This document shows, piece by piece, positions 1-64,000 of a stretch of DNA of 64,000 nt. The stretch spans positions 12,817 to 76,816 of the forward strand of contig JAKAMG010000014.1 of assembly GCA_021812985.1 (NCBI GenBank). Reading direction: 5' to 3'. A program made the translations under genes and the position numbers. The DNA comes from Bacteroidota bacterium (GTDB lineage Bacteria; Bacteroidota; Ignavibacteria; Kryptoniales; JAKASW01). Within the stretch, counting starts at the first letter, position 1; every line of letters starts with the position of its first letter. The notes beneath the pieces are model-generated. The model was not told the DNA's origin. It saw only the letters and a program-made list of their open reading frames with translations, and searched no databases.

Positions 1-2
1 CG

Positions 3-281
3 TTCGTGATAGAAGACCTGGCCCGCCATAGAATAAAGAGGCTAAAAGTCTCGTTCAGGGAACACCCGTCCGTTCATCCCCTTCCCGAACCACTTAACGA
101 ACCAACTGGGTTGGATACTCCGCCTGTCGAAGCCGAAGTGGCTGAAGTCAGGGAAGTTGAGGCCGCAGTTGAACAACCTCGAAAGACTGCCCGCAGGAGT
201 GCTGTCCGCAAGAAAGGGGTTTCAAGGAAGGCACCTAAATCCACCGGTGTTCGCGCGAAGAAGGGGAGTAAGAAGAGTTGA
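3..281 (+). CDS. 3' end of a gene truncated by the window edge; Lys/Arg-rich C-terminal tail, function unknown
   Basis: The frame is open from the first bases of the window (..FVIEDLARHRIKRL..) to TGA at 279-281. The stop overlaps the trpC TTG start. The 92 visible residues match no family I recognise. Confidence 0.4.
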   Translation, partial: FVIEDLARHRIKRLKVSFREHPSVHPLPEPLNEPTGLDTPPVEAEVAEVREVEAAVEQPRKTARRSAVRKKGVSRKAPKSTGVRAKKGSKKS

Positions 282-1078
282 ATTTCCTTGAGACCATCGT
301 CAGCAGTAGAATGGCGAGCGTTGAAAAGGCCAGGAAGGAATTGTCACTGACTGAGCTGATGGAGCGAGTGGAGGGAGCGAGGCCGCGAAACGACTTCGGG
401 GCGCGGCTTCTTCGGACAACGGGAGAGCCTTTAAAAATCATCGCGGAAATAAAGAGGGCATCGCCCTCGAAGGGATTGATTGCCGGCGGCATAAATCCTG
501 CCGACGTGGCCCGTGAATATCTCCAGGGGGGCGCATCTGCAATTTCGGTCCTGACGGAGGAATCATACTTCAAAGGTTCTGTCTCTGATTTTCAACTTGT
601 CCGCGGAACGGTTCCTGAGATGCCATTGCTGAGGAAGGATTTCATCGTCGACGAATATCAGATATATGAATCGGTACTTATAGGGGCGGACGCTATACTT
701 TTGATAGTCGCCGCTCTCGATCACAACGCTCTTTCAAGGTACATCGCCCTGTCTGGTCAACTCGGCCTTTCCGCGCTTGTTGAGGTTCATGCTGAGGAGG
801 AGCTTGACGCGGCCTTATCGGGAGGCGCAGCCATCATCGGCGTGAACAACAGGAACCTGGTTACATTTGAGGTATCGCCAAAAGCATCGGAAAAAATAGC
901 GGCTCGGATCCCCCCGGGAGTCGTAAGCGTAAGCGAAAGCGGAATTTCCGGCCTAGAAGGGCTCCGTGCGGCCGCCGAGTTGGGATATCACGCCGTCCTG
1001 ATAGGGGAGCATTTTATGCGCGCCACTGACAGAGCCGGCGAGGTACGAAAATTGGCTCGTCAGGCGGGGGCACCATGA
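278..1078 (+). CDS. trpC: indole-3-glycerol phosphate synthase
   Basis: 266 aa with the N-terminal LETIVSSRMASVEKARKE helix and the EIKRASPSKG motif typical of TrpC. It sits next to trpF and trpB. The TTG start overlaps the upstream stop. Confidence 0.9.
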   Translation: MNFLETIVSSRMASVEKARKELSLTELMERVEGARPRNDFGARLLRTTGEPLKIIAEIKRASPSKGLIAGGINPADVAREYLQGGASAISVLTEESYFKGSVSDFQLVRGTVPEMPLLRKDFIVDEYQIYESVLIGADAILLIVAALDHNALSRYIALSGQLGLSALVEVHAEEELDAALSGGAAIIGVNNRNLVTFEVSPKASEKIAARIPPGVVSVSESGISGLEGLRAAAELGYHAVLIGEHFMRATDRAGEVRKLARQAGAP

Positions 1079-1133
1079 TGGCACACCGCGGCATGGGGAG
1101 TCGTCTGGGCCTGCTTCTAATCTCCTCTCTCTT

Positions 1134-1760
1134 ATGTTCGTAAAGATCTGCGGCATAACGAACATTCGCGACGCGTATTTATGCGCCGAGGCGGGAGCAG
1201 ACGCGATCGGCCTGAATTTTTATTCCGGGAGCAAGCGCTTCATACCGTTTGACGACGCCGCTTCCATCGTGCGCGAGGTCGCCGCTTACGTAACCACTGT
1301 CGCGGTAATGGTCAGGCCGACTCTGCCGGATGTGCTTCAGGCGTTCGACGCCACCGAGGTCGATGCCGTTCAGGTCTACGAGCCGCAGTTCGCACTGTCG
1401 GACTTCGATCTCAGAAAAATGATTTATTTTTCAGTCCGCGTGAAAGACTCGGATGACGTAAGGTCCGCATCCGTTATCGGCGCGGACCTGATATTCCTCG
1501 ACGCGTTTAAGCAAAACGAATTCGGGGGGACCGGCGAGCTGTCGAAATGGGATGAGATAGTCAGGAGCGGCATCGACCTGACTTCGAGGTTTGTGATTTC
1601 AGGCGGCCTGACTGACGCTAACGTGTGCGATGCAATAAGGACACTCAGACCGTATGGCGTCGACACGGCATCGGGTGTCGAGGAGAGCCCGCGCAAGAAG
1701 GATCATGACAAGGTCCGCAAGTTCATATCAAACGCAAAGCAATGCAGAATCGGCGGATGA
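1134..1760 (+). CDS. trpF: phosphoribosylanthranilate isomerase
   Basis: 208 aa starting MFVKICGITN, the characteristic TrpF N-terminus, in a trp gene context. Confidence 0.9.
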   Translation: MFVKICGITNIRDAYLCAEAGADAIGLNFYSGSKRFIPFDDAASIVREVAAYVTTVAVMVRPTLPDVLQAFDATEVDAVQVYEPQFALSDFDLRKMIYFSVRVKDSDDVRSASVIGADLIFLDAFKQNEFGGTGELSKWDEIVRSGIDLTSRFVISGGLTDANVCDAIRTLRPYGVDTASGVEESPRKKDHDKVRKFISNAKQCRIGG

Positions 1761-1823
1761 ATTGTCTTCCCTCACCTGGGGATCGACGCCGGTTGCATAC
1801 GGCTTGAAAACAGAAAGCTATCC

Positions 1824-3044
1824 ATGAACGACATACAAGAAAAAATTGCCAGCTATTATGCTCTCCCTGATAAGAGGGGTCACTTCGGGAAATACGGAGG
1901 TTCTTACATTCCCGAGACTCTTGTCGAGGCCGCGAAGGAGCTCGACGTGGCGTTCGAGGCGCTGAAGGACGATAAAGAGTTCAATGAAGAATTCGATTAC
2001 CTTCTTCAAAACTATGCCGGCCGACCCACTCCGGTTTTTTTCGCCAGGAACCTGAGCGATAAGTATGGGGCACGGTTCTTTCTCAAGCGCGAGGACTTGC
2101 TCCACACCGGCGCGCACAAGATCAATAACACGATAGGGCAGGCGCTACTCGCTAAGAGGCTGGGGAAGAGCAGGATAATAGCTGAAACTGGCGCAGGTCA
2201 GCACGGAGTCGCGACAGCCACCGTCTGCGCACTCCTCGGGCTCAAATGCGTTGTCTACATGGGCGAAGAGGACATGCAGAGGCAGGAGCCGAACGTGTTC
2301 AAGATGAGACTTCTCGGAGCAGAAGTCGTTCCAGTCATGACTGGTACAAAGACTCTCAAGGAGGCTACGAGCGAAGCGATACGTGACTGGGTCACCAACG
2401 TGCGTGACACCTTCTATATCATAGGCTCCGTTGTGGGAATGCATCCTTATCCGAAGCTGGTCAGGCATTTCCAGTCAGTCATAGGAAAGGAATCCAAGAA
2501 GCAGTTTGCCGAGCTCTACGGGAAGCTTCCCGACTACGTCGTCGCGTGCGTCGGTGGAGGATCGAATTCCATCGGGATGTTCCATGAATTTGTGAGGGAC
2601 GCCGGACGCGTCAACCTCATTGGCGTTGAGGCTGCCGGAGAAGGGCTCGACACCGGAAAGACTGCGGCGTCGCTCACGCTTGGCAGGCCTGGTGTTCTTC
2701 ACGGATCCATGCAGTACCTCCTCCAGGACGAAAACGGGAATGTTCTAAACGCATACTCTGTCTCCGCGGGCCTCGATTACCCCGGCGTCGGCCCTGAACA
2801 TTCCTACCTCAAAGATTCCGGGCTCGTCGAGTACGTCTCGGTGACGGACCAGGAGGCGCTGGATATGTTCGTGGAGCTTTCCCGACTCGAGGGGATCATA
2901 CCGGCTCTTGAGTCGGCTCACGCGGCTGCTTACGCGGCAAAACTTGCCAGTGCACAAGGGAAGGGGAAAGACATCCTCATCAATCTTTCCGGTAGAGGCG
3001 ACAAGGATCTCTTCAGCGTCGTGAAGAGGCTCAAGCTCAGCTGA
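1824..3044 (+). CDS. trpB: tryptophan synthase beta chain (TrpB1 type)
   Basis: 406 aa with HTGAHKINN (PLP lysine region), [10 protein letters not shown] and the ETGAGQHG motifs. Confidence 0.95.
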
Positions 3045-3349
3045 CAAGGCTGTAGGCTGTTTACAGGTAGAGAAGGACTGGATCGCGGAGGAAAAATCCG
3101 GCCCTATGGCAAAGCGGAAGTTGTCGGTAAAAATGGCGATTGTGCGCGTGTCTGGGGTAATTCACCGCAATTTGCCAGGGCGAGGCCAGTTTCCGTCACA
3201 AAAAGGGGGATTCTTTCGTGGCACGATTGATGTATGTTTAGGGGGTGTCGAGATTTTGACGGCTCTTCCTGCGATGCAGGGTCCTGACAGCTTTCAGATA
3301 TAGCTGCGGGACAAGGAACTTTATCTCCGTATATGTTGTCTGTCAATTC

Positions 3350-3380
3350 TTGATTTTAGCTCAACCGACTTTTAAATTTC
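3350..3380 (+). promoter_or_regulatory. possible FCB/Bacteroidetes-style promoter for the nuo operon
   Basis: TTG at 3350-3352, then 20 nt, then TAAATTTC at 3373-3380, which resembles the -33 TTG / -7 TAnnTTTG architecture. It lies ~90 bp upstream of nuoA. Pattern match only. Confidence 0.2.
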
Positions 3381-3465
3381 GAGCGAAAAATTTTTGCTGC
3401 AGATGCCGGCGAGAACCAATCCACATCTTCCGGTAGTCGTCGTCCATAAAAGGAGTTAATGACGG

Positions 3466-3930
3466 ATGCTTTCTCAATTCGGAACGGTACTCTTGTTCTT
3501 TATCGTCTCGGCGATGTTCGTCATTGCCGGGATGTTTTCGGCAAGATTACTCAGGCCAAATAGACCCAATGAAGAAAAGCTGAGTACCTACGAATGCGGT
3601 GAGGAACCGATAGGAGAATCGTGGGTCAAGTTCAACATCAGGTTCTACGTCGTAGCGCTGGTCTTCTTAGTCTTTGATGTGGAAGTGGTCTTCCTCTTTC
3701 CGTGGGCCCTCGTTTATCAGAAGCTCGGCATGTTTGCTTTCATCGAGATGATGATATTCCTCGCTATTCTTGTAGCGGGGTATGTGTACGTCTGGGTGAA
3801 AGGAGATCTGGACTGGGACAAGCCGCGCCCGCGCTACATCGATTATGTTCGCAGCAAGCTCTCCGAGGGACAGTTCGCCGGCATGTCTGAGGAGGGGGAA
3901 ACCAGCGTCGCCAATACCGAGGCTAAATAA
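3466..3930 (+). CDS. nuoA: NADH-quinone oxidoreductase subunit A
   Basis: 154 aa with three TM segments and the YECGEEP motif. First gene of the nuo cluster, with RBS aaaggag upstream. Confidence 0.9.
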
Positions 3931-4460
3931 TGGGATTGCTTGATAAACAGTTCGAAGACGGAAATATAGTCGTCACTTCTCTGGATAACCTCTTAAACTG
4001 GGCGCGTCTCTCGTCGCTCTGGCAGATGCAGTTTGGTCTGGCATGTTGCGCGATCGAGATGATGGCCGCCTCCGCATCTCACTTTGACATGATGCGCTTC
4101 GGCGTGATCCCGCGCGCCACTCCTCGCCAGTCTGACGTCATCATCATCTCTGGCACCGTCACGCTCAAGATGGCCACCCGCATCAAAAGGCTTTATGAGC
4201 AGATGGCAGAACCGAGATACGTTATTTCTATGGGCTCGTGTTCGAACAGCGGCGGCCCTTACTGGGAGTATGGTTATCACGTGTTGAAGGGAGTCGACAG
4301 GGTCATACCGGTGGACGTTTACGTGCCGGGATGTCCTCCGAGACCTGAAGCGCTGCTTGAGGGACTGATGAGGCTTCAGGAGAAAATCAGACGTGAGAGC
4401 AGGGTAAAGAAGAACCAGCAGGACATTGCCCAGCCTCCTGAAGAAATCAGAGTGGTTTAA
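3930..4460 (+). CDS. nuoB: NADH-quinone oxidoreductase subunit B
   Basis: 176 aa with the [17 protein letters not shown] and VPGCPPRPE Fe-S (N2) motifs. The start overlaps the nuoA stop. Confidence 0.95.
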
Positions 4461-4464
4461 ACGA

Positions 4465-4944
4465 ATGAACGCGAACGAAATAAACGAGAAATTGAAGAGC
4501 GGCTTCCCGGAGGCTGTCGTTGAATTCAAGGCTGATGCAGTCACGGAGCCTTATATAGTCGTTCGACCGGAATCGGTACGCGACATCGCAAAGTTTTTGG
4601 CATCGGATCCGGAATTGAAGTTCGATTACCTCATGTCGTTGTCCGGCGTTGATTTCAATGACGGCAACATCGGGGTCGTGTACCATCTTTTTTCCATGGA
4701 GAAGCGGCACCGCATTGTCGTAAAGGCAAAGGTATCCAAAGAGAATCCGGAGATGCCGTCAGTGGAATCCGTCTGGAAGTCGGCCAACTGGCATGAGCGT
4801 GAGGCCTTCGACCTGTTCGGCATCGTCTTCAAGGACCATCCTGACTTGAGGAGAATTCTCCTGCCGGATGATTGGGAAGGCTATCCACTCAGGAAGGATT
4901 ATAAGGTCCAGGAGTATTATCGCGGAATGAAAGTACCATACTGA
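4465..4944 (+). CDS. nuoC: NADH-quinone oxidoreductase subunit C
   Basis: Contains the ANWHEREAFDLFGI motif. I prefer the internal ATG at 4465 (MNANEINEKL), just after the nuoB stop, over the ORF-track start at 4426, which overlaps nuoB. Confidence 0.85.
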   Translation: MNANEINEKLKSGFPEAVVEFKADAVTEPYIVVRPESVRDIAKFLASDPELKFDYLMSLSGVDFNDGNIGVVYHLFSMEKRHRIVVKAKVSKENPEMPSVESVWKSANWHEREAFDLFGIVFKDHPDLRRILLPDDWEGYPLRKDYKVQEYYRGMKVPY

Positions 4945-5059
4945 ATGCTGGCGGTCGTTTCTTCTGCTTCGATCTTAATAGCCCCCGCTACGCGGGACTG
5001 ATCCCCCAAGGCTTGTGAACACGAAATGATTAGTCTAATTGCAAACTATAGAGGAATGA

Positions 5060-6178
5060 ATGGCTGAGCTGCGTACCGAAGAGATGGTCCTTAATATGGG
5101 GCCGCAGCATCCGTCCACTCACGGTGTGCTTCGGGTTGAACTAGTTGTCGACGGAGAGGTCGTCGTCGATGCCGTTCCGCACATAGGTTACCTTCACCGG
5201 TGCTTTGAGAAACATGCCGAGGCGATGAATTATCAGCAGATAGTCCCGTACTGCGACCGCATGGACTATCTGGCGTCGATGAACAACGATCATGCCTACG
5301 TCCTTGGTGTGGAGAAGCTCCTCAACATACAGGTGCCTGAGCGTGTTGAGTATATCCGTGTAATAATGGCTGAGCTCCAGCGCATCGCGAGCCACCTCGT
5401 AGCGGTTGGGACGTATGGCCTTGACATCGGTGCTTTTACTCCGTTCCTCTTCTGCTTCCGCGACAGGGAAATGATACTCGACCTTTTCGAGAACGTATGC
5501 GGAGCAAGATTGCTATATAACTACATGTGGCCCGGCGGGCTTTCGCATGATCTGACTCCGGGGTTCATTGAAAAGACCAAAGCCTTCATCAAGCACTTCA
5601 GACCCACGATCAAGGAACTGAACGATCTCCTCAGTTACAATGAAATTTTTGTCAAGCGCACTGCGAATGTCGGAGTCCTTCCGGCGGACGTCGCAATTAA
5701 TTACGCCGCGAGCGGTCCTACCCTTCGCGGGTCCGGAGTGAAATGGGACCTTCGCAAGGATGACCCGTATTCGGTTTACCACAAGTTCGACTGGGACGTG
5801 GTTGTCGGGACGGGCGAAGTCGGGACGCTCGGAGATTGCTGGGACAGATATATGGTGCGCGTCAGAGAGATGGAGCAGAGCCTTAGAATCATTGAGCAGG
5901 CTCTTGACACGATCCCTGACGGTGATGTGCAGGCGGCGATTCCGAAGAGGATAAGGCCCGTGGCCGGCGAAGTTTACGTCAGAAGCGAAACACCGCGCGG
6001 GGAACTTGGATATTACATAATCAGCGATGGCGGCCAGAAACCCTTCAGGGTGAAGGCGCGTGCGCCATCGTTCGTTAACCTAAGCCTTCTTCCGGAGATT
6101 TCGAGAGGTTATCTGATAGCGGACCTCGTCGCAATCATAGGAAGCGTGGACATCGTCCTCGGTGACGTGGACCGGTGA
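5060..6178 (+). CDS. nuoD: NADH-quinone oxidoreductase subunit D
   Basis: 372 aa with [14 protein letters not shown] near the N-terminus and a conserved C-terminal ..[12 protein letters not shown]. Confidence 0.95.
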
Positions 6179-6223
6179 AAACTTTTAATCTAAAATCCAG
6201 GATCGAAGATCGTCGATACCAAT

Positions 6224-7246
6224 ATGCATAACTTTATTACTCAGTATTTAGGGACGGGATTTCTGGGAGGGCTCCTCTCTGCGGTTCTTCCGCTCCTGTT
6301 CATCCTGCCGTACGCTCTTGTGACCATTTGGCTCGAACTCAAGATATCAGCGCACATGCAGGACAGAGTTGGACCGATGAGGACGGGAAAGTGGCACGGT
6401 TGGGCGCAGCCTATCGCAGACGTCACCAAGCTCATCCAGAAGGAAGACATAATCCCCGCCGCGGCTGACAAGGCTCTTTATCTGCTTGCTCCTGCATTGG
6501 TGTTTACCGGGGCTTACGCCGCGTATGCCGCGATTCCTTTCAGCCCGGCGTACATCGGCGCTGACATCAATCTCGGAATCTTCTACATCGTCGCGGTCAG
6601 CGCGATAGTGGTACTCGGCATTCTCATGGCCGGGTGGTCGTCGAACAACAAGTGGTCGCTCCTGGGCGCGATGAGGACGGCGGCACAGCTCGTCAGCTAT
6701 GAAATTCCATCGTCTCTCGCCATACTTGCCGTAGTGATGGTTGCGGGAAGCTTTAACCTAAACGATATTTGCGCCGCGCAAAGCGGATGGTTCTGGAACT
6801 GGTTCGTGTTCGGCAAGTTCCCGTTCCTCTTCATCACTTTTATAATTTACTTCATCGCGTCGCTCGCCGAGACGAACCGCGCCCCGTTCGATATTCCTGA
6901 AGCGGAGTCGGAGCTCGTGGCGGGCTATCACACGGAATACAGCGGAATGAGGTTCGCGTTCTTCTATCTCGCCGAATACGGGAACATGTTTGTTGTTGCC
7001 GGCGTGGCGGCGGCGCTCTTTTTCGGCGGATGGAACAGTCCTTTCGGCGTCTACCTGAGCGGTCCCGTCTGGGGCGCCTTCTGGATGATCAGCAAGGCCA
7101 TGGTCCTTGTGTTTGTCCAAATTTGGCTCCGTTGGACTCTGCCGAGATTCCGCGTCGACCAGCTTATGTACCTCAGCTGGAAAATCCTGACGCCTTTCGC
7201 GCTCGTGAACATCTTTGCCGTTGGACTCTGGGTGGTGTTGCGCTGA
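6224..7246 (+). CDS. nuoH: NADH-quinone oxidoreductase subunit H
   Basis: 340-aa polytopic protein with the RVGPMR..G..QP.AD and [19 protein letters not shown] motifs. It follows nuoD directly, with no nuoE/F/G between. Confidence 0.95.
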
Positions 7247-7989
7247 TGAATGGAGACTATCAGATGAATCCGGTAAGCAGATACTTTAGAAATATATGGA
7301 GGGGGTTCTGGACCGTCCTGGTCGGGATGAAGGTGACTATGAGGCACCTCTTCACTCCGGCCGTGACTGTGCAATATCCGGACGCCCGAATGACCATTCC
7401 CGAACGCGGCCGCAATAGGTTGTATGTCAACATGGACGATTGCATCGGCTGCAATCAATGCGGAATGGCCTGTCCTGTGGATTGCATCACGATCGAGACA
7501 GCTAAATCGCTCCCCACAGAAGATCTCGGAACGACTTCTACTGGCCAGAAGAAGAGACTTTGGGTAACAAAGTTCGACATAGACTTTGCGAAGTGCTGCT
7601 ACTGCGGCCTTTGTGTTCCCCCCTGTCCCACGGAGTGCATATACATGACTGATGTATATGAGTTCTCCGAATATGACAGGAGTAAGCTGAACTACAGTTT
7701 CATAACGCTTTCGCCGGACGAAGCGGCTGCCAAGGTTGAGCAGGCAAAAGCAGCGGAGCGTGAGGCCGCGGCGAAGAAGGCCGCCGCCGCCGCGGCAGCA
7801 GCGGCTCAGAAGGCTGCTCAGCCCGCACCCGTACCTGCTTCAGCTCAGGCCCAAAGCCAGCCGCAATCCACTGTGCCTGCGACGAAACCGGAGACACAGC
7901 AGGCCTCTCCGGCCGCAGCTCCCGAGCCTTCAAGGGATAACGGCGCGGAAGCGGACAAAAATGTCAGTCTCAAAGAGAAATCGGAATGA
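7246..7989 (+). CDS. nuoI: NADH-quinone oxidoreductase subunit I with a long low-complexity C-terminal tail
   Basis: Two 4Fe-4S ferredoxin motifs (CIGCNQCGMACP, CCYCGLCVPPCP). ATG at 7246 overlaps the nuoH TGA (ATGA). The ORF-track start at 7030 lies inside nuoH and is rejected. Confidence 0.9.
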   Translation: MNGDYQMNPVSRYFRNIWRGFWTVLVGMKVTMRHLFTPAVTVQYPDARMTIPERGRNRLYVNMDDCIGCNQCGMACPVDCITIETAKSLPTEDLGTTSTGQKKRLWVTKFDIDFAKCCYCGLCVPPCPTECIYMTDVYEFSEYDRSKLNYSFITLSPDEAAAKVEQAKAAEREAAAKKAAAAAAAAAQKAAQPAPVPASAQAQSQPQSTVPATKPETQQASPAAAPEPSRDNGAEADKNVSLKEKSE

Positions 7990-7990
7990 A

Positions 7991-8497
7991 ATGAACTGGT
8001 ACGATATACTTTTCTACGCGTTTGCGCTGATAACTGTCGTAAGTGCTGCCGGCGTGGTCCTTTCCAGAAACATAGTTTACGCCGCGTTCTCTCTGCTGTT
8101 CACTTTCTTTGGAGTGGCTGCTCTTTACGTCCTCCTCTCGGCAGACTTCCTGGCCATTACGCAGATTCTTCTCTATGTGGGCGGTGTCCTCGTCCTCATA
8201 GTCTTTGGAGTCATGCTTACAAATAGGGCGAACAAGGTCGAGGTGAAACACGGCGGACTTACGCTGGCACCGGCCGTCCTCGTCGCTGGAGTGATCGCAG
8301 GGACGTTGATAGGCGTGTTGACCACGACAAAATGGCCTGCCGCCTCCTTTGAGCCGTATGAGGAGACCGCGCGTCCGCTCGGCGCTCTCCTTATGACGCA
8401 GTTTGTTCTTCCTTTTGAATTGGCGTCCGTCCTTCTGCTTGTCGCGCTGGTCGGAGCGGTAATCATCGCCCGCAGAGAGAAAGCGAGGAGGGTTTAA
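7991..8497 (+). CDS. nuoJ: NADH-quinone oxidoreductase subunit J
   Basis: Hydrophobic NuoJ-like sequence from MNWYDILFYAFALITVV. ATG 7991 lies just after the nuoI stop; ATG 7961 is an alternative. The 7736 ORF-track start is an Arg/Pro-rich read-through of the nuoI tail in another frame. Confidence 0.85.
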   Translation: MNWYDILFYAFALITVVSAAGVVLSRNIVYAAFSLLFTFFGVAALYVLLSADFLAITQILLYVGGVLVLIVFGVMLTNRANKVEVKHGGLTLAPAVLVAGVIAGTLIGVLTTTKWPAASFEPYEETARPLGALLMTQFVLPFELASVLLLVALVGAVIIARREKARRV

Positions 8498-8500
8498 GCA

Positions 8501-8815
8501 ATGACCGTTCATGTCGGACTTACCCAATTTTTGGTCGTGAGTGCCATTTTGTTCTCACTCGGGATTTTCGGTGTGATGACGAGGAAGAATGCGATAATGG
8601 TACTCATGGGCATCGAGCTCATACTGAATGCCGCTAACATAAATTTCGTCGCTTTCACGCGCTTCGGCCTTATGAACCTCAGCGGGCAGGTCACTGCTGT
8701 CTTTGTGATCATACTCGCGGCCGCCGAGGCGGCGGTACTCCTGGCCATTGTCCTGAACATGTTCCAGCAGATCAATACCGTGAACGTCGATGAAGTCGAC
8801 AAACTGAAGAATTAG
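8501..8815 (+). CDS. nuoK: NADH-quinone oxidoreductase subunit K
   Basis: 104 aa, three TM segments, GIELILNAANINFVAF motif. Confidence 0.9.
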   Translation: MTVHVGLTQFLVVSAILFSLGIFGVMTRKNAIMVLMGIELILNAANINFVAFTRFGLMNLSGQVTAVFVIILAAAEAAVLLAIVLNMFQQINTVNVDEVDKLKN

Positions 8816-8905
8816 GACGTACTCTGGCGTGTCCGGATGTCGAGTGCCTCGCCTCCGGAGGTTGCGCAGTTCAAGATTTGAAATTCAAAATTGAGAAATT
8901 AGAAG

Positions 8906-11026
8906 ATGGCATCCACTGAATCACTGCTGTTAAATCTGGCTCTTGCGGTCCTGTTCCTTCCGCTCGCGGGTTTTGCGCTTCTTATCTTCTTCGGAAAGAA
9001 GATACCGCGCCAGGACCTTGTGGAAACCGGAATCCTGTTCACCGCGCTTGCGATCTCGATATATATCATGGTGCAGAAGGTGTTCTTTGTATCTGCACCG
9101 ACAATAGATCTGACTTTTAAATGGCTGGACCTCGGCGCGGTAGCTGGTCAGCAGGGATTCTCGATAGACCTCGGGATCGCCATAGACAACATCGCGGCGA
9201 TAATGCTCGTGGTCGTAACCCTGATTAGCTCGCTCGTCCACACCTTCTCTCTTGCGTACATGGAAGGCGATGTCAGGTACACTCGCTACTACGCCTACCT
9301 GGGACTTTTCAGTTTTTCGATGCTTGGGATAGTCCTCTCAAACAATCTTCTCATGATCTATGTGTTCTGGGAGCTCGTAGGCATCAGTTCTTACCTCCTC
9401 ATCGGCCACTGGTACGAGAAAAAATCGGCGAGTGATGCTAGCAAGAAGGCGTTTATTGTCAACAGGGTGGGTGACGTTGGCTTCTTTATTGGAATAATGA
9501 TAGTCTTCACGAGCCTCCACACTTTTCTCTTAAGAGATGTTTTCGGTGGGATTGCGGCACAGCACCTCACCGGTCCTCTGCTGACAGCCGCGGGCATACT
9601 GATATTCTGCGGAGCTGTCGGTAAGTCGGCGCAGTTCCCGCTCCATGTCTGGCTGCCTGACGCTATGGAAGGCCCAACGCCCGTCAGCGCACTCATTCAC
9701 GCGGCCACCATGGTCGCCGCCGGAGTGTATCTCGTGGCCAGAATCTTTCCGATGCTTACCGCGGAGGCTCTCACTGTAATAGCGTATATCGGGGCTATAA
9801 CCGCATTCATTGCCGCCACCATCGCCGTTACCCAGAACGATATCAAGAAAGTCCTGGCCTATTCAACTATCAGCCAGCTCGGGTACATGATCATGGCGCT
9901 CGGCGTCGACGCTTATTCCGCAGGCTTCTTCCACCTCGTGACTCACGCCGCTTTCAAGGCTGGACTCTTTCTCGCTTCGGGTTCTGTGATTTACGCGATG
10001 CACCACGAACAGGACATGAGGAATATGGGCGGTCTCCGCAAGAAGATGCCGATCACATACTGGGCTTTCGTAATATTCAGCCTTTCGATTTCAGGCATAC
10101 CTTTCACATCCGGGTTCCTCAGCAAGGACAGTATTCTTGCGGGAGCGCTTGCCTACGGACTCCTTACCGGCAATTATCTGATCCCCATTATTGGGTACCT
10201 CGTCGTTTTCCTGACAGCTGCCTATATGTTCAGGCTGATCATCATGACTTTCCACGGCGAGCCTCGGGATCATCATAAGTACGAGCATGCCAAGGAATCC
10301 CCAAAGGTCATGACTGTTCCGCTGATTGTGCTCGCGTCTCTATCGATCTTCGTTTTCTACAGTTTCAACCCCTTCAATCCTGAGAAGGGTTGGTTCCTGC
10401 AGGCGGTTCAACAGCCGGCCAGCGTCGTTCCCGCGGCCCAAAGCTACGGTTTCGATCAGCCGGTAAACGATGTGCAGGTGACTTCTCCGCAGCAGCAGCC
10501 GAATGCGGCCGAGTTGAGCGTTGAGGCTCAAAAGACGGAGACGACAAGATACGAAGAGGCGATGGAAGCCGTCCATTACCCGGGCCTAGCGCTTTCTCTT
10601 ACACTCGCCGTGCTCGGCATCCTGGCAGCCTTCGTCGTCTACGACTGGAAAAAGATAGACGCCGAAAAGCTGAAGCAGCGTGTCAAGCCGGTTTACACGT
10701 TCCTGTATAACAAGTGGTACTTCGATGAGCTTTACGACGCGACGGCTGTGGCGGGCACGTTACTCTTGAGCAAGTCGCTTGCTTGGTTTGACGGCCATGT
10801 GATCGACGGCGTCGTCAACGGGGCAGCCACTCTGACGCGGCTCTGGTCCACGCTCAGCGGAAAATTTGATCACTACATCGTTGACGGTCTTGTCAATTTC
10901 TCGGCCTGGTTCACAGGATTTCTTGGCAAGGCGACACGAAGAGTTCAGACCGGAAAGGTGCAGACCTATATCGTGTTTGCCCTTCTCGGAGTGATAGTAA
11001 TCTTCTACGTTTTTAGACAGTTTTGA
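8906..11026 (+). CDS. nuoL: NADH-quinone oxidoreductase subunit L
   Basis: 706-aa antiporter-like subunit with the WELVGISSYLLIGHW and GKSAQFPLHVWLPDAMEGPTPVSALIHAATMV motifs. Confidence 0.9.
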   Translation: MASTESLLLNLALAVLFLPLAGFALLIFFGKKIPRQDLVETGILFTALAISIYIMVQKVFFVSAPTIDLTFKWLDLGAVAGQQGFSIDLGIAIDNIAAIMLVVVTLISSLVHTFSLAYMEGDVRYTRYYAYLGLFSFSMLGIVLSNNLLMIYVFWELVGISSYLLIGHWYEKKSASDASKKAFIVNRVGDVGFFIGIMIVFTSLHTFLLRDVFGGIAAQHLTGPLLTAAGILIFCGAVGKSAQFPLHVWLPDAMEGPTPVSALIHAATMVAAGVYLVARIFPMLTAEALTVIAYIGAITAFIAATIAVTQNDIKKVLAYSTISQLGYMIMALGVDAYSAGFFHLVTHAAFKAGLFLASGSVIYAMHHEQDMRNMGGLRKKMPITYWAFVIFSLSISGIPFTSGFLSKDSILAGALAYGLLTGNYLIPIIGYLVVFLTAAYMFRLIIMTFHGEPRDHHKYEHAKESPKVMTVPLIVLASLSIFVFYSFNPFNPEKGWFLQAVQQPASVVPAAQSYGFDQPVNDVQVTSPQQQPNAAELSVEAQKTETTRYEEAMEAVHYPGLALSLTLAVLGILAAFVVYDWKKIDAEKLKQRVKPVYTFLYNKWYFDELYDATAVAGTLLLSKSLAWFDGHVIDGVVNGAATLTRLWSTLSGKFDHYIVDGLVNFSAWFTGFLGKATRRVQTGKVQTYIVFALLGVIVIFYVFRQF

Positions 11027-11065
11027 TTTGAGCAGTTCGAATTTAGACATATCGTTGGAGGTATA

Positions 11066-12670
11066 ATGCAGTATCAATTCTTAGGAATTGGATATCTGAC
11101 CTGGATTACATTCTTGCCGTTAATTGGAATGGCTGTTGTGCTTCTCATTCCGAAGAGTAACATAAACGCGATGAAATGGACCGCTCTCGCCGCGACAATA
11201 CTTCAGCTCGTTTTGGCGGCGATCATCTGGGTTAATTTTAAACCGTCACTTTCCGGTATTAACGACCCGAACGGATTTCAGTTCGTGGAAAAGACAAGGT
11301 GGATAGATCTCCCCGGTGTTGCCTGGTTCGGGCACGTTGCCGTCGATTACTTCCTGGGAATCGATGGGCTGAGCCTGCCGATGGTCATGTTGACCGCGCT
11401 GATCTCGTTCGTGGGTGTCATAGCATCGTGGAACATCGGCAAATCGCAGAAAGGTTACTTCGCTCTTTATCTCCTGCTCGACACAGGGATGATGGGTGTT
11501 TTCGTGGCTCTCGACATGTTCCTCTTCTACGTGTTCTGGGAACTGATGCTTCTTCCGATGTACTTTCTTATCGGAATCTGGGGGGGGCCGAGAAGGGAAT
11601 ACGCCGCTATCAAGTTCTTCCTCTATACGCTCCTTGGCTCGGTACTAATTCTGCTTGTCATGCTTGGCTTGTATTTCAGCGTGAACGTTACCGACCCTGC
11701 GACGGGGCAGGCGATGCACACCTTCGATATGCTCGCGATGATGAACCCCCAGAACTATGACCCGCACGCGCTCTTTGCCGGCATCGGCACCTACTGGCGC
11801 TATGTTGCCTTCATCGCCCTCTTCATCGGGTTCGCGATCAAGGTGCCAATTTTTCCGTTCCATACCTGGCTGCCCGATGCGCACGTGGAGGCTCCGACGG
11901 CTATCAGCGTCATCCTCGCCGGTGTTCTGCTGAAGATGGGTACCTACGGTTTCCTCAGGATCAGCTTTCCGATATTTCCAGACGCGGTCCTGAAGTTTTC
12001 ATACGCGCTGGCGATACTCGGATTCATCAACATAGTCTACGGCGCTCTTTGCGCGATGGCACAGACTGATTTCAAAAAGCTGATCGCCTACTCGAGCATA
12101 AGCCATATGGGTGTCGTGCTCCTTGGGATTGCGGCCCTGAACACGCAGGGCGTCGCGGGCGGAGTGCTGCAGATGTTTAACCACGGTGTCGTCACCGCGA
12201 TGCTCTTCCTCATCGTCGGCGTGATATACGATCGCGCGCACACGAGGGGAGTGAACGATTTTGGCGGACTGGCCAACCAGATGCCGGTCTACACTGGCAT
12301 AATGACAGTTGCGTTCTTTGCCGCGATCGGCCTGCCGGGCCTCAGCGAGTTCATAAGCGAACTCCTCTCATACCTCGGAGCCTTCCAGACCTTCCGCTGG
12401 ATAGCAATTTTCTCCAGCATTGGCATAGTGCTGACAGCCGGTTACATGCTCTGGACGCTGCAGCGGGTTTTCCTCGGGCAGTTGCCTGAAAAGTGGAAGG
12501 GCCTGACGGATGTGAATGGCCGCGAGCTGGTGTCGCTCGTTCCGCTGATGGTCGTCGTCATACTGCTCGGCGTATTCCCGTCGATCATGCTTCATCCCAT
12601 GAGCGCGACTCTTAACAACCTCGTGGACTTCATTCACAAGGTCGGCACCGGCATGACAGCGCTGAAGTGA
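11066..12670 (+). CDS. nuoM: NADH-quinone oxidoreductase subunit M
   Basis: 534-aa antiporter-like subunit with FPFHTWLPDAHVEAPTA and position between nuoL and nuoN. Confidence 0.9.
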   Translation: MQYQFLGIGYLTWITFLPLIGMAVVLLIPKSNINAMKWTALAATILQLVLAAIIWVNFKPSLSGINDPNGFQFVEKTRWIDLPGVAWFGHVAVDYFLGIDGLSLPMVMLTALISFVGVIASWNIGKSQKGYFALYLLLDTGMMGVFVALDMFLFYVFWELMLLPMYFLIGIWGGPRREYAAIKFFLYTLLGSVLILLVMLGLYFSVNVTDPATGQAMHTFDMLAMMNPQNYDPHALFAGIGTYWRYVAFIALFIGFAIKVPIFPFHTWLPDAHVEAPTAISVILAGVLLKMGTYGFLRISFPIFPDAVLKFSYALAILGFINIVYGALCAMAQTDFKKLIAYSSISHMGVVLLGIAALNTQGVAGGVLQMFNHGVVTAMLFLIVGVIYDRAHTRGVNDFGGLANQMPVYTGIMTVAFFAAIGLPGLSEFISELLSYLGAFQTFRWIAIFSSIGIVLTAGYMLWTLQRVFLGQLPEKWKGLTDVNGRELVSLVPLMVVVILLGVFPSIMLHPMSATLNNLVDFIHKVGTGMTALK

Positions 12671-12739
12671 CCGCGTCCGAAGTGAATCGGCGTGTGCTCT
12701 AACTAGGAATTCAAAATTAAGAATTGAGAATCTATTAAA

Positions 12740-14236
12740 ATGGTACAGACCATATACGAGAGTTTCGGCTACGTAATCCCTGAAACTGTCCTCTCTGTTT
12801 TCTTCGTGCTTACGCTGCTGACCTCGCTTGTAGGGGACAGGAGGAGTAAGTATCTCCCCGCGTATACCGCGCTCCTCGGATTCGCTGTCACAGGCGCATT
12901 TGTTGCGGGACAGATTGGGATGGATCAGCTCGTGTTCAGCGGCATGTACGCAGTGGACCCCTTCAGTTGGTTTTTTAAAGTTCTCTTCCTTGTTAGCGGC
13001 GCTCTGATAGTCCTGTTTTCGATGCAGAGCAGGGAACTCGATACCGCCTCGACGAAATACGCTGAATATTACAGCCTCATTATTTCGCTGACCATAGGTG
13101 CTTTCTTCATGGCCGGGGCGTCAAATCTTCTCATGATGTATCTGTCGCTCGAACTCGTCAGCATCTCATCATATATTCTATCCGGTTTTACAAAAGAAAA
13201 TCCGAGGGCGGACGAGGCATCGCTGAAGTACGTCATCTACGGCGCTTTCTCCTCCGGCCTTATGCTGTATGGCATTTCGATCTTGTACGGCTTAACCGGC
13301 GAACTAAATATTTACGCCCTTAACCAGGCATTCTCTTCTGGGGCATTGTCTCAGGTATCGGTGCTGATCGCAATAGTGTTAATGCTGGCGGGACTTGGGT
13401 ACAAAATAAGCGCGGTTCCGTTCCACTTCTGGACGCCAGACGTTTACGAAGGCGCCCCGGTGACTGTCACGGCGTTTCTTTCCGTTACTTCGAAGGCGGC
13501 CGGATTTGCGATGCTCATACGATTCTTCAAGATAGGTTTCATTGATATCGCTGCGCAGCCCGCCGTCGCCGGTATGTGGCAAATCTTCCACGGCCTGAAT
13601 TGGACCGACATAATCGCCGTTTTGTCCGTGCTTACGATGACACTGGGAAACCTCGTGGCGTTGTGGCAGACCAACATGAAACGTCTCCTCGCCTATTCGA
13701 GTATCGCTCATGCGGGATACATACTCATGGGCTTCGTCACGCTGACAGACCAGGGTATATCCGCGATGCTGATGTATTTTGTCGCATATCTCCTGATGAA
13801 CCTTGGAGCATTCTACATAGTGATGCTCGTGGCGAACAAGTATCAAACCGAAGACATAGACGGATATGCTGGCTTGGGATACAGGTCGCCATACGCCGCA
13901 TTCGCGCTGACAGTTTTCCTCTTTTCTCTTACCGGAATACCGCCGACATTCGGCTTTATCGGAAAGCTTTATCTTTTCGCCGCTCTGATTAAGACGAACT
14001 ACATCTGGCTTGCCATAGTCGGCGTGCTCAACAGCGTTGTGTCACTTTACTACTATGTGAAGGTCGTGCGGAGCATGTACCTCGTCACTCCCGCGGATTC
14101 GACACGTGTGGATTTTGGCTTTGGCACTAACCTGCTGATGACGGTTCTTATGGTTCCCAACATAGCGCTGATGCTTTACTTCACCCCGGTGCTGAACTGG
14201 GCGGAGCACTCAGTGCTTATGTTCGGATTGCACTAA
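12740..14236 (+). CDS. nuoN: NADH-quinone oxidoreductase subunit N
   Basis: 498-aa antiporter-like subunit with the FHFWTPDVYEGAPVTVTAF motif. Last gene of the cluster. Confidence 0.9.
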   Translation: MVQTIYESFGYVIPETVLSVFFVLTLLTSLVGDRRSKYLPAYTALLGFAVTGAFVAGQIGMDQLVFSGMYAVDPFSWFFKVLFLVSGALIVLFSMQSRELDTASTKYAEYYSLIISLTIGAFFMAGASNLLMMYLSLELVSISSYILSGFTKENPRADEASLKYVIYGAFSSGLMLYGISILYGLTGELNIYALNQAFSSGALSQVSVLIAIVLMLAGLGYKISAVPFHFWTPDVYEGAPVTVTAFLSVTSKAAGFAMLIRFFKIGFIDIAAQPAVAGMWQIFHGLNWTDIIAVLSVLTMTLGNLVALWQTNMKRLLAYSSIAHAGYILMGFVTLTDQGISAMLMYFVAYLLMNLGAFYIVMLVANKYQTEDIDGYAGLGYRSPYAAFALTVFLFSLTGIPPTFGFIGKLYLFAALIKTNYIWLAIVGVLNSVVSLYYYVKVVRSMYLVTPADSTRVDFGFGTNLLMTVLMVPNIALMLYFTPVLNWAEHSVLMFGLH

Positions 14237-14479
14237 GGAGACTCGGACTTCATCGTACGGCAGCATTTACAAGGCCGACGGTCGAGGTCATGCATGTCAT
14301 TCCGGCCGCTTCCAGCGGACTGATTGTGTAGCGAAGTGGCTTCCCGGATTTATTCAACAAGGGACCCCGCAACCGGAAATATCCAGTATTGTTTGCTGTG
14401 CAGGAAGAGGGCGGCGGCTTATAGCTTCACGCCAGAGTGATTTCGGCCATTCCGCAATCAAATTTGAAGGAGGAGTACC

Positions 14480-14917
14480 ATGGGCCAGCAGCAACTTCTC
14501 TTAGTAGTTCTGGGGGTAATAATAATCGGCATCGCCATAGCCGTGGGAATTACCATGTTCAGAAGTTCCGCGCAGAGTTCAAATCGTGATCGCGTCATCG
14601 ACGATCTGGAAAGGCTGGGGGGTGAGGCGCAGGCTTACTACAGAAAGCCGACCACGATGGCTGGAGGGGAAGGAGACTTCAGGAATTTTTCACTCTCTCC
14701 CGCTGACACAGGGAATGACGACGGAAGCTTCGCCGCCAGGACGAGGGCCCCAAACGATGCCGACTTCGTGCGTGGGAGCACTGCTCCGATATCGTCGTCT
14801 TCTCAGGTAATATATATAATCGGATACGGGAAAGAAGTGGGGAACAACAACCGGGAAGCCGTAAAAGCGTTTGCTACGGTGACGCCCGACTCAGTTGGCA
14901 TAACCGTACTCAACTGA
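14480..14917 (+). CDS. small membrane-anchored protein, pilin-like N-terminal helix, function unknown
   Basis: 145 aa with a strong RBS (gaaggagg) 7 nt upstream. One N-terminal hydrophobic helix (LLLVVLGVIIIGIAIAVGITMF) is followed by an amphipathic stretch ending ..AQAYYRKP. There is no G/FTLIE prepilin cleavage motif. Confidence 0.5.
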   Translation: MGQQQLLLVVLGVIIIGIAIAVGITMFRSSAQSSNRDRVIDDLERLGGEAQAYYRKPTTMAGGEGDFRNFSLSPADTGNDDGSFAARTRAPNDADFVRGSTAPISSSSQVIYIIGYGKEVGNNNREAVKAFATVTPDSVGITVLN

Positions 14918-14982
14918 TCCAACATCTCCGGTGAGACTAGCAACCGCTAGGAAAGATGGCGGATCAAACGAAGGGCTAAAAC

Positions 14983-15014
14983 AAATCCGTCCTGCCGAAA
15001 GACAGGACGGATTT
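14983..15014. terminator. bidirectional rho-independent-type terminator hairpin between convergent genes
   Basis: Perfect 12-bp stem aaatccgtcctg / caggacggattt with an 8-nt loop. A-run on one side and T-run on the other. It lies between the stop at 14917 (+) and the rpsU stop at 15020 (-). Confidence 0.7.
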
Positions 15015-15019
15015 CCTAA

Positions 15020-15214
15020 TCAACCGAGTTCCGAGGCAAGTTTCTGAGAGCGGCGTATAGCTTTTACGCGCTTCATCCTCTTGCGGACTGAAGGTTTCGT
15101 GAAATAAGTACGCTTCTTGAACTCTTTAAGAATTCCGGAGCGCTCATACTTTTTCTTGAAACGCCTCAGTGCTCTGTCGATCGGCTCATTCTCTTGAACA
15201 ATGACGCCGACCAA
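15020..15214 (-). CDS. rpsU: 30S ribosomal protein S21
   Basis: 64-aa basic protein, ..IDRALRRFKKKYERSGILKEFKKRTYFTKPS.., a typical S21. Confidence 0.9.
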   Translation of the reverse strand: MVGVIVQENEPIDRALRRFKKKYERSGILKEFKKRTYFTKPSVRKRMKRVKAIRRSQKLASELG

Positions 15215-15403
15215 TCAAATCACCTTCCTTTGTTTTTAGGTTTACTACTGGATAAAGATAGCCATCCGCCTCCGGAAAAACAACCCCGTGAAGTTCTATC
15301 TTCTTATCCAATCGCCGGACAGCGCTTTCTGTAGAATCGCAAGCGGTATGTCTCGATTCCTTCCGAATGATTTTCCGCATTCTTCTGATTATATTATTGC
15401 GTT

Positions 15404-16261
15404 GTGGGATCAATGAACTCATCAAGCTTAAGATATCGATTCGGCGAGACGACTCTCGAGTTCGGGCGGCGCACATTCATAATGGCCATACTGAATGTCA
15501 CCCCTGATTCATTTTCCGACGGGGGAAGGTTTTTCGATCAGACGGACGCCGTTCTTCACGCGTTCCAGATGGCCAAGGATGGCGCCGATATAATAGACGT
15601 CGGGGGCGAATCGACACGGCCGGGAGCGGAACAAATTACTGCAGAAGAGGAAAAGAGACGAGTAATACCCGTCATCTCAAAGATTGTTCAGAAATTGAAG
15701 ATCCCCGTCTCCGTTGATACATGTAAGTCTGACGTCGCCCGCGATGCGCTGAAGGCAGGGGCGACCATCGTGAACGATATCACCGGTCTCCACGGCGATC
15801 CCGGCATGGCAGACGCCATAGCCGAAGCTGGCGCGTCTGTCGTGATAATGCACATCAAGGGAACGCCAAAAGACATGCAGTCGAACCCTCGCTACGACGA
15901 CTTGATACACGAAGTCTATGATTATCTTGCTTCCGCCGTCGAGGGCGCCCGCAAGAGAGGGATCACTCAGATAATGATAGATCCCGGAATTGGGTTTGGA
16001 AAGACTCCTGACCACAATCTCGAACTCATAAACAGGCTCGACGAATTCCGGGGGATCGGAGTTCCGATTCTGATTGGCGTTTCCAGGAAATCATTCATCG
16101 GGAAAATCCTGGAGACCCCGGTGGAATCGCGGCTCGAAGGGACTGCGGCAGCGGTGGCTGCCAGCATACTGCGCGGAGCTGACATTGTGAGAGTGCACGA
16201 CGTGAGGGAGATGCGGAGGGTGGCTCTGGTGGCCGACGCAATACGGAGACAAGGGATCTGA
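15404..16261 (+). CDS. folP: dihydropteroate synthase
   Basis: 285 aa with ILNVTPDSFSDGG, DIIDVGGESTRPG and DPGIGFGKT motifs. Confidence 0.9.
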   Translation: MGSMNSSSLRYRFGETTLEFGRRTFIMAILNVTPDSFSDGGRFFDQTDAVLHAFQMAKDGADIIDVGGESTRPGAEQITAEEEKRRVIPVISKIVQKLKIPVSVDTCKSDVARDALKAGATIVNDITGLHGDPGMADAIAEAGASVVIMHIKGTPKDMQSNPRYDDLIHEVYDYLASAVEGARKRGITQIMIDPGIGFGKTPDHNLELINRLDEFRGIGVPILIGVSRKSFIGKILETPVESRLEGTAAAVAASILRGADIVRVHDVREMRRVALVADAIRRQGI

Positions 16262-16343
16262 TGAGATTGAAAGACTACCGCACTAAATGGGCCGGCGCCG
16301 GTTCATTTTATAATCGAACCCGGAATTAAAGGCAACGTTTTCC

Positions 16344-17159
16344 ATGGAGCTCTTCCGCATTGGATTCATTACCGTATCGCTGATCGATATCGTAGATATC
16401 GCCATCGTAGCTTTCATATTCTACAAGCTTTACCAGGTCATGCGTGGTACTGTTGCTGCGCAGATTTTCATCGGACTCCTCATGATACTGGCGCTTTCCT
16501 TCGCGGCGCAGGCGCTGGGGATGCGGGCACTTGGATGGCTTCTCGGCACGCTGACAAACATCTGGGTGATTGCCTTCATTGTGTTATTCCAGCCCGAGCT
16601 CAGGAGACTATTCCTGTATTTCGGCAAGAACAGTTTCGTGAGGTTCTTTATACATATCGACATTAGCGAGACTGTCGATGACATCGCCGACGCGGCCGCC
16701 GAACTGAGTAATCGCCAGCATGGAGCATTGATTGTCATTGCCCGAGGGAGCGCCCTTCGGACAATTATTGAAACTGGTGAGGAGATTCGAGCCAAGGTGT
16801 CGAAAGGTCTTCTCGTGACCCTTTTCAATCCGAAAGCCCCTTTGCACGACGGCGCGGTCGTTGTCAGGGGAGACACGGTTGAGGCCGCGAGGTGCACCCT
16901 TCCGCTCAGCTCGACGACAAAGATTGGCGGTTACGTCCTCGGCATGAGGCACAGGGCCGGTCTCGGACTCTCGGAACAATCAGACGCGCTGGTTGTCATC
17001 GTCTCTGAAGAAACAGGTACAATTTCGGTCGCGGAGGAAGGGGCGTTGACCCGTGGTCTCTCCCCAGAGGGCCTGAGGCGGAAACTGAAGGAGACACTGC
17101 CGGGTCCATCGGACAAGGGAGCCAAGTCAATTCTGAAGCGCGCGGCCGAAAATGCCTAA
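16344..17159 (+). CDS. cdaA: diadenylate cyclase (c-di-AMP synthase), CdaA type
   Basis: 271 aa with three N-terminal TM helices and a DAC domain (HGALIVI..., LHDGAVVV, GMRHRAGLGLSEQSDALVVIVSEETGTISV). Confidence 0.9.
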   Translation: MELFRIGFITVSLIDIVDIAIVAFIFYKLYQVMRGTVAAQIFIGLLMILALSFAAQALGMRALGWLLGTLTNIWVIAFIVLFQPELRRLFLYFGKNSFVRFFIHIDISETVDDIADAAAELSNRQHGALIVIARGSALRTIIETGEEIRAKVSKGLLVTLFNPKAPLHDGAVVVRGDTVEAARCTLPLSSTTKIGGYVLGMRHRAGLGLSEQSDALVVIVSEETGTISVAEEGALTRGLSPEGLRRKLKETLPGPSDKGAKSILKRAAENA

Positions 17160-17838
17160 GATCGCCGTAGTAGTCCCTGCATACAACGCAGCCGGGACAA
17201 TCGGCGAGCTCATTTCCAGACTCTCCGGCTCTGTTTCCCGCGAGAACATATTCGTCGTCGACGACGGATCTGCGGACCAAACGGAGTCGATAGCCCACGA
17301 CCTCGGAGTCTGGGTGTTGAAGCACCGGACGAACAGAGGGAAGGGATCAGCATTGAGGGATGGATTGAAGAAAGCAGTCGAACTCGATTATGAGTTGATT
17401 GTCACGCTCGACGCGGATTTGCAGCACGACCCTTCCGAGATTCCTTCTTTCGTTGAAGCCGCTAGTCATTTGGACATCGTCGTTGGGAAACGGAGCATCT
17501 CTCCGAGGACGATGCCTTTTCACAGAGTCATTTCGAATACGCTTACTTCTAAAATGATCTCCTGGCGGACCGGTTCAGTTGTTGATGACAGCCAGTGCGG
17601 TTACAGACTGTACACGGCCCGGGTTTTAAAGGCTATCGACTCGGACTGCCGGTACTTCGACTACGAATCTGATATTCTCCTGAAGGCCGCGCTGAGAGGC
17701 TTCAGGATAGGCTCGGTGCCTATCAAGACTATTTACAACGACTCCAGGAGTAACATGAGGGCCGTTGACATACTGCGTTTCGTCATTGTGTATCTAAAAT
17801 CCTTCAAAGTGAAAAGTGACAAAGACAGGACTTCTTGA
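17152..17838 (+). CDS. family 2 glycosyltransferase
   Basis: 228 aa with the VVVPAYNAAGTI...VVDDGSADQT Rossmann/DXD-type GT2 signature. It overlaps the cdaA stop by 8 nt. Confidence 0.8.
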   Translation: MPKIAVVVPAYNAAGTIGELISRLSGSVSRENIFVVDDGSADQTESIAHDLGVWVLKHRTNRGKGSALRDGLKKAVELDYELIVTLDADLQHDPSEIPSFVEAASHLDIVVGKRSISPRTMPFHRVISNTLTSKMISWRTGSVVDDSQCGYRLYTARVLKAIDSDCRYFDYESDILLKAALRGFRIGSVPIKTIYNDSRSNMRAVDILRFVIVYLKSFKVKSDKDRTS

Positions 17839-18487
17839 CAAATACAGGGAGGCGCGCGAGGATATGGTGCGGCTCCTGAGAGATCGTGGAATTTCCGACG
17901 AACGGGTTTTGGCAGCGATGCTTCAGATCGAAAGGCATCTCTTCGTTCCCATCCCTCTTCGAAACCACGCCTATGATGACGCCGCTCTGCCGATTGGCGA
18001 AGGCCAAACAATATCGCAACCGTTTACGGTGGCCATCATGACTGAGGCTTTGCGGGTTTCGGAGGAGAGCAAGATTCTAGAGATCGGCACCGGAAGCGGC
18101 TATCAGGCAGCCGTACTCTCCGCCATGGGTGCCAGAGTGTTTACAATAGAGAGGATTCCTTCTCTTCTTAAGACCGCTAGGACAGTCCTCGAATCTGTGA
18201 ACGCGAGGTTTGTGGCAAAGACAAGTGACGGTACAGTCGGCTGGAAGGAGTTTTCTCCATTCGACGGCATAGTAGTCACTGCGGGTGGTCCGGGAATCCC
18301 GAAGCCGTTGGTAGAGCAGTTGAAAGTGGGGGGAAGGCTCGTCGTGCCGGTTGGTTCCCACGAATACCAACAGCTTAAGATCGTGACTAAGACCGGCGCG
18401 AACAACGATTATTCCGTCGAGGACAAATCAGACTTCAAATTCGTTCCGCTAATCGGCAGGGATGGCTGGCCGGAGAGCGATGGCTGA
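17816..18487 (+). CDS. pcm: protein-L-isoaspartate O-methyltransferase
   Basis: 223 aa with the GQTISQPFTVAIMTEAL and LEIGTGSGYQAAVL SAM-binding motifs. Confidence 0.9.
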   Translation: MTKTGLLDKYREAREDMVRLLRDRGISDERVLAAMLQIERHLFVPIPLRNHAYDDAALPIGEGQTISQPFTVAIMTEALRVSEESKILEIGTGSGYQAAVLSAMGARVFTIERIPSLLKTARTVLESVNARFVAKTSDGTVGWKEFSPFDGIVVTAGGPGIPKPLVEQLKVGGRLVVPVGSHEYQQLKIVTKTGANNDYSVEDKSDFKFVPLIGRDGWPESDG

Positions 18488-19430
18488 AGGGTCGTCCGCC
18501 AGCGCCGGCAATCGCGTAGTCATTGCCATCGTCGGCCCGACATGCAGCGGTAAGACGGCTGTTGGCATAGAGCTTGCGAAACTTGTCGGTGGGGAAATTG
18601 TCTCGGCAGATTCTCGACAGATCTACAGATTGATCGATATAGGCACCGCCAAGCCGAGCGATAAAGAAAGGGCGGCTGTTCCTCACCACCTAATAGACAC
18701 CGTCCCCCTTGATGAAGAGGTAAGCGCGGGGACTTTCGGGAAATTGGGGAGAGAGGCAATTGAGGGGGTCTTTTCGAGACACCAGATTCCCATACTCGTC
18801 GGAGGCTCTGGACTCTACGTCCGAGCTGTCATAGACGGACTCTTCGATGCTCCAGATGTCGACGGGGGAGTTCGGCGCGAACTCCGCGTGCGCCTCAAGT
18901 CCGAAGGGGAAGAGGCGCTCCTGCTGGAGTTGAAACGTTTGGACCCCGAAGCCGCCAATGGTCTCATCCCACAAAATTACAAGCGCATACTTCGCGCATT
19001 GGAAATCTACTATTCGTCGGGTAAACCCATTTCGCAATTGCGGAAGGAGAACAAGCTTACCCCTGGCTTCAGGACACTTCAGTTCGGTATGAGGCTGGAG
19101 AGGGGGGAATTGTACAGCCGGATTGAGAAGAGGGTAGATGAAATGATATCCGCCGGACTTGTCGATGAGGTAAAAGAACTCCTTCGTCGGGGGTTTGAAC
19201 CCGGCATTAACTCACTCCAGACTGTCGGGTACAGGGAAGCGATCAGCTACGTGCAGGGGAAGATCAGATTCGAAGATATGGTATCGCTCATCAAGATGAA
19301 CACAAGGCGGTATGCGAAGCGGCAAGTCACGTGGTTTAAGAAAGATCCGAGAATAATCTGGGTGGGTGTGGACGGGAAGTCGCCTCATGAGATAGCGGAG
19401 GAAATCGCCGGTAGGTTTACTTCCGCCTGA
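18462..19430 (+). CDS. miaA: tRNA dimethylallyltransferase
   Basis: P-loop GPTCSGKT followed by VSADSRQIYRLIDIGTAKPS. The start could instead be the ATG at 18480. Confidence 0.9.
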   Translation: MAGRRAMAEGSSASAGNRVVIAIVGPTCSGKTAVGIELAKLVGGEIVSADSRQIYRLIDIGTAKPSDKERAAVPHHLIDTVPLDEEVSAGTFGKLGREAIEGVFSRHQIPILVGGSGLYVRAVIDGLFDAPDVDGGVRRELRVRLKSEGEEALLLELKRLDPEAANGLIPQNYKRILRALEIYYSSGKPISQLRKENKLTPGFRTLQFGMRLERGELYSRIEKRVDEMISAGLVDEVKELLRRGFEPGINSLQTVGYREAISYVQGKIRFEDMVSLIKMNTRRYAKRQVTWFKKDPRIIWVGVDGKSPHEIAEEIAGRFTSA

Positions 19431-19445
19431 GAAAGGGGAAGGGCG

Positions 19446-20018
19446 TCAGCGGGGAGCGAGAGCCTTCAGCATCATCTCGGCGGCTTCCGCGGCATCTTTC
19501 GCGAGCCTGACGTACTTCGCGCAAGATACCATTCCTTCGGATTTGAGCTCCCTGTCGAGTACCTCGACGATTGGCTTCCAGTTCTGTGCCACGGCGATTA
19601 TGGGCTTTTCCGGCGTAAGTCCTTTGTTCATCAGCTCCCACACCATGGCGAATTCTACCAGCGTGCCTGTACCCCCCTTTAGAATCAAATAGCCATCGCC
19701 CAGATCGACAAGCTTCTCGAGTCGCTCGTAAAGCGTCTGCGTGTGAATCTGGACGTTGACATACTGGTTAGGAGTCGGTGAGAATATTGCCGAGGTGACG
19801 CCGATAATCTTGACGTCATATTGGGAGGCTCCCTTGGAAACAGCCTCCATTGTTCCACGATATCCCCCGGTACAAACTGAAAGCCCATTTGATGCGAGGC
19901 GCTCGCCGAGCAATCTCGCGTCCTCGTATTCCTGCGTGCCTTCCTCGGGCTTGCTGGAGCCGAAGATCGTTACGATCCTCTGGGGGAGGGATGATTCCTG
20001 GTGTCCGGTATCGGCCAC
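19446..20018 (-). CDS. LOG/TIGR00730-family Rossmann protein (nucleotide phosphoribohydrolase-like)
   Basis: 190 aa with the TGGYRGTMEAVSKGA and GGTGTLVEF motifs of the LOG / lysine-decarboxylase-like family. Confidence 0.8.
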   Translation of the reverse strand: MADTGHQESSLPQRIVTIFGSSKPEEGTQEYEDARLLGERLASNGLSVCTGGYRGTMEAVSKGASQYDVKIIGVTSAIFSPTPNQYVNVQIHTQTLYERLEKLVDLGDGYLILKGGTGTLVEFAMVWELMNKGLTPEKPIIAVAQNWKPIVEVLDRELKSEGMVSCAKYVRLAKDAAEAAEMMLKALAPR

Positions 20019-20023
20019 TGCTG

Positions 20024-22228
20024 TTAATTGTAAATGACGATACGCTGCCCGGGGCGGATGTCCGGACCGTTATCGTTCCATTCCTTCAGCTTGTGGATGC
20101 TAACGCCGAATTTCTTCGCGATACTCCAGAGAGAATCGCCGCGCCGCACTTTGTACACCATTTTGGATTCCGAAGACTCGGCGAGCATCCTCTCATCTTT
20201 CGATGCGCCATGGGAGGTGGCCTCGACAATCAGACGCTGCCCGGGTCTTATCCTGTTTCCGCCAAGGTTATTCCAATCCTTAATTTCCGCGACCGTGACC
20301 CCGTACTGTGAAGCTATCGTGGTCAAGTTCTCGCCCCTTCTTACCTTATGGTATGCGCTGTGATCCGTCGTCGGGACGAGGCGAGTCTTTCTTTCAGCGA
20401 CGAGTGTCTTCTCGCGTCGGCTCTCCGTCGTCTTGATGGGGGCGGCCGAAGTAATCAAGCGCATCCGCGGCTTTATCATAGAGCTTCGCAGATGGTTCAA
20501 GCGTTTGAGCGCGGAGACCGTGGTTCCGTAAGCGTCAGCGATACCGCTAAGCGTTTCACCCCTTCGAACTATGTGTATCCGGTCCCCGTCTCTTCCAACT
20601 GTCCGGCGACGCGAGGCTATGTTATTCTCGCGGGATGATGCTTCGCTCGAATAATATGAGCTTCTAACTGGTATAATGAGGAGGCTGCCAGGCCTGACGC
20701 GGCGGGTTCTCCATGAAAGGTCGTTGGCACGCCTTAGGGCCACGAGGCTGACCCTGTACCTTCGAGCTATTCCGTAGAGCGTTTCGCCGCGCGTTACTTT
20801 GTGAAACGTCCATGTCAGTTTGCTCGACTCAGGAAGCTTCTGGTAATCCTCCGCGAACACAGGACCCATCCCTTTGGGGACCAGCAGGGGGTAACCCTCT
20901 CCGTCGAAATCAGGCGGGGTTACACCGTGAACGAGCTCGGGATTCATCGTCCTAAGGGAGTCGTAAGACATCCCCGTGGCATCAGCAAGTACCTTCAGGT
21001 CAACGCTGTCCGGGATTCTGACAGTATCGCAAGGAGCAGGAGCCGCGTCGACGCTGTCGACAAATCCGTATGCTGTCGGATTAAGCGCGATAAGTGTTAC
21101 CGCAATATATTGCGGGACGTAGTTTCTCGTCTCGCGCGGGAGGAAGCGCTTGATTTTCCAGAAGTCCATACTTCCGCCGCTTCGCCTTATCGCCCTGTCA
21201 ACCGAATGCGTGCCGCAGTTGTATGCCGCGATTGCCAAATACCAATCGCCGTAATATGAGTATAAATCCTTCAGGTGGCTGGCCGCTGCTTCCGTGGCCT
21301 TTACGGGGTCACGTCTTTCATCGTACCACCAGTTCGAATGCAGGCCGTAAAGGCTTCCGGTGGACTGGATGAACTGCCATAGACCAACAGCACGTGCCCA
21401 TGACCGTGCGGCGGGGTTGAGTCCGCTTTCGGGCATCGAAAGATATGCTACCTCGGGCGGGAGGGAGTCTCTCATGAAAATCTTCTGCATCATGGGGATG
21501 TATCTGCCCGAGCGATAGATCCAGTCCTGCATGTGCCATCTGCCGCGTGTCGTGAAAAACTCTATGTTCTGCTCGACGAACTTGTTCATGACAAGAGGGA
21601 CAGTGGTTGGAGGGAGTTTCGTCGGGGCAGGAAACGTTGCTCCCGACACGTTTATCGAGTCGACTATCTGAGAGAGCTTCTCCTGAAGTGCGAAGACTGA
21701 AGTCCCCGGGCCCAGGTTCTGAACAGTTGAAATGTATCTTTCATAGTCGCTGATAGTTTTCTGGCTGAGGTCGACAAAATCCTTATTCTCTTCGATATCA
21801 GGGTAATAGCTGAGATCGTTCAGGACATCGATTGCCTGCTCAAATTCGATTGCAGACGAGTCCTGTGCCCCTGACTTCTGCAGCCTGAGCGCATCCTGAT
21901 AATGGTCGCGGGCGATCGAGAGGAGCTTGTCTACTGCGTCGTCATCGGTGACGATGGAATCTATGCCGTACCTGTAAAGTGATGAGAGCTTCGTCTGCTG
22001 AACGACTGCTCTCCGGCTTATCTCTATAGAGGATTTGAGACCAAGCGAATCAATTTGACTCTTCGCATCATTGTTTGAAAGCTTCTGCAATTCTCTGTTG
22101 GAGGAACAGGAGAACGAAATGATACCGAACAGCCCCCCCAAGAGCATCAAAATAGAGCGTTTTTTAAGCATTTGCCTCGTTCGTTTGAAAATACTCACAA
22201 ATATAGGCCTAACCGGCAGTTTTGTCAA
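20024..22228 (-). CDS. membrane-bound lytic murein transglycosylase with four C-terminal LysM domains (MltD-like)
   Basis: 734 aa. SLT core ([22 protein letters not shown]...AYNCG) followed by four LysM repeats (..VRRGETL.GIA..Y...L...N..). Confidence 0.85.
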
Positions 22229-22319
22229 GAAGAAGTTTAAGCGTTTCGTGAAACTGCCGATTCGACTAGGACTTAGCCCTTAGTATAGTTTCGGATTTTC
22301 GAAAAGAGTCTTGAGTGCG

Positions 22320-23981
22320 TCAGAACACAACAGGCTCTTCGTAAACTCCGAATACCTCCTTTAAAGTTTCGCACATCTCCCCGATTGTGGCGTAGGCGCG
22401 AGTCGCCCTCAATAGATGAGGCATCAGGTTGCTTCCGTCCCTGGCAGCGGCGAGAAGGGCGTCGAGCGATTCCTTCACTTCTCTGTCGCTCCTTCCTTTC
22501 CTAACCTCAGCAAGACGTTGTCGTTGCTTCAACTCCACTTCTCGCGATATTTCAAGTATTGGAATGGATATCTCTTCATTCTCCTGAACGAACTCGTTTA
22601 CCCCGACTATGATCTTTTCCTTCCTGTCAAGTTCCTGCTGGTAACGGTAAGCGGCATCGGCGATCTCGCGCTGAAAGAACCCCTGCTCAATGGCCGGTAT
22701 CACGCCTCCCAGTGAATCTATCTTCTTGAGGTAGCTCTCGACCTCCGCTTCCATCTTGTTCGTCATGCTTTCCACGAAGTAACTCCCTGCGAGCGGGTCA
22801 ATTGTATTTGCGACACCCGTCTCATGTGCCAGTATCTGCTGTGTTCGGAGTGCTATCGTAACGGCCTTCTCGCTCGGCAGGGCGAGCGTTTCGTCCATCG
22901 AGTTTGTATGGAGTGACTGAGTACCGCCGAGCACGGCAGCAAGAGCCTGGTAGGCCGTTCTGACTATGTTGTTCTCCGGTTGCTGTGCAGTCAGTGAGCA
23001 ACCGGCAGTCTGGGTATGAAATCTTAACGCTAGAGTGCGTGGGTTTGTAGAGCCGTATTTGCCACGCATCCGTCTAGCCCAGATTCTTCTGGCGGCGCGG
23101 AATTTGGCGATCTCTTCGAAGAAATCCACATGAGAATTGAAGAAGAAAGATATCTGCGGGACGAAATCATCGACCTTCAGACCTGCAGCAATGCCAGCCT
23201 CTACATATGCAAAGCCGTCGGCGAGAGTGAACGCAAGCTCCTGGGCGGAGGTGGAACCGGCTTCCCTTATGTGGTAACCGCTGACAGAGATTGGGTTCCA
23301 CTTCGGCATCTCCCGGGCGGCGTAACCGAACATGTCGGTTATTATTCTCATCGAAGGTTCAGGTGGATAAATCCATTCCTTCTGCGCAATGTATTCCTTT
23401 AATATGTCGTTCTGAATCGTGCCGCGTAGCTGGTTCGGCTTGACTCCCTGTTTCTCGGCGACCACAATGTAGAACGCGAGAAGCATGGCCGCCGGGGCAT
23501 TGATCGTCATCGAAGTCGAGACTTTGTCCAGCGGTATACCCGAAAAGAGGATCTCCATATCCGCGAGTGAGCTGACAGACACTCCGCAGACACCGACCTC
23601 TCCGTCTGAGAGAGGGTCGTCAGCGTCCCGCCCCATGAGAGTCGGGAGGTCAAAGGCCACGCTGAGTCCGGTTTGACCGTTCTCGAGAAGATAATGGTAC
23701 CGTTTGTTCGAGTCTTCTGGTGTTCCGAAGCCCGCAAACTGTCTCATTGTCCAAACTTTTCCGCGGTACATCGTCGCGTGTATGCCGCGAGTGTAAGGGA
23801 ACTCTCCCGGGAAACCGAGGTCATTTTGGAAGTCCATACCGGCGATATCTTCCGGGGTATAGAGCATGTCCACGGGCTCACCGCTTACCGTGGTGAACTT
23901 GACAGGCCGGGTTTTGGTCTTATCCGCCTTCGCCTGCCATTCGGCCTTCCGTTTGCTGAATTCTTCATCGATGTGCTTCAT
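22320..23981 (-). CDS. methylmalonyl-CoA mutase-family catalytic (large, N-terminal) subunit, no fused B12-binding domain
   Basis: 553 aa with [58 protein letters not shown]. The length matches the TIM-barrel substrate domain only. Confidence 0.9.
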
Positions 23982-24691
23982 CGAATCACCTCTTTTTTAT
24001 CCGCCCCCGTTGGGTCAGGGGGCTGGGATCTCATTTTGTGATAAGATTCCGTTAATGCTCTCAACGCCGCGAAGGACATCATTATGTAGCCGATAAAAAA
24101 CGGGAGCCATGTGAATCCCTGCGGGACGTAATTTTCGAGGCCTTTTGGGCTACGATATATCAAGATATAAAAAATTTTCCCTGTAAACGAGTAGAGAACT
24201 GGAATACATCCGGCGATGAACAGCCAGATGTTGATTGGTCTGAACTGTACAGCCGCGCCTATGGTTCCGAGTCTCAAAAGCATCATTGAGGTTCCACCCA
24301 GGAGCAGCGCTATCATGATCGGGGCAATCACAGGCCCTATCCAGATTACTGGTATGAGAAAGAGTACGTCCGGTGTAAGGAGCGAAGGGGGCCAACCGAC
24401 GAGAGACTTCAGCGTCAGGTAGTAAACCAGGTCCCAAACTGCGAAGGCGTACACGAAGAAAAGCCACCGTTCCGTGCGCTCCCTCCCGGCCAGATAGCCG
24501 ACCGTGGCAAGCATTATCACCGTCGCGATCTCCCGACCAACTTCCATCGCTCCCAGCTGTGGCTGGAGGAGCCGCAGTGGAAAGACCTGTATCGGATTTC
24601 CAAATATCATCTCTCGTATGTAGATGACGAGCGCGCCTTCCAGGTAACCCATCGCGACGGAATAGAGTGTGACTGTGGCTAGCCTCTTCAT
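23978..24691 (-). CDS. polytopic membrane protein of unknown function
   Basis: About 7 hydrophobic segments. The stop overlaps the mutase ATG by 4 nt (ATGA). The start is taken at the internal ATG (MKRLATV, 24691); the ORF-track start at 24787 is possible but adds a non-hydrophobic leader. Confidence 0.6.
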
Positions 24692-24875
24692 TATCAAATT
24701 TGGGAAAGTAGGCGGATTGATACAACGTGAGGTGCACTTACGGTAATGTGTATTGGCGGTGAGCCGCGCGGCCTCGCCGGTTCGCATGGCGGGAAGAGGA
24801 GGAGGGGGAGGAAAGCCGGGCCATGTTTCTTGCTTTGCGAAAATGGCTTGGTTAAATTGGTCTACGACATTTCAG

Positions 24876-26048
24876 ATGAGGAAAAAAACAGGGATCGCGA
24901 TACTCGGCTCGACCGGATCGATCGGTAAGAGCAGCCTCGATGTTATTACCAGCATGAATGAGCACGGTGAGAACTACGAGGTCACATTTCTTGTCACAAA
25001 CAAGAACGTTGATCTACTGTATCAACAGGTCAGGAAGTACAATCCTTTAGGCGTCGTCATAATCGATGAGAGCCGGGCGAATCAGTTCAGGTCGTATCTT
25101 AACGGGGAGAAGCTCAAGGTTTACTCCGGTGAGGAAGGGCTCATGGAAGTCATGGCGGGCGGAGAGTTCGACGTTTTGATCAGCGGACTCGTCGGTTTCG
25201 CCGGATTGCGACCGACCCTGAAGGCGCTGGAAGCGGGCAAGACGGTCGCTCTCGCGAACAAGGAGACAATGGTCGTCGCAGGAGAGATTGTAAACGAAAC
25301 CGCGCGGAGGCATAACGCGAAAGTCCTCCCTGTCGACAGCGAGCATAGCGCCATCCTGCAGTGTTTCTCGGGTGAAGGGAAGGAGTCAGTTGCGAAGCTC
25401 ATTCTGACCGCGTCGGGTGGCCCTTTCCTTAATCATACCAGGAAACAGCTCGAGAACGTAACGGTGGAAGAAGCCTTGAACCACCCGAATTGGCGGATGG
25501 GAAACAAGATCACCATAGATTCAGCTACGCTGATGAACAAGGGGCTTGAAGTCATAGAGGCTCATTACCTTTTTGATCTACCGGCTGACCGCATCGAGAT
25601 AGTGGTACATCCACAGTCGATCATCCATTCGATGGTGGAATTTGTTGACGGGTCGATAAAGGCGCAGCTCGGAATGCCTGACATGAAGATACCGATCCAG
25701 TACGCTCTGACCTATCCACAAAGAGTTCGCTCGAAGTATCAGCGCGTGGATTTCGGTAAGATCAGCCAGCTGACATTTATGAAGCCTGACACGGACAAGT
25801 TCACTCTGGTCAAGTCTGCGTACGAGGCACTGCGCGCCGGCGGTACGGCGACGGCGATATTGAACGCCGCTAACGAAGCGGCCGTCGATCTGTTTCTGCG
25901 CGGCAAGATCAGATTCCTGCAGATCGCGGAGTACGTCAAGGGGGCTCTCGATTCGATTGAATCTAAGAGCGCGCCGGCAATTGAGGAGATTTTCGAGGCA
26001 GATAGAGCTGCAAGACAGTTCGTTTATGCCGAGACGGAGCGAGTCTGA
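24876..26048 (+). CDS. dxr: 1-deoxy-D-xylulose 5-phosphate reductoisomerase
   Basis: GIAILGSTGSIGKSSLDV NADPH-binding N-terminus, plus LANKETMV and DSEHSAI motifs. Start chosen at ATG 24876 (MRKKTGIAILG) rather than the 24753 extension. Confidence 0.9.
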   Translation: MRKKTGIAILGSTGSIGKSSLDVITSMNEHGENYEVTFLVTNKNVDLLYQQVRKYNPLGVVIIDESRANQFRSYLNGEKLKVYSGEEGLMEVMAGGEFDVLISGLVGFAGLRPTLKALEAGKTVALANKETMVVAGEIVNETARRHNAKVLPVDSEHSAILQCFSGEGKESVAKLILTASGGPFLNHTRKQLENVTVEEALNHPNWRMGNKITIDSATLMNKGLEVIEAHYLFDLPADRIEIVVHPQSIIHSMVEFVDGSIKAQLGMPDMKIPIQYALTYPQRVRSKYQRVDFGKISQLTFMKPDTDKFTLVKSAYEALRAGGTATAILNAANEAAVDLFLRGKIRFLQIAEYVKGALDSIESKSAPAIEEIFEADRAARQFVYAETERV

Positions 26049-26133
26049 GTTTCCCGCTTTTATTCGTGAGTTGTGAATCACCGGCCTCGACGGGCATATT
26101 TCGAGACCCTATCGTAACACCAAAAATTGAGAA

Positions 26134-27441
26134 TTGCTGATGACATATATCATTTATTTCATCATAACGATCGGCGTCCTGGTTCTTGTGCATGAATTCG
26201 GGCATTTCATAGCTGCCAAGCTTTCAGGCATGCGCGTCGACACGTTCTCCATAGGTTTTCCGCCGCGCGCATTCGGCAAGAAGATAGGCGAGACTGACTA
26301 TTGCGTCTCGTGGATTCCCATCGGCGGTTATGTGAAGATTGCCGGCATGATCGACGAAAGTTTTGACACCGAGTTCGTGAACAAGCCTCCGGAGCCCGAC
26401 GAGTTCCGATCCAAACCAATGTACAGAAGGATAATTGTCGTATCCGCGGGCGTGATAATGAATTTTCTCCTAGCCTTTCTGATTTTTTATGGGATTAATC
26501 TTGCCAACGGGAAGGTTTTCCACTCTACGACTACCGTAGGTTACGTGGATCCGAAATCTGTCGCCGAGAAGGTCGGGTTTCAGCAGGGGGACAAGCTCCT
26601 CTCAGTCAACGGTAAGGGGCTGAAGAATTGGGAGGACGTGCAGACACGTTTCTACCTCGATGATGTTGCAGGCACGCTTTCCGTTCAGCTCGACCGCGGC
26701 GGAAACGTGGCCACGATCCAAATCCCGAAGGGGAGCGTCAAACCGGACGAACCAATCGGGATTTACCCGGACCACATGCACGCGATGATCGACGCCGTCA
26801 CGCCCGGAATGCCGGCCGCGAAGGCGGGAATAAGACCCGGTGACGTGATCACATCGATCAACGGGGTACAGATCGCAACAAATGCACAGGTCGTCGACCT
26901 GGTTATGAAGAACAAGGGCCGGCAGATTGAGATGGGCATCCGGCGTGCCAGCGAAGACAAGGTTATCGAAGTGACTCCCAATTCTGATGGAAAGATAGGA
27001 ATCGAAATTGGGACGGAGTACACGGGCCCTGTTCAGAGGTTCAGCTACAACGTCATATCGGCCATACCTGCCGGGTTCAATCAGACCGTTGGTGCGACAG
27101 CTCTTCTGATTCAATCGATCTCGCGGATGATAACGGGGAAGGTATCCTTCACTAAATCGATAGGCGGGCCGATCAAGATCGCTCAGCTCGCCACGCAAAG
27201 CGCTGAGATGGGACTGATCAGCTATCTTGGTTTCATTGCGCTGCTGAGCATAAGTCTGGCAGTGCTGAACATACTTCCCATCCCGGCGCTCGACGGCGGT
27301 CATCTGGCGTTCTTGATTTACGAATCGATATTCAGGAGGGAAGTCCCTGCCAGGGTGAAACTGCTGGCGCAGCAGGTCGGATTTGCGCTGTTGCTTCTCT
27401 TCATGGCTTTTGTAATCTACAATGATATTGTGCATTTCTAA
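26134..27441 (+). CDS. rseP: site-2 (M50) zinc metalloprotease RseP
   Basis: 435 aa with HEFGHFIAAK, a PDZ region and the C-terminal NILPIPALDGGH motif. The dxr-rseP pairing is conserved. Confidence 0.9.
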   Translation: MLMTYIIYFIITIGVLVLVHEFGHFIAAKLSGMRVDTFSIGFPPRAFGKKIGETDYCVSWIPIGGYVKIAGMIDESFDTEFVNKPPEPDEFRSKPMYRRIIVVSAGVIMNFLLAFLIFYGINLANGKVFHSTTTVGYVDPKSVAEKVGFQQGDKLLSVNGKGLKNWEDVQTRFYLDDVAGTLSVQLDRGGNVATIQIPKGSVKPDEPIGIYPDHMHAMIDAVTPGMPAAKAGIRPGDVITSINGVQIATNAQVVDLVMKNKGRQIEMGIRRASEDKVIEVTPNSDGKIGIEIGTEYTGPVQRFSYNVISAIPAGFNQTVGATALLIQSISRMITGKVSFTKSIGGPIKIAQLATQSAEMGLISYLGFIALLSISLAVLNILPIPALDGGHLAFLIYESIFRREVPARVKLLAQQVGFALLLLFMAFVIYNDIVHF

Positions 27442-27524
27442 CCGCAGGCTTTGCCGGGAGTGATGCTTATCATCCACTCTTTCTCCGGTGAGTCTATAGA
27501 TTTGTTATGAAAAGGGAGGAGAAA

Positions 27525-28625
27525 ATGCGGCTTTTCGGCAGATTGCTCATGGCTTTGAGTCTGTTTGTGATTTCGCTGCCGGCCAGAGCGCAGGTGGGAC
27601 AGCAGGCCGTGACACTCACGCTTACCGTTCCTCAATACAACCAAATCTATGTTGCCGATCTCGATGTCCAGCATGTGAAGAATGCCGGGGTCTTGTTCTC
27701 GGCCACGCTCCATTCAAACGTATTAGCGCCCGTTAGCGTAAAGCTCAGGATGACCGTGAACGTTATTCTCGCAGACGGGACAGCTTATGAAGACATCGCG
27801 GACGCTACGACCAACCCGTTCACGCTTGCTCCCGGTCAGACAAAAGTAATAACAAACGTGGATTTTTCCGGCGACAACCCTTCGATAAGCATCGAGAGCT
27901 CGAATTACAATTCGGACCAGGTTGACAAGTTGAAGAGCGTCGCCCTTGCGACCGGTAAGGCGCCCGCCGGAGAGTACCAGTTTCATCTCGAATGCCTGAA
28001 CGGTGCTGATAACAGCCCGATCAGCGAGGCTACTCAGTCAATCTATGTGACTAACCCGAGCAGGGTAGAGCTTGTTCTACCGACGAATCAGGAGAGCATA
28101 ACAACTTTGTTTCCCCATCTCCAGTGGTCATCGAATGTCGACACTGTGGTCTTGTCTGTGTACGAGAAGCTTCCGAGTCAGCAGAGCCCGGAGGATGTAG
28201 TTTCCGGAGTGCCGTTTCTTCGAATGACAGTTCCAAACTCGACGTCACCCTCTCCAGGGTCGTTTAACTATCCGCCCTCCGGTCCGGGCGTCAGGCCACT
28301 TCAGGCAGGTAGGACCTACTACTGGTATGTGGAAGTCCCTTCCTCGTCATCAAGGGGAAGCGGAATCAGAAGTGACATTTGGAACTTCTCCATCGAGGGC
28401 ACGGGGTCAGGCTCATCATCCTCAGGCGAAGGCGGCAGCAACGCCGCAGCGACTACCACGCTTAAGGACCTCCTCTCCGGGACGCCTTTCGGGAATTTGT
28501 CCTCCCAGATTCAGTCCCTTACCGGTGTGGCCACCTATGATGGCAGCACGTTGGATATTCAGCAGGTTATGGAGCTCCTCAGGACGATGGATAAATCAAA
28601 AATTACAAATGTTACGGTTCAGTGA
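27525..28625 (+). CDS. secreted protein of unknown function (first gene of the CHASE2 operon)
   Basis: Signal peptide MRLFGRLLMALSLFVISLPARAQ. ATG 27525 has the RBS gggaggag 4 nt upstream, so I prefer it over 27507. There is a Ser/Gly-rich linker near the C-terminus. No family recognised. Confidence 0.6.
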   Translation: MRLFGRLLMALSLFVISLPARAQVGQQAVTLTLTVPQYNQIYVADLDVQHVKNAGVLFSATLHSNVLAPVSVKLRMTVNVILADGTAYEDIADATTNPFTLAPGQTKVITNVDFSGDNPSISIESSNYNSDQVDKLKSVALATGKAPAGEYQFHLECLNGADNSPISEATQSIYVTNPSRVELVLPTNQESITTLFPHLQWSSNVDTVVLSVYEKLPSQQSPEDVVSGVPFLRMTVPNSTSPSPGSFNYPPSGPGVRPLQAGRTYYWYVEVPSSSSRGSGIRSDIWNFSIEGTGSGSSSSGEGGSNAAATTTLKDLLSGTPFGNLSSQIQSLTGVATYDGSTLDIQQVMELLRTMDKSKITNVTVQ

Positions 28626-28635
28626 GGAGGCGGCG

Positions 28636-29319
28636 ATGAAAAAGAGAAACGTAATATTACTCGTTGCCTTGTTTGTCGTCTCCGCTTCACTGGCTTTCAG
28701 GGCGGCCGAGCCGAGCAACGTGGCCCTCTTCTGGATCATAAAAAACGACGTCCAGAAAAAGCCGGCCGAACACAGTTGGGAGAACGCAAAGAAGGGCGAA
28801 TTGATCTATGGCGGAGACTTTGTCAGGACACAGAAGGAGTCCTTCGCGCTCATAAAGTTCAACGATGCCAGCACGCTGAGGCTTGGACCGAACTCGGAGG
28901 TCCAGGTGTACGGGGAGAATAATCCGTCAAGCACGAACATAACGAGCGGCGACGTTGGCTTTACGATGACAAAGAGGAAGACGAAACCGTTCGAGTTCAC
29001 GACACCCACCAGCGTCGCTTCCATACGAGGCACTCAGGGGATGCTCGGAGTACAGATGGATGGCACGGACTTCCTAACGATCGTCGAAGGACTAGTCAGA
29101 TTTTCGAACAAACTTTCAAACAAAACTGTCGACGTAGGCGCCGGACAGACAGGCGAATCGTCCAAAGACGGGAGCATATCGGTCCGTGAGTCGACGCAGA
29201 ATGACCTTAAGAGGGTCACCGATCTCAACAACCAGTTGGGTCAAAAACATGAGATGAAGATACAATTCCGCGGCAGCGACGGACAGCTGCATGAGCTGAT
29301 AATCGAGACTCAGCAGTAG
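28636..29319 (+). CDS. secreted FecR-domain-like protein
   Basis: ATG 28636 with RBS gaggagg. Signal peptide MKKRNVILLVALFVVSASLAF. The central GDFVRTQKESFALIKFNDASTLRLGPNSEVQV resembles the FecR sensor fold. The 28327 ORF-track start lies inside the upstream gene. Confidence 0.65.
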   Translation: MKKRNVILLVALFVVSASLAFRAAEPSNVALFWIIKNDVQKKPAEHSWENAKKGELIYGGDFVRTQKESFALIKFNDASTLRLGPNSEVQVYGENNPSSTNITSGDVGFTMTKRKTKPFEFTTPTSVASIRGTQGMLGVQMDGTDFLTIVEGLVRFSNKLSNKTVDVGAGQTGESSKDGSISVRESTQNDLKRVTDLNNQLGQKHEMKIQFRGSDGQLHELIIETQQ

Positions 29320-29347
29320 GCTGCGGATCAGAACAAACAAAGCAGGC

Positions 29348-31795
29348 TTGGTCGGAGGGAGTGTGAGGAGAAACAGGAGGGAATTTGCCTGGCGGCAAAT
29401 CGCGGCTCTGTTGGCGTTCGGTTGTGTCCTCTTCTTGGGCAGTTCCAGGGAGGCGAATGCGCAGCAGGGTCAAATCATAAATATCACCGCCACATCTGGG
29501 GCTACCGAGAATAATTCGTTGAACGTGAAAGCGGAGGTGAAAAGCCTTCAGAACATTTCTCAGGCGCTTCTTTTCTACAGGAACGACCTTTCAACGGATT
29601 TTCAACAGACAGAAATGAGCTTCGATGAGTCGTCGATGACTCTTAATGGCACCGTGCCGGCAGCGTATGTGGTCAGCCCTTACGTCGAGGTGTACGTGAG
29701 ACTGGTGATGCGCGACGGCACTTCCGAGACTTATCCCGTTGAGAGTCCGACGGAGAACCCGGTGCGTATTGCGGTCGCGGCGCCTGAGGCCGGACAAGAT
29801 ATACTTATAATCAGCCCGGAGCGGAACCAGAGGCTCTCGCTCGACAATCTGATGATAGCCGCTTCGATGCTTTACGCTCCTCAGTCCGTCGACAGGAAGA
29901 AAACGAAACTTTACCTGGACGGCATTGATGTCACTTCTGACGCAGTCGTTAGCGGCGATATAATTGTCTACTCCCCTTCCAAGTTTCCTATGACCATTTC
30001 ACGCGGCATCCATACCGCACGAGTCGTGCTGTACAAGTCTGACGGCAGTGAATACAACAGCCTCGAGTGGAGCTTCTTTGTTATGACCGCTGAAGAGGCC
30101 GAGGCCGAAAGCCGTGTCACCTATCAGGGCAACGCACAGGTCGAGGCGAGAAACGAAACGATAAGCGGAAGCTCAACATGGTACAACAGGGGAGACCTCA
30201 ATCTCGGCGGCGCGGGTTATGGCATGAACGTGGGCGCAAATCTCCATCTGACATCGGAGGAAAAATCTTACAGACAGCCGCAGGACAGATACGGGCTTTA
30301 CCTCGGCACCTCGTGGTTAAGCCTGAGGTTCGGAGACAGCTATCCGGCATTCAGCCCTCTGATTATGAACGGACTCCGCGTCCGCGGCGTCTCGGGCAAG
30401 GTCTCCCTGGGATTCTTCAATTTCGAGGCGGCGTACGGCCAAACGGTCAGAGGAATCAACGGCCAGTATCTAGACACAGTGGTCGTCAGCCCCGGTTCGC
30501 CGATGCAGCTGACGGGCGCGAACTACATCAAACTGAACGATTCTACTTTCGTAAACGTGGACTACGGGACTTACTCCCGCAATCTTTTCGCCGTGAGACC
30601 GTCTTTCAATTTCGGCAGCCACGCTACGCTGGGATTCACGTACCTGAAGTCCTCGGATGCAGTAAGCTCAATAGGCATCGGGACCAATCCGAACCAGAAC
30701 CTCGTGCTTGGAAGTGATTACTCGATGAATTTCGACAGTCACAGGATCAACTTCCTGGCTGAGGCGGCGATGAGCATGGTCAACCAGAACACTTCCGTGG
30801 GAACGCGCTCCGCTGCATATATCGACTCGGTCTCGCAGTCGGACGCAGGGACTCAGATCAACAACGTCGTCCCGATCACGACTCTTTCGCAATTCATCAC
30901 GATAAATGAATTTCTCGTACCGCTCGATCCTACGAAAAGATCGTCGCTCTCATGGGATGCCAGTCTGAGCCTAAACTATTTCAATACGTTCGCCAAAGTC
31001 GGCTATGTGTATCGTGGGCCGGATTACAATTCGTTTGGACAGCCGTTCATCAGGACCGATATCCGAGGCCTTAACTTCTTCGTCAGGCCGAGACTATTCA
31101 GCAATCAGGTGCTCGTTTCCCTCTCGTACGAAAATCTCTTCGACAACCTGCAAAAGAATAAGTTTGCGACAACGAATTATGTGAACTCAAATTTCTCGGT
31201 ATCGTATTTCCCCCTGGGCGCTGTTCCCAACATTACAGTCGGCTTTTCTTCCTACGCGAATTCGAACACCCTTCCGCTTGATTCGCTATACGCAGTCGAC
31301 AATTTGACGGAGAGGTACTACATCGAATCAGGCTACTCCTTCAATCTTCTCGTAAGACAGAATGCCTCGGTGAGTTTCGGAATAAGCAACAGGAAGGACA
31401 AGATCCTCCTCGGGACCGATCTGAACAATTTCAACGTCTCATTCATGCTCAACTCGGATTTCGGGGCCGTGCCCTTGAGAACGACTGTCGGCTTCAATAT
31501 CAACGGAAATAAGACCACGCTTCACGACACGACTGCGGCGACACTGGCTGAGCAGATACAGACATTCAACTACACTTTTCTGACGGTCGGAGCGCAGTAC
31601 AGGCTCTTCCATGACAAGCTCAGCATAGGTGCCAATTACACTCCGACGTTTGGAGATTTTGTGAGGAACACATTCGGCTTCGTCGCTAGTTATGCCGTCG
31701 CGAGGTCGCAATCGCTGAACCTGAACGTTAACTATTTCGCCGTAACCGGATCGAACGATTTTGTCGGCTCGCTGATATACGCCATAGATTTTTAA
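29348..31795 (+). CDS. predicted outer-membrane beta-barrel protein with an N-terminal soluble region
   Basis: 815 aa with a signal-like AALLAFGCVLFLGSSREANAQQ. It has a long Y/G/N/S-rich C-terminal part with alternating polarity and ends ..LIYAIDF (terminal aromatic residue, as in OM barrels). Exact start uncertain (TTG 29348 or GTG 29363). Confidence 0.55.
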   Translation: MVGGSVRRNRREFAWRQIAALLAFGCVLFLGSSREANAQQGQIINITATSGATENNSLNVKAEVKSLQNISQALLFYRNDLSTDFQQTEMSFDESSMTLNGTVPAAYVVSPYVEVYVRLVMRDGTSETYPVESPTENPVRIAVAAPEAGQDILIISPERNQRLSLDNLMIAASMLYAPQSVDRKKTKLYLDGIDVTSDAVVSGDIIVYSPSKFPMTISRGIHTARVVLYKSDGSEYNSLEWSFFVMTAEEAEAESRVTYQGNAQVEARNETISGSSTWYNRGDLNLGGAGYGMNVGANLHLTSEEKSYRQPQDRYGLYLGTSWLSLRFGDSYPAFSPLIMNGLRVRGVSGKVSLGFFNFEAAYGQTVRGINGQYLDTVVVSPGSPMQLTGANYIKLNDSTFVNVDYGTYSRNLFAVRPSFNFGSHATLGFTYLKSSDAVSSIGIGTNPNQNLVLGSDYSMNFDSHRINFLAEAAMSMVNQNTSVGTRSAAYIDSVSQSDAGTQINNVVPITTLSQFITINEFLVPLDPTKRSSLSWDASLSLNYFNTFAKVGYVYRGPDYNSFGQPFIRTDIRGLNFFVRPRLFSNQVLVSLSYENLFDNLQKNKFATTNYVNSNFSVSYFPLGAVPNITVGFSSYANSNTLPLDSLYAVDNLTERYYIESGYSFNLLVRQNASVSFGISNRKDKILLGTDLNNFNVSFMLNSDFGAVPLRTTVGFNINGNKTTLHDTTAATLAEQIQTFNYTFLTVGAQYRLFHDKLSIGANYTPTFGDFVRNTFGFVASYAVARSQSLNLNVNYFAVTGSNDFVGSLIYAIDF

Positions 31796-31820
31796 TCTCC
31801 GCCGTGGTTACCTTTAGCTG

Positions 31821-34022
31821 ATGCAGCAGATCGGCGGCACACTTTCGAGGACGCGGAAGTTCGTACTCCCGCTCATAATGGCCTTTGCCGCCTCGGCCGT
31901 TTCGTTTCTTCTCTCCAGGAACATCCCGTTCCATGTCCCTTTCCTCGAAACGGCTCAGTTGAGAACGATCGACGAGCGCTTCGAGGCGAGGGGCCCTGTC
32001 AATCTCGGCGATACTTCCAAAGTCGTCATTGTAGCCATTACTGACCAATCTTTCCAGACGCTTCCCAATACGCTTTTCTTTCCAAGGGAATATTACGCGA
32101 GGGCGGTCAGGAACCTCTTTGCCGCAGGGGCCAGGGCCGTCGCAATCGATGTCACCTTCGACGGCGATTCTCCGTTGGAGGGAGACGACAAAGCGTTCGC
32201 TGAAATGCTCAAAAAGTATCCTGCTACAGTCCTTGCCGTGAGAAGCAGCATTTCGGTCTCAGGGAAGTTCAAGGTGTTGAAGAGTGAAGACTTCTTTCAC
32301 AATATTTTCGTGCGTGAGGACAGCTCCATTGGGGCGGTTCTCGTTAAGAACGATCCGGACGGAGTGTACCGGAGATACATGCCGATGGTGGCATTCCAGA
32401 CTGGGGAGAACCGATTCATGGACGTCCCATCGTTCGGGTTCAGGGCAATGTCAGAGTATCTCGGGCTCAGGAATCCGATAGCGGCAGACAGCTCTTCTTA
32501 TTTTCGACTCGGGCCTGTGAAGATACCCAAGTACGATGAGACATCCATGCTTATCAACTATCCCGGCCCTTCGGGAACATTTCCCACGTACGATATCTGG
32601 CAGGTACTCGACGATTCGTCTTTCACGACGAATGACGAAAAGGACTTCGGCCTCCAGATAAATTACTATTACTCCCTTCGTGACAGCAATGTGTTCAGGA
32701 ACAAGATTGTTCTCATTGGAGCGGAGTACCCTGAGTCGGGCGACCTTAAGCCGATACCGTTTCTCAAGGACCCGACCGACGAGCACAGCAACCTCGCATA
32801 TGGGGTCGAGATTCACGCGAGTGCGATCGAAACGGTACTGGACCAGGATTTCCTGAGGCCCGTCGGCCAGCTGGCTGATTTCCTCGAGATGTTTCTGGGG
32901 GCATTCCTGATCGCCATGACCTCATTCCTCTTCAAGTCTGCGAGGCACTCGCGCATGGTCCTCGTCATATTTCTCCCGCTGGTCGTGACCGCCGGTGTCA
33001 TATATGTCTCGTACCAGGCCGCGTTCATCCTTTTCGTTGAAAGCAGGCTCGTCCTTAAGATTATATACCCTATTCTCTCGTACTCCCTTACATACGTGTC
33101 CGTTGTCGTCTACCAGTTTGTGTCCGAGCGGAAGGCCAAGACGGCGATAAAGTCGCTCTTCAGCAGATATGTCGACCCTTCAGTGGTGAACCAGCTTGTT
33201 GGAAATCCTGACCTCGTCAGGTTGGGAGGGCAGCGCAGGATCCTGTCCGTCCTGTTCTCGGACATAGCAAACTTCACGTCAGTCAGCGAGAAGCTGTCCC
33301 CTGAGGACTTGATAAATCACCTTAACGAATACCTCTCGGCGATGACTGAAGTTGTGTTTGAGAATTCGGGCACATTGGACAAGTACATAGGCGACGCGAT
33401 AATTGCCTTCTGGGGTGCCCCACTCGAATTGAAGGACCACGCTTATCAGGCTTGTAGGGCGGCTATGGAGATGACCCGAAGGCTTGATGGACTGCACTCC
33501 AAATGGTCCGCGGACGGGAAACCGATTCTAAACTTCAGGATAGGTATCAATTCCGGCGAGATGGTCGTGGGCAATGTCGGAGGAAGGGACAGGTTTGATT
33601 ATACCGTTATAGGGGACAACGTGAACCTCGCATCCCGGCTCGAGTCGGCGAACAAAATGTACAGGTCGAGGATACTCCTGAGTGAATACACGTACGAGCT
33701 CGTCAAGGAGAGAGTTTTCGCCAGGGAACTGGACCTCATCGTCGTCAAGGGAAAAACGAAGCCCGTGAAGATTTACGAGCTCCTGTCGGATCAGAAAGAC
33801 GGCATAAGCGAGGATAGACGGAAGGTCGTCGAGCTGTATTGCGCCGGTCTTTCCAAATACCGGAGCAGGGAATGGGGTGCAGCAGCTGAGCTTTTCATTA
33901 AGGCGCTGGACATCGATTCATCCGATTATCCTTCAGAGATGTACCTCGAGCGAAGCAAGCTTTACGAGATCGAGCCTCCGCCTCCTGACTGGAACGGCGT
34001 CTTCATTATGACGACCAAGTAA
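31821..34022 (+). CDS. CHASE2 sensor domain-containing class III adenylate/guanylate cyclase
   Basis: 733 aa. N-terminal TM, a ~330-aa extracytoplasmic region (VIVAITDQSF...IVLIGAEYP...) and a TM bundle. The cyclase core reads LSVLFSDIANFTSVSE, GDAIIAFWGAP, RIGINSGEMVVGNVG, DYTVIGDNVNLASRLES. Confidence 0.85.
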   Translation: MQQIGGTLSRTRKFVLPLIMAFAASAVSFLLSRNIPFHVPFLETAQLRTIDERFEARGPVNLGDTSKVVIVAITDQSFQTLPNTLFFPREYYARAVRNLFAAGARAVAIDVTFDGDSPLEGDDKAFAEMLKKYPATVLAVRSSISVSGKFKVLKSEDFFHNIFVREDSSIGAVLVKNDPDGVYRRYMPMVAFQTGENRFMDVPSFGFRAMSEYLGLRNPIAADSSSYFRLGPVKIPKYDETSMLINYPGPSGTFPTYDIWQVLDDSSFTTNDEKDFGLQINYYYSLRDSNVFRNKIVLIGAEYPESGDLKPIPFLKDPTDEHSNLAYGVEIHASAIETVLDQDFLRPVGQLADFLEMFLGAFLIAMTSFLFKSARHSRMVLVIFLPLVVTAGVIYVSYQAAFILFVESRLVLKIIYPILSYSLTYVSVVVYQFVSERKAKTAIKSLFSRYVDPSVVNQLVGNPDLVRLGGQRRILSVLFSDIANFTSVSEKLSPEDLINHLNEYLSAMTEVVFENSGTLDKYIGDAIIAFWGAPLELKDHAYQACRAAMEMTRRLDGLHSKWSADGKPILNFRIGINSGEMVVGNVGGRDRFDYTVIGDNVNLASRLESANKMYRSRILLSEYTYELVKERVFARELDLIVVKGKTKPVKIYELLSDQKDGISEDRRKVVELYCAGLSKYRSREWGAAAELFIKALDIDSSDYPSEMYLERSKLYEIEPPPPDWNGVFIMTTK

Positions 34023-34070
34023 GCGAAGCCCGAAATTGCCTTTCAGAACCCGCAGATTTAAATTTACATC

Positions 34071-35159
34071 GTGAGCAAAGATAAATCAGAACGTAGGGTT
34101 GACAAGAGGCCGCATCGTGGTGTCACTCCGGATCAGGTGGGCGACGATGCGAGGTTCGACAGAGCCCTTCGGCCCAGGCAACTAAGCGAGTTCGTCGGCC
34201 AGAAGAAGATCGTTGACAAGCTGAGCGTGTTTGTGCAGGCGGCGAAGAAGCGAGGTGAGGCCCTCGACCATGTCCTTCTCATGGGACCGCCGGGACTCGG
34301 AAAGACCACGCTCGCCAACATAATCGCCAACGAACTCGAATGTGAGATAATATCTACCACCGGTCCCTCCCTGGAGAAGGCGGGAGATCTTGCAGGCATA
34401 CTGACATCCATTCAAAAAGATGTTGTCGTGTTCATAGATGAAGTGCACAGAATCCCTGCCTCGGTTGAGGAAATTCTCTATGGAGCCATGGAGGACTACA
34501 AGCTTTCCATCGTAGTGGATAGGGGGCCCGGGGCGAGAAACGTCCAGCTGAACGTAAACCCGTTCACGCTCGTGGCCGCCACAACGCGCGCCGGTCTCCT
34601 CAGTAATCCTTTCCGGTCGAGGTTTGGCATCATCGAGCGGCTCGAGTATTACGACGATGACTACCTCGAGAAGATTGTTGCAAGATCCGCATCGATATTG
34701 AAGGTTGCGTTGGATCGAGATGCAGCCTTTGAGATCGCGAGAAGGAGCAGGGGTACTCCTCGTATTGCAAACCGGTTGTTGAGGCGAACCAGGGATTTTG
34801 CGGAAGTGAAAGGGAAGAGAAAAATAGACATAGAGATCGCGAGGCACGCGCTCGACCAGCTGGAAGTGGATAAAACGGGCCTGGACGAAATGGACAGGAA
34901 GATACTTGCCACGATAGTCGATTACTACAAGGGAGGGCCCGTCGGAGTCAACTCGATAGCTGCGGTCGTAAGCGAAGATGCAGGAACTATCGAGGAAGTC
35001 TATGAACCATTCCTTCTTCAGAAGGGATACCTCAGGAGGACTCTCCGCGGCCGTGAAGCAACCGACAAGGCTTACGAGTTTCTCGGTAAGAAGACTCGGG
35101 GCGCTTCGGTTCAATCGAGCCTTTCGTTCGGTGAATCGGAGAAGAACCCGGATGCATAG
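34071..35159 (+). CDS. ruvB: Holliday junction branch migration helicase RuvB
   Basis: 362 aa, GTG start, Walker A GPPGLGKTTLA, VFIDEVHR, and the RGTPRIANRLLRR motif. Confidence 0.95.
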   Translation: MSKDKSERRVDKRPHRGVTPDQVGDDARFDRALRPRQLSEFVGQKKIVDKLSVFVQAAKKRGEALDHVLLMGPPGLGKTTLANIIANELECEIISTTGPSLEKAGDLAGILTSIQKDVVVFIDEVHRIPASVEEILYGAMEDYKLSIVVDRGPGARNVQLNVNPFTLVAATTRAGLLSNPFRSRFGIIERLEYYDDDYLEKIVARSASILKVALDRDAAFEIARRSRGTPRIANRLLRRTRDFAEVKGKRKIDIEIARHALDQLEVDKTGLDEMDRKILATIVDYYKGGPVGVNSIAAVVSEDAGTIEEVYEPFLLQKGYLRRTLRGREATDKAYEFLGKKTRGASVQSSLSFGESEKNPDA

Positions 35160-35348
35160 CGGGAGTCCCGCATCCTGAAACACAAAATCGAATCCGCGGG
35201 CGTTGAAGTACACTTTGCTGCGGTTCTGGCTATTTCCTCAGTGCCGATCAGGCCATCGTTCCTTCAAGAAATCCTGATTCCGTCCATGGTCTTATGATGA
35301 GACTGCCTGCCTCCGCAAAGGGGCGGTCCGATCCAAGGAGCAGATAAT

Positions 35349-35948
35349 GTGAAGGCCCCATATACTCCCCTTCCTCTGGCGTTTTTCCGCCGTGACACTT
35401 TCACAATTATCCCCGGTGTTCTCGGGAAAGTTCTTGTTCGCAAGATGGGTCCGAGAATAGTGGCCGGACGGATTGTCGAAGTGGAAGCTTATGTCGGGGA
35501 TGATCCTGCCAGCCACGCTGCCAAAGGGATGACTGAGAGAAACAAGGTTATGTTTGAGGCAGGAGGAGTTGCTTACGTATATTTCACCTACGGCATGCAT
35601 TTCTGTTTTAACATCGTTACTGATCGAAAGGACTTTCCCGCGGCTCTTCTCGTGCGGGCGTTGGAGCCGGTTGCCGGAATTGATGAAATGAAGAGGCGGA
35701 GAAGGACGCAAGACTTCAGGAATCTCACAAACGGTCCGGCGAAGCTGTGCCAGGCACTGGCCATAGACAAGTCACAGAACGGGATTACGCTAGCCTCCGA
35801 CGTTCTTTTCATTGCCGATGACGGTTTCACGTTGTCGTCTGGAGACATTGCGAGGTCGCCGAGGATTGGAATAAGGAACGGAACTGAGGTGGAGTGGAGA
35901 TTTTTTCTTAAGGGGAACGCCTTCGTTAGCCGAGGAAAAACAGATTGA
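35349..35948 (+). CDS. mpg: DNA-3-methyladenine glycosylase (Mpg/AAG family)
   Basis: 199 aa, GTG start, with GRIVEVEAYVGDDPASHA...AYVYFTYGMHFCFNIV, typical of the AAG family. Confidence 0.85.
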   Translation: MKAPYTPLPLAFFRRDTFTIIPGVLGKVLVRKMGPRIVAGRIVEVEAYVGDDPASHAAKGMTERNKVMFEAGGVAYVYFTYGMHFCFNIVTDRKDFPAALLVRALEPVAGIDEMKRRRRTQDFRNLTNGPAKLCQALAIDKSQNGITLASDVLFIADDGFTLSSGDIARSPRIGIRNGTEVEWRFFLKGNAFVSRGKTD

Positions 35949-36621
35949 GGTGCGGCAGGAAGAGGATGTACAGCGCCCACATCGTCAGCCCAAAAGAGAT
36001 CGGAACGGCGATGTTATCATCAACAATGCTGTACGAGAGGACTTCAGCAACAGCCGCAACCAGCGACGCCGCCACCCCAACCGCATACTCGGCAAGCGAG
36101 TAGTTGATTTTCGGAGTCAACGCAACCGCGACAACCGCGGCCAAAATGAACGCAAGGCTTCCCTCGTAACTCTTCGGGATGCCTCGCCCGGGCAGGACCT
36201 TGTGTCTTCCGTAACGTTTGCCGAACACCGCCGAAGAAGCGTCGCCAAGTATGAGCACCGTGAAGCTGTTTATCATTATGAACTTGGGGAAGATTATGAC
36301 GCATATGACCGCCGATATGAGCATGAAGGTCGCGCCATTCAGGGCATGCTTTTTCTCGTTGACCTCATGTCTTCTCAGGAGGAATCCGAAGAATTTGTAG
36401 AAAAGTTTTGAAATGAGAGGGACGTCGTAACGAGCAAGATCCACGGTGACGAACGCAGCGGTCATGGGGATAAGAATCAGGAGCGCGATAGCCTTTGGAA
36501 TGAAGTAGTAGGTTAGCGGAATCACGAGGGAGAGGAGGTGTATCCCCTTCCTCACCAATTCCGCTTTGAAATCTACGTTGTCCTGAACCGCCACCTGCTC
36601 CATCAAATCAGTAGATGTCAA
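35926..36621 (-). CDS. polyprenol/dolichol/phytol kinase-family (CTP-dependent) membrane protein
   Basis: 231-aa polytopic protein with VRKGIHLLSL...GDASSAVFGKRYGRHK...KSYEGSLAF, resembling the cytidylyltransferase/dolichol-kinase family. Confidence 0.6.
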   Translation of the reverse strand: MTSTDLMEQVAVQDNVDFKAELVRKGIHLLSLVIPLTYYFIPKAIALLILIPMTAAFVTVDLARYDVPLISKLFYKFFGFLLRRHEVNEKKHALNGATFMLISAVICVIIFPKFIMINSFTVLILGDASSAVFGKRYGRHKVLPGRGIPKSYEGSLAFILAAVVAVALTPKINYSLAEYAVGVAASLVAAVAEVLSYSIVDDNIAVPISFGLTMWALYILFLPHLNLFFLG

Positions 36622-36676
36622 CCTGCGAACCCGGTCAATATCACATTCAATTCGGGCAGGAGAACCTTAGAGCGTC

Positions 36677-38716
36677 TCAATTGCTGTTCGCGGCCGGGGT
36701 GACCTGACCTTGCGATTCATCGGTCGGATTCTTCCCGTTTCCGTTTGGCTTCACAAAGGGAGGGAGCTCCTCGCCGCGGATCGACTTGTCAATTTCGTCA
36801 GCATCAAGTATCTCACGCTCGAGGAGGGCGTTCGCGAGCCTGTCGAGCGAGTCCCTGTGTTCGTTTATGATCTTCTCCGCGCGCGACATGCAAGTAAGGA
36901 CGATCGACCTGATCTCCTCGTCTATCTCGATCGCCGTCTTCTCGCTGTAATTTCGGTGCTTGGTTATCTCGCGTCCGAGAAAAATCTCCTGCTCGTTCTC
37001 GCCCCATGTGAGGGGACCGAGCTTGTCGCTCATGCCCCATTCGCAGACCATTTTGCGGGCGATGTTGGTGGCCTTCTCAATATCGTTGCCGGCACCTGTC
37101 GTGAATTTCTCGAAGATGATCTTCTCCGCGGCCCGTCCGCCGAGGGCGTAGGTTATCATGGCTAGGAGGTACTCGCGTGAGTAGGTGTGCTTCTCGTCTA
37201 TCGGCAGGTATGTGGTTACGCCGAGCGCCCTTCCGCGGGGAATTATCGTGACCTTGTGCACCGGGTCAGCTTCGGGTATCATTTTCGCTACAAGTACGTG
37301 ACCTGACTCGTGAAATGCCGTGACCTTCTTTTCCTCATCGGAGATGATGGTGCTTTTTCTCTCGGGACCCATCATCACCTTGTCTTTGGCCTCTTCCATG
37401 TCAGGCATGCTGACGCTGGAACTGTTTCGCCTTGCAGCGAGCAGCGCCGCCTCGTTCACGAGATTGGCGAGCTCTGCGCCGGCGAATCCGGGAGTCTCTT
37501 TCGCGATTATGCTCAGATCGACATCCGGAGCGAGAGGAATATTCCTCGTATGTACCTTCAGTATTCCTTCTCTTCCCTTGACATCGGGTCTGTCCACGAC
37601 GACCTGCCTGTCGAACCGTCCGGGACGGAGAAGGGCAGGGTCGAGTACGTCGGGTCTGTTGGTCGCGGCTATTATTATCGTTCCGCTGTTCTGTTCGAAG
37701 CCGTCCATTTCGACGAGGAGTTGATTGAGGGTTTGTTCTCGCTCATCGTGCCCCCCGCCGAGTCCGGCGCCGCGGTGCCTGCCGACCGCATCGATCTCAT
37801 CGATGAAGACTATGCAGGGAGCGTTCTTCTTCGCCGTATCAAAGAGATCTCTCACGCGGCTCGCGCCCACTCCGACGAACATTTCTACGAAATCCGCGCC
37901 GCTGATTGAGAAGAATGGCACACCTGCCTCACCGGCGACGGCACGGGCGAGCAGAGTCTTGCCGGTCCCCGGAGGGCCGAGAAGGAGAACACCCCGCGGT
38001 ATCTTTCCGCCGAGCCGCTGGAACTTCGCAGGTTCCTTCAAAAATTCTATTATCTCGCCGAGTTCCTCTTTTGCCTCATCAGCTCCCGCTACATCGTGGA
38101 AAGTCACCTTGACTTGGCTTTCGGTCATGAGCTTGGCGCGGCTTTTCCCGAAGCTGAATATTCCCTTCGTGTTGTTCCCCTGCATCCGTCTCATGAAGAC
38201 GAGCCAGATCCCGAGTATCAGCACCCATGGGAGGAAATTGATGAGCCCGTTCACCCATTGGTCGCTTTCCTTCACGAAGTTGAACTTGACGCCGTCCTTC
38301 TGCCACTGTGCCACCGTGCTGGGGTCTGCGGCCTGGGGGAGGAATACGACGAACTTGGTTATCTTCATCCTCTTGCCGGTGTCCGTCGTGATCTCGGATG
38401 GCTCCTTCAGCGTGCCATGGAAGTCGTAGTTGTTTATGTCCGACTTCTTAATGACGGCTTCCTTCACAAGCCCCGAGTCCAGCAGAGACTGGTATTGCGT
38501 GTATGTTATTTCAGTTTCCTGGTTGTCGCTCCCTCTGAAGAGGGTCATTACGAGGAAGACGGCGAGTATGATTGCCGCCCACCCAATTATGATTCTGCCG
38601 GTCCTCCAGTTGAAGTCATCCTCAGGGGGCTGGTTCGGCTTCCTTTTCAGGTTGGCCGGTGGCCCTTTTCTCTTCTGTGGGCCGTTCTTGCTTCTATCGT
38701 TCTGAGAATTCGGCAT
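36677..38716 (-). CDS. ftsH: ATP-dependent zinc metalloprotease FtsH
   Basis: 679 aa with Walker [12 protein letters not shown], the SRH region, and the HESGH zinc site. Confidence 0.95.
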
Positions 38717-38735
38717 CTATTGAAACTCCTGTGAA

Positions 38736-39299
38736 CTATTTATCCAGTATATATATTGATCTTAGGTTTCTGGCTTTTTGAGCGTAATCCAGTCCGTATC
38801 CAATGACGAAATGGTTGGGAATTTGGAAACCTATATAATCTACCTTAAAATCGATTTTGACGCAATCACTCTTATAAAGGAGGGTTACAACCGCGAACGA
38901 CCTCGGATTCTGCTTTGCTATCAACTTTTTGATGAAGTCCATGGACAAACCGGAATCGATTATGTCTTCCACGATTATTATATCCCTGTCTGTAACCTGA
39001 CAATTCAAGTCCTTCAGAAGTTTCACGTTACCGGACGAAATCTTGGCGTCGCCGTAGCTTGAGAGCTTGAAGAAATCGATTTCGCAGTCGATCGTGATTT
39101 GCCTTATCAGGTCTGAGAAGAAGATGAACGAACCGTTCAGCACACCTATGAAGATTGGTGTCCTGCCGGAGTAGTTCCTGTTCAGCTCGTCGGCCAGCTC
39201 GCCGACTCTTTTTTGAATCTCTTCTTCCGGAATGAATACGCGGAACTTCTCGCCATTGACAGTGACGGATTGTGCGGGTTCATTTATAGCCGAATTCAA
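38736..39299 (-). CDS. hpt: hypoxanthine phosphoribosyltransferase
   Basis: 187 aa with the PRPP-binding loop IIIVEDIIDSGLS, in the conserved tilS-hpt-ftsH order. Confidence 0.9.
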   Translation of the reverse strand: MNSAINEPAQSVTVNGEKFRVFIPEEEIQKRVGELADELNRNYSGRTPIFIGVLNGSFIFFSDLIRQITIDCEIDFFKLSSYGDAKISSGNVKLLKDLNCQVTDRDIIIVEDIIDSGLSMDFIKKLIAKQNPRSFAVVTLLYKSDCVKIDFKVDYIGFQIPNHFVIGYGLDYAQKARNLRSIYILDK

Positions 39300-40659
39300 T
39301 TCTCAGTATTCTCCTTGTCTCATCTTTCAGTTTAAAACGATCGTCCACTCTCAGGCCGCAGAGCCAGATTATTCCATCCCTGTTGTTCAGGACCAGGACG
39401 CTGTTCTTCTGGTACACCGGGATCTTACTGTCGACGAGAAAGTCGCTTATTTTCTTCCTCCCGCCCATGCCGAGCGGCATGAACCAGTCGCCCGGGTGCC
39501 AGTTGCGGAGCGTGAGCGCCTCGCCCGCAAGGTCAGCATCCACAAACTCAACAACGGGGGAGAGGGAAAAGTGCACATCCTTTCTTTCGACCACCTCGCT
39601 GCTGAAGTAAAACTCCTCGAACTCGTATTTTTTGCCGGGAATGATCTCCGCGATGAATTCTGCGGGCTCCTTCGGGTGCCTGATGAATACCAGGTTATGC
39701 CTGTCACGGTACACTATCACATCGTTGCCGACCTCAACCGCGCTCCCCGTTTCGGAGTGGATGAGGTCCATCAACGAGTGAATTTTCGCGAAGTCCACCT
39801 CGCCCCGCACGAACTCCTTGAGTGCCATGATGAGTATGTTCTCCTGGATGAAGAGGAGCGAGTTCTTAAGCTTAAATATGTCGAGTACCAGTTTCTCGTC
39901 GTCGAACCTCTTCGAGATATTCTGGTACAGTATGTCGACTTCGTTTGTTATGAAATGGCCGAGCTGCTGGAAAATCTCTCCGGCCCTGTTCAGCGTTCCG
40001 ATTACGCCTGGGTTTACCTTCTCCTGTATCTCAGGAAGAATCTTGTGGCGGATGATGTTCCTCGTGTAATAGTTCTTAAGGTTCGAGGAATCCTCACGGT
40101 GCCTCAGGCTTTTCAATTTCGCGTATTGTTCAATCTCGTTTCTCTGCGCGAATATTAACGGTCTGATGATGTCGCCGCGCTTCACCGGTATTCCGCCGAG
40201 CCCGTTCGCGCCCGAACCGCGAAGAAGGTTGAACAAGATCGTCTCGGCGTTGTCATTAGCGTTGTGGGCGGTAGCAACCCTGGTGAAGTTCTTCAGTATC
40301 CTGACGGTCTCAAAGTACTTGTACCTTATCTCGCGCGCGACGACCTGCAGCGATGCTTTGTGCTCTACCATCTGCGCCCTCGTGTCGGCCGCGTGAACGA
40401 AGCACTCGATGCCATATCCGTCGCAGAGTGATTTCACAAACGCCTCGTCGCCGTCTGACTCGTCGTTCCTGAGGCGGTGGTTGATGTGTGCCACAGCTAT
40501 CTCGAGATGACGACGGCTCTTCAGCTCCATGAGGAGGTCGAGCAGGACGCACGAATCTATGCCGCCTGACACTCCGACGATGATCTTGTCGTTGTCGGAG
40601 ATGAGCTGGTGTTTCCTGGTGAAAGCTTCGAACCTATTGAAAAAGTCGTGTAGCATCAT
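39280..40659 (-). CDS. tilS: tRNA(Ile)-lysidine synthetase
   Basis: 459 aa with the PP-loop VGVSGGIDS near the N-terminus. It overlaps the hpt start. Confidence 0.9.
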   Translation of the reverse strand: MMLHDFFNRFEAFTRKHQLISDNDKIIVGVSGGIDSCVLLDLLMELKSRRHLEIAVAHINHRLRNDESDGDEAFVKSLCDGYGIECFVHAADTRAQMVEHKASLQVVAREIRYKYFETVRILKNFTRVATAHNANDNAETILFNLLRGSGANGLGGIPVKRGDIIRPLIFAQRNEIEQYAKLKSLRHREDSSNLKNYYTRNIIRHKILPEIQEKVNPGVIGTLNRAGEIFQQLGHFITNEVDILYQNISKRFDDEKLVLDIFKLKNSLLFIQENILIMALKEFVRGEVDFAKIHSLMDLIHSETGSAVEVGNDVIVYRDRHNLVFIRHPKEPAEFIAEIIPGKKYEFEEFYFSSEVVERKDVHFSLSPVVEFVDADLAGEALTLRNWHPGDWFMPLGMGGRKKISDFLVDSKIPVYQKNSVLVLNNRDGIIWLCGLRVDDRFKLKDETRRILRIEFGYK

Positions 40660-40975
40660 TTTGAAGAAAAATATCCCGCCTGGCGGGATTAATTTTCTAA
40701 GAAGTTATTATTTGAGGCCGTTAATTGCAATTTATGGGCCGCTGTCGTAGAAATGTGTTCCGGAGATAATTGGATGACCGGGAAACCGAGTTGGCATCGA
40801 GAGGTCCTAACGCGTAAAAAGAGGGAGGCGATCCGTGTCCTCGATATCGTTAATTCAGCCAGGATAGTCCAACCGTATCTGTCTTTCGATTGAGGCGCTC
40901 ATCGCTTATATTATTCCCGATTCATGCTGCGCGGGGAAATCTGCCCGCGGCGTTTGTTGTTCATTGTTGTCAATT

Positions 40976-41050
40976 TCGGGGTGTGGCTCAGTCCGGTTAG
41001 AGCACCTGCCTTGGGCGCAGGGGGTCGGAGGTTCGAATCCTCTCACCCCG
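40976..41050 (+). tRNA. tRNA-Pro (anticodon TGG)
   Basis: Hand-folded 75-nt cloverleaf. Acceptor CGGGGTG/CACCCCG+A; D arm GCTC-AGTCCGGTTA-GAGC; anticodon arm CCTGC-CTTGGGC-GCAGG (TGG, G37); T arm GGAGG-TTCGAAT-CCTCT. No encoded CCA. Confidence 0.9.
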
Positions 41051-41207
41051 ACAGAGAAATCCTTCAATCCGTAAGGAGTTGGGGGATTTTTTTTGTTTGA
41101 ACCTCTTATTTGGTTTTCGTCTGAAAAGCTCCATTCCACGAATATGGCACTGCATCTCCGCGCTTGAAAACCGCATGTTCGCCTTACGCTCGAAGAGGGA
41201 AGTCTCC

Positions 41208-41564
41208 ATGGCAACGCTCATGTCGGCCGTGCGGGCCGCGCAACGCAAGGGGGCGAAGGGGGAAGAGGACTGCGCTCTGACACTTGAGCATCGCGGCAGG
41301 GGACTCGCCTGCAACGCTGAACTCGATATCGCCAACAGGATCCTTGCATCCACCGAAGAGAAATACGAGCAGGATCTCCGGAATATTCAGATCACCATCG
41401 AGCGCCTGCGGACCGGCCTGACCACCAGCGAGAACAAAACCGTCATCACTTCGCCCGTCGATGGCATCGTCGTGGAACTCCGTTCCACTCCTAAGAGCCA
41501 GCGGAAGTCATCGTACTCTGTTGTTCTTAAGGTCAAGGATGACACGTTACAGAAACACCAGTGA
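41208..41564 (+). pseudogene. possible fragment of a HlyD/membrane-fusion-protein-like gene
   Basis: An ORF from the internal ATG (MATLMSAV..) has a coiled-coil-like stretch, then ..TVITSPVDGIVVEL.., which resembles the lipoyl-like motif of periplasmic adaptor proteins. It lacks a TM or signal sequence and the rest of the protein. Confidence 0.25.
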
Positions 41565-41821
41565 CCGACATTCAGAAATAATGACGATCAGGAAATTTCG
41601 CAGCGGAGCGTTCAGTCACGCCTTGCGGGATGCCGCGTCATTTCATATAACTATAATGTCAGAGCGGCAAAACAAATATGGAGTTACTCTATTCCGTATG
41701 TCTCTTCGGCTTTTTATTTGTTTCAGCGGAGCGGAGAAATTTCCGGTCATTTTTTCTGCAGTCTTGACCCTTTGGTTCTTTCGTGTCAAGACGAAAGAAC
41801 AAGAATCTATCGTCTGCAGAA

Positions 41822-41905
41822 AGTATCATAAAGCGATACTCCATGTAGCTGACAGCTCACCGTGTCTCCCGATCTCCCGGTCACCACGTCCCCTTTCCCT
41901 GATCC
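41822..41905 (+). repeat. left copy of an imperfect direct repeat bracketing the TA cassette
   Basis: agtatcataaagcgatactccatgtagctgacagctcaccg...tctcccggtcaccacgtcccctttccctgatcc aligns by eye with 42483-42652. The shared blocks are agtatcataa, tgtag, agctca, caccg, tctccc(c/g)gtcacca, and ccctttccc(t)gatc. Confidence 0.45.
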
Positions 41906-41982
41906 TCGCGACGATCCGATCAAATCTCCCTCATCTTGTTTGGCCAGCGAATTTTCGATAATTTTCTTTAAAGAGGACCGTT

Positions 41983-42183
41983 ATGAGCAAAACACTTCTT
42001 GTAAAACCGCGGACAAAGGCCGACCTGAAGCTGCTTTCCGAACTGCTCAGGAAACTGAAAATCGAATCCAGCCTGGTCGATGATGAACAGCTTGAGGACG
42101 CAGGGCTGACACTGTTGATGAAAGAGGCGGACAGATCCAGGAAAGTCAGTCGCGACCTCATAATGAAGAAGCTCAGCCGTTAG
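41983..42183 (+). CDS. small antitoxin-like protein paired with a RelE/ParE toxin
   Basis: 66 aa with RBS aaagagg upstream. Its stop overlaps the GTG of the downstream toxin frame by 1 nt. Small charged helical protein (..ADLKLLSELLRKLKIESS..). Assignment rests mainly on operon position. Confidence 0.5.
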   Translation: MSKTLLVKPRTKADLKLLSELLRKLKIESSLVDDEQLEDAGLTLLMKEADRSRKVSRDLIMKKLSR

Positions 42184-42449
42184 TGCGCGTCGAATTCTTG
42201 GACAAGTTCAGCAAAGACCTTGATAAAATCTCGTCAAATGTCACAAGAGAATCCGTGAGGCGACCTATCCTCCGGGTGGAGTCTGCCGGGTCGCTGCGGG
42301 AAATTCCACAATTGAAGAAACTTTCCGGGTTCAAGGCAGCATATCGGCTACGTCCATGAGAATATCGTGTGGGTCTTTTTATTGAGGGGGACCATGTGCA
42401 ATTCGCGAGAATAGCTCACCGAAAGGACATCTATAAAATGTTCCCCTAG
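42183..42449 (+). pseudogene. RelE/ParE-family toxin gene interrupted by an in-frame TGA
   Basis: My translation reads VRVEFLDKFSKDLDKI...KLSGFKAAYRLRP*EYRVGLFIEGDHVQFARIAHRKDIYKMFP. The TGA at 42357-42359 replaces the residue before the conserved (D/E)YR(V/I) core. Both halves are under 60 aa, so neither appears in the ORF track. Confidence 0.7.
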
Positions 42450-42482
42450 CACCACCATGTTACCGGGCTATCATTTGCGAAG

Positions 42483-42652
42483 AGTATCATAAGATGATCC
42501 ATTTTGTAGTTAATAGCTCAGAGAGCACCGATATTGTGCTCTTACCCCGCAGTACCATCTGGACATCAACTCGTTATGCTCATTAACCACCGACTTCCCG
42601 ATTCTCCCCGTCTCCCCGTCTCCCCGTCACCAAGTCTCCCTTTCCCGATCTC
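42483..42652 (+). repeat. right copy of the direct repeat bracketing the TA cassette (with extra internal ~70-80 bp)
   Basis: agtatcataagatgatccattttgtagttaatagctcagagagcaccg...[insert]...tctccccgtcaccaagtctccctttcccgatctcc; see the left copy at 41822-41905. Confidence 0.45.
42603..42626 (+). repeat. perfect 3x tandem octamer (tctccccg)
   Basis: tctccccg tctccccg tctccccg read directly from the sequence, inside the right repeat copy. Confidence 0.9.
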
Positions 42653-42702
42653 CGCCAGGACCCCTTCTTCATCGGCCGCTCGGAAGAGCTCAACACAAAT
42701 CA

Positions 42703-42906
42703 TCACGAGCGTTCGCCGGCCAGCTTGTCAGAGCGGGGCAGGGGAACCCCTTCCAGCTCAAGACTTTCCTCCACGCCGCCGCGGCAAGGGGATATCTCTC
42801 CGCGCCCGACATCTCCGCTCCTCCCGGCCGCGAAAGAAGGGCTGCAATCGGATGGGGCCCAGGCCGGCGCAGTTTCCTCTACCGATTTCCTCGCCGCATC
42901 ATTCAT
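42703..42906 (-). CDS. hypothetical 67-aa ORF translationally coupled to the CPBP protease gene
   Basis: The ATG at 42906 is preceded by a perfect AGGAGG that starts immediately after the CPBP stop codon (42918-42920). It encodes MNDAARKSVEETAPAWAPSDCSPSF...PCRGG...DKLAGERS. No homology recognised; it may be non-coding. Confidence 0.25.
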   Translation of the reverse strand: MNDAARKSVEETAPAWAPSDCSPSFAAGRSGDVGRGEISPCRGGVEESLELEGVPLPRSDKLAGERS

Positions 42907-42917
42907 AGCTCCTCCTG

Positions 42918-43799
42918 TCAGCGGGCTGCCATGATCACAAAGGCGACTATAGCCACATCCTGCGCGGCATGTATGAGCCACGACCATCCAATTCCCTCCG
43001 TTTCGATCATCGCCTTTCCCCAGAACCATCCAGCGAATCCGGCAAGGAGAACGCCGGTCGGTCCCGAAGGATGTCCGAACCAGTGAGCCAGCCCGAACAG
43101 GGCGGAAGTCATAAGGAGGGTGTGACCCGTGCCGACGACCGGGTGTATCCGCGCGATCAGTACAGACCTGAACCTGAACTCTTCGCTCACGGCGTTCAGT
43201 GCGGCGAATACGAGGATTGCGGGAAGCGCCCGCATTGCCTTGGCCGCCATCGAGAAATTCGGATGAAGAGTCAGCGTCAGCTGCAGAACCAGCGGCAGGA
43301 CGAAGATTACTGCCAGCGCGGGACCTAGGATCGTCCAACGGACCGCGCGAATTCCGAACGGCATCCTGCTCTCCGCGTCAAGGCTCCCCTTCGATATGAA
43401 GACGTCCTTTCTGCCGAGACCGCTGCCGGAAAGGGTGAGCAGCATCAACAGGGCAGGGATGAAAGATAGCAGGGTCCTCGCGGTCATCTGGTACTCGACG
43501 GGCAACGCGCCCGCCTTGTCAATCCATACACTGCTGCTTTCTATCAACCAGCAGGCCCAGTCTCCCGCGGCGAAAGCGAGGAGCGCCAGGAAGAAGCCCC
43601 GCGCGGCTCGGAGCGAAGACAGCCTGAACGAAGCCGCCGTTACTCCCAACAGACCCGCTCCCTGAATCGCGGGGATCCACAACGAGTTTTCATTACCGTG
43701 GAGCAGGACGCGCCATATGATCTCGACGAAATTCCCGGCGCAGAGAATACCTATCCAGCATGAAAGCAAAATGGGAAAGCGCGATTTTTTGAGAGACAT
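42918..43799 (-). CDS. CPBP-family intramembrane glutamic endopeptidase (CAAX protease/Abi-like)
   Basis: 293-aa polytopic protein with the SEEFRFRS, FGLAHW and HAAQD motifs in the order typical of the CPBP/Rce1-like family. Confidence 0.85.
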   Translation of the reverse strand: MSLKKSRFPILLSCWIGILCAGNFVEIIWRVLLHGNENSLWIPAIQGAGLLGVTAASFRLSSLRAARGFFLALLAFAAGDWACWLIESSSVWIDKAGALPVEYQMTARTLLSFIPALLMLLTLSGSGLGRKDVFISKGSLDAESRMPFGIRAVRWTILGPALAVIFVLPLVLQLTLTLHPNFSMAAKAMRALPAILVFAALNAVSEEFRFRSVLIARIHPVVGTGHTLLMTSALFGLAHWFGHPSGPTGVLLAGFAGWFWGKAMIETEGIGWSWLIHAAQDVAIVAFVIMAAR

Positions 43800-44039
43800 T
43801 ACCCTGTATCCCTATATGGTGCGTGATTTCTAAAGTTAAACGAACGCGATGTGAAGAAGTTACAGCGGCCCACAGCCGCTGGTGAACGGACTGATTCCTG
43901 GGACACTTTTTTGGGAGGGGACATATAGCGTGTGGAAGGGATCTGGGCCGGCGTCATGCACTGCCCGAGCGCGCCGCCCCCTTCATGCCGGCGTCACAAA
44001 TTCAACATTCATTCACTTCAAGGCCAAAAATCAAGGAGA

Positions 44040-44693
44040 ATGAAAATGGAACAGCGACAATCACAGCCATGCCAGTATCCAGTTGGAACTGACTCGGAGT
44101 CCGCCGTCTGCGGCAAACCCACCGGCGTGCCCACCGAAGTGGGCTGGGACGGCATGACCACCCGGCTCCACCTCTGCCCGGAACATTCCGGCCAGTGCCG
44201 CCGGTTTCTCTCGATACTGCGCACGGTCTACGACCGGTTCGAGGAGGAACGCGCGGCATCGGGCGAAGTCGATGAACCTCGGCCCGATAACCGGGAGGAC
44301 GAAGAGTCTACCGAAACTTCAGATTCAGACTGGGTCTGCGACAGGTGCGGAGAGGAGATCCCGAAGGGTAATCCCTTTTTCAGCCTCGACTTCTCAATAG
44401 AGTACGTCGACAGTACGACACCCGACCGCGGCGACGAGATTGAAGTAGTCCACTCCGAAAACCTCATGACCCTCTGCGGCCCATGCGGAAACAGATACGA
44501 CTGGGACCGGCTCTTCCAGATGCCGGCTGAATTCGAGCCCGATCGCTCCGCCACCTGCAACACATTCGAAACACAGGTAATCGCCATGCTTCTGGAACGG
44601 CGCCGGATCTCCAGAGACCTCGAGGCTAAACTCGCGGCCCTGGAGCAGTCGCTCGGGGAAACCTCAATGAAATTGATGGATTCTTTAGCTTAA
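44040..44693 (+). CDS. hypothetical Cys-rich (zinc-ribbon-like) protein
   Basis: ATG 44040 has the RBS aaggag upstream. It carries CDRCGEE...CGPCGN (CxxC...CxxC) plus an N-terminal C..C..CPEH..C cluster, an acidic linker and a C-terminal coiled-coil-like tail. No family recognised. Confidence 0.5.
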   Translation: MKMEQRQSQPCQYPVGTDSESAVCGKPTGVPTEVGWDGMTTRLHLCPEHSGQCRRFLSILRTVYDRFEEERAASGEVDEPRPDNREDEESTETSDSDWVCDRCGEEIPKGNPFFSLDFSIEYVDSTTPDRGDEIEVVHSENLMTLCGPCGNRYDWDRLFQMPAEFEPDRSATCNTFETQVIAMLLERRRISRDLEAKLAALEQSLGETSMKLMDSLA

Positions 44694-44769
44694 ATCCTCC
44701 TCAGAACACAACAAACTCCTGGCCCACTTCACACACTACGTTTGTTGTCGACTCTGCTTGTTCGAACGC

Positions 44770-44798
44770 TTGACTTCATTCTGCTACAGTATTATACT
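44770..44798 (+). promoter_or_regulatory. sigma70-consensus-like promoter
   Basis: TTGACT (44770-44775), 17 nt, TATACT (44793-44798). It lies ~195 bp upstream of the hydrolase gene. Whether this lineage uses such promoters is unknown. Confidence 0.3.
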
Positions 44799-44992
44799 TA
44801 GCGAAAATCAGAGCGGCTGGAGCACCTGGTTTGGCATTGTGTGTGTGGGTAAAATTCGATTAGGTGCTCAATTGGCTCGGAAGGTGGGTATGCAAATCGG
44901 AAACCCATCTCTCCGGCAATGCTCTCTTCATATAGATACGAAGGCTCGGCCAACGACACCAATTGTGGCCAAGCATTGGCGTAGAATCAAGA

Positions 44993-45970
44993 ATGGAGAA
45001 AGCAATGCAGCAAAGTTGCAGGGGGTCGAGTGCGCATATTTTTCTCTGTAACCTACTTGTCGTAATAGCGTGTATTCTGCCGGGATCAGCTACCGCCCAC
45101 GGCAAAGGGAAAGGACCTACCCGGGGAATTATTGAGTCAAACGGGGTCTATCTTTATTATGAATCTTATGGCAGAGGAGCACCGCTGATCATACTTCACG
45201 GTGGTCCCGGCCTTGACCACACATATCTCCTTCCTCAGATGCTGAGGCTTGCGCGTCACTATCGCCTGATTTTATATGATCAGCGGGGAAGCGGTCGCTC
45301 GACCGGCAATGTAGATTCAGCCTCCATGACTGTGAAGAACTTCGTCGACGATCTTGAAGGGCTAAGGCGGGGACTCCATCTTGGAAAAATAAACTTGCTT
45401 GGACACTCGTGGGGAGGGCTGCTCGCCATGGATTATGTGATCAAATACCCTGCGAAAGTTGGCAAAATCATTCTTGTAAGTTCCATAGGGGCGGCCTCCG
45501 ACTGGGTAGCGCCCTTCGTCCACAACAGGGAATCGAGGAGGACCTTCCAGGACAGTGTCGCCCTGGCAAAGCTCACGGGCTCGGAGGCATTCGGAAAGAG
45601 GGCTCCACCAGTCATGGAACAATTTGCCAGACTCTTTTTCAAGAGCTACTTCTACACTCAATCTCTCGCCGACAGCCTCACAATTACTTTTACTCCCGAA
45701 ACTGCCAAGAACTTCCTGTCAATCTTTGGATTGATGTCGCGGGAGATAACACACTACGATATAAGATCGAAGTTGCACGAACTGACGTGCCCCGTACTGA
45801 TCCTGCATGGCGAGGATGACCCTGTGCCGCTAGAGACTGCAAAGGAAGTCCAGTCCTCTATTCCTGGTTCGAAGCTTGTGGTGCTCGGGAAGTGTGGACA
45901 CTTCCCTTTCATTGAGTCGCCGAAAGACTTCTTTGATTATTGTGAGAAGTTCCTGGGTAACGACAGGTGA
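44993..45970 (+). CDS. secreted alpha/beta hydrolase, proline iminopeptidase-like
   Basis: ILHGGPGLDHTYL, LYDQRGSGRS, the nucleophile elbow GHSWGG and a C-terminal GHFPF. The N-terminus has a signal/lipoprotein-like LLVVIACILPGSATA. Start 44993 or 45005. Confidence 0.8.
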   Translation: MEKAMQQSCRGSSAHIFLCNLLVVIACILPGSATAHGKGKGPTRGIIESNGVYLYYESYGRGAPLIILHGGPGLDHTYLLPQMLRLARHYRLILYDQRGSGRSTGNVDSASMTVKNFVDDLEGLRRGLHLGKINLLGHSWGGLLAMDYVIKYPAKVGKIILVSSIGAASDWVAPFVHNRESRRTFQDSVALAKLTGSEAFGKRAPPVMEQFARLFFKSYFYTQSLADSLTITFTPETAKNFLSIFGLMSREITHYDIRSKLHELTCPVLILHGEDDPVPLETAKEVQSSIPGSKLVVLGKCGHFPFIESPKDFFDYCEKFLGNDR

Positions 45971-46001
45971 TGATTCGTCACGGGCACAGTCAGGAATGTA
46001 G

Positions 46002-47918
46002 ATGAACCAAATCAGCAGGGCAGGGACCGGTCATGGGGAATTGAACTGGTGCATATCGACCAACCGCAGCTTCACGTGGACGGGCTTAATGTCTTGGCTG
46101 TTTCTTCTCGCTTTGGCTTTTGAATGCGCCGCCGGAATGATTCAGCCGGTACAGGCCGGCAACAGATCGTCAAAGAATATCCGGGACTCTGATGTAATAG
46201 TCCTGAAAGATCCCAAACGCGCCTATCCGCTTGGCCCCCACTTTTTCGTGTACGAGGATCGCAGTGACACCCTTACCGTCAATCAGATTGCCTCAGATGT
46301 CATGTCCAGGCGCTTCGTCCCCGCATCTAGTCCTGTTCCTAACATCAGCTCTACGAAGTCAGCCATCTGGGTCAGATTTACCGTAGAAGATTCTTCGAGC
46401 GAATACAGCTTCTGGCTTTTGGAGGTGGGCTATGCCGTACTGGACGAAGTGAGGCTTTACAGCGGTTCCCCCGCGGCAGGATTCACAGAGACCATTTCAC
46501 GCAGCTCTACACCGGTCCAGGAGCGGACTATCCGACATCGGTTGCCATATTTCCGGCTTCCACTGCAGAAGAATGTTCCTCAGCAATTCTATCTTCGGAT
46601 AACGGCGAGAACTTCGATCCCGCTTGCTCTCACTATCCGTCATGTGAGAGAGTTCATGGATTATGACCATAATGCTCAGATAGTCCTCGGTATCTTCTAT
46701 GGCGCTATGGTTATCATGATTCTGTACAACCTCTTCCTATTCTTCTCCGTCCGTGACAAGACATACCTCTACTACGTCCTGTATGTCAGTGGATACACAG
46801 TCTATCAACTTGCTCAGGACGGGCTTGTGAAGGAGTACATCCTCACGTACGGTGATGCCTTTTTCTATGTCGCCTACGGAGCCATCGGTTTCTTCTTTCT
46901 TTTCGGTGTTCAGTTCACGCGCACCTACCTTTCAACGAAACAAAGGACGAAGGTCCTCGACCGAGCACTTCTCCTTATTGAAGGGGGCGCATTGGTATCT
47001 TTATTGTTCTCACCGGTACTTGCCGGTGGTCCGCTGAATCTGATAGCAGGCATACTTGCTATAGGATATGGTATCACAGGTTTTTCTGCGGCCATCCTTT
47101 GCAGGAAACAAGGGTTCCGCCCCGCAAGTTATTACATGATAGCCCTTTCCGGCTTCTTCCTTGGTTTTGTCATCAGAGTCGCCCGGGTCGATGGGCTCGT
47201 GCCCATGAACTTCTTCACTCAGAACGCCTTTCAGATTGGAGTGCTGTGGGAAGTCTCATTGCTCTCTCTTGCACTGGGGAACAGAATTAACACCCTAAAA
47301 GGGGAGTATGATCACGATCGAGAAATGACGAGGCATCGTATTTCGAGCGACCTCCATGACGAGATAGGGAGCAACCTGAGCAGTATTGCAGTCGCAAGTC
47401 AAATGCTGAAGTCGGACTCTCAATTGAATAGCGAGCAGCGCGAGGAGTTGGATGGCATCACCTCAGCCGCACAGAGAACCGCGGAGGCGATGCGCGACAT
47501 CGTGTGGTTCATCAACCCGGAGCACGATACTCCTCGTGAAGTTGTCACGAAGATAAGGGAGACAGCGTCAAGTCTCCTCCGGGATGTCGATTTATCTTTC
47601 GAGTTGGATGAGAAGGCAATACAGGACATAAAGGATTTGCAGGTTCGTCGGAGCATCTTTTTGATTCTAAAGGAATCACTCAACAATATCGCTCGCCATG
47701 CCCGCGCGAGTTCCGTGACGGTATTCCTCGGGAGAGAAAAGAATGCTGTGTGTCTTTGTGTGAAGGACAATGGAGTCGGGTTCAGCGAGAAGTCGATCAA
47801 GCCAGGCAATGGGCTGAGAAACATTCGAAACAGAGCGCGGCAAATGGGAGCACGCTTGGAGATCAAGAGCGAACCAGGGATGGGCACGGAAATCTGCTTT
47901 TTCTACGGAATACCTTAA
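46002..47918 (+). CDS. 7TMR-DISM-type sensor histidine kinase (HisKA_3/NarX-LiaS class)
   Basis: Extracytoplasmic 7TMR-DISMED2-like region (IWVRFTVEDSS..FWLLEVGYAVLDEVRLY) and seven TM helices. H-box HDEIGSNLSSI, with HATPase N and G boxes (LNNIARHA, DNGVGF, GLRNI). The start may be ATG 46089. Confidence 0.85.
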   Translation: MNQISRAGTGHGELNWCISTNRSFTWTGLMSWLFLLALAFECAAGMIQPVQAGNRSSKNIRDSDVIVLKDPKRAYPLGPHFFVYEDRSDTLTVNQIASDVMSRRFVPASSPVPNISSTKSAIWVRFTVEDSSSEYSFWLLEVGYAVLDEVRLYSGSPAAGFTETISRSSTPVQERTIRHRLPYFRLPLQKNVPQQFYLRITARTSIPLALTIRHVREFMDYDHNAQIVLGIFYGAMVIMILYNLFLFFSVRDKTYLYYVLYVSGYTVYQLAQDGLVKEYILTYGDAFFYVAYGAIGFFFLFGVQFTRTYLSTKQRTKVLDRALLLIEGGALVSLLFSPVLAGGPLNLIAGILAIGYGITGFSAAILCRKQGFRPASYYMIALSGFFLGFVIRVARVDGLVPMNFFTQNAFQIGVLWEVSLLSLALGNRINTLKGEYDHDREMTRHRISSDLHDEIGSNLSSIAVASQMLKSDSQLNSEQREELDGITSAAQRTAEAMRDIVWFINPEHDTPREVVTKIRETASSLLRDVDLSFELDEKAIQDIKDLQVRRSIFLILKESLNNIARHARASSVTVFLGREKNAVCLCVKDNGVGFSEKSIKPGNGLRNIRNRARQMGARLEIKSEPGMGTEICFFYGIP

Positions 47919-47964
47919 ACGCGGTATTGAATTCGAGTCCTCAGAAGAGATATCTCCTGGAGTC

Positions 47965-48636
47965 ATGACTTCAAGAGCTAAGATGCGACGCGAAAGCCGG
48001 GCAACAGTCAGCGTCTGGCTGATTGAAGATAACGACTATTATCGGAGCACGATGGCGAAGCTAATCGACAGGAACCAAGGGATGAATTGTGTCCAGGCGT
48101 TTCGCTCCTGCGAGGAAGCAATTTCGGCCTTTCGCAACGAACCACCACCGGAGATCATCCTCCTCGATATCGGTCTGCCTGGAATGAGCGGCATCCAGGG
48201 AATTTCAAGATTCAAGGCCTGGAGTCCGTCCACTCACATCGTCATCCTCACTGTCCACGATGACGATGCCGACGTGTTTGACGCCATCTGTGCGGGCGCA
48301 TCTGGCTATCTCCTGAAAGATCTTTCTCCTGAAAGTGCGGTCGCGGCAATTAACGAAGTTCTTTCGGGCGGGGCCCCGATGAATCCGAAGATCGCCAGGC
48401 GTGTCCTCGAAATGTTCGCCAGGCAAGGGGCACCGAAGGGGGAATACGGCCTCAGTGACAGGGAAAAAGAAATCCTGAAGTTGCTAGTCGAAGGTTACAG
48501 TCAGAAGAAAATAGCAAATGATCTCTACCTTAGCGTACATACGGTGAATACTCATCTCAAGAACATATACAATAAACTTCAGGTCCACTCCCGCACCGGG
48601 GCGGTCTCGAAAGCGTTTAACGAGAAGCTCCTTTAG
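47965..48636 (+). CDS. NarL/LuxR-family response regulator
   Basis: REC domain (IILLDIGLPGMSG) plus a LuxR HTH (LSDREKEILKLLVEGYSQKKIANDLYLSVHTVNTHLKNIYNKL). Adjacent to the kinase. Confidence 0.9.
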   Translation: MTSRAKMRRESRATVSVWLIEDNDYYRSTMAKLIDRNQGMNCVQAFRSCEEAISAFRNEPPPEIILLDIGLPGMSGIQGISRFKAWSPSTHIVILTVHDDDADVFDAICAGASGYLLKDLSPESAVAAINEVLSGGAPMNPKIARRVLEMFARQGAPKGEYGLSDREKEILKLLVEGYSQKKIANDLYLSVHTVNTHLKNIYNKLQVHSRTGAVSKAFNEKLL

Positions 48637-48732
48637 TCCCTCGTCCATTCCGGCTATTTAGCCTTATCCCGACTGTCTCGATCCACTTCCTCGAAACTCG
48701 GCTATCCAAAATACCGTAAACAAGTGATTGCC
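48550..48732 (+). repeat. copy 1 of a duplicated segment (response-regulator 3' end + downstream leader with a conserved 25-nt box)
   Basis: Aligns by eye with 52674-52856. It ends in aaaataccgtaaacaagtgattgcc (48708-48732), which is identical in both copies. Confidence 0.6.
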
Positions 48733-48864
48733 CTAATAAAGGCCATGGTACAGATTCATCTGCGAAGAGTGGTCCCGCCATGACAAGAGTTTTATCATGA
48801 GTGCGTCATCGACCCTCATCGTATGTCATTCAGATTAGCTTCACAGTGAAGGGAGGCAATACAT

Positions 48865-51800
48865 ATGAGCAAATGTTCTCTACTAGTTGTCTTGACGGTG
48901 GCTCTTTGTTCGCAGTTGGGAGCAGGAAAGGCCACACCTTTGTCAGCGGGGGTAGCCCCTCACTTGGTCGCCGTTGGCCAGCAATCGGGGCCCCGAGAGC
49001 AGGTAGGGCCTCAAAGTCGCACCTCGAGCCTGGCCGTTCGCGGAATGGAGGTGTCGGGACTCGTTACATCGACACCTTACTCTGCTGTTCAGACAACGAC
49101 CCCTGATAACCTGCCATACGGAGGCGTCTGGTCCGCGAAAGAATTTCAAGGATCGGTATGGATTTGCGGAGACAGCAATCTGGTGGCGAAGGCGGATACT
49201 TCTAACCTCGGCTCGTGGACATTGATGAACAACGGCATCCCTGCCGACGGAATAATGTGTCTGGAGTTCGTTAGCTCATCAGTTATCTTCGCGGGCGGAT
49301 ACAGCGGGGCAATCTACAAAACAACCGACGGCGGGAATTCCTGGAATTCGGTCTACTTCAATGCGAGCGTTACGAACTTCATCGATGAGATCAAGTTTTT
49401 TGACGCGAACCATGGAATGGCTTGGGGGGATGGTCTTTCATCTACTAGCCCCCAAGCCTGCCTGGTCACCACCGACGGAGGAACAACCTGGACAAACAAT
49501 AATACTTTCATTACAGGCACTTCATATCCTGGAGATGTGGGTTTTGCCTCGCCGTCTTTCGTCACCATCGCGGGATATAACAAAGTCTCCGGGTCCACCT
49601 GCAGAGGCATCTGGCGGAGCACAGATGCGGGAGTAAGTTGGTCCTTTTCGACTGTCGGGACGGCGCCTAAGGACTCGGTTGCCATCACCGCGTCCGTCGC
49701 CTTTCGGGACCAATTTGTCGGAGTTGCATCTCGAAACGACTCCACGATCTGGTCCACCTCTGACGGGGGAATTACCTGGCAACAAGTCGGTTCGAAATTG
49801 CCGGTGTATTTTGCCTACGCAACCTTCGTAAATGGAACCAGCTTGGCGGTTTTGGGTGGAGCTAAAGCATCCATCGCGGAGGTAGACCTCAACTCGAACT
49901 CGATGACGATTTACCAGGACACAACCAAGAACATCGGTTTCTCCTTCATTGATTTTCCGGCCCCCACACGCGGTTACATGACGAATGGCGCCAAGCGCAC
50001 CTTTTACTCGATACGGAATCTTTCCGCGGGTAGTAATCCATCTGCATTCAACATAACATTCAATGTCAATATCGGAGTAATGAAGGCCGCAGGCATCTTC
50101 GATCCAAATAGAGACGAAGTTATCGTCAGGGGAGACTTCGAGCACTACGTTAATCCCTCGTATCAAGACTGGTTGGGGAACGAGTTCGCCATGACTCATA
50201 ATGCGGTTTACGATTCTGTATATGGTATTACCGTCCAACTGAACAACGTTCCTCCCGGGACTGAGCTTCAGTACAAATATGCAATCATAGACACGTCAAA
50301 CGGGCAGACTTCACTCAGCGATCAAACCGCATTTACTGGGCCATGGATTACGTGGGAGGATAATTTTGCGGGTCCCGGACCCAACGGAAACAGAGTTTAC
50401 ACATTGAATACATATCAATATCAGACCCCGCCTACTGTTTATTTCGACAACATGATCGGCGCGGTTCAGACTCATCAGGTTACATTTCAGGCCGATATGA
50501 CATCGCTCCTTTTAAGCGGATTCATTAAAGGTAGTGATACGATGTCCGTCAGAGGAAGCCTGCCGCCATTAAACTGGTGGAGCAACGTAGTTATGTCACC
50601 CAATGCAACTAATCCTGATATCTATCATGGCACAGTCACCGTTTCCATGCCGGCAGGTGCGATTTTGGAGTATGACTTCCATGCAAGTCCTGAAGGGCTT
50701 TTTGTAAATTCCGGTAACGACACGACGAAAGGTAACCATCTCCTCGCCTTCCCAAATCACGATACCACACTTGCGCCAATCGATCCCGCAATTTACTTGT
50801 TGCACCCCGCGCCGCGGCTTGACTGGACAATCGGCATTTCCGCGACTTCGAATGGGTTCACAGATTCCACATCTTACGCAGCTGTTGACACCAGTGCGAC
50901 GGATGGATATGACAACGCAATTGACCTTCCAAAGCCGCCGAAGCCGCCGAGCAATTACGTGTACGTCTATTTCCCTCATCCGGAGTGGGGAGCAATACTC
51001 GGACCCAACTTCATGACAGACGTCAAACACGACACAGACATGACTTCGATGGCGAAGGTATGGACGTTTGTTGTAGCCACAGACCACCTGAACAAACAAA
51101 TGACAGTTGCTCTTACCGGAAGCAATGGTATTCCTTCGTCCTATCCCATGATCCTGAGGGACATGAAGACAGGCATGGTGAGCGATATCCGCGTTACACC
51201 GAGCTACAGTTATAATGCGGGAACCGATTCCAGTCGCATGTTTCAGCTTATTGTGGGAACACCATATGTATCGCTCTCTCACACCTACAATGCTGGGTGG
51301 AACCTCATCGGACTCCCTGCCAAGACAAGTTTCCCCGCGGCATCTTCCATCTTCGGTTCTTCAGACGTTTACCTTTATGGATATTCGAATGCTGGAGGCT
51401 ACTTTTCTGCAGACACTCTTGGAATGGGAATGGGGTACTGGATCGGTGCAGCGAGTCCAACCAGCGCTGGAGCAAAAGGCATCGAAGCGTTGGGACCGGT
51501 GAGCCTTGCTCTGAATCCGGGTTTTAATTTAATATCCCTTCCATATCCTGATTCTGCATACTCCAAAGAGGAATTCTCTTTCACGAAGGGGAATGTTACG
51601 GTAGGACTCGACAGCGCGGCTTCGCTCGGATGGGTTTCTCCGTCATTGTTTTCGTATCTGCAGACGACTGGTGGCTATACTGCAGTGAATGAACTTTCGT
51701 TATGGAACGGATATTGGTTTGCCGCACTTGACAGTAACCTCACGCTTATTTTCAATCCTCCCGTGAATAATGTAATCCCGTCGGCAGCGAAGAAGAATGT

Positions 51801-52569
51801 TGTATCAAACGGGAAGACTGTAGCCAGCGTGTCGGACACAAACTGGACCGTCAGACTGACGCTACAGGCCAATGGCTCTATCGATCGACTCGGTGAATTC
51901 GGGGTAATGCCCGGCGCGAAGAGCGGATTCGACGCGCGATACGATCTTCCGCATCCACCGAATCCTCCGTCGTCCGGTTCCAATTATGCTTACCTCGCAT
52001 TCCCACATCCCGATTGGAAAAGCATAGTAGGTTCGAATTTCAGCTCTGATTTCGTGCCGGTCGGGAGCTCATACTCCTGGAAGATGATCGTGGGATGCAC
52101 CGGAGGCAACAGCATGGGTACACTGTCATGGGATTCCACCGCCGTTCCAAAAAATGTTTCGATTGAGCTCGTGGACCTTGGCAATGACGGACAGGCGCTT
52201 GATATGCACACATCAGGGAGTTACAGATTCTCGCTAAATGGTACAGACTCGATGCTTATAAGTGCAGTCTTGACGGGAGTGAGCGACCGCGCTTCCGTGC
52301 TACCGTCAAAGTTTGCTCTTTACCAAAACTACCCCAATCCGTTCAACCCTACCACGACAATCGCATACGATCTTCCGAAAGCCGCACATGTCACATTGAA
52401 AATTTATGACGTGTTGGGAGAGGAGGTAGCCACTCTCGTCGATGAACAAAAGGATGCGGGCTCTTATAAGGCATGGTTTGACGGCTCAAGGTTCGCCAGC
52501 GGAGTATACTTCTATCGGATAGAAGCCGGTTCGTTCATGGCATCAAAGAAGTTCGTGTTGATGAAATAA
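48865..52569 (+). CDS. large secreted T9SS cargo protein: BNR/Asp-box propeller + beta-sandwich modules + C-terminal sorting domain
   Basis: 1234 aa with signal peptide MSKCSLLVVLTVALCSQLGAG. Asp-box repeats (TTDGGNSWNS, TTDGGTTWTN, STDAGVSWSF, TSDGGITWQQ). The C-terminus NYPNPFNPTTTIAYDL...YDVLGEEV...SGVYFYRIEAG..KKFVLMK is a T9SS type-A CTD. Confidence 0.8.
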   Translation: MSKCSLLVVLTVALCSQLGAGKATPLSAGVAPHLVAVGQQSGPREQVGPQSRTSSLAVRGMEVSGLVTSTPYSAVQTTTPDNLPYGGVWSAKEFQGSVWICGDSNLVAKADTSNLGSWTLMNNGIPADGIMCLEFVSSSVIFAGGYSGAIYKTTDGGNSWNSVYFNASVTNFIDEIKFFDANHGMAWGDGLSSTSPQACLVTTDGGTTWTNNNTFITGTSYPGDVGFASPSFVTIAGYNKVSGSTCRGIWRSTDAGVSWSFSTVGTAPKDSVAITASVAFRDQFVGVASRNDSTIWSTSDGGITWQQVGSKLPVYFAYATFVNGTSLAVLGGAKASIAEVDLNSNSMTIYQDTTKNIGFSFIDFPAPTRGYMTNGAKRTFYSIRNLSAGSNPSAFNITFNVNIGVMKAAGIFDPNRDEVIVRGDFEHYVNPSYQDWLGNEFAMTHNAVYDSVYGITVQLNNVPPGTELQYKYAIIDTSNGQTSLSDQTAFTGPWITWEDNFAGPGPNGNRVYTLNTYQYQTPPTVYFDNMIGAVQTHQVTFQADMTSLLLSGFIKGSDTMSVRGSLPPLNWWSNVVMSPNATNPDIYHGTVTVSMPAGAILEYDFHASPEGLFVNSGNDTTKGNHLLAFPNHDTTLAPIDPAIYLLHPAPRLDWTIGISATSNGFTDSTSYAAVDTSATDGYDNAIDLPKPPKPPSNYVYVYFPHPEWGAILGPNFMTDVKHDTDMTSMAKVWTFVVATDHLNKQMTVALTGSNGIPSSYPMILRDMKTGMVSDIRVTPSYSYNAGTDSSRMFQLIVGTPYVSLSHTYNAGWNLIGLPAKTSFPAASSIFGSSDVYLYGYSNAGGYFSADTLGMGMGYWIGAASPTSAGAKGIEALGPVSLALNPGFNLISLPYPDSAYSKEEFSFTKGNVTVGLDSAASLGWVSPSLFSYLQTTGGYTAVNELSLWNGYWFAALDSNLTLIFNPPVNNVIPSAAKKNVVSNGKTVASVSDTNWTVRLTLQANGSIDRLGEFGVMPGAKSGFDARYDLPHPPNPPSSGSNYAYLAFPHPDWKSIVGSNFSSDFVPVGSSYSWKMIVGCTGGNSMGTLSWDSTAVPKNVSIELVDLGNDGQALDMHTSGSYRFSLNGTDSMLISAVLTGVSDRASVLPSKFALYQNYPNPFNPTTTIAYDLPKAAHVTLKIYDVLGEEVATLVDEQKDAGSYKAWFDGSRFASGVYFYRIEAGSFMASKKFVLMK

Positions 52570-52600
52570 CTCTCTCGTTTTGGCGTAGGCATACTGCCGC

Positions 52601-52643
52601 AGAGGCCTGAGCTTTTTCACGAGGCTCAGGCCTCTTTGCTTTT
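52601..52643 (+). terminator. rho-independent terminator
   Basis: 12-bp stem agaggcctgagc / gctcaggcctct followed by ttgctttt, 32 nt after the stop at 52569. Confidence 0.7.
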
Positions 52644-52673
52644 AGACTCCTTGCAAGATGCCAAACAATAGGC

Positions 52674-52856
52674 ACGCACCTGAAAAATATCTGCAACAAG
52701 CCCAAGGTCCGGACCGCGTCGGAGCAGTCTAGAAAGTCCTTAACGAAAAGCCCCTCTGGTTTCCCGTTGCCTTCGGCTAATCAGCCTTATCCCTACTTCG
52801 TCGATCTTCTTCGTCGACAGCCCGGCTGTCGAAAATACCGTAAACAAGTGATTGCC
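52674..52856 (+). repeat. copy 2 of the duplicated segment; includes a decayed LuxR-type HTH 3' relic
   Basis: 52674-52745 reads THLKNICNKPKVRTAS.., against THLKNIYNKLQVHSRTGAV.. in the intact regulator. After that, frame and stop are lost. The identical 25-nt box is at 52832-52856. Confidence 0.6.
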
Positions 52857-53011
52857 GGCGGCCGTGCAAGCAAATAGATTTGGTGAAATGAGAATCATCT
52901 GGTTTATCAGAAGGCTCAGATAAAGAGTCTTGTCAGGGGATCAGGTATGTCGCGGGGCCGTTCATACAATACAAACGTTCGCGTCACAAATTTGAAGGAA
53001 GGAGAAGTATT

Positions 53012-55168
53012 GTGAGGAATGTCAGACTGTTGCTGCTTTCGTGGTTTATTACGTTTATGCTGATCGCGGATGTGTCAGCGCAATGGGTGCAAACCAATGG
53101 TCCTTATACCGGTGACCCAGTCAATGTATTGGCGTGCAGTGGATCACGCCTATTAGCGGGCACGTTGGACGGCATATTCACTTCCACGGATAGTGGAGTG
53201 AGCTGGCATAGCACCCAAGTGAAAAACTATCCCATAGCCGCGATAACCAAGTATGGCGGCAGCACGTTTACAGGAGGGGGAAACGGTATCTTTCTTTCGA
53301 CGGACGACGGGGAAACGTGGTCGCCCATGAATTCTGGTTTGACAGGCATGGGTAAGAGCATCACGTCACTGGCGGTTTCTGGGTCAACTGTGATAGCCGG
53401 AACTTGGCAAGGAGTTTATGTCTCAACGGACGAAGGATCGACTTGGAATTCCGCAAATTCCGGTCTGCCTATCTCCAACGGGTGGACCTTTCGAGTCGTA
53501 TCCCTTGCTATCAGTGGGAGAAAGGTTTTCGCAGCTACTCAGAGCGGGCTCTTTGTATCTACTGATAACTGCTTGACATGGGCAGCTGCGGATTCCAGCT
53601 TAGCCAACGTATATGTTAACGCACTGGCTGCGACTGACACAATTGTTGTTGCTTGTACCACCACAGGTACTTTCGTATCAACTAACGGCGGGTCCCAATG
53701 GGCTCCTGCCGATTCCGGGATGGACTTGATGGGATGGGAAATTCATAGATTCGAGATAATTGGAACAAGTTTGCTGGCCGCCACGGACAAAGGGACATAC
53801 TTGTCAACGGACCGGGGAACAAGTTGGGCACCCACCAATTCTTCGGGCATTGCGACCTCTGACGTATGGGCCTTGGCAGGAAACGGCGCATCGCTCTTTG
53901 CAGGGACTGCTGTCGGAGAGATTTACCTTTCCACCGACAAAGGCATGACGTGGGGCAAAGCGGGAGATATTGTGATGCCAATACCGATGTCGAATCATGA
54001 ATTTACCTCTGTTGGGGACACTTTATTTGCGGGCGCTGGATACGCCGGAGTTTATTGCTCCAGCGACAAGGGCGCCAGCTGGCTGCAGGTCGACCACGAT
54101 CTGGCAACTTATCCGGTTACCACCCTTGCAGGTGATGGCAACGTGATACTTGCAGGCACTTACGGTGGTGGCATCTTTCTCTCGACAGATAATTCGGCAA
54201 CCTGGTCTCAGGCAAGTTCCGGATTACCTGCTCCGTATGCTTACGCTACCAAATGCTTTGCGCTTGCATCGGATGATACGGGAGGTAGACACGTATATGC
54301 CGCTACGGATAGTGGAATTTTCGTTTCGACGAATATCGGGCAAAATTGGAACTGCATACTAGGGCAAGATCCTTCGATGGGAGGTCCTTTATCAATCGCA
54401 GCCTATGGTGGCGGTGTCTTCGTGGGATATCTTGGGGGGATAATGCGTTCCACGGACTTCGGCTCAAGTTGGAGTCGATCTCTCGCCTTGAACGGAGAGA
54501 GCGTCAGGGACCTTGTCACTGACGGAGGGAATCTCTATGCGGGTGTCTCAAGTGGCGCCGATGTTTATGGAGTTTATATTTCGACAGATAACGGGACAAC
54601 CTGGTCTTCCGGCAGGTCAGGACTCCCTCCTTGGTCGGATGTCAATGCTGTTGCTGTAAGCGGCGCCAGCTTGTTCGCAGGAACATTTGCCGGAGTCTTC
54701 CTTTCAACAGACGGAGGGCACAGCTGGGTTCCGGTAAGTTCAGGCTTGGCCGACACTTCAATTAGTACCCTGGCGGTAAATGATGGATATCTTTATGCCG
54801 GAACCTACTATTACAACGGGGTCTGGAAGAGACCGATATCAGAAATGGTTTCCGCTATAGGACAACACCTGAATAATACGCCTTTGAAATTTGACATGGA
54901 GCAAAACTATCCTAATCCCTTCAACCCCACGACAACAATAAAGTTCGGGCTCCCAAAGCAATCCCAGGTCAGCCTCGTCATCTATGACATACTTGGCAGG
55001 GAAGTGAAAGAACTTGTTAACGACAAACTCCAGGCTGGTTACTACCACTTCACGTGGGACGCCACGCGGTTTGCGAGCGGAGTATACTTCTATCGGATCG
55101 AGGCACAGTCACTAAGCGGAGATAAGAAGAGCTTCGTCGAGGTGAAGAAGTTACTCCTCCTCAAATGA
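53012..55168 (+). CDS. secreted T9SS cargo protein with ~13 BNR/Asp-box repeats (double-propeller, sortilin/GH74-like architecture)
   Basis: 718 aa, GTG start after the RBS gaaggaagga. Repeats include STDSGVSWHS, STDDGETWSP, STDEGSTWNS and STDGGHSWVP. The C-terminal NYPNPFNPTTTIKFGL...SGVYFYRIEAQ is a T9SS CTD. Confidence 0.8.
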   Translation: MRNVRLLLLSWFITFMLIADVSAQWVQTNGPYTGDPVNVLACSGSRLLAGTLDGIFTSTDSGVSWHSTQVKNYPIAAITKYGGSTFTGGGNGIFLSTDDGETWSPMNSGLTGMGKSITSLAVSGSTVIAGTWQGVYVSTDEGSTWNSANSGLPISNGWTFRVVSLAISGRKVFAATQSGLFVSTDNCLTWAAADSSLANVYVNALAATDTIVVACTTTGTFVSTNGGSQWAPADSGMDLMGWEIHRFEIIGTSLLAATDKGTYLSTDRGTSWAPTNSSGIATSDVWALAGNGASLFAGTAVGEIYLSTDKGMTWGKAGDIVMPIPMSNHEFTSVGDTLFAGAGYAGVYCSSDKGASWLQVDHDLATYPVTTLAGDGNVILAGTYGGGIFLSTDNSATWSQASSGLPAPYAYATKCFALASDDTGGRHVYAATDSGIFVSTNIGQNWNCILGQDPSMGGPLSIAAYGGGVFVGYLGGIMRSTDFGSSWSRSLALNGESVRDLVTDGGNLYAGVSSGADVYGVYISTDNGTTWSSGRSGLPPWSDVNAVAVSGASLFAGTFAGVFLSTDGGHSWVPVSSGLADTSISTLAVNDGYLYAGTYYYNGVWKRPISEMVSAIGQHLNNTPLKFDMEQNYPNPFNPTTTIKFGLPKQSQVSLVIYDILGREVKELVNDKLQAGYYHFTWDATRFASGVYFYRIEAQSLSGDKKSFVEVKKLLLLK

Positions 55169-55218
55169 GTTCAGAGGTTAAAGAGCTTCTGCTCTTGGCC
55201 CAACGGTATTAGACCATC
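54902..55218 (+). repeat. copy A of a ~317-bp near-identical repeat (T9SS CTD coding region + ~50 bp downstream)
   Basis: By eye it matches 63684-64000 with roughly a dozen substitutions and no indels. It crosses the stop codon into non-coding sequence. Confidence 0.85.
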
Positions 55219-55754
55219 GCGCACCCGGCGATGAACCCGACGGCACGCGTCCCAGCTCAATGGGATGTGTGCCAGGGCCTCAAACCTGCGCGGCTTCCCG
55301 GTGCAGGGCGGACATCCCTTTTGCCAAGATGCTTCCGCTCTGCTATCCCCTGAATTCTTTCTTCACCTGAAGGGGAGCCCTCACTTACTACTCCAACCGC
55401 GTCCTCCAAGACTTGCATCTGAAATTCGGTATGCTTAAAATTCGACATCATCCTGCTGTAAGTGGGCGCAAGCCATTAGGGGGCTTGGGCAGCCTAGGTA
55501 ATAAATGATAGGGCTTGGTAACGAAACATCCAGCTTCTTGGGAACCATGAAGAACCGTTCAATTCTGAGGGTTTAGGCCTCTTCTCGGCCAAAAAACTGG
55601 CGCTGTTTACCTTGTGCAAGGCTAGCTGGGCGATGTTTCGTGCTTCCGCTGATCGTGCACTATCTGCCTATATATATCGCTTGTGCGGATTGCGTTGTTC
55701 CGCTGAACCGTAGTCCAATCTCCGACTCTCGGATAAGACATCGAGACATTCCCG

Positions 55755-58700
55755 GTGGTTAAGGTGTACAGGAGTTCCCGTTCATCATACGACATTTCCA
55801 TGCGTGTAGATGAAATCAACGGACGTGTTAAAAGGGTCCATAATGTCACTTTCCCCCTCCGTTATTTTCTACTCCTTACAGTCACTTTTCAATCACAAAC
55901 CTTCTCTCAGAATAGGAATTTTAGGTTCACGCGCATCGGTGTCGAACATGGTCTTCCAACCTCTACCGTTTACAGTGTATTTCAGGACAGCAAGGGCTTT
56001 ATGTGGTTCGGAACTACAGGTGGTCTGTGCAGGTATGACGGTTACACCTTCAAGATCTACGACGAGACTCCCGTGTATGCTGGGTCGATGTTTCTTGAGG
56101 ACAAGCGCGGCTCCCTTTGGTTCTTCCCCGGAGGTGGTGAAGTGCACCGGCTTGATCTGTTGTCCAACAATGTAACGCGTTATTCCATCGGGCTTGGACA
56201 CAGGGCGTATGTGATTTCCGAAGATGACCTGGGCGATATTTGGGTCGGCACAATGGGAGACGGGCTTGGCAGATATTCACCCTCTGCGGATTCCTTTCTT
56301 GTTTACAAGAATGATTCTGCAATTGCCGGAAGCGTCTCAAGCGACACTATCTATGCGATCCATCAGGACTCACAGGGGAATCTCTGGATTGGGACCGGAC
56401 GCGGGTTGGAAAAGTTTCAAAGGGCCTTGGAAAAGTTTGTTCATTGCGAACCGGTCGGTACGGACCCCGTGAGAGCAATAGCTGAGGATAAGGACGGATC
56501 AATATGGTTGGCGACATCTGACGGACTCTGCAGATTAGACATTGCCACAGGGATTTTCGTGCGTTACCGGAACGGTGATCCCACGCTCAACCGCATCTAT
56601 TCACTCTACATCACCCCCAAGGGTAAAATACTAGTTGCGGTGGGGGACGGGCGTGTGGAGCAATTCGACAAACCATCGGGCAAATTCAAATCGGTAAAAA
56701 GGTTGTCCGGTAAGCCGGCAAGGGTAGCTGCAACAATGGTCGATTGTTTTCTTGAGGACCGGGAAGAAAGGTTCTGGATGTTGACATCCCGAGGCTTGGG
56801 TTTATTGGATCAAAGAGACGGAATCATACACATGCTTGAACCCGATGAAAATGATCCGCACACTATGCCGGAAGGGAATGCGACTTGTATGATTGAAGAC
56901 TTGGCCGGCAACCTCTGGTTTGGAACCCAGACTGGGGGAATCTGCTTCCTTGATCATGTCGCTAACGATTTCCAGTACGTCTCAAGTAAGCCATCTGATA
57001 GAATCAGCCTGAGTCACGCTTCTGTCAGCGCAATCATCGAGGACAAGTCGGGTGTCGTTTGGGTCGGTTCGCTGCACGGTCTCGACCGGCTCGATTTATC
57101 CGCCGGAACTAAGACTCACTATGATGAGAACGCGGCTGGTGCGGCCGGACTGAAGAACGGTAGGGTCCTCAAGTTGCTGCAGGATTCTTCGGGTCTCATC
57201 TGGATCGGGACTTCCGGAGGACTATGCATGCTTGATCCGGCCACAGGAAGATTCTCCTATTACCAGCAGCATGCCGAACGCGTCGGTCTGTCCGCCGCAC
57301 AGGAAATTGTCTCCATCTGCATCGACCGGAATGGGGCAATGTGGCTGGGAGGCGGTATAGGGTCGGGGTTGCTAATGAGATTCGACAGGGAGAGTCGCAA
57401 ATTCGACGATTACTACTTCTGTGGCCTTCCTGGTTATTCGGGACAGCATTCCCACCCGGCTGCAAATCTCTTGGAGGACAGGAACGGCGTCTTATGGCTT
57501 ACTGCCGGAGCATTGGAAGCCTTTGACAGGAATACGGGACGTGCACGTTATTATCGCCACGAACCAGAAGACTCCACCACTCTGTCGAGCGGCAACCCGG
57601 CGTCGATCTGTGAAGACAGAACTGGGAAGCTGTGGTTCGGACTATCGACTGGTCTTGATTGCTATGAAAGTAAGACTGACAAATTCAGGCACATTAAGTT
57701 CACAGATGGCCTCATGCGTCCGATGATATACGAATTATTAGAGGACAATTGCGTGTTGGGGGACGGCACTCGACGGGTAGGTATGTTCTGGATGGCCACG
57801 GTCAGAGGAATTTCAAGATTCAATCCGGTCACGGGTGTGACCGTTGACTATGGCCCCGCAGAAGGAGTGCCAATCGCACCATCTGAATTCATGCACTCAA
57901 GTTATAAGAGCCGTGACGGTCACCTCTACTTTGGCGGCGCCAATGGATTCGTCCGCTTTAACCCTGACAGCGTAAAGGACAATTCATTTATCCCACCAAT
58001 CGTCATCACCTCTTTCCATTTATTCAATGTGGAGGCTCGGCTGGACAGTGACGTAAGCATAAAGAGGCAGATTGACCTCTCCTTTGAACAGGACGTTCTA
58101 ACCTTCGAGTTTGCCGCGTTGAATTATTCTCATCCGGAAGAAAACCGTTACTCATACAGGATGGAGGGATTCGACAGGGACTGGGTTTCCTGTGGAACGC
58201 GACATTCGGCGATGTACACAAGTCTCCCGCCGGGAAGTTACGTGTTTCGGGTTAAAGGGACCAACAATAATGGCATATGGAATACTAAGGGTGCGTCGGT
58301 TGCTCTGGTCATCCGGCCTCCCTGGTGGCGAACAGACGCTGCGTATCTCGGATATGCTCTTATTCTTATCGGAGCATGTTGGCTGGGATGGCAAATCCAG
58401 TTGAGGCGAATCAAAATCAGACACGCATTTGAAATGACGCGCTTTGAAGCCGAGAAGCTTCATGAAATCGACGAACTGAAATCTCGTTTCTTTGCAAACA
58501 TCTCACACGAATTCAGAACACCTCTCACTCTGATACTCGGTCCAGTCAAAGAGATCGCTGGCAGGATAGCGGACCGCCAGATGAGAGAAGAGCTCTGGAT
58601 GGTTCACAGAAACACAACCAGGCTCCTGAACCTGGTCAACCAGTTGCTCGACATAGCGAAGCTTGAATCGGGGAACATGAGACTTCGGGCGGCGCAGACA

Positions 58701-60032
58701 AATATAGTCCAGGTATTGAAAGCCTGGACGCTTTCATTTTCCTCCCAAGCCGATAGAAAACGGATCACGCTCGTTTTCAACCCGCAAACAGAAAGTTTAA
58801 TCGCCTACGTCGACATGGAGAAGCTGGAGAAAATTGTGATGAATATACTTTCCAACGCATTCAAATTCACTCCTGAAGATGGGCGGGTCGAGGTCGGCGT
58901 CAAGAACTCCGGAGGTTGGGCGGAGATAAGCGTTTGCGATACGGGCATCGGAATTCCCAAAGAGAAGCTTTCTAAAGTATTTGACCGCTTCTATCAGGTG
59001 AATGGAGGACGCACGAGAGAAGGCGAGGGTACCGGTATAGGGCTCTCCATTACTAAGGAACTTGTCGAGCTCCATAAGGGGAAAGTATCGGTAGAGAGCG
59101 TCGAGGGGAGAGGGACCACATTTAAAGTAAGTATTCCATTGGGTAAGGACCATCTAACGTCGGAAGAAGTGTGCGACCTATCGCCGGGCAGCGATGAAAG
59201 GCCGATGGCGGTTTGGGAACAGGTTCCAATCGCGGACAGACGTCCGAAGAACCACGAGCTGGGTGTTGCCGGGGACGCCAATAAGACGGCCGTGCTGGTG
59301 GTTGAAGATAATCCAGACGTCAGACGCTACATCAAGGTAAACCTTGATGGGGAATGCGAAGTGATGGAAGCAGTGAACGGAGAGGATGGACTGAACAAAT
59401 CACGTGAGCATTTGCCCGATATCGTTATAAGCGATGTGATGATGCCGAAGATGGATGGCTTTCAACTTTGCAGGTTTTTGAAGACAGATGAAAGGACAAG
59501 CCACATTCCGGTAATACTTCTTACAGCAAAGGCTACCACCCGGGACAAGATTGACGGCTTCGAGACTGGAGCGGATGAGTATATAATGAAGCCGTTCGAT
59601 CCGGAGGAGCTGAAGTCGAGGATAAACAATCTGATCGAGCAGAGGAAAAGGTTGCACGATCACTTCAGGAGAAAAGGGATTGTGGAACTGACCGGTCTCA
59701 AAGTAACGTCGGTCGACGAGAAATTCCTCCGAAAGATATCTGGCCTGATCGAAGACAATATTTCGAACGCTTCATTTGGTGTCGAATCTCTTGCGGAAAT
59801 GTCGGCTGTAAGCCGGTCGGTGCTTCACCGGAAAGTGCTCTCGCTTACCGGCGACCCGCCAGTGGAACTTATCAGGAAAGTGCGGCTGAAGAGGGCCGCC
59901 GAGCTGATAGACAGGAAGGCGGGCAACATGTCTGAGATAGCTCTGGAAGTTGGCTTTACCAATCCCGCATATTTCTCGGAGTGTTTCAAGAAGCAGTTCG
60001 GAGTATCTCCATCTCAATACAAACGCTCCTAG
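55755..60032 (+). CDS. hybrid two-component system regulator (beta-propeller/Y_Y_Y sensor + HisKA + HATPase + REC + AraC HTH)
   Basis: 1425 aa with repeated ..G.LW.GT..GL propeller blades and a Y_Y_Y module (YSYRMEGFDRDW...YVFRVKG). H-box SHEFRTPL, then an HATPase, a REC domain (DVMMPKMDG) and a C-terminal AraC HTH (..GFTNPAYFSECFKKQFG.SP). The start is GTG 55755 or ATG 55800. Confidence 0.9.
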   Translation: MVKVYRSSRSSYDISMRVDEINGRVKRVHNVTFPLRYFLLLTVTFQSQTFSQNRNFRFTRIGVEHGLPTSTVYSVFQDSKGFMWFGTTGGLCRYDGYTFKIYDETPVYAGSMFLEDKRGSLWFFPGGGEVHRLDLLSNNVTRYSIGLGHRAYVISEDDLGDIWVGTMGDGLGRYSPSADSFLVYKNDSAIAGSVSSDTIYAIHQDSQGNLWIGTGRGLEKFQRALEKFVHCEPVGTDPVRAIAEDKDGSIWLATSDGLCRLDIATGIFVRYRNGDPTLNRIYSLYITPKGKILVAVGDGRVEQFDKPSGKFKSVKRLSGKPARVAATMVDCFLEDREERFWMLTSRGLGLLDQRDGIIHMLEPDENDPHTMPEGNATCMIEDLAGNLWFGTQTGGICFLDHVANDFQYVSSKPSDRISLSHASVSAIIEDKSGVVWVGSLHGLDRLDLSAGTKTHYDENAAGAAGLKNGRVLKLLQDSSGLIWIGTSGGLCMLDPATGRFSYYQQHAERVGLSAAQEIVSICIDRNGAMWLGGGIGSGLLMRFDRESRKFDDYYFCGLPGYSGQHSHPAANLLEDRNGVLWLTAGALEAFDRNTGRARYYRHEPEDSTTLSSGNPASICEDRTGKLWFGLSTGLDCYESKTDKFRHIKFTDGLMRPMIYELLEDNCVLGDGTRRVGMFWMATVRGISRFNPVTGVTVDYGPAEGVPIAPSEFMHSSYKSRDGHLYFGGANGFVRFNPDSVKDNSFIPPIVITSFHLFNVEARLDSDVSIKRQIDLSFEQDVLTFEFAALNYSHPEENRYSYRMEGFDRDWVSCGTRHSAMYTSLPPGSYVFRVKGTNNNGIWNTKGASVALVIRPPWWRTDAAYLGYALILIGACWLGWQIQLRRIKIRHAFEMTRFEAEKLHEIDELKSRFFANISHEFRTPLTLILGPVKEIAGRIADRQMREELWMVHRNTTRLLNLVNQLLDIAKLESGNMRLRAAQTNIVQVLKAWTLSFSSQADRKRITLVFNPQTESLIAYVDMEKLEKIVMNILSNAFKFTPEDGRVEVGVKNSGGWAEISVCDTGIGIPKEKLSKVFDRFYQVNGGRTREGEGTGIGLSITKELVELHKGKVSVESVEGRGTTFKVSIPLGKDHLTSEEVCDLSPGSDERPMAVWEQVPIADRRPKNHELGVAGDANKTAVLVVEDNPDVRRYIKVNLDGECEVMEAVNGEDGLNKSREHLPDIVISDVMMPKMDGFQLCRFLKTDERTSHIPVILLTAKATTRDKIDGFETGADEYIMKPFDPEELKSRINNLIEQRKRLHDHFRRKGIVELTGLKVTSVDEKFLRKISGLIEDNISNASFGVESLAEMSAVSRSVLHRKVLSLTGDPPVELIRKVRLKRAAELIDRKAGNMSEIALEVGFTNPAYFSECFKKQFGVSPSQYKRS

Positions 60033-60549
60033 TCTGAACAAAGACCGCTCAGTTACCATCGTCATTTAGTCGAATCGCTGAGTCACATGAATATTTAGAG
60101 CCCACTTAGAATCTCATTTCTCTGCCACTCAGTGTTTCTGCGTCATCGTTGCGCCCTTTGACGTTTGGCCGAAATACCCCAAAGAGCCCGTCATTCCGGT
60201 TAATCCTCGCCATGTCACACGTGGATGCTACAAATCCGTAAATTTCCGACACAATTCTGGTAGAATCGCCCTTCCCGCCGCTGTTACTTGTACAGTGTCC
60301 GCGGCAAGAAGGAAGGATTCAAATTCGGGATGTTAGGGGGTTTCTCTTGGCTGCGGCGGGAATTCAACTTCAGGAAGCTGCTATGAAGGTGAAGGAATGA
60401 AACAGCTATTAGGGAATCGCGGGGAAATTCCGTATTGGCCGCTGTCTGTTGATGGCAATAGGCGATGTGGCGCCAGTTTGGGATCGGAACTCCCCACCGC
60501 ATTTGTGAATCGCTTCGGCGAAACCGATAGGCGGACTGATGGCCGCGGA

Positions 60550-62007
60550 ATGCGCGTCGCCTTCAGGCTTTCGTGCTTGCTCGTCACAGGACTGATTCTG
60601 CTGGCGAATGCGGCCGACGGGGTGTCGCGTGATCTGAGAGACAAGAACAACTGCGCGGATTACATAGTAATTACGATCTCCCCTTACCGTCAGGTCGCCG
60701 AGAAGTTGGCGACATTTAGACATGAGAAGAATGGCTTCCAGACAATGGTTGTCCTCCTGGACTCCATCATGGAAGAGTTCGCCGGCTATGCATCTCCAGA
60801 CACCGCAATAAGGGACTTCGTGCAATATGCGCTCAACAACTGGTCGGATCCAAAGCCGCAATACTTTGTCCTTGCCGGGAACATCAACTCGGTCCCGTCA
60901 CACCAGGAACGTGAGGGTATAAGCACCGACACTTTTGGCCGATCTGTAAATCCTCCGGATTCGGTTCTGATGATTGACCAGTGGTTTGTCCAGTATTTCG
61001 ACAGCAGTGGAACTATGAGCGTCCGAGCAAATATCGGGCGGTTTCCCGCCTGGGATTCCACAAGCCTGTCCGTAATGATCGACAAAACCATTGGATATGA
61101 GACCGGTCCCATCGGTTCGTGGTGTCAGCGGGCCGTCTCTCTTTCCGATTACAGTGAAACCGATGGCCACGTGTTCGAGACAGATATCCGGCGGTTAAAC
61201 GGGTGCCTCGCACCGCTGTGGTCCGACACCACTTCTGTAGATATCCGGGACGATTCACCGTTCCACCTGAGCTCCACTGAGTTCATCCAGATGTGGGATC
61301 GCGGTGCCGCGGTAGTGGCATATGCCGGCCACGCCCGCGACTCAGTATTTTCCACCTCCTGTTATTTCACTACAAGGACCGTAGATTCCCTTTCAAACGG
61401 CGATCGGCTTCCTTTCTGCATGTTCTATGGATGCAATCTGAATTTCCACACGCCTCAGTCAATATCGATCCCGACGCGTCTGCTTGAACATACCAATGGA
61501 GGCGCAGTGGCCGTCATCGCTTCCGAGGGATTGATGTACGGCGGGGTGGCGGCCCTTTTTTATGAGACGCTGATTAAGTACTTGACCGAGAATCCTCTCG
61601 AGCCCTTGGGAAAAGCGTACAGCTTTGCGATGTCTAAGTGGGGATGGCCGATATGCCGCCGGCTTGCTTTCCTCGGCGACCCGGCGCTGAGTGTCAAGCG
61701 TTCGCTGAGCTCAATATCACATCCCGAACATGCTGCCAATCTGGATGCTCTTTCACTTTCTCAGAACTACCCCAACCCCTTCAACCCGACCACCACCATT
61801 CGCTATGAGCTGTCAGCCAACAGTGTCGTGAGCCTGAAAGTCTACGATGTGCTTGGCAGGGAAGTGAAGACGCTTGTGAATGAATTTAAGCCGGCAGGAA
61901 CTTATGCGGTCGAGTTTGACGCGAGCGGCCTGGCGAGCGGAGTGTATTTCTATAGAATCAAAGCTGGTGTTTTTACTTCGATGAAGAAGATGTTGCTGGT
62001 CAAGTGA
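60550..62007 (+). CDS. secreted peptidase C25 (gingipain-like) family protein with T9SS CTD
   Basis: Signal peptide from ATG 60550 (MRVAFRLSCLLVTGLILLANA). C25-style N-terminus DYIVITISPYRQVAEKLATFRHEKNGF...YFVLAGNINSVP. Candidate catalytic His (YAGHA) and Cys (FYGCN). The CTD is NYPNPFNPTTTIRYEL...SGVYFYRIKAG. Confidence 0.75.
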   Translation: MRVAFRLSCLLVTGLILLANAADGVSRDLRDKNNCADYIVITISPYRQVAEKLATFRHEKNGFQTMVVLLDSIMEEFAGYASPDTAIRDFVQYALNNWSDPKPQYFVLAGNINSVPSHQEREGISTDTFGRSVNPPDSVLMIDQWFVQYFDSSGTMSVRANIGRFPAWDSTSLSVMIDKTIGYETGPIGSWCQRAVSLSDYSETDGHVFETDIRRLNGCLAPLWSDTTSVDIRDDSPFHLSSTEFIQMWDRGAAVVAYAGHARDSVFSTSCYFTTRTVDSLSNGDRLPFCMFYGCNLNFHTPQSISIPTRLLEHTNGGAVAVIASEGLMYGGVAALFYETLIKYLTENPLEPLGKAYSFAMSKWGWPICRRLAFLGDPALSVKRSLSSISHPEHAANLDALSLSQNYPNPFNPTTTIRYELSANSVVSLKVYDVLGREVKTLVNEFKPAGTYAVEFDASGLASGVYFYRIKAGVFTSMKKMLLVK

Positions 62008-62038
62008 CTTCCTCGCTTTACCAGCAATTCGCCATTTA

Positions 62039-62224
62039 GTATGGCGGCTTTCCGATGAAGTGAACTATCTGGCGCATAAAGTGGAAGACGCTGCCACATA
62101 TGAAATCGACTTCAAGCCAAATGCTCCACTGAATTGTATTTCCTATTACCAATTGAGAGCTCCCGGTCACGTGGAAAAGAAGATGATCCACAAAAAGCAG
62201 CAAAACTACAAACACATTATATAA
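62039..62224 (+). pseudogene. decayed relic of the C-terminal half of a T9SS sorting domain
   Basis: A frame different from the C25 gene reads VWRLSDEVNYLAHKVEDAATYEIDFKPNAPLNCISYYQLRAPGHVEKKMIHKK.. This aligns with VYDVLGREVKTLVNEFKPAGTYAVEFDASGLASGVYFYRIKAGVFTSMKKMLLVK of the intact CTD just upstream. It has no start codon or N-terminal half. Confidence 0.5.
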
Positions 62225-62237
62225 TCAGGAGGAACCC

Positions 62238-63950
62238 ATGAAAACAATCTTCATTTTTGCGGCAGTATTCCTGCTAAGCCTGCCGGTGATTCGGATTGAA
62301 GCGCTGGAACTCAGACGAGACAAATCCGCTGGATGCGACGCCGGACCCAGCGCTTCCACAAGAATTCAGCGTCCTCTAGGAGTCAGAGTCCGACACGACA
62401 TGCTTCAGCGACAAGAATACCTCAACAGGAAGGCCAAGTTATACCATCCTAGGGAGCCCGAAAGCAACGAGCGACGCCAGGCAGAAGTAAAACCGGGAGC
62501 GAACCAATGGGATGAACTTGCTACGACAGCTTCATACACTACAGAAGTGTACTTGCTTGATACGGTGGTTGTTTACACCTCAACGAAGGATACGACGCGT
62601 TCCTGCCGGACCTATGATGAAGCCGGCAACATGCTTACGAACACGTGGGAGCAGTGGTACAGGGGGGAATGGACTAAGCTCTCGCGTGAATCTTATACCT
62701 ACGATGCCAGCGGAAACTATTTGATCGATTTGGTGGAATTCTGGCAGCGTGACCAATGGGTAAGTGCTTATCGCTATACGTACTCCTATGATGCAAATGG
62801 CAATGAGCTGGTAGAGGTATCTGAAGAATCCCAGAATGGCCAATGGGCAAACATAGATCGTCATACCTCCACTTATGACGCGGACCGAAACAGGTTGACG
62901 TATTTAACTGAAAATTGGCAGACTGGCCAGTGGGTCAATTGGTCCCGCTATAGTTACTCCTACGATTCACAAGGAAATATGTTGTCTCGGTTGTTCGAGA
63001 GTTGGGACGGCAGCCAGTGGACTTTATTGAATCGTGACACCTTCACGTATGATGAGAATGGAAATGAGTTGATAGGTCTCTATGAATGGAGCCAGGATGA
63101 AGTGATCACAAACCGTGAGCGTGATACCTACACCTACGATGAGGACGGTCGGGAATCCACCTATCTGTTGGAAGTTTGGGAGGCCGGTGGATGGGTTAGC
63201 TCAAGGCGGACCACCAACACCTGGGATGCCAGCGGAACCGTTGACACCATGTTCAGCCAAGAATGGCAAGAAGGCCAATGGGTCGATTCATATAGGTTCG
63301 CCAGCAGCTACGATGTAAACGGTGCTTTCCTTACGTCCTCAGTTGCCTTCTGGCAAAACGATCACTGGGCTGTCACGGAGGACATCGCAATGACTTACAA
63401 TGCCGCCGGGGAGTACCTCACGTGGACGTGCTGGGAATGGGAAAATGGAACGCTCACATCCGCTCAAAGGGACACAAACACGTACGACGCAAATGGCAAT
63501 TTGATTCTATACATGCACCAGGTCCTTCAGGGTTCGACCTGGGTTACTTCCGACGGGGACGGGACCATGAACTATGCGCCCTATGGATTTCAAGGCGATA
63601 GCCTAACATACATTTGGGAAAAGAAGGAGATTGTGGATGTGGCTTCGGGAAAACCGCTTGTTCCGGTAACCGCCTCGTTGTCCCAAAACTATCCTAATCC
63701 CTTCAACCCCACGACAACAATAAAGTTCGGGCTCCCAAAGCAATCCCAGGTCAGCCTCGTCGTCTATGACATACTCGGCAGGGAAGTGAAGGAACTGTTA
63801 AACGACAAACTCCAGGCTGGTTACTATCACTTCACATGGGACGCCACGCGGTTTGCGAGCGGAGTGTACTTCTACCGGATCGAGGCACAGTCACTAAGCG
63901 GAGATAAGAAGAGCTTCGTCGAGGTGAAGAAGTTACTCCTCCTCAAATAA
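62238..63950 (+). CDS. secreted YD-like tandem-repeat protein with T9SS CTD
   Basis: 570 aa with signal peptide MKTIFIFAAVFLLSLPVIRIEA. About 11 repeats of ~31 aa of the form (S/T)YDxxGNxL...W(Q)xxxW. The CTD is nearly identical to that of the 53012 gene. Confidence 0.75.
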   Translation: MKTIFIFAAVFLLSLPVIRIEALELRRDKSAGCDAGPSASTRIQRPLGVRVRHDMLQRQEYLNRKAKLYHPREPESNERRQAEVKPGANQWDELATTASYTTEVYLLDTVVVYTSTKDTTRSCRTYDEAGNMLTNTWEQWYRGEWTKLSRESYTYDASGNYLIDLVEFWQRDQWVSAYRYTYSYDANGNELVEVSEESQNGQWANIDRHTSTYDADRNRLTYLTENWQTGQWVNWSRYSYSYDSQGNMLSRLFESWDGSQWTLLNRDTFTYDENGNELIGLYEWSQDEVITNRERDTYTYDEDGRESTYLLEVWEAGGWVSSRRTTNTWDASGTVDTMFSQEWQEGQWVDSYRFASSYDVNGAFLTSSVAFWQNDHWAVTEDIAMTYNAAGEYLTWTCWEWENGTLTSAQRDTNTYDANGNLILYMHQVLQGSTWVTSDGDGTMNYAPYGFQGDSLTYIWEKKEIVDVASGKPLVPVTASLSQNYPNPFNPTTTIKFGLPKQSQVSLVVYDILGREVKELLNDKLQAGYYHFTWDATRFASGVYFYRIEAQSLSGDKKSFVEVKKLLLLK

Positions 63951-64000
63951 GTCCAGAGGTTAAAGAGCTTCTGCTCTTGGCCCAACGGTATTAGACCATC
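63684..64000 (+). repeat. copy B of the ~317-bp near-identical repeat (runs to the window edge)
   Basis: See 54902-55218. The similarity is still intact at the last base of the window, so the true repeat length is unknown. Confidence 0.85.

Follow-up and report, generated by a model that had tools for sequence, protein, structure and literature searches.

Do four closely spaced genes of a Bacteroidota bacterium (GenBank assembly GCA_021812985.1) encode one system that carries a signal from the outer membrane to a cytoplasmic cyclase? This question was raised by an original prediction made from the letters of a 64,000-nucleotide stretch of contig JAKAMG010000014.1 (the window), in which a secreted protein, a FecR-like protein, a candidate outer membrane barrel, and a CHASE2 cyclase were read together as an envelope-spanning signaling operon. 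We followed up this reading computationally, and refer to the four genes, in their order, as g1 to g4 and to the whole as the cassette.

27525..28625, + strand: g1, 366 aa, exported, family-less protein; alternative start ATG 27507
28636..29319, + strand: g2, 227 aa, periplasmic FecR-like protein
29348..31795, + strand: g3, 815 aa, outer membrane barrel candidate with C terminus ...YAIDF; probable start GTG 29363 (810 aa)
31821..34022, + strand: g4, 733 aa, inner membrane CHASE2 receptor adenylate cyclase

Organization of the locus

All four ORFs were found on the plus strand at 27525-34022, in agreement with the coordinates predicted, and the gaps of 10, 28, and 25 bp (g1-g2, g2-g3, and g3-g4, respectively) were confirmed on the called ORFs. 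The start codons of g1 and g3 are uncertain. In an identical public locus, g1 is called from ATG 27507 (372 aa) and g3 from GTG 29363 (810 aa), the latter widening the g2-g3 gap to 43 bp. We favor ATG 27525 for g1 because GGGAGGAG lies at 27514-27521, and GTG 29363 for g3 because GGAGGG lies at 29354-29359. The genes dxr, rseP, g1 to g4, ruvB, and mpg run in the same direction, and consensus scans detected neither promoter-like nor terminator-like sites at either end of the g1-g4 block. The predicted four-gene operon thus holds as a block but not as a transcription unit with defined bounds, its flanks being co-directional. A crude motif scan of the window revealed no cAMP receptor.

The CHASE2 adenylate cyclase

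The best-defined member of the cassette is g4, for which the following features were identified.

aa 13-33, + strand: TM1, hydrophobic segment
aa 36-363 (nt 31926-32909), + strand: periplasmic CHASE2 domain, Pfam PF05226, E 1.8e-44
About aa 351-430, + strand: three further hydrophobic segments
aa 475-652 (nt 33243-33776), + strand: class IIIb cyclase domain, Guanylate_cyc PF00211, E 1.2e-26
aa 660-733: C-terminal tail

The CHASE2 match spans positions 13-254 of the 257 in the profile, and its setting is the usual one for this sensor: some 300 extracytoplasmic residues between one N-terminal and several C-terminal membrane segments, ahead of an output domain. The closest solved relative is Pseudomonas aeruginosa CyaB (3r5g, E 1.1e-40). 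In class III cyclases, two Asp residues bind metal, a Lys and a Thr (the latter replacing Asp) serve the substrate, and an Asn and an Arg serve the transition state. Alignment to 3r5g placed all six catalytic residues in g4 (Asp481, Lys521, Asp525, Thr595, Asn602, and Arg606), so that, together with the Pfam matches, the predicted CHASE2 sensor and intact class III cyclase were borne out. Synthesis of either cAMP or cGMP had been envisaged; the specificity residues Lys521 and Thr595 favor cAMP and speak against cGMP. By its sequence, g4 is a class IIIb adenylate cyclase with a complete catalytic domain and adenine-type specificity residues.

The FecR-like and family-less exported proteins

The two small proteins of the cassette are both predicted to be exported.

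g2, about aa 1-23, + strand: signal peptide, AxA-type site after a hydrophobic segment
g2, aa 62-154 (nt 28819-29097), + strand: FecR domain, Pfam PF04773, E 4.3e-13
g1, aa 1-22, + strand: signal peptide, hydrophobic segment followed by an AxA-type site
g1, about aa 29-175 and 182-290, + strand: two beta-sandwich domains, AF2 model
g1, aa 294-303: Gly/Ser-rich disordered linker
g1, aa 302-366: small, helical C-terminal domain

The assignment of g2 as FecR-like was upheld by its PF04773 match. Its sole hydrophobic segment (aa 3-26) is the signal peptide, and neither a transmembrane anchor nor a cytoplasmic anti-sigma domain was detected by hydrophobicity and Pfam analysis. Besides, g2 weakly matched DUF7354/MtxA_N (PF24045) at E 3.7e-4 and 20.7 bits, where the cut-off is 31.4; one orthologue (L030) scored 37.1 bits, above the cut-off, other orthologues scored 20-24 bits, and the precomputed annotation of the KSB1 orthologue is MtxA_N plus FecR. 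We conclude that g2 is a soluble FecR-type protein, possibly also of the MtxA_N type.

As had been predicted, g1 carries a signal peptide and belongs to no recognized family: Pfam and NCBIfam gave no match for g1 itself or for 32 members of its family. Its AF2 model (pLDDT 80.1) retrieved only generic tandem beta-sandwiches in Foldseek, namely transglutaminase C-terminal domains and RbmA. Homologues of g1 hold the equivalent slot in cassettes of Ignavibacteria, KSB1, and Marinimicrobia. Judged by eye, no convincing lipobox is present in g1, g2, or g3. The sequences of g1 and g2 also contain no CxxCH heme motif, and a role of either as a multiheme cytochrome partner was rejected on this ground.

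The candidate outer membrane barrel

The original prediction had described g3 as a soluble N-terminal part followed by a large barrel, an architecture that the AF2 model (mean pLDDT 78.4, pTM 0.62) reproduced.

g3, aa 5-31, + strand: N-terminal helix in the AF2 model
g3, N terminus, + strand: signal-peptide-like hydrophobic segment, then an AxA-type site
g3, aa 43-246 (nt 29474-30085), + strand: two Ig-like beta-sandwich domains, AF2 model
g3, aa 258-814 (nt 30119-31792), + strand: C-terminal all-beta region or barrel, about 26 strands, C-terminal Phe

The strand count (26) and the membrane orientation were read from the secondary-structure string of the model, not from its coordinates. Hydrophobicity alternates along the strands, and conservation in g3 is highest in loops rather than in variable surface features. 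In Foldseek, giant barrels ranked on top: MtrB (6r2q_B, E 5e-10, TM 0.52 by target length), FimD, TonB-dependent transporters, and LptD (rank 41). An identity of g3 as an MtrB/PioB barrel or LptD was rejected, the likeness being at the fold level only (9% identity to MtrB and no PF11854 or LptD/OstA match).

Neither Pfam nor NCBIfam gave a match for g3, and Pfam gave none at E <= 0.05 in 45 members of its family, a family for which a profile search recovered 671 cluster representatives at E <= 1e-30. In particular, Pfam searches of g3 and the 45 members yielded no Plug, STN, or TonB_dep_Rec match and no TonB-box domain. From the model, we infer that g3 is probably an outer membrane barrel whose Ig-like domains lie in the periplasm.

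Co-conservation of the four genes

Full-length homologues exist for all four ORFs. Among the species-level genome loci with enough flank for the comparison (n = 38), 33 carried g1-g2-g3-g4 in this order. Furthermore, g3 was followed by g4 in 42 of 46 loci and preceded by g2 in 43 of 44, the cyclase gene being the sole constant neighbor of g3 besides g1 and g2. The cassette is common to Kryptoniota, Ignavibacteria, KSB1, Marinimicrobia, and two unassigned contigs, with flanks that are unrelated between lineages; in KSB1, Marinimicrobia, and the two contigs, family profiles detected all four proteins. The exceptions were four Ignavibacterium-type loci with g1-g2-g3 and no adjacent cyclase, and one locus with g3-g4 and neither g1 nor g2. 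The four genes thus travel together across at least four phyla of the FCB group, and their linkage is not obligatory. Co-occurrence, which the original prediction had put forward as one of its checks, was accordingly found, and the barrel model and the catalytic residues likewise agreed with that prediction.

Proposed mechanism and alternative explanations

We propose, with a probability of roughly 0.55, that g1 to g4 form one trans-envelope signal-perception module that sets adenylate cyclase activity. In such a module, g2, probably together with g1, would connect the g3 barrel to CHASE2 in g4. This connection would be altered by an event at the barrel, whereupon CHASE2-mediated inhibition of the cyclase dimer might be relieved and cAMP would rise. 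As the trigger, a ligand from outside the cell, perhaps a protein, could bind to the barrel loops, which are unusually conserved. We infer this relay from the anatomy of the observed parts, their observed linkage, and analogy with Sinorhizobium meliloti, since in that species NsrA combines FecR and a barrel in one protein, signal perception via CyaK depends on NsrA (PMC7529298, PMC13001267), and a CyaD1 construct without CHASE2 produces cAMP constitutively according to a figure legend (PMC5498481, Figure 2).

That the four genes just lie side by side in a run of co-directional housekeeping genes, with no function in common, seems exceedingly improbable. Seven genes neighboring the cassette are also on the plus strand, and the ends of the block bear no promoter- or terminator-like site, as chance adjacency would allow, but the co-conservation data contradict it: exactly these four genes recur in the same order at 33 of 38 loci, in four phyla and amid unrelated flanks. 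Another possibility, which we regard as unlikely, is a sensor of envelope state without an external ligand, in which a complex of g1, g2, and g3 informs CHASE2 about barrel assembly or about the integrity of the outer membrane or peptidoglycan, and cAMP is a stress output. Stress systems in which an outer membrane-associated partner reaches an inner membrane sensor do exist, and the conserved g3 loops would be easier to reconcile with an internal partner that stays constant than with an external ligand that diversifies. In Kryptoniota and a second lineage, the cassette directly follows dxr-rseP, where rseP encodes an envelope-stress protease, but this adjacency is missing in Melioribacteraceae, Ignavibacteriaceae, KSB1, and Marinimicrobia. 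Likewise, a CHASE2 kinase of Burkholderia has a FecR partner with a peptidoglycan-binding LysM domain (PMC5192318), whereas Pfam detected no peptidoglycan-binding domain in g1, g2, g3, or members of the g1 and g3 families, and the only studied relative answers an exogenous proteinaceous signal (PMC7529298).

It is quite improbable, in our view, that g3 serves chiefly as a channel for transport or secretion, either exporting and displaying g1 or importing a substrate, with g2 and g4 monitoring its occupancy in the manner of FecA-FecR. A barrel of about 26 strands far exceeds the needs of a passive anchor, two of the larger barrels that Foldseek matched house a partner protein (MtrA inside MtrB, and LptE inside LptD), tandem Ig-like domains with a flexible linker give g1 a shape typical of surface display, and FecR domains are classically paired with a transporter. 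However, g3 has no plug, STN, or TonB box, no TonB/ExbBD or ABC transporter gene was linked to the cassette at the loci examined in several lineages, the g3-g4 pair occurs without g1, and the constant partner of g3 beyond g1 and g2 is a cyclase.

We raise a further reading only tentatively, as a possibility well short of even odds. The physiological CHASE2 "ligand" may be a protein rather than a small molecule, with g2, as a periplasmic adaptor of FecR fold, coupled along with g1 to the modeled 26-strand barrel; the lumen or conserved loops of this barrel would hold a partner protein in the way that MtrA is held by MtrB or LptE by LptD, giving a continuous protein link from the surface to the cyclase. 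If this is true, the FCB cassette would represent a widespread principle of trans-envelope signaling in its minimal, unfused form, with g1 and g3 as the two new protein families on which it is built.

Comparison with known systems

The general order of parts, an outer membrane barrel followed by a FecR-fold periplasmic domain and a cytoplasmic output, is that of FecA-FecR-FecI. In that system, the TonB-dependent transducer has a plug and STN, FecR has a transmembrane helix and a cytoplasmic anti-sigma domain, and an ECF sigma factor is adjacent. These features are missing here: plug and STN are absent from g3, g2 lacks both a transmembrane and an anti-sigma part, and no ECF sigma factor adjoins the cassette, its neighbors being dxr, rseP, ruvB, and mpg. 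The outputs also differ, with predicted cAMP synthesis in the cassette and sigma-factor release in FecA-FecR-FecI.

The original prediction had mentioned a recurrent neighborhood of FecR-like and CHASE2 proteins, and published clusters attest to it. In Campylobacterota, a CHASE2 adenylate cyclase is encoded in a four-gene cluster with a phosphodiesterase, a protein of the outer membrane with a FecR domain, and a TPR protein, and one pathway was inferred from this clustering (PMC9239204). That cluster resembles the cassette in having four genes around a CHASE2 adenylate cyclase and a FecR-containing outer membrane partner; going by the published description, it differs in its TPR protein and cAMP phosphodiesterase, which have no equivalent in the cassette, and in lacking a g1-like or g3-like family. 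Magnetospirillum has MtxA with a CHASE2 adenylate cyclase (PMC4439547), and a Burkholderia operon encodes a LysM/FecR protein, the LysM of which binds peptidoglycan, with a CHASE2 histidine kinase (PMC5192318). Both pairs place a secreted FecR/MtxA_N-type protein beside a CHASE2 receptor, and the cassette places there g2, a FecR-like protein that matches MtxA_N weakly and has orthologues matching PF24045 as well as FecR, but neither description includes an outer membrane barrel partner such as g3. The accessory domains (Big and TPR-like in MtxA and LysM in Burkholderia) differ from those of the cassette, and in Burkholderia the output is a histidine kinase where the cassette has a cyclase.

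To our knowledge, NsrA-CyaK (with CyaD1/D2), through which S. meliloti perceives plant signals, is the only system of this kind studied so far. Both NsrA and CyaK must be present for nodule signal 1 and ribosomal protein uL2 to be perceived, and genetically the cAMP signaling that depends on CyaK requires NsrA (PMC7529298, PMC13001267). The earlier statement that no such module had been mechanistically characterized was too strong, given that nsrA-cyaK follows the same logic. The nsrA gene lies directly upstream of cyaK, with overlapping stop and start codons, and NsrA is one 1200-aa polypeptide in which FecR (aa 66-160) is followed by TPRs and then a barrel. BLASTP aligned g4 along its full length with CyaK at 30% identity over 665 positions (E 3e-69), and g2 matched the FecR part of NsrA (aa 52-175) at 30% identity over 126 aa (E 2e-12). 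The g3 family, in contrast, showed no sequence relation to NsrA (hhalign probability 0.1, and 0.2 against a 13-member NsrA-barrel alignment), and relatives of the NsrA barrel match the TonB-dependent-receptor barrel family, whereas those of g3 do not. Since the barrels have no detectable sequence relation, the analogy is one of architecture and does not extend to homology between the systems as wholes.

The two systems differ in host (the FCB group versus Alphaproteobacteria) and in layout: FecR and barrel are fused in NsrA and separate in the cassette (g2 and g3), the g3 barrel bears two Ig-like domains, none of g1 to g4 has a Pfam TPR match in place of the NsrA TPR region, and g1 is a fourth protein without a counterpart in S. 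meliloti. Both, however, encode a barrel and FecR directly upstream of a CHASE2/class III adenylate cyclase, and their barrels are similar in size (about 560 aa in g3 and about 600 aa in NsrA). The cassette, itself uncharacterized, is a split cousin of NsrA-CyaK.

Organization of the four-gene cassette

ORF calls confirmed the four plus-strand genes at 27525-34022, with gaps of 10, 28, and 25 bp, from which the original prediction had proposed an envelope-to-cyclase relay. Besides, HMM searches and structural models bore out its list of parts (i.e., an unknown secreted protein, a FecR-like protein, a barrel-bearing protein, and a CHASE2 cyclase).

Genes of the cassette (window positions)
27525-28625, plus strand: g1, exported protein, 366 aa; N-terminus MRLFGRLLMALSLFVISLPARA/QVG
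28636-29319, plus strand: g2, FecR-like protein, 227 aa; N-terminus MKKRNVILLVALFVVSASLAFRA
29348-31795, plus strand: g3, barrel protein, 815 aa; C-terminal end ...YAIDF
31821-34022, plus strand: g4, CHASE2/class IIIb adenylate cyclase (predicted), 733 aa

The g1 start is preceded by GGGAGGAG at 27514-27521. In an identical locus in public assemblies, gene calls place g1 at ATG 27507 (372 aa) and g3 at GTG 29363. Since GGAGGG stands before this GTG, g3 probably comprises 810 aa, with a g2-g3 gap of 43 bp. A sequence search with g1 gave no match above 65% identity although the identical public locus exists, and thus the word-index search evidently missed it.

The promoter/terminator scan of 25800-35500 gave no clear excess over shuffled sequences (9 versus 6.0 ± 2.7 and 14 versus 8.9 ± 3.2) and no site at either cassette end, and Rfam and tRNA scans detected no RNA feature in the cassette region. 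A crude regular-expression scan, which is a weak test, found no cNMP-binding motif in the ORFs of the window. At 24753-35948, codirectional genes run from dxr and rseP (encoding an M50 site-2 protease that has two PDZ domains) through the four cassette genes to ruvB and a gene for a methylpurine-DNA glycosylase. Two minus-strand ORFs near the cassette, 23978-24787 (269 aa) and 35926-36621 (231 aa), matched no Pfam family at E ≤ 0.001.

Other features of the window
8906-14236, plus strand: three consecutive Proton_antipo_M genes (complex I or Mrp-type subunits)
20024-22228, minus strand: lytic transglycosylase with four LysM domains
40977-41052, plus strand: tRNA-Pro(TGG), the sole Rfam/ARAGORN match in the window
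46002-47918: 7TMR-DISM histidine kinase (7TMR-DISMED2, 7TM, HisKA_3, and HATPase_c), another membrane sensor
48865-63950: cluster of type IX secretion cargo genes with Por_Secre_tail domain, including the cargo entries below
48865-52569 and 53012-55168: two BNR/sortilin-like cargo proteins, Por_Secre_tail
55755-60032: 1425-aa hybrid sensor (Reg_prop/Y_Y_Y, HK, RR, and AraC domains), flanked by cargo genes
60397-62007: Peptidase_C25 gingipain-like protease, cargo, Por_Secre_tail
62238-63950: another cargo protein, Por_Secre_tail

The nearest genome loci for g3 belong to Candidatus Kryptoniota or "Bacteroidota" MAGs (65 to 79% identity), and several type IX secretion cargo proteins are encoded in the window, both of which fit an FCB-group diderm as the putative host.

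Conservation of the four-gene set

All g3 homologues recovered by sequence search were unannotated proteins of approximately 800 aa from Kryptoniota, Ignavibacteria, and "Bacteroidota" MAGs. A pattern scan derived from a 4-sequence alignment, with one genome per species, yielded 50 loci, in which ORFs were called and then searched with profiles built iteratively from the four window proteins. Flanks of ≥2.0 kb on the upstream side of g3 and ≥2.3 kb on its downstream side were available at 38 loci; of these, 33 carried g1-g2-g3-g4 in the same order and strand, four carried g1-g2-g3 only, and one carried g3-g4 only. Where the sequence permitted a test, g4 followed g3 in 42/46 cases and g2 preceded it in 43/44, and intergenic gaps within cassette loci were mostly <50 bp. 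The four genes are thus co-conserved across genomes, as the original prediction requires. Indeed, contigs of more distant g3 members, from candidate division KSB1 and Marinimicrobia, showed the identical four-gene order, and family profiles detected all four proteins there (g1 at E 7e-43 to 3.5e-17).

Flanking genes vary by lineage: upstream dxr-rseP is confined to Kryptoniota and one further lineage (loci L006-L016 of Kryptoniota and L026/L030/L033), downstream ruvB-mpg is found in Kryptoniota alone, and other lineages have unrelated flanks. Conservation thus extends to these four genes and no further. A functional link to rseP was rejected because of this restricted adjacency, which we treated as local synteny. 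Between Kryptoniota and Ignavibacteria, g1 diverges fastest (19 to 36% identity over partial lengths) and g4 slowest (38 to 45%). The linkage of the four genes is strong but not absolute, since some loci have g1-g2-g3 without an adjacent cyclase and one has g3-g4 only. In the Ignavibacterium-type loci L046, L048, L050, and L054 (about 4000-8400 each), alanine dehydrogenase stands after g1-g2-g3 in place of the CHASE2 cyclase, and one Ignavibacteriota genome (L003, 8001-12703) has g3-g4 without g1 and g2. In the literature searched, no paper connects the cassette with Ignavibacteria or Kryptoniota.

Secreted and outer membrane components

Neither g1 nor g3 matched Pfam, and their relatives (32 and 45 proteins, respectively), searched singly, gave only sporadic sub-threshold matches to generic models of porins and outer membrane barrels; thus, both are families without a curated model. 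In the g1 model (pLDDT 80.1), two β-sandwich domains are followed by a disordered Gly/Ser linker, after which comes a small helical domain at the C-terminus; its structural matches, transglutaminase C-terminal domains and RbmA, are tandem sandwiches of a generic kind. A paralogous relationship of g1 to the N-terminal domains of g3 was rejected (hhalign probability, 0.7%).

In g2, Pfam detected FecR at aa 62-154 (E 4.3e-13) and a weak DUF7354/MtxA_N match. NCBIfam added only sub-threshold matches to leptospiral FecR-type proteins, and a sequence search of solved structures gave nothing meaningful. The protein consists of a signal peptide and a FecR-type domain only, with no membrane anchor. FecR-type cell surface signaling was rejected, as g2 lacks both an anti-sigma and a transmembrane part and no ECF sigma factor accompanies it. 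In one lineage, g2 is longer (359 to 375 aa; L026 5266-6393, L030 4795-5874, and L033 5284-6393), with FecR and DUF7354 at the N-terminal side followed by an extra C-terminal region of ~130 aa without Pfam match; the g2-g3 gaps are also larger there.

A sequence search of solved structures with g3 found nothing, and its AlphaFold2 model, based on an alignment of 45 homologues, reached a mean pLDDT of 78.4 and a pTM of 0.62. The model shows a signal helix (aa 5-31), β-sandwich domains (~aa 43-246), and an all-β region (aa 258-814; pLDDT 80-92 in most 10-residue blocks), in which we counted 26 strands, taking the insert at aa 368-409 as a loop. Most strands show hydrophobic/polar alternation, with short turns on one side and longer connections on the other. 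The barrel candidate of the original prediction was thus modeled as a barrel of ~26 strands after a soluble N-terminal part. Because the strand count is even, both termini, and hence the Ig-like domains, would lie on one side of the membrane, presumably in the periplasm. Foldseek against PDB retrieved only giant barrels at 8 to 11% identity, i.e., MtrB (E 5e-10; TM 0.52 by target length), FimD and PapC ushers, TonB-dependent transporters, SlpA, and LptD, so that the fold class is clear without a family. Identification of g3 as LptD, MtrB, an usher, or a TonB-dependent transporter was therefore rejected, the likeness being at fold level only with no family signature.

Unusually, the longer loops are the best-conserved segments of g3 and outscore the strands, which suggests a candidate binding site or lumen-filling element.

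Conservation scores in g3
aa 303-313 (SEEKSYRQPQD): 0.76
aa 332-344: 0.71
aa 557-571: 0.70
aa 599-608: 0.67
strands, mean: 0.55

The g3 profile matched 3450 cluster representatives of the full library at E ≤ 0.001, 671 of them at E ≤ 1e-30. The first Ig-like domain (~aa 40-125, window 29465-29722; profile positions 31-116) also matches 18 to 20 tandem repeats in two giant proteins, P0277 and P0280 (3051 and 4022 aa), one of which also has PKD, Big_7, and β-helix domains.

The cyclase

Pfam assigned aa 36-363 of g4 to CHASE2 (E 1.8e-44) and aa 475-652 to Guanylate_cyc (E 1.2e-26). Hydrophobic segments lie at aa 13-33 (TM1) and, three in number, between aa 351 and 420, and a basic stretch, SRTRK (aa 9-13), immediately precedes TM1, implying a cytoplasmic N-terminus, a periplasmic CHASE2 domain, and a cytoplasmic cyclase domain. 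Among solved structures, the best match is the CyaB catalytic domain of Pseudomonas aeruginosa (3r5g; E 1.1e-40), with which the motifs FSD (Asp481), DKYIGD (Lys521 and Asp525), and DYTVIGDNVNLASR (Thr595, Asn602, and Arg606) align. In the established class III residue code, Asp481 and Asp525 are the two metal-binding aspartates, Lys521/Thr595 the adenine-selecting pair of subclass IIIb, and Asn602 and Arg606 the transition-state residues. As all six residues fit this code, g4 is expected to form an active homodimer with adenylate rather than guanylate cyclase activity. The intact catalytic motifs claimed originally thus held, whereas the suggested cAMP/cGMP output is narrowed by the residues to cAMP. 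In one MAG, the g4 orthologue (L014, 8460-10660) is broken into two overlapping ORFs (536 and 203 aa), reflecting either a frameshift (possible pseudogene) or an assembly error.

Proposed mechanism

The analyses established the parts, predicted locations, and genetic linkage of the cassette. We infer that it acts as a trans-envelope relay controlling cAMP synthesis by g4, a reading that covers the contacts, the direction of signaling, and the nature of the signal and to which we assign a probability of roughly 55%. One report describes constitutive cAMP production by a construct of CyaD1, a Sinorhizobium meliloti cyclase, lacking CHASE2 (PMC5498481), implying that CHASE2 is an inhibitory input domain. 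In the relay, g1, g2, and g3 would be exported from the cytoplasm, g3 would form the ~26-strand outer membrane barrel with periplasmic Ig-like domains, and g2, together with g1, would connect g3 to the CHASE2 ectodomain of a g4 dimer. A change at the barrel may then pass along this protein chain, relieve the CHASE2 inhibition, and raise cAMP.

In another explanation, which draws chiefly on the conserved g3 loops and the local rseP synteny, the cassette senses envelope integrity without an external ligand; we consider this unlikely. That g3 serves as a channel for transport or display, with the cyclase monitoring the state of this channel, is more doubtful still, and mere chance adjacency of the co-conserved genes is highly improbable. 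If true, the relay would reveal how an outer membrane event is turned into cAMP with neither TonB nor a sigma factor involved.

Comparison with known systems

The best plasmid match of g4 was cyaK on pSymB of S. meliloti, encoding the CHASE2 cyclase of the NsrA-CyaK signal perception system; nsrA is located directly upstream, its stop codon overlapping the cyaK start codon. By Pfam, NsrA (1200 aa) contains FecR (aa 66-160) and TPR repeats (aa 378-587), and its β-barrel is placed at aa 600-1200 in the literature (PMC7529298). We found that g2 aligns with NsrA aa 52-175 (30% identity; E 2e-12) and g4 with CyaK along its entire length (30% identity; E 3e-69). Perception of the nodule "signal 1", like that of the purified ribosomal protein uL2, needs both NsrA and CyaK, and a second signal is handled by CyaD1/D2 (PMC7529298; summarized in PMC13001267). 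Homology of the g3 and NsrA barrels was rejected (hhalign probability, 0.1 with NsrA alone and 0.2 with a 13-member NsrA-barrel alignment), and only an architectural analogy was kept. Indeed, relatives of the NsrA barrel match a TonB-dependent-receptor barrel model, whereas those of g3 do not. Unlike NsrA, the cassette has no TPR region, and its barrel bears Ig-like domains in place of one; FecR forms a protein by itself rather than part of a fusion, and g1 has no counterpart in NsrA-CyaK. Judged by these differences, the cassette is NsrA-CyaK-like in outline but does not strictly belong to that family.

Related clusters include a CHASE2 histidine kinase adjoined by a LysM/FecR protein in Burkholderia (PMC5192318) and a CHASE2 cyclase after periplasmic MtxA in Magnetospirillum (PMC4439547). 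Given these and NsrA-CyaK, the relay interpretation proposed originally is reasonable but not new in kind.

CHASE2, the definition of which reportedly dates from 2003, is among the most frequent extracytoplasmic sensor domains that cyclases, kinases, and diguanylate cyclases of bacteria carry. To our knowledge, it has no known ligand, structure, or activation mechanism, and NsrA-CyaK in one rhizobium is the sole experimental handle on it so far that we know of. NsrA, the partner of CyaK, is a fusion protein of 1200 aa and difficult to handle experimentally. The present finding is real, and it includes two protein families without a Pfam model, the ~26-strand barrel (671 cluster representatives at E ≤ 1e-30) and its tandem Ig-like partner, g1. 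The cassette occurs in at least four phyla, including the cultured Rosettibacter primus and Melioribacter-labeled MAGs, and dozens of orthologous sets are on hand for coevolution analysis and multimer prediction. Its main value is a tractable route to the long-open question of CHASE2 activation. Thus, the cassette is an undescribed, widely conserved, split form of the outer membrane barrel/FecR/CHASE2 cyclase theme, giving the logic of NsrA-CyaK as four separate, compact proteins.

Follow-up and report, generated by a model that had tools for sequence, protein, structure and literature searches.

The analysed window (the whole 64,000-nucleotide stretch of DNA) carries a two-component system that is followed by genes for proteins with a type IX secretion (T9SS) sorting domain, which we refer to as cargo genes. 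The features around which the analysis is built are, in order:

46002..47918, plus strand: sensor histidine kinase (HK; Pfam domains 7TMR-DISMED2, 7TMR-DISM_7TM, HisKA_3 and HATPase_c)
47965..48636, plus strand: NarL/FixJ-family response regulator (RR; Pfam REC and GerE/LuxR HTH)
48865..52569, plus strand: cargo A, 1234 aa, with BNR/sortilin-like repeats and a C-terminal T9SS sorting domain
52601..52635, plus strand: intrinsic terminator of cargo A (15-bp stem and T-run)
53012..55168, plus strand: cargo B, 718 aa, a glycosylhydrolase-like protein of the F510_1955 family with BNR repeats and a T9SS sorting domain

The kinase has the Pfam domains expected of a cognate partner (HisKA_3 at 5.4e-10, together with HATPase_c), and the regulator those of a DNA-binding receiver (Response_reg 2.3e-21, GerE 3.1e-19), its closest solved structures being VraR (5hev) and NarL (1a04). 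Its recognition helix, HTVNTH[LI]KNIY, does not vary among 7 orthologues, and no equivalog cut-off of NCBIfam was reached (the NarL model scored 125.7 against a cut-off of 250). The protein is 223 aa long, its start codon being called differently elsewhere. A literature search combining 7TMR-DISM with NarL returned no paper. Cargo A and cargo B have in common only the T9SS tail (47%) and the BNR repeats (~26%), while cargo B is a full-length homologue (34%) of a 732-aa gene located downstream of the RR gene in another lineage (L003). Two other cargo genes of the cluster share a 317-nt stretch that is 96% identical.

The original prediction held that the 3' end of the RR gene and the leader behind it recur in front of cargo B. 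The two copies are:

48540..48732, plus strand: copy A, with the functional RR 3' end (to 48636), the leader (48637-48707) and a box (48708-48732)
52662..52856, plus strand: copy B, directly abutted by the terminator of cargo A, with an RR 3' pseudogene fragment (~52662-52759; frameshift and stop), the leader (52760-52831) and the box (52832-52856)

Comparison by MAFFT and Smith-Waterman, with dinucleotide shuffles as the null, bore this out: positions 48500-48732 and 52620-52856 aligned with a score of 121 (shuffles 17.6 +/- 2.3; z=45), far above chance, and the similarity outside the shared 25 nt was significant for the coding part (z=7.7) and for the leader without the box (z=13.7), each taken alone. 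Downstream of the 25-mer no similarity was detected between the two copies (z=0.2), so that the homology ends sharply at its 3' end. The decay of the HTH-coding part in copy B was likewise confirmed. The remnant reads IGTHLKNICNKPKVRTAS, followed by a 1-nt deletion and then by a TCG-to-TAG stop; it retains 65% nucleotide identity to the RR 3' end (with THLKNI.NK..V kept) and, given its disrupted frame, the lack of a start and its position directly after the terminator, it qualifies as a pseudogene fragment. The nearest relative of its leader is the leader of copy A. A specific foreign lineage as the source of copy B found no support, the remnant being equally distant from all RR orthologues (60-66%).

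The 25-mer AAAATACCGTAAACAAGTGATTGCC matches exactly at 48708 and 52832, in agreement with the earlier report of an identical box in both copies, and 132 nt (A) and 155 nt (B) intervene before the respective start codons, as the distances given then imply. These are its only occurrences in the window, as no further match was found within 64 kb at <=3 mismatches (shuffles likewise gave 0). Against a background identity of 72%, the probability of 25 consecutive identical bases is ~0.013 if they may lie anywhere in the segment and ~3e-4 if they must lie at its 3' end. The two arms of the box form an imperfect dyad, AATACC-N8-GTGATT, with ATACC-N8/10-GATTG as the 20-nt core, and a position weight matrix (PWM) scan of the window yielded exactly three sites (28.2, 26.2 and 25.3 bits; next best 2.7):

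47909..47928, plus strand: site S1, the perfect palindrome AATACC-TTAAACGC-GGTATT
48711..48730, plus strand: site S2-A, core ATACCGTAAACAAGTGATTG, an imperfect dyad inside the 25-mer 48708-48732; 26.2 bits
52835..52854, plus strand: site S2-B, core ATACCGTAAACAAGTGATTG; 28.2 bits (excluded from PWM training, yet its 20-nt core is identical to that of winA_S2, a training member)

S1 is the sole match without mismatch to AATACC-N8-GGTATT in the window; its left arm lies within the last HK codons (ATA CCT TAA, Ile-Pro-stop), overlapping the stop codon, and its right arm falls between the genes, 36 nt ahead of the ATG of the RR gene. The same scan gave no site in front of the genes for the hybrid sensor, the 570-aa protein, the hydrolase or the kinase. 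The weaker third copy that had been proposed at 60192-60250, upstream of the C25 gene, is attributable to chance (alignment z=1.1); the intergenic region in question scores no higher than -13 bits with the PWM, versus 25-28 for real sites.

To place these sites in a wider context we used loci found through kinase homologues and one (L015) found by scanning metagenomes with a degenerate S2 consensus. An S2-type motif is present downstream of the orthologous RR gene in nine further lineages: L003, L007, L009, L010, L011, L012, L016 and L017, in all of which S1 also occurs at the same place, and L015. The kinases of eight of them share 33-70% identity with that of the window and keep the same gene order (the ninth is a fragment without HK). 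In every HK-RR locus retrieved, the pattern ATACCNNNANNNNGNNATNG is confined to positions in front of the RR gene and of the first gene(s) that follow it, always on the gene strand; by our own estimate, chance would give about 0.1 matches in that much sequence. The alignment of 18 sites (a set that is not phylogenetically independent) shows a conserved 20-nt core, positions 21-40 without information, and a second conserved block at positions 41-46 (T13 A15 n a10 T13 T18, with T46 in 18/18 and A42 in 15/18). S2 sites retain the left arm and 3/5 right-arm positions. Three cargo promoters carry the box in L010, in addition to S1, which indicates that its multiplication is not unique to the window genome; the sites S1, S2 and S3 of that lineage share ~110 nt of upstream sequence, which S4 (at 11838) does not, and L007 has tandem partial cassettes. 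The degenerate consensus scan recovered two metagenomic contigs only, L015 (same architecture) and L014 (ambiguous context), while an exact 20-mer scan of 596 Gb of genomes and the JGI metagenome collection, as well as an HK protein-based locus search of genome contigs, gave no match.

The two conserved blocks together describe a promoter. Over the 18 sites the pattern is TTGyg-N17-TAnaTT, in which the TTG of the -35 element corresponds to core positions 18-20 (the last three core bases), the 17-nt spacer is unconserved and the -10 hexamer TAnaTT stands at a fixed distance from the core, the arrangement expected of sigma-70-type promoters (-35 and -10 elements, 17 +/- 1 nt spacer) being thus conserved in orthologous promoters. 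In the window this predicts:

47927..47955, plus strand: predicted S1 promoter, -35 TTGAAT (47927-47932), 17-nt spacer, -10 ATATCT (47950-47955), from the 18-site conservation
48728..48756, plus strand: predicted promoter A, -35 TTGCCC (48728-48733), 17-nt spacer, -10 CAGATT (48751-48756)
52852..52880, plus strand: predicted promoter B, -35 TTGCCG (52852-52857), 17-nt spacer, -10 TAGATT (52875-52880)

Transcription would accordingly be expected to start near 47962 for the RR mRNA, which would have almost no leader, at ~48763 for promoter A (5' UTR of ~100 nt) and at ~52887 for promoter B (5' UTR of ~125 nt). From the dyad centre down to the -10 element the distance is 31.5 bp, which would put the centre near -43.5 relative to the start. 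A generic sigma-70 scan did not call promoters A and B; the -10 hexamers of A (CAGATT) and S1 (ATATCT) are poor, and that A is too weak for such a scan is as expected of an activator-dependent promoter. Since a terminator separates cargo A from copy B, cargo B needs a promoter of its own, and as the 3' joint of copy B falls exactly at the -35 element (the spacer and -10 of B are not homologous to those of A), this promoter is a hybrid of a duplicated operator/-35 with a non-homologous spacer, -10 and UTR. Read against the Bacteroidota sigma-A consensus (-33 TTTG / -7 TAnnTTTG), the sites of B (TAGATTTG) and L009 (TACTTTTG) fit, but most sites have TAnATTCA or similar; in the window TAnnTTTG is only weakly enriched in intergenic DNA (0.78 vs 0.34 per kb, 6 hits). 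Neither sigma-54 (GG-N10-GC) nor ECF (GGAAC-N16-CGTC) elements fit the aligned sites in spacing and sequence, as judged by eye.

The motif in nine further lineages, its dyad symmetry and the -10 element at a fixed 17-nt spacer sustain the proposal that the box is under selection as a promoter or operator. We consider it probable that the 25-mer combines the operator and the -35 element of a regulator-dependent sigma-70-type promoter, that the RR binds it, and that copy B is a promoter duplicate which carries a fossil of the regulator. Most likely, the 25-mer is the RR's own binding site, overlapping the promoter: the adjacent NarL-type RR, which had been suggested as the binder, is the best candidate that the sequences offer, and the perfect palindrome sits upstream of its gene. 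We reason that the 7TMR-DISM kinase would phosphorylate the regulator, a dimer of which would bind the dyad and recruit RNA polymerase to otherwise weak promoters. The palindrome S1 before the regulator gene would provide positive autoregulation, while the asymmetric sites S2-A and S2-B would drive the two separately transcribed BNR-repeat cargo genes.

This arrangement resembles the 7-2-7 promoters of NarL/NarP in Escherichia coli (napF, yeaR and ogt derivatives), whose regulators combine REC with a GerE/LuxR HTH and pair with HisKA_3 kinases. A NarL dimer binds inverted heptamers such as TACCCCTAAAGGGGTA, located at -40..-49 in napF and -38..-47 in yeaR (PMC4549865), and activation needs no more than one 7-2-7 site placed 32 bp upstream of the -10 (PMC9314961). 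The predicted operator has the same inverted TACC-N8-GGTA geometry, with a 2-bp gap between the heptamers in S1 (0 mismatches) and in the S1 of L017 (TACCACG-AA-TGTGGTA), and it would similarly stand alone, with its centre ~32 bp before the -10 element (about -43.5) and overlapping a weak -35. The heptamer itself differs (TACC[AGT][CT][AG] here, a TACCRYR-like half-site, versus TACYYMT, with only TAC(C) in common), which, together with the sub-threshold NCBIfam NarL score, implies the same type of mechanism rather than a NarL orthologue or regulon. Further differences from NarL are the sensor (a 7TMR-DISM kinase instead of NarX/NarQ), the targets (T9SS-secreted proteins instead of respiratory genes), the promoter-proximal half-site (systematically degenerate at the targets, G[CGT]GATT, but perfect in the autoregulatory S1) and the host, an uncultivated Kryptonia-like bacterium of the FCB group.

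LuxR activates at the lux box in a class II-type manner, from a 20-bp dyad centred about -42.5 that overlaps the -35. The box described here would likewise be a 20-bp dyad for a dimer with a GerE/LuxR-type HTH, at or over the -35 of a weak promoter, although LuxR is activated by a ligand and is not a phospho-accepting response regulator, and the two boxes have no sequence similarity. Positive autoregulation is familiar from two-component systems such as PhoPQ and, among the NarL family, VraSR/LiaRS. As in these, the best (palindromic) site precedes the regulator's own gene and weaker sites precede the targets; unlike in these, only the regulator gene lies behind S1, the kinase gene being upstream, with the left half-site in its last codons.

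The same site and regulator could also serve repression, the -35 being occluded and the genes kept off while the kinase is active. The dyad does overlap the -35, where a bound protein could repress, and NarL-family proteins repress some promoters, e.g., frdA (PMC4549865). We nevertheless regard this as improbable, because the weak -35/-10 pairs (TTGCCC/CAGATT and TTGCCG/TAGATT), which fail the sigma-70 scan, are typical of activator-dependent promoters, the predicted centre near -43.5 matches NarL activation sites, and repressor sites lie more often over the -10 or the start site. Slightly less probable still is that another factor (an alternative sigma or transcription factor) recognises the box, with the RR and cargo genes as mere members of its regulon. 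A conserved TTTTGGAA, loosely like ECF -35 elements, does precede the core in several lineages, but it is absent from the window species and L003, and the -10 is of the housekeeping type (TAnaTT), not the ECF CGTC. In L014, a 2.9-kb contig that shows no two-component system, the box precedes a PstS-like gene, and beyond the 64 kb of the source genome that were scanned there may be a larger set of sites unrelated to this regulator; in 10 lineages, however, the motif accompanies the HK-RR pair irrespective of cargo. Its dyad symmetry suits a dimeric HTH protein, and the hybrid AraC-type sensor of the window (55755-60032) is not syntenic in other lineages.

That the identity of the two 25-mers reflects no function at all (a recent duplication, a gene-conversion tract, a dispersed repeat or a mobile element) is very unlikely. 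A and B do agree even where the core differs from lineage to lineage, for which gene conversion could also account, and the near-identical stretch in two other cargo genes indicates that recent duplication or conversion occurs in the cluster. This reading is largely refuted by the retention of the motif at orthologous positions across lineages with fully diverged flanks; moreover, neither the 596 Gb of genomes nor the JGI metagenome collection contains the 20-mer, and the 64-kb window, with the 25-mer present twice and the motif three times, holds no extra copies and no terminal inverted repeats of the kind that would mark a dispersed repeat or MITE. Least likely of all is a cis-acting RNA (leader, riboswitch or attenuator): although no terminator was predicted in the stretch from the RR stop to box A, so that a read-through transcript from the regulator gene would contain the box, Rfam gave no hit at E<=1, the leader folds (z=+0.44 for A; -1.9 for B, with B-specific pairing, versus shuffles) share no structure, the S2 arms are unable to pair and lack compensatory changes, and the conserved -10 at fixed downstream spacing argues for a promoter acting at the DNA level.

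Returning to an RR-dependent promoter, copy B would stem from a duplication that placed ~195 nt, comprising the RR 3' end, the leader and the box as far as its -35, before the 718-aa gene; equivalently, the 1234-aa gene and its terminator could have been inserted by a single crossover within this segment. The regulator fragment would then have decayed while selection kept the box intact. Two origins suggested earlier for cargo B fare less well: a segmental duplication of the gene itself is contradicted by homology that covers only ~195 nt and stops at the -35, with just the T9SS tail and BNR repeats shared between the proteins, and the loss of a second two-component system is, given this confinement and the largely dissimilar cargo proteins, less parsimonious than either promoter-segment duplication or insertion of the 1234-aa gene. 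The outcome resembles regulon expansion by promoter-segment duplication, in that a copy composed of a dead 3' gene fragment and an operator stands before another gene, and differs from the generic case in its 3' joint exactly at the -35.

The fossil-bearing copy with this joint, the L010 copies and the partial cassettes of L007 lead us to a more speculative reading, to which we give only a small chance, namely that the regulator-dependent promoter is a portable cassette copied repeatedly before new secreted-protein genes. If so, the regulon would grow by recurrent, possibly dedicated recombination instead of the point-mutational birth of sites, and one route may be that circular gene cassettes are taken up into the promoter segment through a single crossover. 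A promoter duplication that enlarges a regulon is otherwise an ordinary case, and does not overturn current understanding. Its pseudogene fossil is datable and documents how a gene may be recruited into a regulon through a copied operator/-35 segment. For an uncharacterised family of 7TMR-DISM kinases and NarL-type regulators, conserved in uncultivated Kryptonia-like bacteria and other members of the FCB group beside T9SS-secreted (including glycoside-hydrolase-like) proteins, the analysis offers a concrete and testable regulatory code, composed of an operator consensus, a promoter architecture, an autoregulatory site and target sites.

The box under study lies within the following gene neighbourhood (window positions):

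44963-45970, alpha/beta hydrolase
46002-47918, histidine kinase (7TMR-DISM / HisKA_3)
47965-48636, response regulator (REC + GerE, NarL-type)
48865-52569, cargo A, 1234-aa BNR/sortilin-repeat protein with T9SS sorting domain
53012-55168, cargo B, 718-aa BNR-repeat, F510_1955-like glycosylhydrolase with T9SS domain
55755-60032, hybrid Reg_prop/Y_Y_Y sensor-regulator, AraC type
60397-62007 and 62238-63950, two further T9SS cargo genes

Among named relatives of the kinase, the closest (70% identity) comes from a Candidatus Kryptonia MAG. The window sequence is also present in GCA_027400595.1 and a Logan assembly (99.995-100% identity), so that these copies offer no polymorphism to use. The alpha/beta-hydrolase gene is found directly 5' of the kinase gene in the window and in three comparison loci (L003, L007 and L016; kinase identity 34-70%), and its product is a possible conserved partner of the sensor, encoded in one operon with it.

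MAFFT and local alignments paired 48540-48732 (copy A: regulator 3' end, leader and box) with 52662-52856 (copy B), confirming the duplication described in the original prediction. The Smith-Waterman score between copies was 121 (dinucleotide shuffles 17.6 +/- 2.3; z = 45), the coding part (z = 7.7) and the leader minus the box (z = 13.7) were each significant by themselves, and the similarity ended exactly at the box 3' end (z = 0.2 for the 170-190 nt 3' of it). The 25-mer AAAATACCGTAAACAAGTGATTGCC, described as identical in both copies, was indeed recovered at 48708 and 52832, without further matches at <=3 mismatches within the 64-kb window; given a 72% background identity, the probability of 25 consecutive matches is ~0.013 for any place in the segment and ~3e-4 for the segment end. 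Copy B starts directly after a strong intrinsic terminator (52601-52635), and its coding remnant reads IGTHLKNICNKPKVRTAS, beyond which 1 nt is deleted and a TAG stop follows, in agreement with the described decay of the HTH coding part. The ‘third resemblance’ reported upstream of the C25 gene (~60192-60250) proved to be due to chance (alignment z = 1.1; best PWM score there -13 bits). Between copies the leader (~75%) has changed less than the decayed coding remnant (~65%), a hint of an additional constrained element upstream of the box. Both leaders hold a small palindrome with an altered centre (48652-48663, GGCTATTTAGCC, in A; 52776-52787, GGCTAATCAGCC, in B), after which comes an identical AGCCTTATCCC.

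A pattern search recovered a perfect palindrome, AATACC-TTAAACGC-GGTATT, upstream of the regulator gene (S1, 47909-47928; sole 0-mismatch match within the window). Given this related palindrome, the 25-mer reads as an imperfect form of the same dyad, AATACC-GTAAACAA-GTGATT. The left arm of S1 lies inside the last kinase codons (ATA CCT TAA), while the right arm is intergenic, 36 nt ahead of the regulator ATG. Protein and (predicted) operator codes overlap here: the left arm (47909-47918) encodes ATA CCN stop (Ile-Pro-stop). The ATA codon does not change between the window, L003 and L009, and the Pro third position is variable.

Through kinase homologues, orthologous kinase-regulator loci were found in eight further lineages (kinase identity to the window: L003, 70%; L009, 61%; L007, 55%; L010 and L011, 39%; L012, 37%; L016, 34%; L017, 33%), and a metagenome fragment (L015) added one more. 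All of them carry an ATACC-N10-[GT]AT[TG]G site just 5' of the regulator gene (S1; right arm usually symmetric GGTAT) and, between this gene and the one after it, an S2 site (right arm G[CGT]GATTG). On the cargo side L010 has three such sites, each upstream of a different gene. Across all loci the pattern ATACCNNNANNNNGNNATNG matched only at S1/S2 places, always on the gene strand (about 0.1 chance matches expected by our own estimate), and a PWM built from the sites returned exactly three in the 64-kb window (28.2, 26.2 and 25.3 bits; next best 2.7 bits).

An exact S2-type box (ATACCACGAATGCGCGATTG) also precedes the gene of a PstS-like phosphate-binding protein in L014 (2274-2293), a metagenome contig of 2.9 kb on which no two-component system is seen; it represents a distant member of the regulon, unless the match is due to chance. 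In the more distant lineages a conserved cassette of ~110 nt, absent from the window species, has the sites at its end (L007 11960-12320; L010 9950-10072, 10940-11061, 12715-12837; L011 9900-10045; L009 3960-4061). Inside it, an 11-bp hairpin (GGATCCCGATT...AATCGGGATTC) that shows compensatory changes (2 pairs, 5 cells; 1/500 shuffles) precedes CACTCAC...CGTTCG...TTTTGGAA. L007 carries three tandem partial cassettes between kinase and regulator genes, the ATACC core being present in the last only.

The information profile of 18 sites aligned on the core showed invariance at positions 1-5 (ATACC), 9 (A), 14 (G), 17-18 (AT) and 20 (G), zero information in the spacer (21-40), and a -10 hexamer at 41-46 (T 13/18, A 15/18, n, a 10/18, T 13/18, T 18/18). 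With TTG at core 18-20, this yields TTGyg.-N17-TAnaTT, a predicted sigma-70-type promoter whose -35 would be the box end:

Promoter A (predicted), TTGCCC-N17-CAGATT, -10 at 48751-48756
Promoter B (predicted), TTGCCG-N17-TAGATT, -10 at 52875-52880
Promoter S1 (predicted), TTGAAT-N17-ATATCT, -10 at 47950-47955

A Bacteroidota -33/-7 reading matches B and L009, not most sites, and enrichment of that motif in the window is not clear. All three promoters were too weak to be called by a generic sigma-70 scan, which fits activator dependence; that the regulator instead represses at the same sites seems to us unlikely. Recognition by another factor (e.g., an alternative sigma) is disfavoured, considering the housekeeping-type -10, the dyad symmetry of the box and the strict association of the motif with the regulator gene. 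The box as an RNA element is not supported, and its being a non-functional repeat is refuted by conservation across lineages and by the absence of the 20-mer from the large sequence collections searched.

The regulator belongs to the NarL/FixJ family (best solved relatives VraR 5hev and NarL 1a04) and scores under every NCBIfam equivalog cut-off. Among seven orthologues (56-76% identical overall) the recognition helix (HTVNTH[LI]KNIY) does not vary, matching the invariant half-site. NarL output domains bind as dimers to inverted heptamers 2 bp apart (‘7-2-7’, e.g., TACCCCTAAAGGGGTA), located at -40..-49 at napF and -38..-47 at yeaR (PMC4549865), and one such site 32 bp 5' of the -10 suffices for NarL-dependent activation (PMC9314961). 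The sites described here share this geometry (TACC-N8-GGTA) and position: the dyad centre lies 31.5 bp 5' of the -10, which would place it at about -43.5 (given a start 7 nt past the -10). The inner heptamer bases differ, ruling out the NarL regulon itself.

Similarity between cargo A and cargo B is confined to the T9SS tail (47%) and BNR repeats (~26%). Over its full length, cargo B is homologous (34%) to the 732-aa gene that follows the regulator in L003, and leaders A and B are nearer each other than either is to the L003 leader. The copy B regulator remnant, with 65% identity to the functional 3' end and equal distance to all orthologues, is consistent with neutral decay. Hence, the event that produced copy B spanned ~195 nt only, with its joint at the -35, and the suggested loss of a second two-component system for cargo B is less parsimonious. 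One possible route is that the promoter segment was duplicated locally, the other that spacer A, the 1234-aa gene and the terminator were inserted by a single crossover within the segment; the latter would account for both boundaries at once.

At their 3' ends, the 718-aa and 570-aa cargo genes share 317 nt at 96% identity (54902-55218 vs 63684-64000). The shared stretch spans the T9SS sorting domain and runs on for at least 50 nt beyond either stop codon, as far as the end of the window. Elsewhere the two genes are unrelated, a pattern that speaks for a recent duplication, or gene conversion, of secretion tail and downstream region. The 1425-aa product of 55755-60032 (Reg_prop beta-propellers, Y_Y_Y, HisKA, HATPase, REC, AraC HTH) resembles in kind the hybrid two-component proteins that control polysaccharide-utilisation loci in Bacteroidota. 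Since its gene has the box-controlled genes on one side and, on the other, a further two T9SS cargo genes that lack the box, the cluster is likely to have a second, independent layer of regulation.

On comparative grounds the main interpretation of the box holds. We reason that the kinase would activate the regulator, whose dimer would bind the dyad and turn on transcription. Through S1 the regulator gene would be positively autoregulated, with a probable start near 47962 that would leave its mRNA almost leaderless (21-nt leader if ATG 47983 is used), while the box cores upstream of cargo A (S2-A) and cargo B (S2-B) would drive them as separate units, with the terminator in between. The symmetry of S1, set against the asymmetry of S2, holds in nearly all lineages and suggests graded affinity. 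Judged from sequence, the elements make up a predicted NarL-family-controlled, autoregulated promoter set, a known kind of system, of which one target promoter was made by segmental duplication.
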